NCBI GenBank assembly: GCA_002269645.1
Contig: NIVC01001300.1
Span: forward strand, 62,001 to 126,000
DNA: 64,000 nt
DNA from: Macrostomum lignano
Taxonomy: Eukaryota
Direction: 5' to 3'
This document shows, piece by piece, positions 1 through 64,000 of the stretch. Each line of letters begins with the position of its first letter. The first letter of the stretch is position 1. The notes under the pieces were generated by a model. That model saw only the letters and a list, made by a program, of their open reading frames with translations, was not told where the DNA came from and made no database searches. The position numbers and the translations under genes were made by a program.

Positions 1-1582
1 GAGCGAGAAGTTTTAACCCTGATGCTGACGCAGCCCTGTACAGTGAGAGTGTACGGGCAGAGAGGGGTGGGTGGACAGAGAACCAGCCACTAGGTTGTTA
101 TACTGTTGAAGCATAGGGAGCGAGAAGTTTTAACCCCGATGCTGACGCAGCCCTGTACACTGAGCGTGTACGGGCAGAGGGTGGGTGGAAAGAGATGTGA
201 ACAACACAGCCTGCTACAGGAGCCGGATAGAGAGGCGCATGCTAGGACAGAGAGGTAGTGTGAGTCACACACACCCCACAGAGAAAGCCATACAGAGGAT
301 AGAGAGCTCCCTCCCCAGTTGCAGGGGACAGAGAGGCAGGCAGGGTATGCAGGGGCATGCGAACCGTCAAGGGGCCACGCGAGGATAGAGTGGAGGAGCA
401 GAGATGTGTTTGGACAGAGAGCCAGCCACGTGTGCGTAGTGTGAGGGAACAGAAACATATCGAGCAGGAGGGAGATGGGGAGCAAACGCGCAGGGTAAGG
501 GAGCCACACAGGGCGGTACAGTGAGACACGGGCAGGGGTGGAGCCGTGCGTGGACAGAGCTGAACGGCACGGTCAGCTGCAGGAATAGGATGATAGAGAG
601 GCGCGGAGGGGGACAGAGAGCAGTGTGCAGGGGTAGGCAGCCACGCAGGCTGGGGAACAGAGAGGCGCGTGTCAGCCAGTTGCAGCCCGGGACAGAGAAG
701 TATGAAGGGGGGCCTGGGACAGAGTTGCGAGCAAGGCACAGAGAGAGGTAGGGTCTGGTAGCTATGTATAGACAGGGACCCACGCGAGGGCAGGACAGGG
801 GAGTAGACATGCAAGGGCAGAGAGGTGTGCGCGGAGGGAGACAGAGAGCAGTGTGTAGGGGTAGGTAACAGCAAACTTTAGTAGAGGCGCGCGCGGGGAC
901 GGAGAAACCAGTCTGAGCGTACAGAGACGTTACAGAGAGGTACACAAACAGAGAATACTAAAAAGCACATGTGTAGGGACAGAGACGTGAGGGAGAATCC
1001 ACCAAAACACGCTATGTATTATCAAAAGTTGGTTTTAGTGCCGCATATTTAATAGTGGGTAGTATAATAGTATGTACATAGTAGGTATAATAGTAGTAAT
1101 AATAGTAAGCATATTAGCCCAAAAGGTAGGCTAAAACTGCTAAACAGTGTACACATCCTCATCATCCCACAAGCCCCCTCTCCCGCCAGACTCACTCTTC
1201 CAGACCCTCCTGTATTGCTGTATGTAAGGAAAATATAGTGTAAAAATTCAGATGTTAACCTCTAGACCGCTGAAATCAGGGCACACTAGAGGGGTTTCGA
1301 GGGTCTGCAAGCTCTATGTAAGCTGCTCGAGGAGGTTCCAGGGGTGTCGGGAGGGTTTCCATTATGATTTTGAAAAAAAACTGGAGGCTTAAATACAACG
1401 TTTTATTCAAAAGCAGGTTATTTTAATGAAATAGCCAACACAACCATCGTCGAGAGTAGATTTTTATAAGAAACTAGGTATTACAGCAAAATAAACCTTC
1501 AAACCATATAAAATTGAATAAAAAGCAGACATAATAAATGGCAAGTATTTTAATAGAAAAGTAAGCGAATTAGTCACCCGGG

Positions 1583-1702
1583 GTGTACATCCGGCAGGGT
1601 GGGCGTCCAGCGAGTGTACATCTGACAGGATGGGTGTTCAGCAAGTGTACATCTGACAAGGTGGGCGTTCAGCAAGTGTACCTTCAGCGTCGAGTAGGTG
1701 TA
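1583..1702 (+). repeat. About 4 degenerate ~31-bp repeats each starting GTGTAC (mirror copy 5292-5411)
   Basis: Units read gtgtacatccggcagggtgggcgtccagcga, gtgtacatctgacaggatgggtgttcagcaa, gtgtacatctgacaaggtgggcgttcagcaa and gtgtaccttcagcg... Confidence 0.85.
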
Positions 1703-3457
1703 CACCCGTCAGTGGGGAACTCCGCCCCTCCCACCAATGTCGTGTGCATGCGGTTAGTCAGTATAGTGGTGGGGTAGACGGTGCAGGAAGGAAACCCAGA
1801 TGCTGACGCTGCCCTGTACAGCGAGCAACCAGCCCTCCTGTAGCAGGAGGGGGACAGAGAGTGCGTGGAGGCAGTAGGAGATAGAGGACGCTACCCGGCA
1901 TGTCGCAGCACGCGGCGCGGGACAGAGAGGCAGTGTGTAAGTCACCCCGCGGAGGGACAGAGAGCTGCCCTGGCAGGAGGCGCGGGACAGAGAGGCGGTG
2001 AATCACACCCCACGGAGAGAGCCGTACAGCGAGCTTCCCCACCCGAGTCCGGTAAATATTACAGAGTATTACGTGCACACGCCAGCCCTGAATACCAAGC
2101 CATACTAGTCTACCTGCAGTGCTCCCAGAGGGAAGGGATGGTCAGGAGTTACACACCAAGAATGCATTCATACAAAGAGTACACAACTCGAGCCCAGACA
2201 CCAAGTCACAGTCTACTTACAGTAGAGATGGTAGATTAATAGCAAGATTATATTACAATTAGACCTCCCTAGCACATGAGGAGTGAAATTCAATAATAAT
2301 TGAATTCAATAATAATACAACATTTAGACGTAGTAATTTAATTACAAAATACCACTAACACTGAGCCAACGAATTGTAGGTTACAAAGGAGTTGCCACTC
2401 ATATGGAAAGCCAGTATAATGCAGGTGTATATTATTAAAACATAGACAAAAACGATGCAGACGTATATACACACTATTGATTTTGTACATGTACATTTCG
2501 GCATATTACCACACATCGCGGGCACATATTATATATCGGGGGATAGGTTAAAATACACACATCGTAGATGTAGAAGCAGACACAATGCAGGAAAATTATG
2601 ATACGAGTGTACATATTAGTGCGTAAAAGTATCATATTATGACACCCTGTAGCACATATTGACATAATGCAGGGGAAAATATTGACAGAAATAGTACACA
2701 ATTGTAGAGGTAACAACCCGCCAACTAGTAAGGGCATCCAGCACTTGTTCAGGTTTTTATTATTTCGAGACGAGTGTCATGCCCCCGCAAGAGATCTTAT
2801 CAGAAATTTGTTGAACTCCACTGCAACTCTCCCCAGAGCCTCCAAATGTGAGTTTTTAACCCAGGGTCGAGTACAAAGGACCCGCCCACTCTTAACCCCA
2901 AGGGGTGATCCTAGCGGAGACCAAGTACAGTGCGGACGGAGAGGGGTAACAGAAAGCGCTGCATCAGACCGCGGGCTGCATTCCTCCCCGAGGTAGGCGC
3001 GTCAGCTCCCACTCCTCATTTAACCATCAAGTAAACTAAAGAAGTCAAGCAGAAAGCCTTACAATCACCCGCAACCAGCACAAGTAAGAGTACTTTCCAC
3101 TAGAGAGCCATAGTGCAAGATTCGCGAGCCAAGTTGAAGAAGCACACCAAATTACACTAAAGACATATGTATTAAAAAGCATACCGGCACCTCTACAAAA
3201 ACACAGTATGTACCGATTAAAGTTGCTTTTGGTGCAGTGTATTTAATAAAAAGCAGGTACCTAACACAAAAGTAGGCATCAATGCAGTGCACGGGCTAAA
3301 CTGTATTTACAAACGCAGGGCAACGAACTACACACAATGTAGCGCATAGACATAATTGTACGCATAAATGTACGCAATTTCCGGTATATAGGACCAAATG
3401 TACGCAAATGTACACAATGTACACAAACACAAACACACACACACACACACTCAGGCG

Positions 3458-3532
3458 CATCCTGCAGCGCATCCTGCAGCACCGATCGCCGCAGGCGATG
3501 GCGCCATCGGCAGGAAGCTCTTGCTGTGAATA
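3458..3532. other. Central asymmetric spacer able to fold as an imperfect branched hairpin
   Basis: CCGAT 3482-3486 pairs with ATCGG 3506-3510. Inside are CGCC-gca-GGCG (3487-3497) and the palindrome GATGGCGCCATC (3497-3508). The flanks are partially complementary. Confidence 0.75.
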
Positions 3533-6500
3533 CGCCTGAGTGTGTGTGTGTGTGTGTGTTTGTGTTTGTGTACATTGTGTACATTTGCGTACATTTGGTC
3601 CTATATACCGGAAATTGCGTACATTTATGCGTACAATTATGTCTATGCGCTACATTGTGTGTAGTTCGTTGCCCTGCGTTTGTAAATACAGTTTAGCCCG
3701 TGCACTGCATTGATGCCTACTTTTGTGTTAGGTACCTGCTTTTTATTAAATACACTGCACCAAAAGCAACTTTAATCGGTACATACTGTGTTTTTGTAGA
3801 GGTGCCGGTATGCTTTTTAATACATATGTCTTTAGTGTAATTTGGTGTGCTTCTTCAACTTGGCTCGCGAATCTTGCACTATGGCTCTCTAGTGGAAAGT
3901 ACTCTTACTTGTGCTGGTTGCGGGTGATTGTAAGGCTTTCTGCTTGACTTCTTTAGTTTACTTGATGGTTAAATGAGGAGTGGGAGCTGACGCGCCTACC
4001 TCGGGGGAGGAATGCAGCCCGCGGTCTGATGCAGCGCTTTCTGTTACCCCTCTCCGTCCGCACTGTACTTGGTCTCCGCTAGGATCACCCCTTGGGGTTA
4101 AGAGTGGGCGGGTCCTTTGTACTCGACCCTGGGTTAAAAACTCACATTTGGAGGCTCTGGGGAGAGTTGCAGTGGAGTTCAACAAATTTCTGATAAGATC
4201 TCTTGCGGGGGCATGACACTCGTCTCGAAATAATAAAAACCTGAACAAGTGCTGGATGCCCTTACTAGTTGGCGGGTTGTTACCTCTACAATTGTGTACT
4301 ATTTCTGTCAATATTTTCCCCTGCATTATGTCAATATGTGCTACAGGGTGTCATAATATGATACTTTTACGCACTAATATGTACACTCGTATCATAATTT
4401 TCCTGCATTGTGTCTGCTTCTACATCTACGATGTGTGTATTTTAACCTATCCCCCGATATATAATATGTGCCCGCGATGTGTGGTAATATGCCGAAATGT
4501 ACATGTACAAAATCAATAGTGTGTATATACGTCTGCATCGTTTTTGTCTATGTTTTAATAATATACACCTGCATTATACTGGCTTTCCATATGAGTGGCA
4601 ACTCCTTTGTAACCTACAATTCGTTGGCTCAGTGTTAGTGGTATTTTGTAATTAAATTACTACGTCTAAATGTTGTATTATTATTGAATTCAATTATTAT
4701 TGAATTTCACTCCTCATGTGCTAGGGAGGTCTAATTGTAATATAATCTTGCTATTAATCTACCATCTCTACTGTAAGTAGACTGTGACTTGGTGTCTGGG
4801 CTCGAGTTGTGTACTCTTTGTATGAATGCATTCTTGGTGTGTAACTCCTGACCATCCCTTCCCTCTGGGAGCACTGCAGGTAGACTAGTATGGCTTGGTA
4901 TTCAGGGCTGGCGTGTGCACGTAATACTCTGTAATATTTACCGGACTCGGGTGGGGAAGCTCGCTGTACGGCTCTCTCCGTGGGGTGTGATTCACCGCCT
5001 CTCTGTCCCGCGCCTCCTGCCAGGGCAGCTCTCTGTCCCTCCGCGGGGGTGACTTACACACTGCCTCTCTGTCCCGCGCCGCGTGCTGCGACATGCCGGG
5101 TAGCGTCCTCTATCTCCTACTGCCTCCACGCACTCTCTGTCCCCCTCCTGCTACAGGAGGGCTGGTTGCTCGCTGTACAGGGCAGCGTCAGCATCTGGGT
5201 TTCCTTCCTGCACCGTCTACCCCACCACTATACTGACTAACCGCATGCACACGACATTGGTGGGAGGGGCGGAGTTCCCCACTGACGGGTGTACACCTAC
5301 TCGACGCTGAAGGTACACTTGCTGAACGCCCACCTTGTCAGATGTACACTTGCTGAACACCCATCCTGTCAGATGTACACTCGCTGGACGCCCACCCTGC
5401 CGGATGTACACCCCGGGTGACTAATTCGCTTACTTTTCTATTAAAATACTTGCCATTTATTATGTCTGCTTTTTATTCAATTTTATATGGTTTGAAGGTT
5501 TATTTTGCTGTAATACCTAGTTTCTTATAAAAATCTACTCTCGACGATGGTTGTGTTGGCTATTTCATTAAAATAACCTGCTTTTGAATAAAACGTTGTA
5601 TTTAAGCCTCCAGTTTTTTTTCAAAATCATAATGGAAACCCTCCCGACACCCCTGGAACCTCCTCGAGCAGCTTACATAGAGCTTGCAGACCCTCGAAAC
5701 CCCTCTAGTGTGCCCTGATTTCAGCGGTCTAGAGGTTAACATCTGAATTTTTACACTATATTTTCCTTACATACAGCAATACAGGAGGGTCTGGAAGAGT
5801 GAGTCTGGCGGGAGAGGGGGCTTGTGGGATGATGAGGATGTGTACACTGTTTAGCAGTTTTAGCCTACCTTTTGGGCTAATATGCTTACTATTATTACTA
5901 CTATTATACCTACTATGTACATACTATTATACTACCCACTATTAAATATGCGGCACTAAAACCAACTTTTGATAATACATAGCGTGTTTTGGTGGATTCT
6001 CCCTCACGTCTCTGTCCCTACACATGTGCTTTTTAGTATTCTCTGTTTGTGTACCTCTCTGTAACGTCTCTGTACGCTCAGACTGGTTTCTCCGTCCCCG
6101 CGCGCGCCTCTACTAAAGTTTGCTGTTACCTACCCCTACACACTGCTCTCTGTCTCCCTCCGCGCACACCTCTCTGCCCTTGCATGTCTACTCCCCTGTC
6201 CTGCCCTCGCGTGGGTCCCTGTCTATACATAGCTACCAGACCCTACCTCTCTCTGTGCCTTGCTCGCAACTCTGTCCCAGGCCCCCCTTCATACTTCTCT
6301 GTCCCGGGCTGCAACTGGCTGACACGCGCCTCTCTGTTCCCCAGCCTGCGTGGCTGCCTACCCCTGCACACTGCTCTCTGTCCCCCTCCGCGCCTCTCTA
6401 TCATCCTATTCCTGCAGCTGACCGTGCCGTTCAGCTCTGTCCACGCACGGCTCCACCCCTGCCCGTGTCTCACTGTACCGCCCTGTGTGGCTCCCTTACC

Positions 6501-6804
6501 CTGCGCGTTTGCTCCCCATCTCCCTCCTGCTCGATATGTTTCTGTTCCCTCACACTACGCACACGTGGCTGGCTCTCTGTCCAAACACATCTCTGCTCCT
6601 CCACTCTATCCTCGCGTGGCCCCTTGACGGTTCGCATGCCCCTGCATACCCTGCCTGCCTCTCTGTCCCCTGCAACTGGGGAGGGAGCTCTCTATCCTCT
6701 GTATGGCTTTCTCTGTGGGGTGTGTGTGACTCACACTACCTCTCTGTCCTAGCATGCGCCTCTCTATCCGGCTCCTGTAGCAGGCTGTGTTGTTCACATC
6801 TCTT

Positions 6805-7235
6805 TCCACCCACCCTCTGCCCGTACACGCTCAGTGTACAGGGCTGCGTCAGCATCGGGGTTAAAACTTCTCGCTCCCTATGCTTCAACAGTATAACAAC
6901 CTAGTGGCTGGTTCTCTGTCCACCCACCCCTCTCTGCCCGTACACTCTCACTGTACAGGGCTGCGTCAGCATCAGGGTTAAAACTTCTCGCTCTCTATGC
7001 TTCAACAGTATAATAACCTAGTGGCCGTCTCTCTGTCCACCCCCCCCCTTTCTGCTCGTACACGCTCATTGTACAGGGCTGCGTCAGCGTTAGGGTTGAA
7101 ACTTCTCGCTCTCTATGCTTCAACAGTATAATAACCTAGTGGCCGTCTCTCTGTCCACCCCCCCCCCTTTCTGCCCGTACACGCTCATTGTACAGGGCTG
7201 CGTCAGCGTTAGGGTTGAAACTTCTCGCTCCCTAT
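6805..7235. repeat. ~118-bp tandem repeat, ~3.6 copies (mirror partial copies at 1-190)
   Basis: GTACAGGGCTGCGTCAGC recurs at 6836, 6953, 7071 and 7190 (spacing 117-119). Confidence 0.95.
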
Positions 7236-7240
7236 ACCCC

Positions 7241-7655
7241 ACAACCGTGTAGTGTCCTAGTATGGGCGCGACCTGGGTTCGATTTCGCTAGTTGAGATGT
7301 AGGTGAGAGAGGGGAAGAGGCCCGTATCGATGACTACATATCGGTGTACACACATATCGGGAGAGTGTACACTCGGGGCGCCTGCTGCATACATATCGGG
7401 AGGGGCGCCTGAGGCGGGGAGGGCGCCTGCGGCATACATGTCGGGGGAGGGCGCGTGCGGCGGGGAGGGGCGCCTGCGGCATGGACGCCTGCTGCTCTGG
7501 AGGGTGCGCTTGGGATCTGATTGATTTGGGATCTGATTTATTTATTGGGATCTAATATCGGGAGGGTGCGCCTGCGGCGCTTGGCGCCTGCGGCGCGCGC
7601 GCGCGCCGAGCGCCGATATCGATACGGGTATCGATCACCTAGTGATCGGGGCGCC
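7241..7655. other. GC-rich terminal module with iterated motifs, a (CG)n palindrome and a Y-shaped hairpin
   Basis: CGCCTGCGGC occurs at 7424, 7471, 7569 and 7585, plus variants. (C/A)ATATCGG is repeated and TTGGGATCT occurs three times. The palindrome CGGCGCGCGCGCGCGCCG lies at 7591-7608. The hairpin CCGAT-[ATCGATAC gg GTATCGAT][CAC cta GTG]-ATCGG lies at 7613-7649. Confidence 0.75.
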
Positions 7656-7727
7656 AGCCAATGAGAGGCGAGGAGGGTTGACACCCACCTCACCTCCAAA
7701 ATCAAGCCTTACGGGTTCATATAGTAG

Positions 7728-8336
7728 TGACACAACCCACCTGTATCCCACAGACACAACCCACCTGTATCCCACAGACACAACCCACCTGTATCCCACA
7801 GACACAACCCACCTGTATCCCACAGACACAACCCACCTGTATCCCACAGACACAACCCACCTGTATCCCACAGACACAACCCACCTGTATCCCACAGACA
7901 CAACCCACCTGTATCCCACAGACACAATCCACCTGTATCCCACAGACACAACCCACCTGTATCCCACAGACACAACCCACCTGTATCCCACAGACACAAC
8001 CCACCTGTATCCCACAGACACAACCCACCTGTATCCCAGACACAACCCACCTGTATCCCAGACACAACCCACCTGTATCCCACAGACACAACCCACCTGT
8101 ATCCCACAGACACAACCCACCTGTATCCCACAGACACAACCCACCTGTATCCCACAGACAGACACAACCCACCTGTATCCCACAGACAGACACAACCCAC
8201 CTGTATCCCACAGACAGACACAACCCACCTGTATCCCACAGACACAAACCACCTGTATCCCACAGACACAACCTACCTGTATCCCACAGACAGACACAAC
8301 CCACCTGTATCCCACAGACACAACCCACCTGTATCC
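7728..8336. repeat. 24-bp minisatellite CACAGACACAACCCACCTGTATCC (~25 copies) containing the GOPC exon-4 donor
   Basis: The periodicity is directly visible and gives an 8-aa repeat TDTTHLYP in the ORF track. Confidence 0.97.
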
Positions 8337-11300
8337 AGTGGCCAGATCCACAAACCGGTCGTCCTCATCTTCATCAGTCACTTCGTCATCATCAGCACTC
8401 CCTGGCTGGTCAACATCGGCAACAAAGACCAGAGTGAGTTCCACAGTGGACTCTCGAAGATGACTCAGCACTTGCACAGCGTCGTGATGTCGAGCCTCTC
8501 TCAGCGACACTCCGTCAACAGACAGAATGGCATCGCCAACATGAATCAGACCGCATCGAGCAGCTGGCAGACCCGGATGCAGCTCGGAAATGAGAATTGG
8601 GGCCCCGTGCTCGCGGCCTCCAACAATGGACACGCCTAAGCCTTCACCGGGGTCCTTGCTGACGCTGACTTGACGCGGTGAACAGTCAGTCAGCGATTCC
8701 TCCTGACCCGGTGCCAAGCCGTTGTTTGGTAGGAACCTAAAATGCATTTTGTTGAGTTTTGTCTACTAAAAGTAGCGAGAAGCATTTTTTAGGAGAATTA
8801 TGGCAGATTCTCAAGGGGAATTGAGAGAGATTCCCAAGGGGTTGTGGCAGATTCTCTATACGTATTGGGGGAGATACTCAACGGGAATTGGGGGAGATAA
8901 TCAAGGGGAATTGGGAAGGATTATCAAGCGGATTGGGGTAGATTCTCAAGGGGAATGGGGATATTCTTGGGGAATTCAGGGGAGATTCTTAAGGGAATTC
9001 GGGGAGATTTTCAAGATAATGGTGGGGAGATTCTTAAAGGGAATTAGGGAGATTCTCCAAGGGAATTGGCAGGAGATTCTCAAAGGGAATTCGGGAGATT
9101 CTCAAGGGAAATTCGGGAGATTCTCAAGGGAAATTGGAAGAGATTCTTAAAGGAATAGGGAGAGATTTTTAAGGGGAATCGGGGAAGATTAATAATAGCC
9201 TGTGCTCAAGGTCAGGCGAGTCAGTCTTTACAATCGTCAATCGCAGATTTCACCGACCTGGCAACGGAACGACCGCGACTCGCTCGAAGCAAAGTTTTGC
9301 ACCTGTGCAGTCGGATCTCAGCCTCCAGCTGCGACCACAGCCGCCTGCGCTCGCCAGGGCCCATCGGGTGACGGCCGCCGCCGCTGCCTCCGCTGCCACC
9401 ACCGCTGACACCGTCTGAAATGTAAAAATTAAAGGTTGAAATGGATTGATTGGAGTTGATGATGCGTTTTAAAGGCTGACCCAGACAATGATGATCTGGG
9501 AGGCTGGCCCAGCAACTGATGATCTGGGAGGCTGGCCCAGCAACTGAGGAACTGGGAGGCTGGCCCAGCAACCGATGATCTGGGAGGCTGGCCCAGCAAC
9601 TGATGATCTGGGAGGCTGGCCCAGCAACTGAGGATCTGGCAGGCTGGCCCAGCAACTGAGGATCTGGCAGGCTGGCCCAGCAACTGATGAGGATCTGGGA
9701 GGCTGGCGCAGCAACTGGGGATCTGAGAGGCTGGCCCAGCAACTGAAGATCTGGCAGGCTGGCCCAGCTACTGAGGATCTGGGAGGCTGGCCCAGCAACT
9801 GAGGATCTGGGAGGCTGGCCCAGTAAGGCTGGCACTCACCCAGACCAGTCCCATTGCTGCTGGCAGTCAGCAGCTGCATCTGTTGCACACGACCTGCCAG
9901 CTCCTTATTGAGGTATTTGGCAGTCAGGCGGGCAGCATACAGCTCAGTCTGCAGAGCCAGGCAGTACCGTCTGAGCTCAGCGTTCTCATTCACAACAATA
10001 TCCCGTTCGAATTTCAGAATCTCAGACTTGGCAGAGTCTGAGGATGCGGGCTGCGGAGGCTGGGCATCAACATCTGCTAGTGATGATGAAGCCTTGGCTG
10101 ATGCTGCACCAGCAGAGCTTGCAGCTGCGGCCTGAGCAGAGGCCAGGTCTGTGCGCATGGATACCAGCTGAGCCTAAAAAAATGTTGTCTTTTTTACAAT
10201 ACCATTATGGCAGACTGATTGATCAAGTTTTACTTTTTATTTAGAGGCTGGTGCGTGGTTACTTTTATTGAAAGTACATTTTAGTTAATATTATAGTAAA
10301 TGCATGTTACCTATTTATTGTATAACTTTACAGACAATTTAGAGCCTTCTTATAAGCTCAGTGTTTTGTGATAGAGGGTTGTAGCCAGTCTTACAACTGT
10401 AAGGTCAGGGTTTTGATTCTTAAAATCCCACTGGAACAATTTGTGTCCTTGAGCAAGACACTTAACTCTACATTGCTTCAGTTCACCCAGCTGTAAAATG
10501 GGGTGCCAAAATTAGCTGGGGTAATTGAGGGCTGTTTGGCAACCCCCCATCCCAGTCATTGGACTGAACAGCCTTACATTAGGTAATTTCAGTTCCATAT
10601 TTCTGTAATTAATATTATTCTGGAGCATTTTGGGATTTTGTGGATTTTAAAACATTTCAATAGTTAGTTTTAAACATAGAGTTTATAGATTTAAAAGCTT
10701 TTATAGGTCAGAGGTTTAGAAATATAAAGGGTAGGATATTTTGATAGATTTATAGACTACATTATATTGTCATTGTCAAAGGCATAAGAGCAGTTGTTAG
10801 CTTTTATATATACCAGTGGAGCCATTGTAGATACCCATTTTACTATATTTACTATAGTATTCTTTAGCTTAGATTTCTGCCATTGATTTGGATATACACA
10901 AGGAAAGTTGTTAATGAAGTTGTTGATAAAGTTTGTAGAGATATAAATATACCTTGTCTCTAATAATGCCTAGGTCCAGACTGCCCTTCATATTTATAGG
11001 GTATACATATTTGTTGTATCTGGTTGGTTGCTAATATTGGCCACTTACTTACTGTGATTTAAAAGACTATTGAAAGCCTTTGATTTCATTGGTAAAGGAT
11101 AACTTAGCAATAAGTAAATAAATTAATATTGCAAACTTCAGAGCCTATGAAAGGAACCCTTAAATTCTTCAGTTAGAACTAAAGTTAATATAAATTAACT
11201 TTCATTTATATCTAAGTTGCCAGCTGTCTAGGAGAAGATATGCATTAAACCTAACAGTCTATCCACTTAGCTTTAGATATAAGAAAAGATAAATTGAATA

Positions 11301-14300
11301 TAAAAGGTACTACAAGTATCAAAAAAACATTGAATAGACATTTCCTAACTAGCCATTTTATTTATTTTCAATAGCATAACTAGAAGTTTATTGAGGGGAT
11401 AGATTCTAGAAAGTCAACGAAAGCAAAGGAAGGAAGGGCAAATGGATAGCTTTCTATTTTGGCAAAAATTGGATTAGATACCATTTGCCTTTTTCTAGTC
11501 TCTACCAAAAAGGAAGGTAATTGTATCCCCATGGTTGCACCATTGTCTATTTTTAAAGTCCATTTCAATGCCTTTAAAGCCATTATAAACTATTTGAAAA
11601 TTATTTGTTATGCAATAATAATTTATATTGACTATTATACTGTGTATAGTATACCATGGCTTTAAATTTTGGCAATAAGGAGACAGCTATTGACTCTAAT
11701 GCCAAATGAATTTTATATTAGGAACATAGCCACCTTCTATGTCTTTAAGTCTATGTATAAACCCATTTAATATTAACATGGCCATTGGCACTATATAGAC
11801 TTTATTGACACAGACAATACATCACTAATATAATATGCATTTTATATTAAAGACATAGCTGCCATGTTTATAGACTCTAATTATATAAATAGTAGGCATG
11901 TCTATAAGTATAAACCTAGGCACTATTAAAGACAGTTGCCATTTCTATAAGTTTTTGCATTATAAACATAGCTATCATATCTTTAAGAGTGACTTATATG
12001 AGATATATTTATAAAAGCCATAGTTTAGAAGGCTGGCATATAACAAAGGTCTTACCATTTTTCAGCATAGGCATACATGCGCAACTTCTGAAATTACGCT
12101 GGCCGTGCGACTTAGTTTTCGATAAAAAATGCGACTTACCTATGAAAGAGCCAAGCAAAAACTTTAGGTAAACGGCAGGAGTAACTATGACCATATTTTT
12201 AAAGCTAAATGCCTCGCCAGCTAATTAGTGCTGCGTGCAGATTCCGCGTTTTTATAACAGCTAATCAGTATGTCATCTAGTGGCGGCATGAAGCAATTAG
12301 TAAATTGTCAGTACAGTGTAGTGAGCATACTACAAAAGTCATGATTCATGAATGTCCAGAAGTACGTGAAGTGAATACAGTGTGACCTATAGCTCAAGAA
12401 CGATTTGCTAGACGATTTGGCATGGAAGATGAGAGCCCTGATTCAGATGGCTCATCAGATGCAGAATACGAATCCAGTAGAGATACAAGCTATGAAAACC
12501 CACAGATTTTTAAACCACTGAATTCTAATTCCCGGAACTAGTTTTGCATAGATTCTACATTTGAAGTCATGCTCAAACAAAAACTTGTTAACAGTTAGGA
12601 AAAAGGCAAAGATGGGAGTAATGCATGTTAAACTAAGATTTGAGACCTTTGCAAATTCTCTCCATTCCTCAATCTTCTCATCCTCTTTTTCTTTTCTCTC
12701 TCATCCCTTATCCCTTCTCTCTTACCTCTCCTCTCTCCTCTCTTTCCTCTCCTCTCCTATCTCTTCTGTCTCCTCTCTACATTCTTATCTCTCCTCTCGT
12801 CTCTCTCCATTCCACTCTACTCTCTTATCTTATCTTCCCTCTCGTCTCTCTCCACTCTACTCTCTCATCTTATCTCTCCTCTCTTTTCTACTCTCTCATC
12901 TCTCCTCTCTTCACTCTCCTCTCATCTCCTCTTTATCCTCTCTTCTCTCATCTACTCTCTCCTCTTTCCTCTTTCCTCTCTTCTGATCTCATCCATCATC
13001 TTTTCTTTCCTCTTTCCTCTCATCTCCTCTTCTCTCTCATCTCTTTTTCCTCCCTCAGCTTTTCTCTCCTCTTCTATCTTTTCTCCCATCGCATCGCTCG
13101 CCTCTCCTCTGTTTGCTTATCTCTAATCTTCTATTCCCTCTACTTTGAAGTAAGAAAATACGCACATATTTTTGCTGAAGATAAGAGAGAAGAGGGCATT
13201 GAGGAGAAAGGGTAGAGAGAAAGGGGGAGAAGAGAGGAGAGTAAAAATGAGAGGAGAGAGAAGAGGGAAAAGGGGGGAGAGAGAGAAGAGGGGAGGCAAG
13301 GTAGAGAAGAAGAGAGAGATGAGAGTTGAAGAGACACCAACCTTGCTACTCGTAGTTAGGAAGTTTCAAAGAACCCGAGGGGCGAGGGCCAGATAGAGGG
13401 GCTTCGCGAGCCGGAGTTTGCCAACCCCTGCTCCAGAGTTTAAGAAATCAATGGGAAACTGTTGACGCGGGCTTCTGATTTCAAAGATCTTGTCTGTTGT
13501 TGAAGGCTTCTATTCTGTTTTTGCTCTCCTGCCACACTTTCACCTACTACCCCCTGATTGCCTCTGACTGTGACTTACTTCCCTCTTATTGTGACTTAGC
13601 TGATCCTTTTGCGACTTACCTGATTCTTTTTGCGACTTACCTAATCCTTTTTGCGACTTACCTAATCCTTTTTGCGACTTACCTAACCCTTTTGCGACTT
13701 ACCTAATCCTTTTGCGACTTACCTAACCCTTTTGCGACTTACCTAATCCTTTTGCGACTTACCTAATCCTTTTGCGACTTACCTAATCCTTTTGCGACTT
13801 ACCTAATCCTTTTGCGACTTACCTAACCCTTTTGCGACTTACCTAACCCTTTTGCGACTTACCTAATCCTTTTGCGACTTACCTAATCCTTTTGCGACTT
13901 ACCTAATCCTTTTGCGACTTACCTAACCCTTTTGCGACTTACCTAACCCTTTTGCGACTTACCTAATCCTTTTGCGACTTACCTGATCCTTTTTGCGACT
14001 TACCTGATCCTTTTTGCGACTTACCTAATTCTTTTGCGACTTACCTAATCCTTTTGCGACTTACCTAACCCTTTTGCGACTTACCTGATCCTTTTTGCGA
14101 CTTACCTAATTCTTTTGCGACTTACCTAATCCTTTTTGCGACTTACCTGATCCTTTTTGCGACTTAGTTTGCTTCTTTTGCGACTTACCTGATCCTTTTT
14201 GCGACTTAGTTTGCTTCTTTTGCGACTTACCTGATTCCTGTTGCGACTTACCTGATTCCTGTTGCGACTTACCTGATCCTTTTTGCGACTTACCTGATTA

Positions 14301-15124
14301 TTTTTACAACTTAGTTTGCTTCTTTTGCAAATTGTTTTTCTTTTGCTTCACCATTTTCCCTGAACTGATCTTTCTTTTGCTTTCCTCTTGCCTTTCTTGG
14401 TTCTTGTGTTTTTCTGTTTTTGGTTGACTCAATTTTGCGACTTACCCCTGGTCAGCCACGATTTACGGTGGCCAGATCGGCTAGGTCGGCCAGCAGTTGC
14501 GCATGTATGAGCATAGGCCTATATCAAGATATATACTAGCATATATAACATTAAATTCATTGTGTCAAATGACAATTTTTTATATTGGCATTTCATACAA
14601 ACCTGGCATACAAACGAGGTCTCATCATTTATTCCAGTATTAAACTTGGTATGCACTAATATACAATCTGAACTATAGTATAAAAGCAACAACAAAGCCT
14701 ACTTGTCTATTGTTAAGATGCTAAAATGTGTAGTAAATAAGCATTTTTAGTACATCTTAATATTAAAAATATTTAGGCAACTATTTATAGCATAGGCCTA
14801 AATATATATTATATAATGCTATAAGCCTAGGCCTAGTGGCATTGACCTACACTATATAGTTTAAATATACGATAATAAAAAAATTAATTTAAAAGCAAGG
14901 CAACTTACTTCAAGCTTTGCATTATTATAGAAAATTGTTAAGGCACGCTGGTTCAATTGAGAAAATGTGCTACAGATTGTATTTAGATAGTTTGTTATAT
15001 TTGTATATAACTCTTTGTTAGATGATAGATTTTTATGCAATAGAAGCTCTAGATCAGCAAAGGATTTGTCAAACTCTTTTTCTAATAAGTCCTGCCATTT
15101 TACAGACTCATTTGCTGTAGACAT
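8329..15124 (-). CDS. GOPC: Golgi-associated PDZ and coiled-coil motif protein (GOPC/PIST/CAL); exons 15124-14909, 10173-9840, 9414-9258, 8736-8329, plus a possible terminal exon 7707-7635
   Basis: Recalled GOPC hallmarks are present: KWQDLLEKEFDKSF, ELYAARLTAKYLNKELAGRVQQMQLL, LWSQLEAEIRLHRCKTLLRASRGR and the PDZ segment [45 protein letters not shown]. All junctions are GT-AG with consistent phases 0/1/2/2. Confidence 0.92.
8790..9190. repeat. Degenerate GGGAGATTCTCAAG-type intronic repeat
   Basis: ggggagattctcaag and gggaatt motifs recur in GOPC intron 3. Confidence 0.8.
9480..9825. repeat. 28-31-bp minisatellite CTGGGAGGCTGGCCCAGCAACTGAGGAT (~12 copies)
   Basis: Direct periodicity in GOPC intron 2. 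Confidence 0.95.
10355..10590 (+). mobile_element. tRNA-derived CORE-type SINE, degenerate
   Basis: An A-box-like AGCTCAGTG and a B-box-like GGTTTTGATTC are followed by TGTGTCCTTGAGCAAGACACTTAAC...CCCAGCTGTAAAATGGG, which resembles the MIR/CORE domain (recalled as tgtgaccttgggcaagttacttaac...ctgtaaaatggg). Confidence 0.7.
12655..13335. repeat. Low-complexity CT-rich tract (12655-13140) followed by a GA-rich tract (13190-13335)
   Basis: Base composition is directly visible; the ORFs here are S/L/P low-complexity artefacts. Confidence 0.9.
13385..13430. mobile_element. Right end of a hAT/Charlie-like DNA element
   Basis: The segment ends GTTTGCCAACCCCTG, the reverse complement of CAGGGGTTGGCAAAC, a typical hAT-Charlie terminal repeat. 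No partner end was located. Confidence 0.45.
13595..14310. repeat. 20-21-bp minisatellite ACCTAATCCTTTTGCGACTT (~30 copies)
   Basis: Exact 20-bp period, e.g. 13681-13980. On the GOPC sense strand each unit contains AGGTAAGT. Confidence 0.97.
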
Positions 15125-15924
15125 CTTATTAGTTATATATAATTACGCCAACTGTTTTATCAATTTAACATACCAATACTTATAATTATATAATAAATCC
15201 AAAGGCTTTCATTGTCATTTTTGAATTGACTGATGATTTGTTTCAGTTGTGAATTTACAGTAGTATATGAATTTTTAAACTTAATGACTCTACTAGGCCT
15301 AGATCCAACTGAATCTAAAAATAAAAAATGAGGCTTTGAGCTAAGGTAAGGCGATTCACTTTATTTTAACTTGAATATGATATTTATTTTATATTTATAA
15401 CCAAAGCATAGGACCAGCTTCTGATAATCAAACTACCACAAAAATCTCGATAACACTAAGACTGACAATAATAACATATAAATAACTAAGTCAATTTCTT
15501 CAGACACTCGTACAAGCACTCGAATGAATGAATGAGTATTATTATTGGTTCTGATCTAACTTTAATTAAATTTTGTCGAGTTTCTTTGAAAAATATTTTT
15601 TAAATTCATTAGACTTAACAGAAAAACAAACGCTAACTTTTTCAGTTTAACAAGACATACTGAGGTGGGTAATACTCCTAAATATATTTTTTTAAACTTT
15701 CAGCTCTGCCTAAAAATACAAATCGACGACTTTCTGAACCATTTATTTTGATAAACACACATGAAAACCATTCCATTAATTAATAAGTAGGTTGTCCCAG
15801 ATCGATTGAACTACGATATAAATAATGAAAAACAGACAGTTTGAAAACAAATTGATGGCTACATCTATAATGCGTGTCATGAAAAAATATAGAAGCCTCA
15901 CAGACCCAGAGATATTGTTGGGAG

Positions 15925-16335
15925 ACTGCTGAGAGATTGCTGAGAGATTGTTGTTGAGAGATTGCTGAGAGATTTCTAGAGAGATTTCTTGAGAGATTGC
16001 AGAGAGATTTCTGAGAGATTGTTGAGAGAATGTGATAGTGATTGTTTAGAGATTGCTAAGAGATTGCTGAGAGATTGTTGAGAGATTGTTGAGAGATTGC
16101 TGAAAGATTGCTGAGAGATTTGCTGAGAGCTTGTTGAGAGATTGTTGAGAGATTGTTGAGAGATTGTTGAGAGATTGTTGAGAGAATTTTTAAGAGATTG
16201 TTGAGGGATTGTGATAGAGATTGTTGAGAAATTGCTAAAAGATTGTTGAGGGAATGTTTAAGAGATTGCTGAGAGATTGCTGAGCAGATTGTTGAGGAGA
16301 GATTGCTGTGAGATTGCTGAGATTGCTGAGGGAGA
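15925..16335. repeat. 11-bp minisatellite GAGAGATTG(C/T)T
   Basis: Direct periodicity between the GOPC start and SLC5 copy 1. Confidence 0.9.
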
Positions 16336-16377
16336 GAGAGTTTGTTTTGATTGAGTTTTGGTCCTGCACTACTCTCA

Positions 16378-16391
16378 TGGAGCCAATCAGA
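16378..16391 (+). promoter_or_regulatory. CCAAT box upstream of SLC5 copy 1
   Basis: TGGAGCCAATCAGAG matches the NF-Y consensus and is conserved upstream of copy 2, 120-160 nt before the ATG. Confidence 0.5.
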
Positions 16392-16785
16392 GCGTATACC
16401 TACTACGAGCCTAATACTACGAGCATAAACCACGCGCACTCGCAATACAGAAAGAACTCTGTTCTATATTTGAACAAATCGATCGGTTCTTATTCGACAC
16501 AGCAACATTTTCCAAAAATTTCCTCCATCCCGCCGTCATGCACCCCATAGACTACGTCCTTATCGCCTTGATCTGTCTGTCATCTGTTGCTATCGGGGTG
16601 TACACCTCGTGCACTGGCGGCCGGCAACAAACCACTAAGGAGTACCTGCTTGGCAACAGAAATCTGCAGTTGCTACCGGTGGCCATCTCAATTCTTGTGT
16701 CCTTTTGGTCCGCCATTTCTCTGCTAGGTACGTTTGTGTCATGTAATGATAACAGGACTGACAGCTTGCTTTTGATGTACGTGGA

Positions 16786-17720
16786 TGTCAGCTGAATCTC
16801 AGCTGAATCTCAGCTGAATCTCAACTGAATCTCAGCTGAATCTCAGCTGAATCTCAACTGAATCTCAGCTGAATCTCAGCTGAATCTCAACTGAATCTTA
16901 ATTGAATCTCAGCTGAATCTCAGCTGAATCTTAATTGAATCTCAACTGAATCTTAATTGAATCTCAGCTGAATCTCAACTGAATCTCAACTGAATCTCAA
17001 CTGAATTTCAACTGAATTTTAACGTATTTCAATTGTTTAAATTGAGTCAATTTTCAAACTAGTCAAAAGACAGTAGCAACTCATTACTAATGGAAACTGA
17101 TGATCCAAGGTGACACCTCTCCAGCTCAGAGAAGTCACTCAACAAGCAGCCAATTTGCATAATCGGTCAAGAGATTTACAGACAGGTAGAACAGCTGCAT
17201 GTAAACACGCTCAGTGCTTGAATTCAAATTAACTCGAATTTTGCTATCGGTGACGCAGTCCGCAAACTGACTGAGAGATCGTATCGGGTTCCCGGCATTG
17301 AGCTGCTTATTCTAATCAGTTCGCAGGTGAAAAACGCATGAACTTTCATGGTATCGACTTTCAAAATAGTTCCAATTTAGTTGAGCCACGGCTTGCATAC
17401 TTTGGCTTGAGATTCAGTTGAGATTCAGTTTGAGATTCAGTTGAGATTCAGTTTGGAATTCAGTTGAGATTCAGTTGAGATTCAGTTGAGATTCGGTTGA
17501 GATTCAGTTTGGAATTCAGTTGAGATTCAGTTGAGATTCAGTTGAGATTCGGTTGAGATTCAGTTGAGATTCAGTTGAGCTTCAGTTGAGATTCAGTTGA
17601 GACTCAGTTGAGATTCAGTTTAGATTCAGTCGAGATTCAGTTGAGATTCAGTTGAGATTCAGTTGAGATTCAGTTGAGATTCAGTGGAGATTCGGTTGAG
17701 ATTTAATGGAGATTCATCTG
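16786..17720. mobile_element. Foldback-like element, short version: (CTGAATCTCAA)n arm, ~385-bp core, (TTGAGATTCAG)n arm
   Basis: Inverted 11-bp arrays at 16786-17020 and 17406-17720 flank a core nearly identical to 47401-47785. Confidence 0.6.
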
Positions 17721-18084
17721 CGACTAAATTTATTTTCAGACTCGCACTACTGACAGTAGCTGCATAAAAGTGCACCCTATTTCGAGGTTCGCCGGCAGAG
17801 ATATTCTATTTCGGCAGTAACTACAATGTGACAGCTGTTGGCATCTCTTTGGCCTGCATTGTCAGCGCTACCACATTTGTGCCCTTGTTCTACGAGCTGG
17901 AAATTACCAGCATATATGAGGTATTTGGGATTCTATTGGAAAAACACTATTGCTTAATTTAATATCCCAAGAAAATTGGATTTATATTGTGAAGAAATCG
18001 CAGTTTGAATTTTGATAAAATAAATTTAGATTCCGATGAGATATCAATCAATCAATAAATCAAAGGATAAATTAATAAGTAAAT

Positions 18085-18483
<399 letters not shown>

Positions 18484-19079
18484 TACCTCTATCAATAAGA
18501 TAAATTAATTGCGTTAATTGCTAAATTTCAGTACGCGACCCCCCAGTCCTTGGACAGAACAGCCGTACGCAGCCTTCAGATGAGCCCAATTGGGGCAGGT
18601 GTAATCAATTATAATAATTATTTATAATTGATTGGCTTAAATATTTATTTTCAACTACACATTTTCCAGTGCTGGGCATTCCCGAATGGATTGGCATAAT
18701 CATAATTGGTTGCGTGTCTGTGGTCTGTACAGTTTTGGTAAATATTCTATTGTATTATTCTAAATTAATCTTGCCCCGTTGAAATAAAAACTCAAAGGTT
18801 AACAAATCAAATTCTTCTACAGGGAGGAATAAAAGCCGTGATCTGGTCCGATGTTTTTTAATCGGTGTTCGTCCTGATTGGTTTGGTGGCTTTGATTCTC
18901 AAGGTAAAGGTAGAAAATTTGTTTTTACTGCACTGCTGGTCTTGAGCACTTTGTAAACTTATTTACTCCTTTCTGAATAGAGCCTAGGCAATTTCTTAGT
19001 AGGAAATTTGCTAGAAGCTACTTGATATCATAGAGATTACTTAAAAATACGAAAGTAATCATTAAAGAATCGAACTACA

Positions 19080-20005
19080 CATGGAAATCCCAAAAGCCAG
19101 GGAATCCCAATATCTAGGGGAATCCCCAGAGAATCTCAGTACACAGAGAGATCCAGTAGAATCCCACTCCAGAAGGGTAATATTAAGAAAACTGCAACTA
19201 AAAAGGGTGAATTCCAAGAGAATCCCACTACAAAGGGAAATCCCAAGAGAATCCCACTACAAACGGGAATCTCAAGAGAATTCCACTATCAACGGGAATC
19301 TCAAGAGAATTCCACTATCAACGGGAATCTCAAGAGAATTCCACTATCAACGGGAATCTCAAGAGAATTCCACTATCAACGGGAATCTCAAGAGAATTCC
19401 ACTATCAACGGGAATCTCAAGAGAATCCCACTACAGACGAGAATCCCAAGAGAATCATAATACAAAAGGAAATCCCAAGAGAATTAAACTACGAAGGGAA
19501 TTCCGAGATAATCCCACTACAAAGGGGAATCCCAAGAGAATTAAACTACTGTCGCGACTTTCCTAATCATTTCTTTAGTTCACCTTCACTTGTTTCTTTT
19601 TACTCTGTTTTCTCTCTCTCTGTCTAGCTTAATCTTGTTATTCTTATCTCTCTCTCTCCCTTGCCGCCTTCTGATTGGCTCTCTATCTCGCCTCTCTCTT
19701 CAGTCGTGCACTCCACCCCTCTCCTTATTATCTGGAGCCAACCCCCCTCTAAATTAGTCATATAAGTATACTTGTTTGGGCCCTGCACCCACTTACTGCT
19801 CTGCTCCATATCTCTTAGTATTCAATTTAACTCCAATTACGACGTAAATACACTCATAGTTTAGTTATTTTTTCGACAACTACGAAGGGAACTCCGAGAT
19901 AATCCTACTACAAAGGGGAATCCCAAGGGAGAATCCCACTACAAAAGGGAATCGCAAGAGAGAATCCCAATACAATGGGGAATCCCAGAAAAATCCCACC
20001 CTCCT
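19080..20005. repeat. AAGAGAATCCC-based degenerate minisatellite interrupted by a CT-rich insert (19560-19870)
   Basis: aagagaatcccactacaaaggggaatccc recurs; a homologous array lies at 49920-50960. Confidence 0.9.
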
Positions 20006-20639
20006 AAAAAACCCCATTCAAGGCCGGTTCAGACTCCGGTGGTTTATCGGCGGTGCTGTCCACCAACTCAGATTGGAATCGATTTGACAGCCTGAACTGG
20101 AGTCCGGATCCGCGCACTCGACTGACAGTGTGGACTGGAACAATCGGGGTCAGGTTCGGCTGGATTCCCTGGTACGGACCCAACCAGGCCGCTTTTCAAC
20201 GGTTCGCTTCTTTTCCGAGTCTGACCAAGGCGAAATGGTAAATATTGTAACTGAATATTGTAAAATAGTAACTTGATTATACACCTGCCTTTCTCACTCT
20301 ATTGCCTCTTGTTCCTCTCTCACTCTAAGTCCCTCTCTCCTATCCCTCTCTTTTTCTCTAATCGTACCAAACAGAATTCCGCGCGAGAGAGGGCCAATTA
20401 ATTGAGCACAAAATTTAGATAAGTTGTTCAACTCATTGAAGGTCGATTCTAATTAACGTACCTGGTGTGGCCCTGCTTTTTATTCTGTTGGCATTCGCTG
20501 GCTACACTCACTTCTCGTTTTATACAATTCGCGGCTGCGATCCGTGCTCTGATGGACTTGTGAAATCTGTCAATCAGGTTCGTTTGATTGATTGGTAACT
20601 ATCTATGTTATTAATGTATTGACTAGCAATCTAGTGCCC

Positions 20640-21433
20640 CCTTCTAGTGCCCCCCAGATAGCAAGCATCCCCCAGATAGCAAGCATCCCCCAGACAGCAA
20701 GCATCCCCCAGACAGCAAGCATCCCACAGACAGCAAGAATCCCCCAGACAGCAAGCATCCCACAGACAGCAAGCATCCCACAGACAGCAAGCATCCCACA
20801 GACAGCAAGCATCCCACAGACAGCAAGCATCCCACAGACAGCAAGCATCCCCCAGACAGCGAGAATCCCCCAGACAGCAAGAATCCCCCAGACAGCAAGC
20901 ATCCCACAGACAGCAAGCATCCCACAGACAGCAAGCATCCCACAGATAGCAAGCATCCCACAGACAGCAAGCATCCCCCAAATAGCAAGCATCCCCCAGA
21001 CAGCAAGCATCCACTAGATAGCAAGCATCCCCCCAGACAGCAAGCATCCCCCAGATAGCAAGCATCCCCCAGATAGCAAGCATCCCGCAGATAGCAAGCA
21101 TCCCACAGACAGCAAGCATCCCCCAGACAGCGAGAATCCCCCAGACAGCAAGAATCCCCCAGACAGCAAGCATCCCACAGACAGCAAGCATCCCACAGAC
21201 AGCAAGCATCCCACAGATAGCAAGCATCCCACAGACAGCAAGCATCCCCCAAATAGCAAGCATCCCCCAGACAGCAAGCATCCACTAGATAGCAAGCATC
21301 CCCCCAGACAGCAAGCATCCCCCAGATAGCAAGCATCCCCCAGATAGCAAGCATCCCGCAGATAGCAAGCATCCCCCAGATAGCAAGCATCCCCCAGACA
21401 GCAAGCATCCCCCAGACAGCAAGCATCCCCCAG
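20640..21433. repeat. 18-bp minisatellite CCCAGACAGCAAGCATCC (~43 copies)
   Basis: 6-aa period (TASIPQ) in the ORF track; the array ends at the acceptor AG 21432-21433. Confidence 0.97.
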
Positions 21434-21744
21434 GCAGCTCGCTGGTGCCACTCCGGCGTCGCCTGAACGAGGCCGTGCTGCTCCGCCTGGCCCAGGCCTA
21501 CTTCCCCGGCGTGTCGCCCAGCAAAGACGCTTTCCTGGCCTTCCTGTCGGCTGCCAGTTCCGGTTCCGGTGAGACAGTGTGTTGTTTTTTAACTTTCCGG
21601 ACGCAATACTCGTAGCTGTGACATTTGAATCTTGCTTGCACAGAGAGTGTACATGTCTGACTATGGAGATAGTCAGGGCCGCTGTACACCCGGCGTGAGC
21701 TGGAGCCTTTGTACATACTGTATCCGTATCAGGTGCTTAGCCAG

Positions 21745-21960
21745 AAATTTTTTTCGGGGAAGATAAGCCGCCCCTGGGGAGGGAAATTTTCTTCGGGGGG
21801 GAGATTATGCCGCCCATAGCAAGGGGAATTTTCTTCGGGGGGGGGAGATTAGGCCGCCCATAGGGAGGGGAATTTTCTTCGGGGGGGGGGAGATTAGACC
21901 GCCCCTAGGAAGGGAAATTTTCTTCGGGGGAGCGGGGGATAGGCCGCCCGTAGGGAGAAA
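21745..21960. repeat. ~45-bp G-rich repeat TTTTCTTCGGGGGGG..GATTAGGCCGCCCC (4-5 copies)
   Basis: Direct recurrence in a PSMD3 intron. Confidence 0.8.
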
Positions 21961-22617
21961 AACAGGCTTAAAATTAGGCTGTTTTCGGGGTGATACGTGT
22001 GCGTTGCTTGCTCTGGTGTCACCGAAACGGGTATACCTGACCCTATCAGAAGTCGTTCTGGCACAATGTCCTCTTTATAATTGATTTAAACCCTTGTATG
22101 CCACACTTCCAACTGTAAACCTCCCCCCCCCACCCAACAGGCCAGAGTGCTCAGGCCTCCCGCCGCCTGCTCCCAGAAACAGAAGTGTTTTCACCTATTG
22201 CTGCTGCTACACTTGCTCGACTCGAATCGCCAAGCTGAGGCTGTTAACTGTTCCCAGTTCCTATAGCAACGCACCGGCCAGTTCAGCTGGCCAGCTGGCC
22301 ACCGTGCGACCCCAGATGCTGCAGCGGCTGCGCCACCCTCACCAACAGCCTGCTGCGCTCCTACCTGATGGACCGCCTGCTAGACCAGGCCGCCAGGCTA
22401 GTTAAAAAGTGTGCCTTTCCCGAGCTGGCGCCGAATCACGAGCTGGCGAGGTACCAATTCTACCTGGGCCGGATTCGGGCCGCTCAACTGCAGTAAAGCC
22501 GGGCGGCTCAGCATCTGCAGCAGGCGCTGCGCTAAAGCTGCCAGTGGTCAGCGGGCTCTGCGATTTCGTCAGATCTGCACCAAAATGCAGGTTTGTTACT
22601 GCCTACTGGTTCATGGC

Positions 22618-23170
22618 AGCGCCCCAGAGTCATTATAGAGGCGCCCCAGAGTCATTATAGAGGCGCCCCAGAGTCATTATAGAGGCACCCCAGAGTCATT
22701 ATAGAGGCGCCCCAGAGTCATTATAGAGGCGCCCCAGAGTCATTATAGAGGCGCCCCAGAGTCATTATAGAGGCGCCCCAGAGTCATTATAGAGGCGCCC
22801 CAGAGTCATTATAGAGGCGCCCCAGAGTCATTATAGAGGCGCCCCAGAGTCATTATAGAGGCGCCCCAGAGTCAGTATAGAGGCGCCCCAGAGTCATTAT
22901 AGAGGCGCCCCAGAGTCATTATAGAGGCGCCCCAGAGTCATTATAGAGGCGCCCCAGAGTCAGTATAGAGGCGCCCCAGAGTCATTATAGAGGCGCCCCA
23001 GAGTCATTATAGAGGCGCCCCAGAGTCATTATAGAGGCGCCCCAGAGTCATTATAGAGGCGCCCCAGAGTCATTATAGAGGCGCCCCAGAGTCAGTATAG
23101 AGGCGCCCCAGAGTCATTATAGAGGCGCCCCAGAGTCATTATAGAGGCGCCCCAGAGTCAGTATAGAGTC
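22618..23170. repeat. 22-bp minisatellite GCCCCAGAGTCATTATAGAGGC (~25 copies)
   Basis: Exact period of 22. Confidence 0.97.
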
Positions 23171-23924
23171 GCAGGCAATAAAACGCCGGCTAAACGCTTC
23201 AAATTGAATCTCAGGTGAACTCTTTGACGACTTTTTGGCGACTTGTACCGTGACATCTCGTCGTTTTAGAGCCGTCTGGAGTCACTCCTTTCCTATGTTA
23301 ACTGTGTTACCCGCAATGACTCTTTGACTCTTCTTTGCCTAGGTAACGTTCTCATCGGGTGTATAACTGCCAGACAACTTTTATCACGTGACTTTCTCTC
23401 TTAATGCTTGCCCAGTCACTGTAATCGCCCACTCCTCTAGTACTTTAATTTGACTGTGATAAGTACTTTTATTAAACTCCGCAGGTGGTGGTGCAACTTC
23501 TAATTGGCGAGACCCCCGATCGTCATGCGTTCCGCGAGCAGGGCCTCCGCCGGCCGCTGGCGCCCTACCTGCGCCTCACCCAGGCTGTCGAATTCAACAC
23601 CGTACTACGCGACAATGCGGCCCGATTCAAAGCCGACAACACATGGCTGCTGTGCGTCCGCCTGCGGCACAATGTCATCAAGGTCGGCGTCCGCAAGGTT
23701 GCCCTGTCCTACAGCCGCATCTCCCTGGCCGCCGTGGCCTCCAAGCTGCAGCTGGACTCGGCCGAGGAAGCCCGAATACGTGGCCGCCAAGGCTATCCGC
23801 GACAGCGTGATCGAGGCCATCACCGAGCCCGCTGACCTGTTTCAGCAGCGGATCAACTTCTGCCTGCAGGTGAGGCCTCCGGATTGATTGGCACCTGTGT
23901 ACTGCCTGCTCTTCACACCATCAC

Positions 23925-25985
23925 CCCTCTGGTGCTGCTGCTTCAGCATCATCATCTTGGTTTCTCTGTGTGCTGATTCAGCATCATCTTGGTTCTTCAA
24001 GATGAAGCAGCACACAGTTGGTTTCTCTGTGTGCTGCTTCAGCATCATCACATTGGTTTCTCTGTGTGCTGCTTCAGCATCATCATCTTGGTTTCTCTGT
24101 GTGCTGCAGCAGCATCATCTTGGTTTCTCTGTGTGCTGCAGCAGCATCATCTTGGTTTCTCTGTGTGCTGCAGCAGCATCATCTTGGTTTCTCTGTGTGC
24201 TGCAGCAGCATCATCTTGGTTCTTCAAGATGAAGCAGCACACAGTTGGTTTCTCTGTGTGCTGCTTCAGCATCATCACATTGGTTTCTCTGTGTGCTGCT
24301 TCAGCATCATCATCTTGGTTTCTCTGTGTGCTGCAGCAGCATCATCTTGGTTTCTCTGTGTGCTGCAGCAGCATCATCTTGGTTCTTCAAGATGAAGCAG
24401 CACACAGTTGGTTTCTCTGTGTGCTGCTTCAGCATCATCATATTGGTTTCTCTGTGTGCTGCTGCAGTATCATCATCTTGGTTCCTCTGTGTGCTGCTTC
24501 AGCATCATCATATTGGTTTCTCTGTGTGCTGCAGCAGCATCATCTTGGTTCTTCAAGATGAAGCAGCACACAGTTGGTTTCTCTGTGTGCTGCTTCAGCA
24601 TCATCACATTGGTTTCTCTGTGTGCTGCTTCAGCATCATCATCTTGGTTTCTCTGTGTGCTGCAGCAGCATCATCTTGGTTTCTCTGTGTGCTGCAGCAG
24701 CATCATCTTGGTTCTTCAAGATGAAGCAGCACACAGTTGGTTTCTCTGTGTGCTGCTTCAGCATCATCATATTGGTTTCTCTGTGTGCTGCTGCAGTATC
24801 ATCATCTTGGTTCCTCTGTGTGCTGCTTCAGCATCATCATATTGGTTTCTCTGTGTGCTGCAGCATCATCATCTTGGTTTCTCTGTGTGCTGCAGCAGCA
24901 TCATCATCTTGGTTTCTCTGTGTGCTGCTTCAGCATCATCATGTTGGTTTCTCTGTGTGCTGCAGCAACATCATCTTGGTTCTTCAAGATGAAGCAGCAC
25001 ACAGTTGGTTTCTCTGTGTGCTGCTTCAGCATCATCATATTGGTTTCTCTGTGTGCTGCTCCAGCATCATCATATTGGTTTCTCTGTGTACTGCTTCAGC
25101 ATCATCATCTTGGTTTCTCTGTGTGCTGATTCAGCATCATCTTGGTTCTTCAAGATAAAGCAGCACACAGTTGGTTTCTCTGTGTGCTGCTTCAGCATCA
25201 TCACATTGGTTTCTCTGTGTGCTGCTTCAGCATCATCACATTGGTTTCTCTGTGTGCTGCTTCAGCATCATCATCTTGGTTTCTCTGTGTGCTGCTTCAG
25301 CATCATCATCTTGGTTCCTCTGTGTGCTGCTTCAGCATCATCATCTTGGTTCCTCTGTGTGCTGCTTCAGCATCATCATCTTGGTTCCTCTGTGTGCTGC
25401 TTCAGCATCATCATCTTGCTTTCTCTGTGTGCTGCTTCAGCATCATCATCTTGGTTCCTCTGTGTGCTGCTTCAGCATCATCATCTTGCTTTCTCTGTGT
25501 GCTGCTTCAGCATCATCATCTTGGTTTCTCTGTGTGCTGCAGCAGCATCATCTTGGTTCTTCAAGATGAAGCAGCACACAGTTGGTTTCTCTGTGTGCTG
25601 CTTCAGCATCATCATATTGGTTTCTCTGTGTGCTGCTGCAGCATCATCATATTGGTTTCTCTGTGTGCTGCTTCAGCATCATCATGTTGGTTCCTCTGTG
25701 TGCTGCTTCAGCATCATCATATTGGTTTCTCTGTGTGCTGCTTCAGCATCATCATCTTGCTTTCTCTGTGTGCTGCTTCAGCATCATCATGTTGGTTTCT
25801 CTGTGTGCTGCAGCAGCATCATCTTGGTTCTTCAAGATGAAGCAGCACACAGTTGGTTTCTCTGTGTGCTGCTTCAGCATCATCATATTGGTTTCTCTGT
25901 GTGCTGCTGCAGCATCATCATCTTGGTTTCTCTGTGTACTGCTTCAGCATCATCATATTGGTTCCTCTCTGATGCTTTAGCATCA
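23925..25985. repeat. ~35-bp minisatellite TGGTTTCTCTGTGTGCTGCTTCAGCATCATCATCT with an interspersed GGTTCTTCAAGATGAAGCAGCACACAGTT variant
   Basis: Direct periodicity in the last PSMD3 intron. Confidence 0.96.
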
Positions 25986-26285
25986 TCACTCTGGCTCCCT
26001 TGAGTTGCCTATGCCCCTTATAAATCCCATACAAAGCTCTGCCCTCGGCTCATCTCAGGTCCGCGAGCAGTCCGTCCGCGCGATGCGCTACCCGCCTAAG
26101 AAGTACACCGAGGATCTGGGGAGCGCCGAGGAGCGTCGCGAACGCGAGGCCGCCGAACTGGAGACGGCCAAGGAGATGAGCGAGGATGTCTCTAAATGGA
26201 CATTCTTGATTCTCTGCAACCAGTGAATGACAAGCTGTTTCTATCGTTATGTTCGCTTCCTCCTATTTTCCCTTTCTTTAGTTTA

Positions 26286-26324
<39 letters not shown>

Positions 26325-26869
26325 GAAATCGGGATCTGTTTATTTACAATAGGCTTAACTCCGTTCTTTTCTAAATCTTTGATTATTCAGAATCTGGGGG
26401 CTGCCTATATGCCTACATGTATGGTATTAAAAAAACATCATTTTGAACAGTCTAAAATAACTATCAATAACTAATTATAAAACGCTTCATATTGCCAATA
26501 TGTTGCTATGCCAGTCGCGGGTTTAAAGTACATTTTTGTCACGTGTGACTGTTTATGACAAGCCTAAACAAACAATAAACATAATAAACAAACAAATAAA
26601 CAACAAACAAACAAACAATAGTCGTTTTTATTGCTTACAATTTACAACACAGTGTGCAAAGGCAAGCAATGCTACTAAAAATGCAAGTTCTTCAAGTCAG
26701 GCTAATACAACACGATCAGTTTATTGGGGGTCTGCAGCGTTACAAGTTTCTTTTGTGTTTTATGAGTTGCTTTCTGCTAATATCGGATGAAATGCGTCCG
26801 AATCCAAGCTTTAATTGGTGGGTTTGTGTCAAGCATTGGGATTGAGATCAAGCACTAGATTAAGTAGTT

Positions 26870-28100
26870 CAGTCAGTAGATTCAGTATTGCAGTCGGTAG
26901 ATTCAGTATTGCAGTCGGTAGATTCAGTAGTGCAGTCAGTAGATTCAGTATTGCAGTCCGTAGATTTATTATTGCAGTTGGTAGATTCAGTATTTCAAAT
27001 CGGTAGATTCAGTATTGCAGTCGGTAGATTCATTATTTCACTCGGTATGTTTAGTATTGCAGTCTGTAGATTCAGTATTGCAGTCGGTAGATTCGTTATT
27101 TCAGTTGGTAGATCCAGTATTGCAGTCAGTAGACTCAGTATTGCAGTCGGTAGATTCAGTATTGCAGTCGGTAGATTCGTTATTTCAGTTGGTAGATTCA
27201 GTATTGCAGTCAGTAGATTCAGTATTGCAGTCGGTAGATTCAGTATTGCAGTCAGTAGATTCAGTATTGCAGTCGGTAGATTCAGTATTGCAGTCGGTAG
27301 ATTCAGTATTGCAGTCGGTAGATTCAGTATTGCAGTCGGTAGATTCAGTATTGCAGTCGGTAGATTCAGTATTGCAGTCGGTAGATTCAGTATTGCAGTC
27401 CGTAGATTTATTATTGCAGTTGGTAGATTCAGTATTGCAGTCGGTAGATTCAGTATTGCAGTCGGTAAATTCAGTATTGCAGTCGGTAGATTCAGTATTG
27501 CAGTCGGTAGATTCAGTATTGCAGTCGGTAGATTTGTTATTTCAGTTGGTAGATACAGTATTGCAGTCAGTAGATTCAATATTGCAGTCAGTAGATTCAG
27601 TATTGCAGTCGGTAGATTCAGTATTGCAGTCGGTAGATTCAGTATTGCAGTCGGTAGATTCAGTATTGCAGTCGGTAGATTCAGTATTGCAGTCGGTAGA
27701 TTCAGTATTGCAGTCGGTAGATTCAGTATTGCAGTCGGTAGATTCAGTATTGCAGTCGGTAGATTCAGTATTGCAGTCGGTAGATTCGTTATTTCAGTTG
27801 GTAGATCCAGTATTGCAGTCAGTAGATTCAATATTGGAGTCAGTAGATCCAGTATTGCAGTCAGTAGATTCAATATTGCAGTCGGTAGATTCAGTATTGC
27901 AGTCAGTAGATTCAATATTGCAGTCGGTAGATTCAGTATTGCAGTCAGTAGATTCAATATTGCAGTCGGTAGATTCAGTATTGCAGTCGGTAGATTCAGT
28001 ATTGCAGTCGGTAGATTCGTATTTCAGTTGGTAGATCCAGTATTTCAAGTCCGTAGATTCAGTAATGCAGTCGGTAGATTCAGTATTGCAGTCGCTAGAT
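26870..28100. repeat. 21-bp minisatellite GTAGATTCAGTATTGCAGTCG (~55 copies)
   Basis: 7-aa period (RFSIAVG) in the ORF track; the array ends ~100 nt before ATG 28200. Confidence 0.97.
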
Positions 28101-28668
28101 TTGTTCATCGGTTCATCCATTTCCAGTGCAACTGTTACAAGGAAGCATTCCGCATTGTAACTTACAGGCTCCATCACTGTTTTTTCCTTATCTAACACAA
28201 TGGCTGATGATCAGAAAATCAATTTACAATGCGTCTTAATCTCCTTTAAGGAGGGCGTCCCTCTCAGTCAGCTGATGAGGGACTATCGTCAGCTGGCCTC
28301 GGCCAATCTGGACCCACAGGGCTATCCAAACCTGACTGCCTACCTTCGCAGCATTCCGGAGGTTGTGCGCCTGTCCAATGTAAACGGCGAAGTAGTCTGC
28401 CACGGTGTCGGCTCTGAGCGCAGCTCCCACATTGAGGCGCAAAAAGAAGAAGCGCCCCTCCGCAAGAGGCGGCAGGGGCAGTCGCGGCAACTCGCTTCTT
28501 GGCAGTGGCAGCTCCGCTAGCTTGCGCGGCCGCAGCTCAATGTCGTCCGCCTCGTCTGTTTCGTCGTTTAGCACCGCTTCCGCCTTTCTGCCGGCGCATC
28601 GGGGCGCCATTCGCGGCCAGAGGCCGTCTTATCAGTATTGTAGATTCGGCGGAGAAGGTGGCAACAGA

Positions 28669-28968
28669 GGCGGCGTCGGCGGAGGCTTTAGCAACAGAGG
28701 TGGCGGTGGTGACGGCTTTAGCAACAGAGGTGGCGGTGGTGACGGCTTTAGCAACAGAGAAGGCGGTGGTGACGGCTTTAGCAACAGAGGTGGCGGTGGT
28801 GACGGCTTTAGCAACAGAGGTGGCGGTGCTGACGGCTTTAGCAACAGAGGTGGCGGTGGTGACGGCTTTAGCAACAGAGGTGGTGGTGGTGACGGCTTTA
28901 GCAACAGAGGTGGCGGTGGTGACGGCTTTAGCAACAGAGGTGGCGGTGGTGACGGCTTTAATAGCAGA
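28669..28968 (+). repeat. Coding 30-bp repeat x10 encoding GGGGDGFSNR
   Basis: ggtggcggtggtgacggctttagcaacaga is repeated in frame with ORF 28405..29520. Confidence 0.93.
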
Positions 28969-29851
28969 GGCGCCGGTGCCGGCGGTGGCGATAGAAAGAG
29001 TTTCATCTTCGCCGCTAATCCTCGAGCCGCGCAGTCGAACTTGTTTTCGTTATCTTCGAGTCAGTCGATACAGTCCGAGCGGCGCCCTCCAGTGCAGTCC
29101 CGGTTGGGCCCGTCGCCGCCCAGGTCGCGACAACCGTCTGAGGCATTTGAGGAACCGTTAAAACAGCGCACGCAGAACCTGTCAATTTCGTCTGTACAAC
29201 CGAAGCAGCCAGCGCCTGATCCATCTGACTACGCCGATCTGCTAGCAGTCACGCGAAGCCTGATACAGCCGCGCGGCACCGAGCGCAACTATTTCTGGCG
29301 CAAGGCGGCCGAGCAATCTGGCACTGCTCTGCCAGCTCAGTGCGAGACTCTGGAAGCCAGCTTGGTGGCCGAGGGCGCCCTGCGCGTTGAAGACGTGCTC
29401 GGCCGCATGATGTACTACCCGGGCGACCCGGTCAACCTCGATGACTCCGTACTGATCCCGGCGGCTGCGGCGCCCAAAACGCCTGCAATAATCAATTCGC
29501 CGAGACCCGCCGGCTTCTAAAGCTTCTGCTTCTTCCGCTTCCGCTGAGCCAAGATCAATTAACTATCGAGCCGGAAGTGGACGAATGGGGATTCGAAGTT
29601 GCTAGCGAGGTCGCCAGCGAGGCAGCTGAACCCGCCGAGTTCGAGGACACCGGCGACAACGAAGAAGCGACGCGGACGAGGAGGCCGACGCCTTCTTGGA
29701 CGTCGGCGGGCTGATCGATGGACAGCAGTTCACCGCTCTGCGCTTCGGCTCCGACGGCAGCAGATTCGTGTGGCTGTACACCCTGGACAGCCAGCTGGAG
29801 GCCGTGCTGGAGACCGTCATGAAGGAGACCACCGTTCTGCTGTGGTCTCCA

Positions 29852-30600
29852 GGGTTTGTGTTATGGTGTAGGTTAGGGTTTGTGTTATGGTGTAGGTTAG
29901 GGTTTGTGTTATGGTGTAGGTTAGGGTTTGTGTTATGGTGTAGGTTAGGGTTTGTGTTATGGTGTAGGTTAGGGTTTGTGTTATGGTGTAGGTTAGGGTT
30001 TGGGTTATGGTGTAGGTTAGGGTTTGTGTTATGGTGTAGGTTAGGGTTTGTGTTATGGTGTAGGTTAGGGTTTGGGTTATGGTGTAGGTTAGGGTTTATG
30101 TTATGGTGTAGGTTAGGGTTTGTGTTATGGTGTAGGTTAGGGTTTGTGTTATGGTGTAGGTTAGGGTTTGTGTTATGGTGTAGGTTAGGGTTTGTGTTAT
30201 GGTGTAGGTTAGGGTTTGTGTTATGGTGTAGGTTAGGGTTTGTGTTATTAGGGTTTAGGTTAGGGTTTGTGTTATGGTGTAGGTTAGGGTTTGTGTTATT
30301 AGGGTTTAGGTTAGGGTTTGTGTTATTAGGGTTTAGGTTAGGGTTTGTGTTATTAGGGTTTAGGTTAGGGTTTGTGTTATGGTGTAGGTTAGGTTTTGTG
30401 TTATGGTGTAGGTTAGGTTTGTGTTATGGTGTAGGTTAGGTTTGTGTTATGGTGTAGGTTAGGGTTTGTGTTATTAGGGTTTAGGTTAGGGTTTGTGTTA
30501 TTAGGGTTTAGGTTAGGGTTTGTGTTATAGTGTAGGTTAGGGTTTGTGTTAGGGTTTATATTAGGGTTTGTGTTCGGGCTTAGAATAGAGTTTAGGTTTG
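29852..30600. repeat. 24-bp telomere-like minisatellite TTAGGG-TTTGTG-TTATGG-TGTAGG (~30 copies)
   Basis: 8-aa period (LWCRLGFV); variant units carry TTAGGGTTTAGG. Confidence 0.95.
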
Positions 30601-31124
30601 GATTAGGATCGGCAGTCAGTTTGTGTCAGCCGAATTGTTGTCTTCTCTCAGTCTAAAGTCGTAGACCCATGAGCGTGTGTACATATATCCGTGTGCTTGC
30701 CAAGCGCTGAGTGGCCGATGACTCATGCTTGCCTATCTATAATATTGTAGCTCACAGCGGCCCAGCTGCACTGCAAAATCAATCCACACCTGCACAGATT
30801 CAACTGTTCGACAAGCCCGGCCCGCCAATGGAGATGCCCGTGTTTCGCCTTCGCCGCTTCCACTCTGAACTGATTGACCATCTGACCTCCGCCCAGCTCG
30901 GCCTGGTGTCCGGCGAGACCCTGGCCAGCCTTAATAAGATCCCGGACGCGGTGGTTCAAGTAGCCTGTCAAAATCCGCCACCAGCTAATCCGGATGCCGA
31001 GCCGGAACTCGATCGGTTTGTTGTCGAATCGACTGATCCGGAACTGCTGGTTCGGCGCCTGCCTGCTCAGTACACCTTTTCACGTTCAATTTTGATCAAA
31101 GTCCAGTTCTAAAATAACTAGCGA

Positions 31125-31245
31125 AAATTCAATTCAGACAATTCAGACTGGGGCAACAAACCCCAGTTCAAAACATTATGCAACCGAAGCAAGGTTTAGC
31201 CATAGACAAAATTGTCCCCCAGTCTGAATTGTCTGAATTGAATTT
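31125..31245. repeat. 29-bp perfect inverted repeat with a 63-nt spacer (MITE-like)
   Basis: AAATTCAATTCAGACAATTCAGACTGGGG at 31125-31153 has its exact reverse complement at 31217-31245. Confidence 0.9.
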
Positions 31246-31559
31246 CTCCTTTCCTATTTTTCCCTTCTACTGGAGTTATAGTTTTCCCAAATAATTTCAT
31301 AATTTCCGCTTCATTTAAAACATGCGTGATTAATAATATGCTTGGTGCTGCCTTTCTCTCCCTACTTTTACTAGTATGACAACTTGGGAAATTACTGCGT
31401 TGAATATTATTTCATAATAAAGTTGCATTTTTTTCAAGTTGAAAATTGTTTCTTTGTTAAAAAACTATTGTTGAGTGTCCATTGTTGGTAAATTTTTTAT
31501 AATTAACTTCAAGGTGGATAGATCCCTGCAGTCAATTAATGCGATTTTAGTTACTAAGC

Positions 31560-31980
31560 TACTCCTATTAGCCACTATACGGTCCCTATCAGCTACTTAG
31601 CTTCCTCAGTTAGCCACTTAGCTCTTTTCATTAGCCACTTAGCTCTCCCCATTAGCCACTTAGCTTTCTCTATTAGCCACTTAGCTCCCCATCAGTTAGT
31701 TATAGCTCTCCCCATTAGCCACTTAGCTCTCCCCATTAGCCACTTAGCTCTCCCCATTAGCCACTTAGCTCTCCCCATTAGCCACTTAGCTCTCCCCATT
31801 AGCCACTTAGCTCTCCCCATTAGCCACTTAGCTCTCCCCATTAGCCACTTAGCTCTCGGCCCATTAGTTACTCAGCTCTCCCCATTAGCCACTTAGCTCT
31901 CTCCCTATTAGCTACTTAGCTCTCCCTATTAGCGACTTAGCTCTCCATCAGTTAGTTAGCTTTCCCCATTAACTAATTAG
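31560..31980. repeat. 21-bp minisatellite TTAGCCACTTAGCTCTCCCCA
   Basis: Direct periodicity. Confidence 0.93.
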
Positions 31981-32039
31981 CTCTTTTCGGTGCCCTACAA
32001 AACTGAACACAAAATCACTGGAACTATGAAAACACTGTT

Positions 32040-33040
32040 AGATTGTTTAACATGATTCTGACACTCAACATATTCACCGCAAATATCTTTGCACTTCTGC
32101 CAGCGATGTACCAGGCCTCTGATTCCGGAACTCACACCACTCAGCTTGATTACAAGCAGCTTCGATGTGCTCGACGCTGTCGAATCGAATGCCCCGAAGG
32201 TGCCTCTTCACTGATGAAAATAAGAAAAGTCGCACAGTGGCAAATCATGCGAATAGGGTGGATGTTGGATCACTTCCCAGACCCATTTGCTCAGGAGTTC
32301 CACGACATTGTGCTTGCGATGTGCTGGTGCATTGTCGTGCAGCAGGATCAGGCCAGACTCCAGCAGACCAGGGCGCTTCTTTCGTATTGCTGGGCGCAAC
32401 TTCTGCAGAATCCACTTGTAGTAGTCCCCATTGATTGTGGTTCCTTGGGGACTGCCCAGTTTAGCAGAATTCCTTGGGATTCAAAAAACATGACGTGCAT
32501 GATCTTCCTGATGACCTGGGGTCTTTGAGAATGTGCTGGAAGCCATTCGGCAGACTGGGACCTTGTCTCAGGATCCCAGCTGTAAGCCCACGGCTCGTCT
32601 CCAGCAACAAATCTTGATAGAAAATCCTCCCCTTCTCGATGGAACCGAAGCAGGTGGCTGCTTGAAGCTACAGTTCGCTGCATCTTTTGCTCACCTGTCA
32701 GCAGGTGTGGCACCCACTTGCAGAACTTTTTCTGCAGGTGAAGACGCTCAGTCAGAATGGTGTGGACGCTTCCTACTGACACACCAACGTCTTTTCCAAA
32801 GTCTTCGCAAGTCCGTCGCCGATTATCATCCAGGAGCTCTTGCACTTTATTCACAGCAGTCTCGTTGGTTGCAGTCAGTCATCGGCCTTCCAGAGCGATC
32901 ATTGTCCTCAACGCTCTCTTCCATCAGCGAACAGCCGGTACCATTTTCGAACTGTCTGCTCAGTCTCCTCGCAAAAACTGAAACTTCATCAAGCTTCGAA
33001 CGTCTTGTTTTTGAAAATGATTCAGCTCAGCCGGGCCAAA
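32040..33040 (-). mobile_element. Mariner (IS630-Tc1-mariner, DD34D-type) transposase remnant with frameshifts and deletions
   Basis: Motifs KWVPHLLT, FVAGDEPWAYSWDPE, LLHDNAPAH, QHPPYSHDLPLCDF and the N-terminal KWYRLFADGR...RSGRP are present. No terminal inverted repeats were identified. Confidence 0.9.
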
Positions 33041-33248
33041 AAATTGAATGGTAAATGATAGAAAGGTTCGCTGCTCAAACACTAGTTGCAAACTGAGGTA
33101 AGGAACTCTTGATCATTGGAGATAGACCATTAGCTACGAGCGTATGAGCATAATGCTGAGAGTGTCTGCTGATTGATGCGAAGCAAATCCGGACGGCTTC
33201 TTCTCTTTCGAAAACTTAGCGACCAAATAATCAAGTGAGCGAATTCTT

Positions 33249-33666
33249 TCACTGGAAAAATAAGCTCTCTTGTTCCACCCGTGCGACATCAATCTCGTGA
33301 CGCCGTTGCGACGATGCGTTTCCTGATCGCGAAGCTGGTGGACTTTTTGTTAAATATGATGGCCTGCTGATCGTGCTGTATTGGATGGGAACTGCACCCT
33401 CTCTTAATCTTCTTTTTACAAGATTTGAACCTTCGTGTCGCTTCTTTTTTCGATATGCATCGATATTTCGATATTCGATATCTGATTCCGTGAAGTGAAG
33501 AGAGCAAATTCGAGTGTGCTTCGATGGCTTGAAAGTTGCTTCTAGGGAAATGCTCTTTAACAATTTTTCCAGCTTCGAAAACTTGTGGAATGAAGTCCTC
33601 GCTGACCGTGCCGTTGCAGACTCGCTGCCGGAGTTGCAGCCAAAAAACGGCGCATTTATTTGGCAT
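33249..33666 (-). pseudogene. THAP zinc-finger domain gene fragment (possibly from a P-element-like transposase)
   Basis: Correcting one T-run frameshift gives MPNKCAVFGCNSG...SFHKF...FKPSKHTRICSLHFTESD...RLREGAVP, i.e. the C2CH and AVP motifs. The usual P..W segment is missing. Confidence 0.75.
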
Positions 33667-34045
33667 GCAGAGGACGCAGAGACTTGGCTTCAGGAAAGTC
33701 ACTTTTACAGGCTAAGACAAAATAGGGCGAACGAAGCTGATTCTTCTTAGTGGCAATCTAAGTTGATGCGGCAAACAAATCCTATGTCTGTGGCAATCGC
33801 AGTAAGCCTCATCTTGTATAAAAAGTCCACACCTCTGTTTCAGTTGTCATTCTAGTAGGATTTAGAATTCCTTGATTGAGGCTTAAAACCCTAGGAACGT
33901 TTAGGCCATAGTCATAACTTGGTGAACCGAAAAGAACTTAGAATACACCTCGTAGCTAATGCATTGCATCATTCCTTTTTATCCCATCAACTGGAAGCTG
34001 TAATTTATACCACCAGATTTTCTATTGCCAGCTGCTAACACCGCA

Positions 34046-37000
34046 ATGCGATTGTCCAAACTTCGGCCATTGCTGGCCAGCTGGCCAATGGAATTGAAAA
34101 TTATTTTTGGCGTAGTTGTCTTCAACGAGCTAATTATATACTATTACTATTCCTGGGCTTGGTGGTGGAAAATTTACAGCATTTGGTGAGTGTTTTTCGA
34201 TTCAAAATAATATTAATGATGGCTTCAGCTGTGTTTAAGCTCGTATAAATTGAACTACCGATATGTAACATTAAGCAACATTTTCTTATTGAGATGCTAG
34301 GGTCGCACTTTATCTTTATGTCAATCTACCTCATATGCGCTATTATTATTAAGCTACTGTTCATTGAGTAGTATAGAATTTTGCAAATTTATTGTATCTA
34401 TGACATTTCATTGTATTTTTGTATATTCCTTACCTAGCCCACCTTAATTGCCTTTCCTTATCTAGCTCACCTTAATTGCCCTTTTGTAATTTTTACTTTT
34501 AATTTCTCTACTTGCTACTAATAAGAACAATTAAAAGTGGAAATGTGTGTATATCGCTAGTAATAAATATTTGATTTAAATCTTCAGCGGCTCACCTGAG
34601 GGAGACGTCACCTTTCTAATTGCGTCAGATCCGCAAATTCAGGGCTACCGGGACGAGAGCCAGGCGCTCGGCTGGATGACCAGATGGGACGCGGACATGT
34701 AAGCTGGTGGAGGCTTTGATCCCTCAGCTCAGGTCCATAAATATAGCAGAGTTTATTAATCCATGGCCCGCCACAGGTTCCTCTTCAAAAGCTACTCCGC
34801 CGCACTGAGCGCCACCAAGCCTTCCACTGTGCTGTTTCCCGGCGACCTCATCGACGAGGGCCTGTCCGCGCCGCCGGCTGCCCTGTCCGACTACATGGCC
34901 AGATTCCGCGGCCTGTTCCTCTGGCCGAAGCGCCGCTGGCTCATCTTGGCCGGCGACAATGACGTTGGCGGCGAGGCCGAGCCGGTCAACTCCGGCCGGG
35001 TGGCCGACTACGAGAGACAGTTCGGCCGGCTGGAGGGCTCGGCCAAGGCCGGCCAGTCCATGCGGCTGCTGTGGCTGCGCTTCTACGCTGATGCGTTTCG
35101 CTGTCAGCGGGAGATCGAACGCCACGTTGCGTCCACCTACGCTCACCTGGCGCCTAGTAAGCCGCCTGGGAGAAATTCATTTGGGCATGGGAAGATCTCT
35201 AAAAGTTAGATAGAAATATTCGCAGGGATGGTTGTGGTGTCATCGGTGACATTGTCCTACAACGTTCACAAACACTAGAATAACTAGACTAGGACTAGAC
35301 TAGACTAGATGGGCCACTCAGCACATTGGCGTGTTAGCTACTTTCAGTTCAGTAGTAAGTTGAACAGAAGCATTCTAATGCACTTTTAAAGCCGAGGCTC
35401 ATTTATTGGCTCTTACCCCCCCCCAGCTTAAACCCTCCAACCGCGCCTTTCCAAACTACCCACCTCCCTCCGCCCCACCCCAATTTTTATTGCCTTTCTC
35501 GGAATTCCAGCCTAAAGCTGCCACGTACATTTTAGTGGACTGGCTAATGTACATTATTGCTGAACCAATTAGCAAGCTGTTTACGCCTGTAAGCTTGCTG
35601 GGCTTCTAAACTTATCAAAGTCATTTCAGCTGCCTTTATTTTTATAAAATAGCTTATGTATTCTTTGCTACTGAACTGAAAGTAGAAAGCTGTTTTACTA
35701 AGTAATATATGCCTGAGTGGCCAATATATTGTAGTTGTTTTAGTATGTGTGCCAACAACCATGTACCCGTTCCGCTCACTCCTGAGCACTCTTACACACG
35801 CTCACACAGAGTGTACAGCGACCTTTGACTTTCTAATCGTCAGGCATGTACAATCACTGTCCCTTGGGGGGGGGGTGGCCCTCATGGGTGCATGAAAAGC
35901 AGGACAGCCAACCGACCACCAATATTGAAGCAAACGCGGAGTATTTTAAGCTACTTACTAAGTAGTATAAATCGGCAATATTGCAGACACGCCGGAGACC
36001 GGGTCGGCCGGATTTCGCATCCTAGCCAATCACGCCAATTTGCTTACCCAACGGCCAACCCAGTTTAGACCCCTGTTGCGCCTGCTCCGGCCTCACCTGG
36101 TCATCACCGGTCACAGGCATCGGGCATTCGCTCTGCGCTGCGACGGCTGCTGGTCACCCGCCGGCGCCGAGACTGTGGCGCCCTATCCTGATAAGCGCGG
36201 TGGACCCTACGCTACTGAGCCGCTCGATTCGGCAAAGTTTACCCTCACTGATGGCATAGTGTATGAGATCGGCTCGCCCACCTGCTCCTACCGGATGGGC
36301 ACTCTGGAGGTGGCCTACGGTTACCTGGCCGTGCGGGAGAGCGACGGCCGCGTCTGCTATGTTAGCCTCTGGCTGGTGTCCAGGTATGCACTGTGAGACA
36401 CCTGTGTGTTAGCCTCTGGCTGGTGTCCAGGGATGCACTGTGAGACACCTGTGTGTTAGCCTCTGTCTCATGTCCAGGTATGCACTGTGAGACACCTGTG
36501 TGTTAGCCTCTGGCTGGTGTCCAGGTATGCACTGTGAGACACCTGTGTGTTAGCCTCTGGCTGGTGTCCAGGTATGCACTGTGAGACACTGTGACCCCTG
36601 GAACTGTTACAAACCCTATGCTCAGCCACACCTGGGACTGGGACACACCCTATGCTCAGTCACACCTGGAACTGGGACACAACCTATGCTCAGTCACACC
36701 TGGAACTGGGACACACCCTGAGCTCAGTCACACCTGGAACTGTTACAAACCCTATGCTCAGCCACACCTGGGACTGGGACACACCCTATGCTCAGTCACA
36801 CCTGGAACTGGGACACAACCTATGCTCAGTCACACCTGGAACTGGGACACACCCTGAGCTCAGTCACACCTGGAACTGGGACACACCCTGAGCTCAGCCA
36901 CACCTGGAACTGGGACACACCCTGAGCTCAGTCACACCTGGAACTGTTACACACCCTATGCTCAGTCACACCTGGAACTGGGACACACCCTATGCTCAGC

Positions 37001-37484
37001 CATATCTGGAACTGAGACACACCCTATGCTCAGCCATATCTGGAACTGGGACACACCCTATGCTCAGCCACACCTGGAACTGTTACACACCCTATGCTCA
37101 GCCACACCTGGAACTGGGACACACCCTATGCTCAGCCACACCTGGAACTGGGACACACCCTATGCTCAGCCACACCTGGAACTGAGACACACCCTATGCT
37201 CAGCCACACCTGGAACTGGGACACACCCTATGCTCAGCCACACCTGGAACTGGGACACACCCTAAGGACTAGCTATAATGTTATCCTCCATTGCCCAATC
37301 TATGAAGTCACCGTAAGGCCATCCGCACTGCCGCAGGTTCTACTGGCTCGGCCTGTACGTTCTGTGCCTGCTGCTCTGCGCGGGCTACTGGCTATTCCGT
37401 AGAATTCGAGCCTTTGGCGAAACCGAACGCAGCCGATTGATTGCTCGTCGACGCTCGAAATCGGTTCATTTCGGCGTTGCTTAG
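34046..37484 (+). CDS. MPPE1/Cdc1-like metallophosphoesterase; exons 34046-34185, 34588-34698, 34777-~35100 (donor unclear), 36064-36383, 37337-37484; the middle may be incomplete
   Basis: Calcineurin-like motifs SDPQIQG, GDLIDEG, AGDNDVGG, TGHRH and PTCSYRMG are present, with N- and C-terminal hydrophobic segments. Phases are consistent except at the end of exon 3. Confidence 0.72.
36361..36590 (+). repeat. 47-bp tandem repeat x5 duplicating an exon end and its donor (CCAG|GTATGC)
   Basis: The unit gttagcctctggctggtgtccaggtatgcactgtgagacacctgtgt starts inside the exon at 36361. Confidence 0.93.
36590..37262. repeat. 34-bp minisatellite CTATGCTCAGCCACACCTGGAACTGGGACACACC (~19 copies)
   Basis: Direct periodicity. 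Confidence 0.95.
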
Positions 37485-40448
37485 AACGCTTAGAGATTAA
37501 CAAAAACAAGCAGCAGGTGCGCGCCCCACCTGTAACTAATTTTAAACATGTTTTAAAGTACATTGGGTCCAGCTTTTAACTTTTATTCCGGCGCTGCCTT
37601 CCCCATTGACTTACTTACTTTATTTATATATTTTACAACCCACTTGTTTGTCTTTCATGCACGCTCAATTTCAAACTGCTATGACTTGCTTTTTTCTCTG
37701 ATTTGTACATGTACGAGCGATACAGTATATGTAACATTTTATTGTCGTTTAATTTTATGCTACTGACAATTGCTTCTGAGCGGAAGTAGACATGGTGAAA
37801 TATTATATCAATATATACATATATACGAACGCTATATAAAAGTGCTTTTCGGGCTTTTACTCCTTGTCTATTTAAATTGAATTTAAGCCAGCCGTGTATT
37901 CGCAATTCCGATTGCAAGATTGCAATACCGTGCTAACTAACTCATAAACTCTCCGCTCAAGGACTTCTACTTTAAGCTTGCGTGTCTGACGCAACACAAA
38001 AGACCCATCTGAGCTGTTGGCCGCAGCTCTCCCTCTAGCTCCCTCCCGTTCTCCCTCTCCCGTCCCGTTGTCTTTTTGGCTGCCTGCGCTCCCCCTTTTT
38101 TGTTCCTCCTTTCCGGTTCGTTTGCGTTCCCAGTGTCTGGGACTCTCCGCTCAGCCTGTTCTTGATTCATTGTCTACTGGTAGACCCACAGATACTAGAA
38201 CAACTAGTTGTTCTAGTATCTGTGATTCCAACAAAGTTCCCGCGCGGGGACGCGAGCGTACAGAGCGTGGAACACTCGATGGAGCATCGGCTGGACAACT
38301 CCAAGCAAGGGAAAATAATTTATTGATCAGCGCACGGACTGACCAAAATAAAGATTTAGTCATCGACTGTTAAAAAAACTACTCAACTCAGTGGCATCCC
38401 GCCTGCCACAAATAAAAAAGGTAATTCATTCTTGTTGTCAACAGCTTTACGGAAAACATTAACAAAACTAGACTTACCTTTCGATTTTATAACTTTTTCA
38501 TGATAGAAGCAGGAGAGTTTTTAAGTTTTATCACAATACATTTAAAACTGAAGACTTTTGTACCAGAAAAAATGTATCTAAGGTAGCACAACAGTTTAAC
38601 TTTCAAATATAGAATCTAATTTTTTAAAAATAATACGATACGTCGATACGGTACCGGTATAATTGATCTTCGACTTCAATGACAATAAATATGACAGGAA
38701 CTAAATTTGCTTCACCCGAAGTGTTACAAAAGATTACTATGTGTTCAATATTAGCAAGCTGCTAGGCTCAAACCGTGCCAAAACAAAAGCCAATTGTTAC
38801 AGGGCTGTTTATTATTAAGAAAATCCCACCGCTGTTACCAAAATCTGTTATAGGGTTAACTTTTGCCTGTGGTTTAATCACAACGCTGCTACCAAATCTG
38901 TTGCAGGGGTCTTGGGGGAGGGAAGTTTCCTATTGCTGACACCAAATTTGTTGTAGGGTAAGTTATGGGATTCTTGGGGATTTCTGATAGATGTGCTAGT
39001 TTTATTACTAATAGGAGTAAGCCAATGGTTGCTCCTGGTGGCGTGAGTGTCCGAGCGGCAAGACACTGTCTAAATTAAACTTAACTAGTCCGAGGGAATA
39101 AAGATGGGAGAGGGGAATTAAGGGCTTCGCGATGGATCAGAGTTGCCTGGGAAAGCACACTAATGGGAACTTCTAAATACTAATAGGGAATGCTGACAGC
39201 ATTAGATAAGAAGGCAATCTGCCTAATGAATGTGGGAAATTTCTACTAGGAAGGGTCGGGAGCGGGGATGCTTGGGGGAGGATCAGACTGTAAGTCCGAG
39301 GGAATAAGGCTGTACACCTGTGCAGACAGAATGTCCACAAAGAGGGGAGAGGATTGAGGGGCGGGGCGTATATTCTCTGGGAAAGAGGAGGAAAGGGGAG
39401 CGGCTTGGGGTAGGACTGCACGTCCTGGGGAGAGTGGGGAAAGGAGGCCTGTACGCTTCTGGCTGTACGAAGCTCCGTGGGAGAGGGAAGGCGGAGCGCC
39501 TTTAAATGACTAAGACCAATTCAGATCTATTTTTGGAACAATTACAACCGCTGGGGCCAAGACCGGAGTCTAAAATTGGCAGGCGGAGGAAACCAATGAG
39601 CGCAAGTTCTCCTTCGTTTATTTTTCTCTCTCTCTTTTATAGTATTACAGGCAAAAATGGCGTACGTATTAAAACTAATTAAACATACAGAATTAGGCTA
39701 AAAGCTACTATTGATGCTATTTTACTACTTAACAATACTAAAAACATATATTTATTAGGCACAGAATTCTTCAATCGAATATAAAAAATAGTCGTATTAT
39801 ACGTGAAATCAGTAGACAAAATAGACAAAAATAGGCAAAGTAGGCAAAATAATAGGCAACTGTTGCACAATAAAACAGAGACCATGAGTGATGAGTCCAT
39901 GACTTCATGAGAGTTACTTAACTTTAGGCCTGCAACTACCACATTAATGGACTGCCACATCGCTAACTTGCAGGCGGTGGAGCTTACCCCTCAGACTGCT
40001 GCTGATATTGGCACGCAAGGAGCCTTACCTGTGCTGTGCATCTTAGTATTATATTAGGCTATTGGCTAACCTGATATCAATTTGGCTTGAGTGGCTCTCC
40101 AATGCATTATCACCGGCTTAATCACTTAAATTCTACAATCCCAAAATGAGCTACTGATTTAAAGTGCTATGATTACAGACGAAGAAGTATGGATGCTAGT
40201 ACTAAAATGTAAAAAAATCATTTCCACCGTTTTTTTTATTTATGTTCGAATAAATAAAAATTTTTACTTTTTCGATACTACTTTTCTAATCCGTGTATTT
40301 TCATCGCTTAAACCTAATAATCCTCTAATCTTAATAATAATCCTCATTACCATAATTTAACGTTGTTCACTCAAATTCTAATTTCTGCTTTTCTGCATGT
40401 TCTGCTTTTTTTACACCCACAATATTTGCATCAAGAAAATATTTTGTC

Positions 40449-40512
40449 TAGCAAGATTCGAACCTCAAACCTTCCAATTTCAAGTCAGGCGCACTGGCCA
40501 CTCGACCAATTT
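40449..40512 (-). mobile_element. tRNA-like Pol III promoter remnant (SINE head or tRNA pseudogene)
   Basis: The minus strand reads TGGTCGAGTGG (A box) ...GACTTGAAAT... GAGGTTCGAATC (B box), with no intact acceptor stem. Confidence 0.5.
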
Positions 40513-40974
40513 TTAGCGGTGTCTATTTTTAGCACTCAGAGAATTCCCAGACTTCTCATTCCCGTCCGCGGGTGCACTCGACCAGCCCACCCCAGCCCAC
40601 ACGGACCAATAGCAGCGTTCTTTGGCATATCTAGCGTACTATCACTGTGCGCACTGTGTGGACTCTCAAGGACTAGCCTGTGTGGGTCCACACGTGGACT
40701 CACTAGCTCACTAGCCACGTATTTTTTTGTTTAGTGGATTGTATGGCTAGCCCATGCCCCCCCCCCAGGCAGAGTGGCAAAAGAAGGTTGTTGGGGGTTA
40801 AAAAAGCAGTTTTGTTAAAATGTGAAAATTAAAAATTAAAATAGCCTATAGCTGACCTCGGATAGTTTCCAATCTTCCAATATAAGTTTCAACGCTGAGT
40901 TGCCACTATTCAAGTTGTCGAAATGACAAACAGACACACAGACAAACAAAACAACACGTCAACTTTAGTATATA

Positions 40975-41266
<292 letters not shown>

Positions 41267-42051
41267 TATCTTATTCTGTCCTTATATATTAGCTTAAAAA
41301 ACATTTTATGTCTGGTTGCGCATAGTATTTCATATTTTAACTGTTTCGGTCGCTTAAGGTTTACTGTTTGTGCAGTATTAGCTACTAACAGTAGTGAGCT
41401 GGATTTTAGAAAAGTGCGTTTGCCAAATTATATTAAGAGTGAATGCGTTTTTGAGTTTCTTTGCTGATATTACAGAAAAATGAGGCAAATGCTGAGTTGC
41501 AAACTATGTAGGCTTCAATATATAAAAACAAGATTGAGTGCCTCTACTGTGCTCACTACTGCTAGTAGTATGTACGAGCTCTCACAGAAAGGTTGGTAGA
41601 AGGTTGTTTAATGGTGGGTTATCAACGTTGGCCTACAACGCTGAAAAAAAACCGTACAAAGCGGGTCAAAGTTGATGTAATTTAAATGTTAAAGAAACAC
41701 CTAATTTCTCTAACGTGTCCCAGAGGCTTTCCACCATTCATTATAATCGAAAGTATATTTAGTGTGTAAAAATTGTTTTTTTCGAAGTACTATACGATTA
41801 GTTGAAATGCCGCTATTGAGGGTAGGAGCATAAAAATCGATATTTGTGCGTACAATCAAGCAGTTTGGATAAAATAAATGACAAAGTGAATAAATATTGT
41901 ACTTCAATAGGGTAAAATGAGCGCATTGGTTAAAATGATTCAATGGTTTCCTGGCTGAGACTTAAACTTATTGGGAGCCAGCAGCTAGGCTTTGTAAATT
42001 ACGTTGCCGTGTAAATGCGGGCAGTATGCGGGAGCCTGGTTTATTTTGTAG

Positions 42052-42830
42052 TTAATCAAAGTTTTTAGCAATCTCCTTGGCGAGCCAGACTGTAGATGGG
42101 TGAAAAGGAATTGGACCAATGGGATGGGTCGGAGAAGGTGATTTGTCAACCCTGATGTTCGTACCTGGCGGTTTGTCAGTCCCCAGTTTTTTAATCCAGA
42201 TTTCTTCCCTTAGTTCGATTTTGTTGTTATTAAGAACCTGTTCAATGGCAATGGTGACAAAGTTTGCAATCGAGTGATTGAGAGTGAGAAAGTGCTCTGA
42301 CCCCAAAGTAACGATTCTCCTGTTAATATTTGACCTGTGCTGGTTCATTCTATCTCTCATTGTTCTTCTAGTCATCCCTACATAGAGGATTCTCCCAGGG
42401 TGGCACTGGTTACAGGAGATGCCATAGATGATGCTCTTGGAGCCACAGGACAGGCTCTGAGGGATTAAAATACCGGAAGCCGGTCCCAGTCCCTGGGCGG
42501 AGAGACCATGCGGTGATCGTGGGTGCAGCATTTGCAGCGGGATGACCCACAGGGATGGAACCCTTTGGGAAGCAGACCCAGATTGGTCGTTGGTTCCACA
42601 GTCCAGTTCATAAGTTTGAGGACCTCCTTTTTGCAGTTTCTAAAAAAAATCTTCGAGTAGCCTAATTGCTTGAGTTCCGATTTTAAAGAATTGAAAGCAT
42701 CGTTGAAAGACTTGTAGTCATCACAGATACGGGCGTACCGAAGGATTTGGGATTTTACTACCCCCTTGAAGGTGTGTGACGGATGGAAGAACTGTCGGTG
42801 TGTAGAGATCTCCAAGCCTAGTTGGGTACT
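42052..42830 (-). mobile_element. Penelope-like retroelement 3' fragment (RT thumb, Cys-rich linker, GIY-YIG endonuclease) with one frameshift
   Basis: HPSHTFKGVVKSQILRYARIC is the PLE thumb motif and PCGSSRCKCC the linker. After a frameshift near 42520 comes LSCGSKSIIYGISCNQC...YVGMTRRTMRDRMNQHR...EHF...REEIWIKKL..PPGTN. Confidence 0.87.
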
Positions 42831-43536
42831 AAAAGTAGCAAGATAAAAACATGAATACCATTTAAAACTAACATGCGTCATACTCTATTTTCAGTAATGC
42901 ATGCAATATCACGTAAACAGCGAGTGATTGTTACATAGTCCAAAAACCGGTTTTCAACCTATATTTCCAAATATGGTAAATGTCAATTTAAATGCGATCT
43001 AGGCTTCACCCCTTTCTATGTAAAACCCCACCGGTCAAGAGACAAAGGCCATCTTTTGATTCTTATCAATAAAACCAGTTTGAAGCTCAAGGTCGAATGA
43101 AATCGTGTATAAATACAAGCGAAAATCCGAGCTGAAACCTCAGACTTGGAGCAGCCTTAAGAGATCTTAGGCTTAGCCAGAACTACTAAGCAAGGCTATA
43201 TCTCTGAGAGAGACAAATACCAATTGGTAAGCCTTTGTTAGAGTCTTTGTTATTTGAGTCTTTGTTATTCGATTATTGAGAGCTGTGTCATTGCCGGTCG
43301 TTACTGATCAGTCGATTTATTGAGTTATTGAATTTGAGGCCTCTCTATTCCGAAGGGATTGGATAGGATCTGCGGACCGATTCCGATACTCTTAGTCGAT
43401 TACTGATTGATTGATTTTGGTACCCTAGAGTAACCGATAGGAGCACACGACTCCGATTCCATTATTTCTAGAAGAAGACGCCCTTTCGGAGGACCTCGTT
43501 ATTGTTATAGAGTTGACTTTGTTATTAGGGCGCATC

Positions 43537-43640
43537 TCTGCACTCGAGGAATATATTGATTTCTGCACTCGAGGAATATATCGATTTCTGCACTCGAGGA
43601 ATATATCGATTTCTGCACTCGAGGAATATATCGATTTCTG
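43537..43640. repeat. 25-bp repeat x4 TTCTGCACTCGAGGAATATATCGAT
   Basis: Copies at 43561, 43586 and 43611, plus an upstream variant. Confidence 0.92.
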
Positions 43641-44035
43641 CACTCGAGGAATATATCGATGTCGATGGACTAAGTTATTAAGCTCTCATATTCGGCCGAT
43701 TCTAGAAGACTACTCCGGAGGAAAAGGATTTGAAGAGACGAGCTCGGAAAACCTGCGCGACAAAGAAGAGGAGCCCGCATCAGTAAGTGAACACTGAACT
43801 ATGTTCCCAGGCTTGAGGTCTGGAAGTGGGAGTTCGTGCGTTTAGACACTAGATTTAATTCTTTCTCTCTTCTCTTTCTCTCTCTCTTTCCCTCTCTCTA
43901 GTGTGCTAAAACGATCTCTTCAGGTGCAACAATCTATGAGTGTCTGTTTCTTTCGAAAACAGTTGTGTTGTGAAGCTGTTTTCAGCTTTACTTGATGGTC
44001 ATGTCAAGGAAACTGACCTCAGTTGATGAGGAGCT

Positions 44036-44039
<4 letters not shown>

Positions 44040-44098
<59 letters not shown>

Positions 44099-44113
44099 AA
44101 TGGAGCCAATCAG
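44040..44113 (+). promoter_or_regulatory. (GA)n tract followed by tandem CCAAT boxes upstream of SLC5 copy 2
   Basis: (GA)~28 is followed by GCCAATGGAGCCAATCAGAG, ~110 nt before ATG 44222. Confidence 0.5.
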
Positions 44114-44221
44114 AGCGTACCTATACTATATCTGCAGCACCACAACTCTTTTCTATTTAAACAAAATCGGTTCTTATTCGACACAACAACATTTTCCAAA
44201 AATTTCCTCCATCCCGCCATC

Positions 44222-47200
44222 ATGCACCCCATAGACTACGTCCTTATCGCCTTGATCTGTCTGTCATCTGTTGCTATTGGGGTGTACACCTCGTGCACTG
44301 GCGGCCGGCAACAAACCACTAAGGAGTACCTTCTTGGCAACCGAAATCTGCAGTTGCTACCGGTGGCCATCTCAATTCTTGTGTCCTTTTGGTCCGCCAT
44401 TTCTCTGCTAGGTACGTTTGTGTCATGTAATGATTACAAGACTGACAGCTTGCTTTTGATGTACGTGGATGTCAGCTGAATCTTAGCTGAATCTCAACCG
44501 AATCTCAGCTGAATCTCAACTGGATCTCAACTGAATCTCAACTGAATCTCAGCTGAATCTCAACTGGATCTCAACTGAATCTCAACTGAATCTCAGCTGA
44601 ATCTCAACTGAATCTCATCTGAATCTCAACTGAATCTCATCTGAATCTCAACTGAATCTCAACTGAATCTCAACTGAATCTCAACTGAATCTCAACTGAA
44701 TCTCAAATGAATCTCAAATGAATCTCAAATGAATCTCAACTGAATCTCAACTGAATCTCAACTGAATCTCAACTGAATCTGAACTGAATCTTAACTGAAT
44801 CTCAACTGAATCTGAACTGAATCTTAACTGAATCTCAACTGAATCTTAATTGGAATCTCAGCTGAATCTCAGCTGAAACTTAACTGGATCTCAACTGAAT
44901 CTCAGCTGAATCTCAACTGAATCCCAGCTGAATCTCAACTGAATCTCATCTGAATCTCAACTGAATCTCATCTGAATCTCAACTGAATCTCAACTGAATC
45001 TCAACTGAATCTCAACTGAATCTCAACTGAATCTCAACTGAATCTCAAATGAATCTCAAATGAATCTCAACTGAATCTCAACTGAATCTCAGCTGAATCT
45101 CAAATGAATCTCAACTGAATCTCAACTGAATCTCAACTGAATCTGAACTGAATCTTAACTGAATCTCAACTGAATCTGAACTGAATCTTAACTGAATCTC
45201 AACTGAATCTTAATTGGAATCTCAGCTGAATCTCAGCTGAATCTTAACTGGATCTCAACTGAATCTCAGCTGAATCTCAACTGAATCCCAGCTGAATCTC
45301 AACTGAATCTCAACTGAATCTCAACTGAATCTCATCTGAATCTCAGCTGAATCTCAACTGAATCCCAGCTGAATCTCAACTGAATCTCAACTGAATCTCG
45401 ACTGAATCTTAGTTGAATCTCAGCTGAATCTTAATTGAATCTCAGCTGACTCTTAATTGAATCTTAACTGAATCTCAGCTGAATCTCAACTGAATCTCAA
45501 CTGAATCTCAACTGAATCTCAACTAAATCTGAACTGAATCTTAACTGAATCCCAACTGAATCTCAACTGAATCTGAACTGAATCTGAACTGAATCTCAAC
45601 CGAATCTGAACTGAATCTTAGCTGAATCTCAGCTGAATCTCAACTGAATCTTAACTGAATCTCAGCTGAATCTCAACTGAATCTGAACTAAATCTGAACT
45701 GAATCTGAACTGAATCCGAGCTGAATCTTAACTGAATCTCAACTGAATCTCAGCTGAATCTCAACTGAATCTCAACTGAATCTTAACTGAATCTTAATTG
45801 AATCTTAAGTGAATCTGAACTGAATCTGAACTGAATCTGAACTGAATCTCAACTGAATCTCAACTGAATCTTAACTGAATCTCAATTGAATCTTAAGTGA
45901 ATCTCAACTGAATCTCAACTGAATCTGAACTGAATCTCAGCTGAATCTCAACTGAATCATAGCTGGATCTTAACTAAATCTCAACTGAATCTTAATTGAA
46001 TCTCAGCTGAATCTCAATTGAATCTTAAGTGAATCATAGCTGAATCTCAACTGAATCTGAACTGAATCATAGCTGGATCTTAACTAAATCTCAGCTGAAT
46101 CTTAATTGAATCTCAGCTAAATCTCAGCTGAATCTCAACTGAATCATAGCTGGATCTTAACTAAATCTCAACTGAATCTTAATTGAATCTCAACTGAATC
46201 TCAACTGAATCTCAGCTGAATCTGAACTGAATCTCAACTGAATCTTAACTGAATCTCAACTGAATCTCAACTGAATCTGAACTGAATCTCAACCGAATCT
46301 CAACTGAATCTCAACTGAAACTCAACTGAATCTCAGCTGAATCTCAACTGAATCATAGCTGAATCTGAACTGAATCTGAACTGAATCTGAACTGAATCTC
46401 AACTGAATCTCAACTGAATCTTAACTGAATCTCAATTGAATCTTAAGTGAATCTCAACTGAATCTCAACTGAATCTGAACTGAATCTCAGCTGAATCTCA
46501 ACTGAATCATAGCTGGATCTTAACTAAATCTCAACTGAATCTTAATTGAATCTCAGCTGAATCTCAATTGAATCTTAAGTGAATCATAGCTGAATCTCAA
46601 CTGAATCTGAACTGAATCATAGCTGGATCTTAACTAAATCTCAACTGAATCTTAATTGAATCTCAACTGAATCTCAACTGAATCTCAGCTGAATCTGAAC
46701 TGAATCTCAACTGAATCTTAACTGAATCTCAACTGAATCTCAACTGAATCTGAACTGAATCTCAACCGAATCTCAACTGAATCTCAGCTGAATCTGAACT
46801 GAATCTCAGCTGAATCTTAATTGAATCTCAGCTAAATCTCAGCTGAATCTCAACTGAATCATAGCTGGATCTTAACTAAATCTCAGCTGAATCTGAACTG
46901 AATCTCAGCTGAATCTTAATTGAATCTCAGCTAAATCTCAGCTGAATCTGAACTGAATCTCAGCTGAATCTTAATTGAATCTCAGCTAAATCTCAGCTGG
47001 ATCTTAACTAAATCTCAACTGAATCTGAACTGAATCTCAGCTGAATCTCAACTGAATCTCAACTGAATCTTAACTGAATCTGAACTGAATCTGAACTGAA
47101 TCTCAACTGAATCTCAACTGAATCTCAACTGAATCTGAACTGAATCTCAACTGAATCTCAACTGAATCTGAACTAAATCTCAACTGAATCTCAACTGAAT

Positions 47201-48845
47201 CTTAATTGAATCTCAACTGAATCTTAACTGAATCTCAACTGAATCTGAACTGAATCTCAACTGAATCTCAACTGAATCTCAACTGAATTTTAACTGAATC
47301 TCGACTGAATCTGAACTGAATCTGAACTGAATCTCAACTGAATCTGAACTGAATCTGAACTGAATCTCAGCTGAATCTGAACTGAATCTCAACTGAATTT
47401 TAACGTATCTCAATTGTTTAAATTGAGTCAATTTTCAAACGAGTCAAAAGACAGTAGCAACTCATTACTAATGGAAACTGATGATCCAAGGTGACACCTC
47501 TCCAGCTCAGAGAAGTCACTCAACAAGCAGCCAATTTGCATAATCGGTCAAGAGATTCACAGACAGGTAGAACAGCTGCATGTAAACAGGCTCAGTGCTT
47601 GAATTCAAATCAACTCGAATTTTGCTATCGGTGACGCAGTCCGCAAACTGACTGAGAGATCGTATTGGGTTCCCGGCATTGAGCTGCTTATTCTAATCAG
47701 TTCGCAGGTGAAAAACGCATGAACTATATGGTATCGACTTTCAAAATAGTTCCAATTTAGTTGAGCCACGGCTTGCATACTTTGGCTTGAGATTCAGTTG
47801 AGATTCAGTTGAGATTCAGCTGAGATTCAGTTTGGAATTCAGTTGAGATTCAGTTGAGATTCAGTTTGAGATTCAGTTGAGATTCAGTTTGGAATTCAGT
47901 TGAGATTCAGTTGAGATTCAGTTTGAGATTCAGTTGAGATTCAGTTTGGAATTCAGTTGAGATTCAGTTGAGATTCAGTTTGAGATTCAGTTGAGATTCA
48001 GTTGAGATTCAGTGGAGATTCGGTTGAGATTCAGTTGGGATTCAGTTGAGATTCAGCTGAGATTCAGTTTAGATTCAGTCGAGATTCAGTTGAGATTCAG
48101 TTGAGATTCAGTGGAGATTCGGTTGAGATTCAGTTGGGATTCAGTTGAGATTCAGCTGAGATTCAGTTTGGAATTCAGTCGAGATTCAGTTGAGATTCAG
48201 TTGAGATTCAGTCGAGATTTGGTTGAGATTCAGTTGAGATTCAGTTGAGATTCAGTTGAGATTCAGTTCAGATTTAGCTATGACAAAAATTAATTTGTGC
48301 CTTAAACTCACACTACTGACAGTAGCTGCATAAAAGTGCGTCATATTTCCAGGTTCGCCGGCAGAGATATTCTATTTCGGCAGTCACTACAATGTGACAG
48401 CTGTTGGCATCTCTTTGGCCTGCATTGTCAGCGCTACCACATTTGTGCCCTTGTTCTACGAGCTGGAAATTACCAGCATATATGAGGTACTTGGGATTCT
48501 ATTTGAATTTATTTATTGCCTAATTTAATACTCCAATAAAAGTTGGTTCATATTGGGAAGAAATCGCATTTTAACTTCTGATGAGATTGAAATGAGATTC
48601 TCACGAGATTCTGATGAGATTGAATTGAGATTCTGATGAGATTGAATTGAAATTCTAATGAGATTGAATTGAGATTCTGATGAGATTGAATTGAGATTCT
48701 AATGAGATTGAATTGAGATTCTGCTGAGATTGAACTGAGATTTTGATTAGATTAAAATGAGATTCTGATGAGATTGATTTGAGATTCTGATGAGATTGAA
48801 CTGAGATTCTAATGATATCTCAATCAATCACTCAATCAATCAATT

Positions 48846-48884
<39 letters not shown>

Positions 48885-48885
48885 T

Positions 48886-48944
<59 letters not shown>

Positions 48945-51900
48945 TTATCAATTAATCAATCAATCAATCAATCAATCAAACTATCAATCAATTAATCAAT
49001 CATACTATCAATCAATTAATCAATCATACTATCAATCCATCACTCAAAAATTATAAATTAATTAATTAATCAATCAGTCAATCACAAAAATTTAAATAAT
49101 ATTGTAATGTGATTCAATTGAGATCCTAATTATAATCTAAAATAAATAATAACTATTATTTTATTGCTAATTTTAGTACCTGGAACTAAGGTATAAAAAT
49201 CGCTTCATAAGATACTGGACCACTATTTTGTACGTTTTCACAAGTGTAAGTAAATAACTTACAGATAGCATTCTGTTCTTCTTTGCTAATTCAATTTAAC
49301 AAATATTTTGTCACTTTAGCAATGAAGCTATTAAAATTTACAGACTCTGTACTTGGCTGTAGCTCAACTCGCTCCAGCCATCGCTTTGGATGCAGGTGAG
49401 ACTGCCTGTGTGTGCTCAGGATGCTCAAAGTTTTCCTACAATTATTGCTTATTATAAATATAATTACTAAGTTGCGTAATATTAATTTTCAACAATATTT
49501 CCCAGTGCTTGGCATTCCCGAATGGATAGGCATAATCATCATTGGCTGCGTGTCCGTGGTCTACACGGCTTTGGTAAATCACATTAATAATTGTTCTCAA
49601 TGCTACGTCATATTCGATAATAATCTAGATTATAACATTTAAGGCTGAGAAATTCGAAATTTTACAGGGTGGAATAAAAGCCGTGATCTGGTCGGATGTT
49701 TTTCAATCGGCGTTCATCCTGATTGGCCTGGTGGCATTGATTCTCAAGGTAAAAAGAGAAGATTTGTTTATACTGCACTGGTCTTGAGCATTGTGGTAAA
49801 CTTATCTATTCCTTTCTAAATAGGCTCCAGGCAATTTCTTAGCAAGGAATTTGATAAAAGTTCATAGAGTTTACTCGAAAATACTCGTACGAAAGAAATA
49901 CAAAGATAAACCAACTGCACAGGGGATTCCCCGTACCCAGGTGAATTCCAATATCAAGGGGAATCCCCATACCCAGGTGAATCCCAATATCTAGGGGAAT
50001 CCCAATACCCAGGGGAATCTCAAGAGAATCTAACTACTCAGAGAAATTCATAGAGAATCTATAATTACCCAGACGAATCCCAAGGAATTTTCACTAAAAT
50101 GAGAATCCCAAAAGAATTCCACTTCAAAGGGGAATCTCAAGAGAATCCCATTACAAAAAAGAATCCCAAGAGAATCCCAATGCAAAAGAGAATCCCAAGA
50201 GAATCCCACTACAAAGGAGAATCCCAAAAGAATCCCACTTCAAAAGGGGAATTGCAGGAGAATCAAACTACAAAAGAGGAATCCCGAGAGAATCCCACTG
50301 CAAAAGGGAATCCCAAGAGAATCCCACTACAAAGGAGAATCCCAAAAAAATCCCACTTCAAAGGGGCAATTGCAAGAGAATCCAACTACAAAAGGGGAAT
50401 CCCGAGAGAATCCCACTGCAAAGGGGAATCCCAAGAGAATACCACTACAAAGGGGGATCTCTATATAATCCAACTACAAAGGGAATCCCAAGAGAATCCC
50501 ACTACAAAAGGGGAATCCCGAGAGAATCCCAATGCAAAAGAGAATCCCAAGAGAATCCCAATGCAAAAGAGAATCCCAAGAGAATCCCACTACAAAAGGG
50601 GAATCCCGAGAGAATCCCAATGCAAAAGAGAATCCCAAGAGAATCCCAATGCAAAAGAGAATCCCAAGAGAATCCCAATGCAAAAGAGAATCCCAAGAGA
50701 ATCCCAATGCAAAAGAGAATCCCAAGAGAATCCCAATGCAAAAGAGAATCCCAATGCAAAAGAGAATCCCAAGAGAATCCCACTACAAAGGAGAATCCCA
50801 AAAAAATCCCACTTCAAAGGGGCAATTGCAAGAGAATCCAACTACAAAAGGGGCATCCCGAGAGAATCCCACTGCAAAGGGGAATCCCAAGAGAATACCA
50901 CTACAAAGGGCAATCCCAAGAGAATCCCACTAAAAATGGGAATACCAGGCGAATTCCCCTTCAAAAAACCTCATTCAAGGCCGGTTTAGACTCCGGGGGT
51001 CTATCGGCGGTGCTGTCCACCAACTCGGATTGGGATCGATTTGACAGCCTGAACTGGAGTCCGGATCCGCGCACTCGACTGACAGTCTGGTCGGGCACAA
51101 TCGGGGTCATGTTCGGCTGGATTCCCTGGTACGGACCCAACCAGGCCGCTTTTCAACGGTTCGCTTCGTTGCCGAGTCTGACCAAGGCGAAATGGTATAT
51201 TTTATTACTGAATATTACTATAATAATTATAACAATGATAATAATTCCTAATTTTAGGAATTGCTTACACCTGTCCTAATAAGCAGATGTGCAACCGACA
51301 GCTCAACCTGCAGCTATTCCCTCTATCCTTCTATCTCTCTCTGTCCCTCTCTATCCCTCTCTGTCCCTCTCTATCCCTCTCTGTCGCTCTCTGTCCCTCT
51401 CTATCCCTCTCTGTCCCTCTCTATCCCTCTCTGTCGCTCTCTGTCCCTCTGTCCCTCTCTGTTCCCTCTCTATCCCGCTCTGTCCCTCTCTATCCCTCTC
51501 TGTCCCTCTCTGTCCCTCTCTGTCCCTCTCTATCCCTCTCTGTCCCTCTCTATCCCTCTCTGTCCCTCTCTATCCCTCTCTGTCCCTCTCTATCCCTCTC
51601 TATCCCTCTCTATCCCTCTCTGTCCCTCTCTGTCCCTCTCTATCCCTCTCTGTCCCTCTCTGTCCCTCTCTATCCCTCTCTATCCCTCTCTATCCCTCTC
51701 TGTCCCTCTCTGTCCCTCTCTATCCCTCTCTATCCCTCTCTATCCCTCGCTGACCCTCTTTGTCCCTCTCTGTCCCTCTCTGTCCCTCTCTGTCCCTCTC
51801 TGTCCCTCTCTGTCCCTCTCTATCCCTCTCTGTCCCTCTCTGTCCCTTTCTGTCCCTCTCTGTCCCTCTCTATCCTTCTCTATCCCTCTCTGTCCCTCTC

Positions 51901-54900
51901 TGTCCCTCTCTGTCCCTCTCTATCCCTCTCTGTCCCTCTCTGTCCCTCTCTGTCCCTTTCTGTCCCTCTCTGTCCCTCTCTATCCCTCTCTATCCCTCTC
52001 TGTCCCTCTCTGTCCCTCTCTGTCCCTCTCTATCCCTCTCTATCCCTCTCTATCCCTCTCTGTCCCTCTCTATCCCTCTCTATCCCTCTCTATCCCTCGC
52101 TGACCCTCTCTGTCCCTCTCTGTCCCTCTCTATCCCTCTCTGTCCCTCTCTGTCCCTCTCTATCCCTCTCTGTCCCTCTCTGTCCCTCTCTGTCCCTCTC
52201 TGTCCCTTTCTGTCCCTCTCTGTCCCTCTCTATCCCTCTCTATCCCTCTCTGTCCCTCTCTGTCCCTCTTTATCCCTCTTTATCCCTCTCTGTCCCTCTC
52301 TGTCCCTCTCTATCCCTCTCTGTCCCTCTATCCCACTCTATCCCTCTGTCCCTCTCTGCCTCTATTGTCTCCCTCTCTCTCCGTCTCCCTCGGTCCCTCT
52401 AATCCCTCTACGTTCATCTATCTTTGTCATTTTTCCTCTTCCCCAGCTCCTCTCCCACTTTCCTCACTCCTTCCTTCTCTTTCTTTTCCTTCCTATCTTT
52501 ACATCTCAATCTTTCTCTCTGTCGCTAAAAAACAAATTTTGCAAAAAAGTTGCACTTTCCAATTAAAAGCACAAATCCCAAAAGTTGTTCAACTCTCCAT
52601 AAGGTCGATTCTGCTCAATGTGCCGGGTGTCGCCCTGCTTTTCATCCTGTTGGCATTCGCTGGTTACACTCTCTTCTCGTTTTATACAATTCGCGGCTGC
52701 GACCCCTACTCTGATGGACTTATCAAATCTGTCAATCAGGTTCGTTTGATTGATTGGTAATTTTTGTTATTAGTGTCTACACAGAGTCTAATGGAGGTGT
52801 TTAGACAGGAATCTAATGAAGGTGTTTTCACAGGAGTCTAATGGAGGTGTTTAGACAGGAATCTAATGAAGGTGTTTTCACAGGAATCTAATGGAGGTGT
52901 TTACACAGGAATCTAATGGAGGTGTTTACACAGGAATCTAATGGAGGTGTTTACACAGGAATCTAATGGAGGTGTTTACACAGGAATCTAATGGAGGTGT
53001 TTACACAGGAATCTAATGGAGGTGTTTACACAGGGATCTAATGGAGGTGTTTACACCAAGGTCTAATGTAGGTGTTTACATAGTCTATGGAGATATTTAC
53101 ACAGAGTCTAATGAAGGTGTTTACACATATGCTAATGGAAGTGTTTACACATATGCTAATGGAGGTGTTTACATAGAGTCTAATGAAGGGTGTTTACACA
53201 AAGTCTAATGAAGGGTGTTTACACAGAGGCTAATGGAGGTGTTTACACAGATGCTAATGGAGGTGTTTACACAGATGCTAATGGAGGTGTTTACACAGAT
53301 GCTAATGGAGGTGTTTACATAGAGTCTAATGGAGGTGTTTACATAGATACTAATGGAAGTGTTGACACAGTTTAATCGAGGTGTTTACACAGAGTCTAAT
53401 GGTAGTGCTTACATAGTCCAATAAAGGTGTTGTAAAATTTCAAAATTGAAAACACTTTCAACTCGCTCCCATAATACTCCCAGCTGCTTCCATACTACGT
53501 GAGACACGAGATGGACATTCCAGCTCTGCCCGGGATTATCGTGGCCTGCATTCTCAGTGGAGCTTTCAGGTGAAAGTCCTAGTATATAGGATAATATACG
53601 GATATTACCTATTATGAATTCTATTTGATGCATCATCTCCGAAATGCATTTAACACTAAACTATAACAAAAACCTCCACAGTACCACCAGCACCGTACTC
53701 AACTCGCAAGCAGCCGTGACCGTGATCGACTTTCTACAGCCATGCAGACAGTTGACCGACAGACAGGCCACCTTGGCCACGAAATGGCTCGGTAAATTAA
53801 TATTTTCAACTTTACTTGTATAATGAGATTGAATGAAAAATTTCTACTGCCATGTTAGATTTTCTAGCTAGCACAATCACATCTGTTTGAAAGGTCAAGA
53901 GTTTGTCCCCACAATGTCCCTCCACAACGCCCTCCTCAGTGACCAACAGTGCCCGCTGACCAAACAGTTCCTCTGTCAACGACTGAACAGTGTCCCCCAC
54001 AGTGACCCAGCATGAGTCTAATTGAGTCCCTATCAGTGACCCAACAGTGTGTCCCTATCAGTGACCCAACAGTGTCCCTATCAGTGACCCAGCAGTGTCC
54101 TTATCAGTGACCCAACAGTGGCCCTATCAGTGACCCAACAGTGTCTCTATCAGTGACTCAACAGTGTCCCTATCAGTGACCTAACAATGTCCTTATCAGT
54201 GACCCAGCAGTGTCTCTATCAGTGACCCAACAGTGTCCCTATCAGTGACCCAACAGTGTCTCTATCAGTGACCCAATAGTGTCCCTATCAGTGACCCAAC
54301 AGTGGCCCTATGACCCAACAGTGTCCCTATCAGTGACCCAACAATGTCTCTATCAGTGACCCAGCAGTGTCCCTATCGGTGACCCAACAGGGCCCTCATC
54401 AGTGACCCTACAGGACCACTATCAGTGACCTAACACTCACAGTGTCCCTATCAGTGACCCCAGTGTCCCCTCTCAGTTACCCAACAATGTCATCTCTCAG
54501 GTACCCAACAGTGAATCAACCGTGCCCAAATATGTCTTATAATCTTCGTTGCATAGAAGTTCCGTTTGCTTTCGCTATTCAACACGAACGCACATGAACA
54601 CCTGTCCACTCGTGTACATGTATCTGTACGGCCACACAACCCATTCAACAGTGGTTGTCTATGGCCTTCTCGGCAGCATCCTGGCGTTCGCATCCTCCCA
54701 GCTGACCGGAATTTCCCTGAAACAAATATCCGGGTCGCTGCTGAACGCGACAACCGGTGCTACATTGGGAATCTACCTTCTGGCAACCTGCGTCCCGAAA
54801 AGCACCTGGCAAAGTGCTTTCATTGGCTCGCTGGTATCTCTGGCTCTGGTTGGCTGGCTCTGCCTTGGAGCATTCATTAGTCCTGGTGTTGCCAAGGCGA

Positions 54901-55885
54901 TTATGCTGCCCCTGGCAACAAGAAACTGCAGTCGGAATGAAGAGTCAGCTGTTTTGCAAAGTACCACATTGACTGCTGATTGGATGACATCGTCTGCGGT
55001 ACTGGACAATGCGTCCGGATCCAGCCTGCTGGACGAGTATTTCTACAGCATTTCCTTCCAGTGGTACGGCCTGATTGGGGCGGCCTCCTGCCTGCTGGTG
55101 GGCCTTCTGCTCAGCCTACCGACTCTGCTCAACCCGGATGCCGAGGCCGCAGAGGAGAAGTACATTCTGCCCGTGATGAGACGCTTTGTGGTGAGAATTG
55201 AATTGAATGTTTCTAATGAAAGTACACAGTGTACTCTTGAAAGTCTAGTGTCATCTACAGGTTACATACAGATACATGTAGATTAGATCTTAATCGATTA
55301 GATATCCATGAATAAGATATTCATCTCTATGGATTAGATATCGATGGATTAGATATCCATTGGATTAGATATCGATATATTAGATATCGATGGATTAGAT
55401 CCCTATGGATTAGATATCGATAGATTAAATATTGATGGATTAGATATCAATGGATTAGATATCGATGAATTAGATCTCTATGGATTAGATATCGATGGAT
55501 TAGATCTCTATGGCTTAGATATCGATGGATTAGTTAGATATCGATTGGATTAGATATTCATTAGATGAGATATCCATTTGATTAGATATAGGACGAATTC
55601 GAAGGATTAAAATCCACGAAGGATTAAAACCCAACAGCTAGAGGAATTAAAGGATTAAAGATGAATTTAAATTCAACATACTGATCATGAACAATAATTT
55701 TAGTTCTACATAATTGTGAACTATGCACACTAAAGCGCCCCAACCTGCACGCACCTGCACGCAATTCTTAGAAATGCCAAATCAACGTCGAGCTTTCCGA
55801 GAAACCCGCGGACAAATCCGCCATGAGCGACAGCGGTCCGCCCGTATGGGGCAGCTACACAACTCAACAGTCCACTTATCTCTGA
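44222..55885 (+). CDS. SLC5 sodium:solute symporter, SLC5A8/SLC5A12/SLC5A6-like, intact; exons 44222-44411, 48353-48486, 49177-49245, 49344-49395, 49506-49573, 49668-49748, 50980-51194, 52604-52739, 53484-53569, 53682-53791, 54652-55190, 55772-55885
   Basis: Family motifs EYLLGNRNL, SAISLLGSPAE, YEYLELRY, GGIKAVIWSDVFQ, PDPRTRLTVW, NQAAFQR, QLLPYYV and SGAFSTTSTVLNS are present. All junctions are GT-AG, phases join and there are no internal stops. Confidence 0.93.
44470..48285. mobile_element. Foldback-like element, long version: ~2.9 kb (CTGAATCTCAA)n, ~385-bp core, ~0.5 kb (TTGAGATTCAG)n
   Basis: Inverted 11-bp arrays at 44470-47400 and 47786-48285; outer ends are TGTCAGCTGAATC and GATTTAGCTATGACA. 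Confidence 0.6.
48555..49080. repeat. 11-bp TGAGATTGAAT/TGAGATTCTGA array followed by (CAAT)n
   Basis: Directly visible in SLC5 copy 2 intron 2. Confidence 0.9.
49920..50960. repeat. AAGAGAATCCC-based minisatellite
   Basis: Directly visible; homologous to 19080-20005. Confidence 0.93.
51325..52375. repeat. 10-bp minisatellite T(G/A)TCCCTCTC (~100 copies)
   Basis: Exact 10-bp period. Confidence 0.98.
52785..53405. repeat. 25-bp minisatellite GTGTTTACACAGGAATCTAATGGAG
   Basis: Direct periodicity in SLC5 intron 8. Confidence 0.94.
53935..54500. repeat. 23-bp minisatellite CAGTGACCCAACAGTGTCCCTAT
   Basis: Direct periodicity in SLC5 intron 10. Confidence 0.94.
55290..55590. repeat. 15-bp minisatellite TGGATTAGATATCGA
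   Basis: Direct periodicity in SLC5 intron 11. Confidence 0.9.
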
Positions 55886-56029
55886 CTCGTGACTGGATAA
55901 AATTAGTGACAGAAAACTTTGTAATAGCTTAAACATCTCGTATGAAAATCATTAGAAAATGTTTTTTAACACTGATTTATAACGTGGCTCTTTTGAACTA
56001 TTTTTAAGGTCTCTAACAAGGTGTCAGCA

Positions 56030-56178
56030 ATCTATCTATCTACCATCTATCTATCTATCTATCTATCTACCATCTATCTATCTATCTATCTATCTACCAT
56101 CTATCTATCTATCTATCTACCATCTATCTATCTATCTATCTATCTACCTATCTATCTATCTATCTATCTATCTATCTG

Positions 56179-56231
<53 letters not shown>

Positions 56232-56232
56232 G

Positions 56233-56278
<46 letters not shown>

Positions 56279-56279
56279 C

Positions 56280-56310
<31 letters not shown>

Positions 56311-56372
56311 CCATCTATCTATCTATCTATCTATCTATCTACCATCTATCTATCTATCTATCTATCTATCTG

Positions 56373-56418
<46 letters not shown>

Positions 56419-56419
56419 A

Positions 56420-56460
<41 letters not shown>

Positions 56461-56466
56461 TCTATG

Positions 56467-56505
<39 letters not shown>

Positions 56506-56506
56506 G

Positions 56507-56546
<40 letters not shown>

Positions 56547-56547
56547 A

Positions 56548-56588
<41 letters not shown>

Positions 56589-56594
56589 TCTATG

Positions 56595-56633
<39 letters not shown>

Positions 56634-56634
56634 G

Positions 56635-56694
<60 letters not shown>

Positions 56695-56727
56695 AGTCTG
56701 TCTGTCTGTCTGTCTGTCTATCTGTCC

Positions 56728-56802
<75 letters not shown>

Positions 56803-56835
56803 AGTCTGTCTGTCTGTCTGTCTGTCTATCTGTCC

Positions 56836-56903
<68 letters not shown>

Positions 56904-56919
56904 GTCTGTCTGTCTATCA

Positions 56920-56980
<61 letters not shown>

Positions 56981-56981
56981 C

Positions 56982-57046
<65 letters not shown>

Positions 57047-57047
57047 A

Positions 57048-57099
<52 letters not shown>

Positions 57100-57140
57100 G
57101 TCTGTCTATCAATCTATCTATCTATCTGTCTATCTATCTG

Positions 57141-57202
<62 letters not shown>

Positions 57203-57203
57203 A

Positions 57204-57291
<88 letters not shown>

Positions 57292-57303
57292 GTCTGTCTA
57301 TCA

Positions 57304-57348
<45 letters not shown>

Positions 57349-57365
57349 CCTATCTATCTATCTAC

Positions 57366-57426
<61 letters not shown>

Positions 57427-57427
57427 A

Positions 57428-57468
<41 letters not shown>

Positions 57469-57508
57469 TCAGTCTGTCTGTCTGTCTATCTGTCCATCTA
57501 TCTATCCT
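56030..57508. repeat. (CTAT)n/(CTGT)n microsatellite, 1.5 kb
   Basis: Directly visible. Confidence 0.98.
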
Positions 57509-58004
57509 AGTCCTGTCTAATGTTACTACGAGCGTATGGGATTTAATAATCAAATCATTTGTTCCAAATGAAATGAGAACAATTATTTAATTTTTAGTAA
57601 ATAATAAAAGACACATTTAATCTGCTGATAAAATTATTTGCTACAGGTTATATTCACTTGTAAAATTTCAATTTTTAAGTTCACTAAGTAGACTTAAAAA
57701 TTTTTTAACATTACAATGTTTCGCTGGTTTAAAATTACAATAATTAAAATCTTAGTAGCAAAGGCAAGTAATGCTAATTGTAACACAATAAAATACTTCA
57801 CAATTGATACAGAGCAATAAAAACTTATTCTTATTATTATGTTTTTTTTCTCGAGAATATTGAACATGACACTATGAAAGTCTCCTAAAAGACTTTTAAA
57901 ATCGACATCTCTAGGACCCTCAGCTAAGATAGAAGATAGTCTCACAAAATCTCAACAACCTAGAAAAAATTGAATTACGAGTACAGTATCCTTACTCCAT
58001 AAGG

Positions 58005-58320
58005 AGATAATCTTAGAGAATCTCACCATAGACAAAGATAAATCATCTCATAGAATCTTACCAGAATCTCACCCTAGACAAATATAGATAATCTCACAGA
58101 ATCTCACCAGAATCTCACCATAGATAAAGATAGATAATCTCATAGAATCTCACCAGAATCTCACCCTAGACAAATATAGATAATCTCACAGAATCTCACC
58201 AGAATCTCACCATAAACAAAGATAGATAATCTCACAGAATCCCACCCTAGAAAATAGATAATCTCACAGAATCTTACCCCAGAGAAGGATAATCTCACAG
58301 AATCTCACCCTGAACCCCCA
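58005..58320. repeat. AGAATCTCACC-based repeat just downstream of the FMO stop codon
   Basis: agaatctcacc and atagataatctc recur. Confidence 0.88.
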
Positions 58321-58333
58321 AAACCCATTCAGC

Positions 58334-60264
58334 TCAGATGTGATAGTCAATTAGATTTGAAAACGCCCCAGTCCGTTTCAGCAGCCACAGACTCGCAGCA
58401 ACAGCCGCCGTAGCAACCGCGGCGGTGACCAGCAATGATGAATTCGACAAAAAGCCATCGGAGCCATGCTCCACCTCGCTGCAGAAACCTCCGCTGAGGC
58501 CGCCCCGCATGCCCAAGCGGATCCGATCCATCTGACCGAGAATGGCTGCCCGAGCTCCCGGCCAGGCGCCGGGACCGACCAGCCTAAACTGGTATGGGGT
58601 GCACGGCTCGAATACCACTGCTCCGAACAGGGCAGGGTCGGTGAGCAGCAGACGGAGCAGCGGTGGCCGACAGCCGATCTCTGCGGCCAACTCGTCCATG
58701 TAGGGAATCCAGTCCACCTGGGGGGATTTCAGGTTTTATCTTCTCTAAATAACATCACAATTTCACCTCTTACCTGAGTCCTAATTATCTCTTATCTCTG
58801 AATCCTAATTATTACTTATCTGAATCTTAATTACCTCTTACCTGAATCTTAATTATCTCTTATCTCTGAATCCTAATTATCACTTATCTGAATCTTAATT
58901 ACCTCTTACCTGAATCTTAATTATCTCTTATCTCTGAATCCTAATTATTACTTATCTGAATCTTAATTACATCTTACCTGAGTCTTAATTATCTCTTATC
59001 TCTGAATCCTAATTATCACTTATCTGAATCTTAATTACCTCTTACCTGAGTCTTAATTATCTCTTATCTCTGAATCCTAATTATCTGAATCTTAATTACC
59101 TCTTACCTGAATCTTAATTACCTCTTACCTGAATCTTAATTACCTCTTACCTGAGTCTTAATTATCTCTTATCTCTGAATCCTAATTATCACTTATCTGA
59201 ATCTTAATTATCTCTTACCTGAATCTTAATTATCTCTTACCTGAATCTTAATTACCTCTTACCTGAGTCTTAATTATCTCTTATCTCTGAATCCTAATTA
59301 TCACTTATCTGAATCTTAATTATCTCTTACCTGAATCTTAATTATCTCTTACCTGAATCTTAATTATCACTTACCTGAATCTTAATTATCTCTTACCTGA
59401 ATCTTATTTATATCTTACCTGAACCCTAATTACCTCTTATCTGAATCCTAATTATCTCTTGCCTGAATCCTAATTATCTCTTATCTGAATCTTTATAATC
59501 CTAATTATCGCTTATCTGAATCCCCACCCCTCACCTGAATGGTATGCCTGGCCGATCTGACAAACCGGGCCGCCACGGCTCTCCTCCTTTGCTGAGCATC
59601 CTCAATCATGTCCTGGGCGGGTGGCAACTGGCAGCTTCCCTTAGCAACGCGTGCAGCCCAGCGGCTCTGAGCCTCGGCAATGGGTATGGTGGCACCCAGC
59701 GGTTGCACAAATCCGATGAAAGCCAGCGAGCCGCTGGGCACCGAGGGGTGAAACACGTGCTTATAGAACCGGGTCTCATTGTTGCTGACCGAGAACTGCT
59801 CGCTGTCCAGGAATGGGAAGTCAATGCGGTACCCTGCGGTTGGAGAAATGAAACCAGGATTAATTTAAAACTGAGGTGCAAAATCTATCTAACTAAATAA
59901 CTATCATAATAACTTACTAACTTTCTAACTATCTGACTAGTTAACTAACAAACTAACAAACTAAACAAACAAATAATCAAACTGTCTAACAAACAAACAA
60001 TCTAACTAACTGACTAACTCACTCACTCACTAACTAACTAACTAACTGACTAACTAACTGACTAACTAACTGACTAACTAACTGACTAACTAACTGACTA
60101 ACTAACTGACTAACTAACTGACTAACTAACTGACTAACTAACTGACTAACTAACTAGCTAACTAACTCACTCACTAACTGACTAACTAACTCACTCACTA
60201 ACTGACTGACTAACTAACTAACTAACTGACTGACTAACTAACTAACTAACTAACTAACTGACTG

Positions 60265-60299
<35 letters not shown>

Positions 60300-60304
60300 G
60301 ACTG

Positions 60305-60339
<35 letters not shown>

Positions 60340-60485
60340 GACTAACTAACTATCTAACTAACTAACTAACTAACTAGCTAACTAACTAGCTAACTAACTA
60401 ACTAACTAACTGACTAACTAACTAACTGACTAACTAACTATCTAACTAACTAACTAACTAACTAACTGACTGACTAACTAACTAT

Positions 60486-60538
<53 letters not shown>

Positions 60539-60544
60539 CAACTG

Positions 60545-60576
<32 letters not shown>

Positions 60577-60601
60577 GCTAACTAACTAGCTAACTAACTA
60601 G

Positions 60602-60646
<45 letters not shown>

Positions 60647-60652
60647 CAACTG

Positions 60653-60706
<54 letters not shown>

Positions 60707-60712
60707 CAACTG

Positions 60713-60746
<34 letters not shown>

Positions 60747-60837
60747 CAACTGACTAACTAACTAACTAACTAGCTAACTAACTAGCTAACTAACTAGCTA
60801 ACTAACTAACTAACTAACTAACTGACTAACTAACTAT

Positions 60838-60871
<34 letters not shown>

Positions 60872-60968
60872 GACTGACTAACTAACTATCTAACTAACTA
60901 ACCAACTAACTAACTAACTAACTAACTAACTGACTGACTAACTAACTAACTAACTAACTAACCAACTG

Positions 60969-61000
<32 letters not shown>

Positions 61001-61025
61001 GCTAACTAACTAGCTAACTAACTAG

Positions 61026-61059
<34 letters not shown>

Positions 61060-62871
61060 CACTAACAAACAAACAAACAAACAAACAAACTAACTAACTC
61101 ACTAACTAACTAACTCACTAACAAACAAACAAACTAACTAACTAACTAACTAGCTAACTAACTAACTAACTAACTAACTGGCGCCAGGGTGCCTGCAGCC
61201 CACTTGCTGTTATTGCACAGGACCTCAAACAGATTGACAATAAGCTACATATAGAAAACGACAACGCTCAGCCACCTGTGCCATAGACAATCACATCGAC
61301 TCCGTTCACGCTGGACCCGTCAACAAAGGTGACGCAGCGATTGTCAATTCTGGCCACATCGGGCCGCACTTTAACAAGCCCCGCTGCCAGCCTGTTGGGC
61401 AGCTCGTCATTCACAAAGGTGTGCTGCTGCAGCGGGCTGTGAGCGGGCCGCAGCCCGTAAAGGTCGTGATCCAGCCTAGATTGAAGCGACTTCTCCAGCT
61501 GCCGTCTGAAATATCGCAATCCGATCAGGCGGATCAGCCACATTTGATAGCGACGCGCTAGCACGAGGTCTTTGGGCCAGCCGTGGTCCACCACGCGATT
61601 GCTGACCTGGAGTGGGAATTGTGGGGGTGTTTTTGGCACACGAAGAAACCTTAGACTGAGGTTTGCTGATGAAGCAAAGAGGATGAGAGAGGATGGGAGA
61701 GAAGAGAAGTAAGACGAGGGCAGGGAATGGTATGTAAAAGAAAGAAAGAAAAAAGAGGGGATTGAGATAATAGATGTAAAGAGAGGGGTGATAAGGGAAA
61801 GGTGAGACTAGAGAAGAGGAAAGGAGAGGAAAAAGGAAGGAGAGGAGAGGAGAGAGCAGAAGAGAGAGAAGGGAGACTAGAAGAGAAGAGGAGAGGAGAG
61901 GGGATGAGAGGAGAGGAGAGGAGATGAGATGAGAGAAGAGGGGATGAGAGAAGAGAGAGAGGAGATGAGATGACAGGAGAGGGGATGAGATGAGAGAAGA
62001 GGGGATGAGAGAAGAGAGAGAGGAGATGAGATGACAGGAGAGGGAATGAGATGAGAGAAGAGGGGATGAGAGAAGGGAGAGAGAGAGGAGGTGAGATGAG
62101 AGGAGAGGGGATGAGAGAAGAGAGAGAGGAGTTGAGATGAGAGGAGAGGGGATGAGAGAAGAGAGAGAGGAGTTGAGATGAGAGGAGAGGGGATGAGATG
62201 AGAGAAGAGGGGATGAGAGAAGAGGAGAGGAGAGGAAGGGAGAGGAGAGAAGGTGGGAGGAGAGGAGAGGAGAGAAGATAAGAGAGTCAAATAAGTGAAG
62301 ACATAAGAGATAGCAGACACGAAATGGGGGAGGGCAACGTGAAGAATGGGATAAATGCGACAGGGCAACAAGAGGCGCAGGCAAGTGAGATACTGCATGG
62401 CAGATATTCGGAGCACTCAGAGCAAATTATTAAAACCCAGTGCGCTTACCCAAGTGCCTCTCTTGGTGGACCAGTAGACCACCCGAGCCCTGTGCGACAG
62501 CTCCACCACAGCATCGCCAGCCGAGTTGCCCGCCCCAATCACCAGCACAGTCTTGTCCAAGAATTTCTCGGACAGCGGATCGCGACAAGAGTGCGAATGA
62601 AGTACCTCGCCAGGGAAACTGTCAGCTCCCGGATACGCGGGCAGATTGGGGATGGCGTGATGCCCTGTGCAGACCCACACAGCATCGAAGGTCTCGCATT
62701 GCTCTTCGTTAGGCTCGTTGCCAACACCGGCTGCTGGTCTGAAGGCGACCAGCCACTTGTCAGGGTCCGACGACGTCTTGCGGACCTGAGTTGGAGAGCA
62801 GATTGCTGTGTGTTGAAGCACATTATTTCCTTAGTTAGTTAGTCAGTTAGTTAGTTAGTTAGTTAGTTAGC

Positions 62872-62907
<36 letters not shown>

Positions 62908-62914
62908 AAGTCAA

Positions 62915-62947
<33 letters not shown>

Positions 62948-62954
62948 AAGTCAA

Positions 62955-63015
<61 letters not shown>

Positions 63016-63016
63016 G

Positions 63017-63055
<39 letters not shown>

Positions 63056-63070
63056 AAGTCAATTAGTCAA

Positions 63071-63103
<33 letters not shown>

Positions 63104-63272
63104 AAGTCAATTAGTCAATTAGTTAGTTAGTTAGTTAGTCAGTTAGTTAGCTAGTTAGTTAGTTAGTTAGTTAGTCAGTTAGTTAGTCAGTTAGTTAGTT
63201 AGTTAGTTAGTCAGTTAGTTAGTCAGTTAGTCAGTTAGTTAGTTAGTTAGTCAGTTAGTTAGTTAGTTAGTC

Positions 63273-63315
<43 letters not shown>

Positions 63316-63316
63316 C

Positions 63317-63379
<63 letters not shown>

Positions 63380-63380
63380 C

Positions 63381-63439
<59 letters not shown>

Positions 63440-63837
63440 CAGTTAGTTAGTTAGTAAGTCAATTAGTTAGTTAGTTGGTTAGTTAGTTGGTTAGTTAGTT
63501 AGTTACCCACCTTGACAATCTCTGTGCCAAACCGGATGCTACTCCGCAGGTTGAACCGCTCAGCATAGGCCTGTATATACTCAAACACCCGACTGTTGTG
63601 CAGGAAGTTTGAGTACTCAGCTGGCGGAGGGAAATCTGAGAAAGCCGACATCTCCTTGCTGGTGTTCATCATGGTGGTACGCATAACACAGGCCTTGCCG
63701 TCGACCAAATCTGTGTAGCGCCACAAACCTCCAAGATCGCTGGATCGTTCGAAGGCCATGGGTTCGAGACCCTCATCTAGGCAGGCCTTGACAGCAGCAA
63801 TGCCACTCACTCCAGCGCCAATTATGCAGATGCGCAT
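58334..63837 (-). CDS. Flavin-containing monooxygenase (animal FMO1-5 type), intact; exons 63837-63511, 62785-62450, 61606-61276, 59833-59535, 58717-58334
   Basis: The FAD motif [30 protein letters not shown], the FMO signature [12 protein letters not shown], the NADPH motif [21 protein letters not shown] and a C-terminal hydrophobic anchor are present. Exon lengths 327+336+331+299+384 nt join in frame. Confidence 0.96.
58770..59510. repeat. ~22-bp minisatellite TGAATCTTAATTATCTCTTACC filling FMO intron 4
   Basis: Direct periodicity. Confidence 0.94.
59940..61180. repeat. (CTAA)n microsatellite in FMO intron 3
   Basis: Directly visible. Confidence 0.98.
61680..62290. repeat. GA-rich low-complexity/degenerate repeat in FMO intron 2
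   Basis: Directly visible. Confidence 0.92.
62831..63504. repeat. (TTAG)n microsatellite filling FMO intron 1
   Basis: Directly visible; it is the reverse complement of the intron-3 array. Confidence 0.98.
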
Positions 63838-64000
63838 GGCTTATTTAACTATATAGCATGCATGGAATTTAATTCACAAACTCTATCAAGCTCTGTCGAT
63901 TTTTATCTAGTGTTAGTAGTATGATTATAAATAAATTTACTTTGGTTGATAAAACTTTTTGAAAATATTTCTTAAAACAATTTATCTAATTCTTGAATCA

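Follow-up and report, generated by a model that had tools for sequence, protein, structure and literature searches.

Polintons (Mavericks) have been described as single units of 13–25 kb which carry polymerase and integrase together and are bounded by terminal repeats of up to ~1.5 kb, at least in the parts of the literature consulted here (PMC8097293, PMC10748475, PMC8502044). The termini given in the consulted part of one of these accounts are (AGT)2, (AG)3 or (AC)3A, which are vertebrate motifs (PMC8097293). A nematode Polinton with a VSR-like nuclease domain is mentioned in the sections consulted of another (PMC10748475), and loci with pPolB and terminal repeats, without an integrase, appear for C. 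elegans in the consulted portion of a further source (10.1101/2024.01.15.575659). How Polintons replicate has so far been argued almost entirely from their gene content.

Hairpin or palindrome derivatives are known from other protein-primed replicons, namely the yeast pGKL1 hairpin plasmids and the palindromic mini-replicons of phi29, and a deletion derivative of the linear plasmid kalilo is reportedly of the same kind. A mismatched hairpin which centres a palindromic junction is also a property of the hairpin telomeres of parvoviruses and poxviruses.

The locus analyzed here lies in a stretch of 64,000 nucleotides from Macrostomum lignano, in the following called the window. Its features are:

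1..3457, no strand: left arm, which runs 766 bp past the window start to C1300:61235
3458..3532, no strand: asymmetric centre of 75 nt that forms an imperfect hairpin with practically no branching, the fold being better on the minus strand
3485..3499, no strand: tip stem ATCGCC-gca-GGCGAT with the core CGCCGCAGGCG
3497..3508, no strand: perfect 12-nt palindrome GATGGCGCCATC, overlapping the tip stem, a competing fold
3533..7728, no strand: right arm, 4,196 bp, non-coding
3540..3571, plus strand: (GT)n tract adjoining the centre; its mirror (CA)n ends at 3450
4992..5420, no strand: internal block with 71–75% likeness to the capsid/integrase terminal repeat, mirrored at ~1574–2001
6816..7235, plus strand: 118-bp tandem repeat, 3.6 copies; a 25–32-bp motif within it recurs in the terminal repeat on the capsid/integrase segment
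7467..7728, no strand: outer block, which resembles the terminal repeat of the polymerase segment at 87% over the initial 297 bp of that repeat
7702..7721, minus strand: hypervariable terminal cassette, bases 8–27 from the end
7722..7728, minus strand: invariant terminus 5'-ACTACTA
7729..7734, plus strand: 6-bp target site duplication GACACA
7729..8336, plus strand: 24-bp minisatellite of the host, interrupted by the insertion and found again beyond the far side of the element
8330..8747, minus strand: host exon with a GOPC/CAL-like PDZ domain (E 1.5e-27)

The centre marks the asymmetric middle of an 8.5-kb palindromic, non-coding mobile element with the ends of two complementary Polinton/Maverick segments. 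We consider it probable that this element works as a snap-back satellite, for which the segments would supply the protein-primed polymerase that copies it and the integrase that inserts it. In the assembled genome and the short-read contigs, which are the data used here, it was not encountered free as a linear, hairpin or packaged molecule.

The element measures 8,494 bp in total, is palindromic throughout and non-coding, and has defined ends; inside the window its arms differ solely by four single-base gaps. At C1300:61235 the left arm ends with ACTACTA, preceded by the target duplication GACACA, and the combination of a 6-bp duplication with ACTACTA ends led us to reject a CACTA/Transib-type reading of the termini. 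The insertion probably lies in the intron following the GOPC/CAL-like PDZ exon. A coding function of the arms is unsupported, as the three arm ORFs are intact from end to end in just 1, 10 and 0 of 32 arms, and no pPolB or rve integrase ORF was found in the element. The arm is a mosaic of the terminal repeats of both segments; compared with four partner elements it matches only in the blocks 4992–5420 and 7325–7728 and in short motifs, most of the arm matching none of them. Other subfamilies have a polymerase-segment-like block at the position of the block 4992..5420.

Dozens of copies of this palindrome family are present in the M. lignano genome. Exact 6-bp target duplications flank 29 of the 31 independent two-ended copies, and two-ended copies are 5.1–9.4 kb long (most of them 8.3–9.4 kb). 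Within one copy the arms differ by 0–0.3% in 30 of 34 rows, while the median difference to other copies is 1.3–14%, and where arm bases next to the spacer change, they do so in both arms; post-insertion gene conversion or assembly polishing could be alternative sources of this likeness. In 23 of 49 rows (including one microsatellite artefact) the symmetry is broken less than 200 nt from the spacer, and in 3 rows at 200–3500 nt. As part of the explanation that we consider probable, the integrated centre would behave as a fragile site. Some copies with one arm may owe this to a break of the assembly at the centre of the palindrome.

Long reads are known to produce long near-perfect palindromes as artefacts, and no single public short-read contig (4 runs) crosses the entire centre. 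Nevertheless, a sequencing adapter, a read fold-back or an assembly artefact is scarcely credible as the source of this sequence: an 18-nt core of the spacer has 53 exact matches in the genome, the subfamily variants of the spacer (centres of 75–77 nt) are heritable, target duplications stand at both far ends, and overlapping contigs tile 3450–3540 in all four public runs, from three studies, with cover extending past both ends. The view of the preliminary description that the centre is neither a random spacer nor an adapter is thus borne out, and artefact is rejected for the palindrome family, single one-armed copies of which may still be artefacts.

The partner elements share the termini of the palindrome. 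The polymerase segment (~9.4 kb) contains PF03175 polymerase pieces and a PC4-like ORF, integrase and capsid being absent from the ORFs scanned, and among the 26 copies examined all 16 two-ended ones have duplications. Its polymerase carries an insert which is a candidate VSR-like nuclease and for which no match was found in NCBIfam or PDB. The capsid/integrase segment (~10.5 kb) encodes an rve integrase (E 5e-10), protease-, ATPase-like and Fic ORFs and a double-jelly-roll-like capsid (atlas 0.98; PF21738 on 14–30% of members), and no polymerase among the ORFs scanned. The capsid ORF has no sequence match in Pfam or PDB, and the label rests on the atlas and the gene order. Both ends were matched in 7 of 13 copies of this segment, all 7 with duplications. 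None of 62 close capsid loci lies within 25 kb of 98 polymerase loci, a test which scored 98 of 451 polymerase and 114 of 193 capsid candidates; it is weak alone, because the hit lists are partial and 16 distant capsid loci likewise have no listed polymerase nearby.

With Polintons, as far as the consulted parts of their descriptions go, the palindrome system has in common a 6-bp target duplication, a short tandem terminal motif and long terminal repeats (PMC8097293, PMC10748475, PMC8502044), and like them the partner segments have pPolB, rve integrase, capsid-, protease- and ATPase-like genes. In contrast to the described elements, the genes are split here over two elements, the terminus is ACTACTA, and the palindrome is gene-free and consists entirely of terminal repeat.

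The ACTACTA end is invariant and ~32 nt are common across the segment ends. Counted from the end, diversity among 29 arms is 0 at bases 1–7, 0.456 at bases 8–27 and 0.022 at bases 28–60. Among 70 ends we found 37 types of the 20-base cassette, 11 of which are common to more than one element class, and 123 of 190 pairs of cassette sites fail the four-gamete test. Copies with bodies only 0–0.1% apart differ at up to 10 of the 20 bases, and in some segment copies with a good duplication the cassettes of the two ends differ; overall, terminal type and body distance are still correlated (rho 0.43). The cassette type of the window also occurs on polymerase-segment copies and on one end of one capsid-segment copy. 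A variable cassette common to the three elements is direct sequence evidence that they have met and exchanged ends. It lends weight to a genuinely segmented Polinton and indicates an unexplained diversification right at the origin.

As for the centre itself, the 75-nt sequence is identical in 25 of 48 parsed rows. Both caps claimed earlier for its tip are present, CGCC-gca-GGCG at 3487–3497 and GATGGCGCCATC at 3497–3508; the two compete, as base 3497 is common to both and the longer tip stem takes 3497–3499. The patchy complementarity between the left half and the reverse-complemented right half is also present, being borderline in the 75-nt variant of the window (local score matched by 55 of 1000 shuffles) and matched by 1 of 1000 in the 77-nt variant. 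Folding of 3440–3550 gives z values of -5.6/-8.5, which are due to the perfect arms included, and for the spacer alone z is -0.83 on the plus and -1.78 on the minus strand. When 12 bp of arm were retained and the spacer alone was shuffled 500 times, the spacer was better than shuffles on the minus strand (z -2.51; 5 of 500 equally good) and not on the plus strand (z -0.67; 114 of 500); the 77-nt variant gave -2.42/-3.46. The centre had been called an imperfect, branched hairpin, of which the first adjective holds for the minus strand. A branched or T-shaped tip is rejected, as 940 of the 1000 structures sampled for the minus strand contain a single hairpin loop and the branch on the plus strand is merely a 2-bp helix (p 0.52).

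Nothing points to selection for a particular structure of the tip, since the spacer is conserved no more than the inner arm (3/75 versus 34/737 changes between the most distant subfamilies compared) and the plus strand of the window folds like shuffled sequence. The only Rfam hit is mir-3149 over the CA/GT tracts, with 55.5 bits versus a cut-off of 100, so that no match to a known structured RNA reached the gathering score, and neither the spacer core nor the terminal-repeat motif has a match in viral_contigs. The tip-stem core CGCCGCAGGCG occurs five times in the terminal repeats of the palindrome element and four times in those of the polymerase segment, and not at all in the remaining 56 kb of the window. 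Further template switches are seen at the tip in C1197 and C1368.

The preliminary description had proposed that the centre is a resolved hairpin telomere in the style of parvoviruses and poxviruses, and had predicted that the spacer exists in both orientations. Both were found (27 plus and 26 minus among the core matches), but they are no sign of telomere resolution: the two orientations of a perfect palindrome are its two strands, so that spacer orientation relative to the flank records the direction of insertion only, and these strands already supply complementary hairpins without a resolvase. If the palindrome were the dimer junction of a ~4.3-kb linear replicon, nick-and-extend would invert the tip in each round. 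The imperfect hairpin on one strand and the clustering of symmetry breaks at the centre fit such a telomere, as does a private allele ~1.05 kb from the spacer, which is on the left in one copy, on the right in three and in both arms in one, and with which two nearby indels swap in the sister pair C1575/C2944. The occurrence of this allele on both sides can, however, be explained by ordinary arm-to-arm exchange; for these calls only checked substitution markers were retained, the k-mer screen having yielded mostly homopolymer errors. Against the telomere, four inherited mismatches within ~80 nt of the spacer keep their side in 10/10, 10/10, 3/3 and 2/2 copies (the first two markers at 25 and 81 nt), although a nick further out would carry them along. 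In addition, the tip is not branched, a Pfam scan of 18 partner ORFs (several of them without assignment) revealed no resolvase, Rep or protelomerase, and the integrated copies are always the "dimer", their true ends lying ~4.2 kb away on each side with Polinton-type termini of the integrase kind and a 6-bp duplication. We therefore regard a resolved telomere as very improbable. What stands of the earlier interpretation is a biological, partly self-complementary spacer for which a hairpin form is plausible; its place is the centre of an integrated element and not the end of a replicon. The likeness to parvovirus and poxvirus telomeres is limited to a palindromic junction with a mismatched hairpin in its middle, whereas the palindrome has no recognised Rep/resolvase or T-shaped fold, its near markers do not flip and its own ends are open and of Polinton type.

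The common ends and duplications suggest that the satellite is likely to be replicated and integrated, and may also be packaged, in trans by the segment proteins. According to the snap-back model that we prefer, a linear duplex would be copied from protein-primed ends and the displaced strand would fold into a ~4.3-kb hairpin, the open end of which would be a ready double-stranded origin and the closed end the 75-nt spacer. Copying through the tip would regain the full palindrome, and a complementary tip would come from each strand with no need for a resolving cut. If molecules that replicate together switch templates, this would maintain the likeness of the arms and would also exchange the first ~30 bases between the satellite and the segments.

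An unlikely, simpler course of events would be a foldback or MITE-like non-autonomous element moved by the Polinton integrase alone, either by cut and paste or by copying with host replication, with the centre as a fossil of the founding fold-back, the asymmetry of which was kept as stabilising. The integrase alone is enough for 6-bp duplications, the spacer evolves at the rate of the arm, and its nested short inverted repeats resemble a template-switch scar, with more switches at the two tips named above. By itself, however, such an element leaves unexplained the swapping of bases 8–27 between the satellite and both segments, the close match between the 4.3-kb arms in subfamilies that differ by up to 14% and the clustering of lengths near segment size. 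Foldback transposons such as Tetris and FB (PMC4079207) share with the palindrome long inverted arms, internal tandem repeats and a short or absent middle, whereas the ends and duplication of the palindrome match the Polinton system of the same genome.

Returning to the snap-back satellite, defective viral genomes of the snap-back type share with it, in the account consulted, a near-full-length palindrome, the lack of coding capacity and a reliance on the enzymes of the parent, the latter being our reading for the palindrome (PMC13506859), and the symmetric and asymmetric snapback genomes of AAV, as far as described there, show the same likeness in being palindromic, non-coding and parent-dependent (PMC10924063). 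Those genomes, as presented in the parts consulted, arise anew from the parent during infection, whereas the palindrome is a stable, integrated lineage of multiple subfamilies with a fixed centre of 75–77 nt, and its arm for the most part has no match in either partner. The derivatives of kalilo, pGKL1 and phi29 combine protein-primed ends with a fold-back centre and interconvertible hairpin and duplex, which is the model proposed for the palindrome; they are mitochondrial, cytoplasmic or in-vitro and without an integrase, while the palindrome resides in the nucleus, is flanked by 6-bp duplications as an integrated element and is tied to a partner that encodes a capsid. The bidnavirus BmBDV has pPolB on one of two segments and a common terminus of 53 nt before the segment-specific repeats, versus ~32 nt here (PMC4938981). 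It is single-stranded and without an integrase, and the consulted part of its description contains no variable terminal cassette or palindromic satellite (PMC4938981).

A broader proposal, which we put forward tentatively and with doubts that outweigh our confidence, is a three-part integrating DNA virus-like system in which the polymerase segment, the capsid/integrase segment and the gene-free hairpin satellite would be co-replicated and co-packaged, would draw their origins from one reshuffled pool of 20-base cassettes, and in which the 75-nt centre would be the turnaround of a free hairpin replicon. A literature search outside subscription papers, Repbase-type entries and preprint supplements found no description of a Polinton satellite that is palindromic throughout, of a Polinton in two segments or of a terminal cassette that varies, which does not establish their absence in print. 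A gene-free palindrome with Polinton ends at dozens of sites shows which cis signals suffice, and because the model predicts a distinctive and easily detected half-length snap-back hairpin intermediate, protein-primed extrachromosomal replication becomes testable in an animal. It would also offer a route by which perfect palindromes of 9 kb, which are normally unstable, are seeded through a genome. In two of the public runs the contig depth of arm to spacer was near 2:1, contig depth not being equal to copy number, and the (GT)n tract adjoining the centre slips in length from copy to copy.

The 75-nt asymmetric spacer at the centre of the palindrome belongs to the genome, since its 18-nt core has 53 exact matches there (27 forward and 26 reverse; 0 for the control) and overlapping contigs cover 3450-3540 in every one of four public runs, drawn from 3 studies, no single contig spanning the whole. 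The 53 copies examined (52 of the exact matches and one near match) yielded 48 that could be parsed into 13 spacer variants, 25 being identical to that of the window, so that the preliminary description was right to dismiss an adapter or random sequence. The features of the centre are:

3458-3532, the spacer, whose flanking arms within the window differ by four single-base gaps only
3497, the position shared by the two motifs already named for the tip and found here, CGCC-gca-GGCG and GATGGCGCCATC
3485-3490 paired with 3494-3499, the better tip stem, which takes up three bases of GATGGCGCCATC
3497-3508, a 12-nt palindrome holding two inverted copies of what we take to be a YY1-like core

Folded without its arms, the spacer does not stand out (z -0.83 and -1.78). 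When 12 bp of arm were added as a clamp and shuffling was confined to the spacer (500 shuffles per strand), the minus strand folded above chance, with 5/500 shuffles as good, and formed a single bulged rod in 940 of 1000 sampled structures, while the plus strand did not (114/500), its branch being a 2-bp helix of probability 0.52. Of the imperfect, branched hairpin proposed earlier, the imperfect hairpin therefore stands, modestly and for one strand, and the branching does not. In the 77-nt spacer variant (10 copies) both strands fold well (5/500 and 1/500 shuffles as good). Spacer and inner arm diverge at equal rates.

The palindrome makes up a complete mobile element of 8,494 bp, starting 766 bp upstream of the window and ending at 7728, with ACTACTA at both ends and bordered by GACACA inside a host 24-bp minisatellite that adjoins a GOPC-like exon. 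Both ends were located in 31 independent copies, which measure 5.1-9.4 kb (most 8.3-9.4 kb); 29 of them have an exact 6-bp target duplication. The arms are homogenised, differing within one copy by no more than 0.3% in 30 of 34 cases against a median distance to other copies of 1.3-14%, and the arm bases next to the spacer vary on both sides in concert. Arm ORFs are not preserved across copies, and Rfam gave no match at threshold.

Searching the genome with the end sequence of the palindrome revealed two further element classes carrying its termini. The polymerase segment (~9.4 kb, terminal repeats ~900 bp) carries coding sequence for parts of a protein-primed B polymerase (PF03175, E 2e-14), together with one orphan ORF and another that resembles PC4 (Pfam E 0.04; atlas score 0.87, a lead), with no integrase or capsid among its ORFs. 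In the capsid segment (~10.5 kb, repeats ~680 bp) the ORFs comprise an rve integrase (E 5e-10), a capsid protein resembling the double-jelly-roll type (atlas score 0.98), a Fic protein, several unknowns and, by weak matches, protease and ATPase, with no polymerase among them. None of the 62 close capsid loci listed lies within 25 kb of any of the 98 polymerase loci listed; as both lists are partial and distant capsid loci are equally blank, the gene content of each element is the stronger evidence for the split. The palindrome arm contains a stretch 87% like the outermost 297 bp of the terminal repeat in the polymerase segment, and an internal arm block is 71-75% like the capsid segment's repeat. 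Further copies of the tip core CGCCGCAGGCG lie in the terminal repeats; the larger part of the arm matches neither segment.

Another pair of elements, diverged from the first and with ACTACGTA at its ends, is likewise split in the few copies read, comprising a 9.8-kb capsid/integrase element with a 6-bp duplication and no polymerase (G000:C296:95034-104825) and a polymerase-only element sitting in an (ACT)n tract (G000:C1300:~153300-162900). A third, distant capsid family (~31% identity) has at least 16 loci, e.g. C356:649877, C297:249253 and C2529:33821; the one copy read has an integrase, a protease and an ATPase close by. The polymerase frame of the polymerase segment (L058:1738-5770) is broken by stretches resembling spliceosomal introns, whereas vertebrate Mavericks are intronless.

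The ends shared by the three classes contain a hypervariable cassette. The 29 long arms show zero diversity at bases 1-7, against 0.456 at bases 8-27 and 0.022 at bases 28-60; in 300-bp windows along the arm it is 0.018-0.112. Among 70 ends (32 from the polymerase segment, with 26 copies examined, 7 from the capsid segment, with 13 examined, and 31 from the satellite) 37 cassette types occur, 11 of them in two or three classes, and a few bases further inward the sequence sets the capsid segment apart from the other two. All four gametes are present at 123 of 190 cassette site pairs, and copies with a body distance of 0-0.1% differ at up to 10 of 20 cassette bases; overall, cassette type and body distance are still correlated (rho 0.43). 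We infer that the three classes replicate together and exchange their first ~30 bases. The two ends of one satellite copy almost always match, but in two copies of the polymerase segment and one of the capsid segment the cassette at one end differs from that at the other, with a good duplication intact. Four polymerase-segment copies (C24, C811, C4072, C1165) have the same one-base end-to-end difference at base 8.

Both spacer orientations, expected if the centre were a resolved hairpin telomere with flip/flop isomers, do exist, but because the element is symmetric they tell only the direction of insertion, so the informative test is inherited mismatches between the arms. Markers lying ~25 and 81 nt from the spacer keep to one side in 10/10 copies of one subfamily, which has numerous insertion sites and several end types, as do two other near-spacer markers in 3/3 and 2/2. 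A private allele ~1.05 kb out lies on the left arm of one copy, on the right arm of three others and on both arms of a fifth, and two indels switch side with it in one sister pair, indicating that the centre was inverted or converted relative to the distal arm at least once. Exchange between arms accounts for this. A cycle of nicking and resolution that turns the centre over, the nick lying far from it, would also suit this allele and the indels, but is very improbable, no enzyme for it having been recognised among the 18 partner ORFs scanned against Pfam; a resolved telomere is not supported.

The centre of the integrated palindrome is fragile: in copies retaining the spacer, symmetry is broken within 200 nt of it in 23 of 49 (22 without one microsatellite artefact) and at 200-3500 nt in 3. 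Eleven centre-broken copies have duplications at both ends, making simple assembly breaks unlikely. Rearrangements beginning at the spacer tip are seen in the C1197, C1368, C1607 and C261 copies: a partial inversion, a duplication in inverted orientation, a tandem duplication of the spacer, and an element of 16 kb that holds two spacers. Spacer-less derivatives (C100, C1923, C1242, C1300:338559-342683, C3748) comprise a 6.7-kb palindrome whose centre is new and longer, and a 4.1-kb form, found three times with identical flanks, that has a single arm and 400-bp repeats. The spacer at G000:C56:~660650, with a capsid-segment-type end ~1.26 kb before it, different upstream sequence and no right arm, is a hybrid or older form. 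A capsid segment with a large internal inverted duplication (G000:C1313:243594-257956, 3.7-kb arms) and a polymerase-segment fold-back (G000:C3431:1-15373) are possible intermediates towards palindromic forms.

Taken from sequence comparison, the spacer likely marks a snap-back satellite that has no genes and belongs to a split Polinton, with which it shares a reshuffled origin cassette. Protein-primed strand displacement would start from both element ends, each displaced strand would snap back into a hairpin bearing a duplex origin, and copying would proceed through the spacer; the complementary tips expected earlier would then simply be the two strands. The partner segment's integrase would insert the satellite, which may also be packaged because its lengths approach segment size. 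pGKL1 hairpin plasmids and phi29 palindromic replicons exist, and a hairpin/duplex derivative of the kalilo plasmid has reportedly been found. Polinton polymerases are described as containing a terminal-protein domain (PMC11161782), bidnaviruses as having two segments, protein priming and a common 53-nt end (PMC4938981), and snap-back defective genomes as non-coding, near-complete palindromes (PMC13506859; for AAV, PMC10924063). Vertebrate Mavericks, as presented in PMC8097293, each form one unit of 12.7-24.6 kb, flanked by 6-bp duplications and with ends of (AGT)2, (AG)3 or (AC)3A; the duplication is alike in M. lignano, whereas its genes lie on two elements and its ends are ACTACTA. A literature search returned no account of a Polinton satellite that is palindromic throughout, nor of a terminal cassette that varies.

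The remainder of the window is rich in mini- and microsatellites. At 59885-63505, (CTAA)n and (TTAG)n arrays are inverted around an (AGAGG)n tract, and 16652-17716 and 44347-48274 each hold a head-to-head pair of 11-bp satellite arrays and, after it, arrays of 4-bp and 29-bp units; the two stretches are probably copies of one repeated element.
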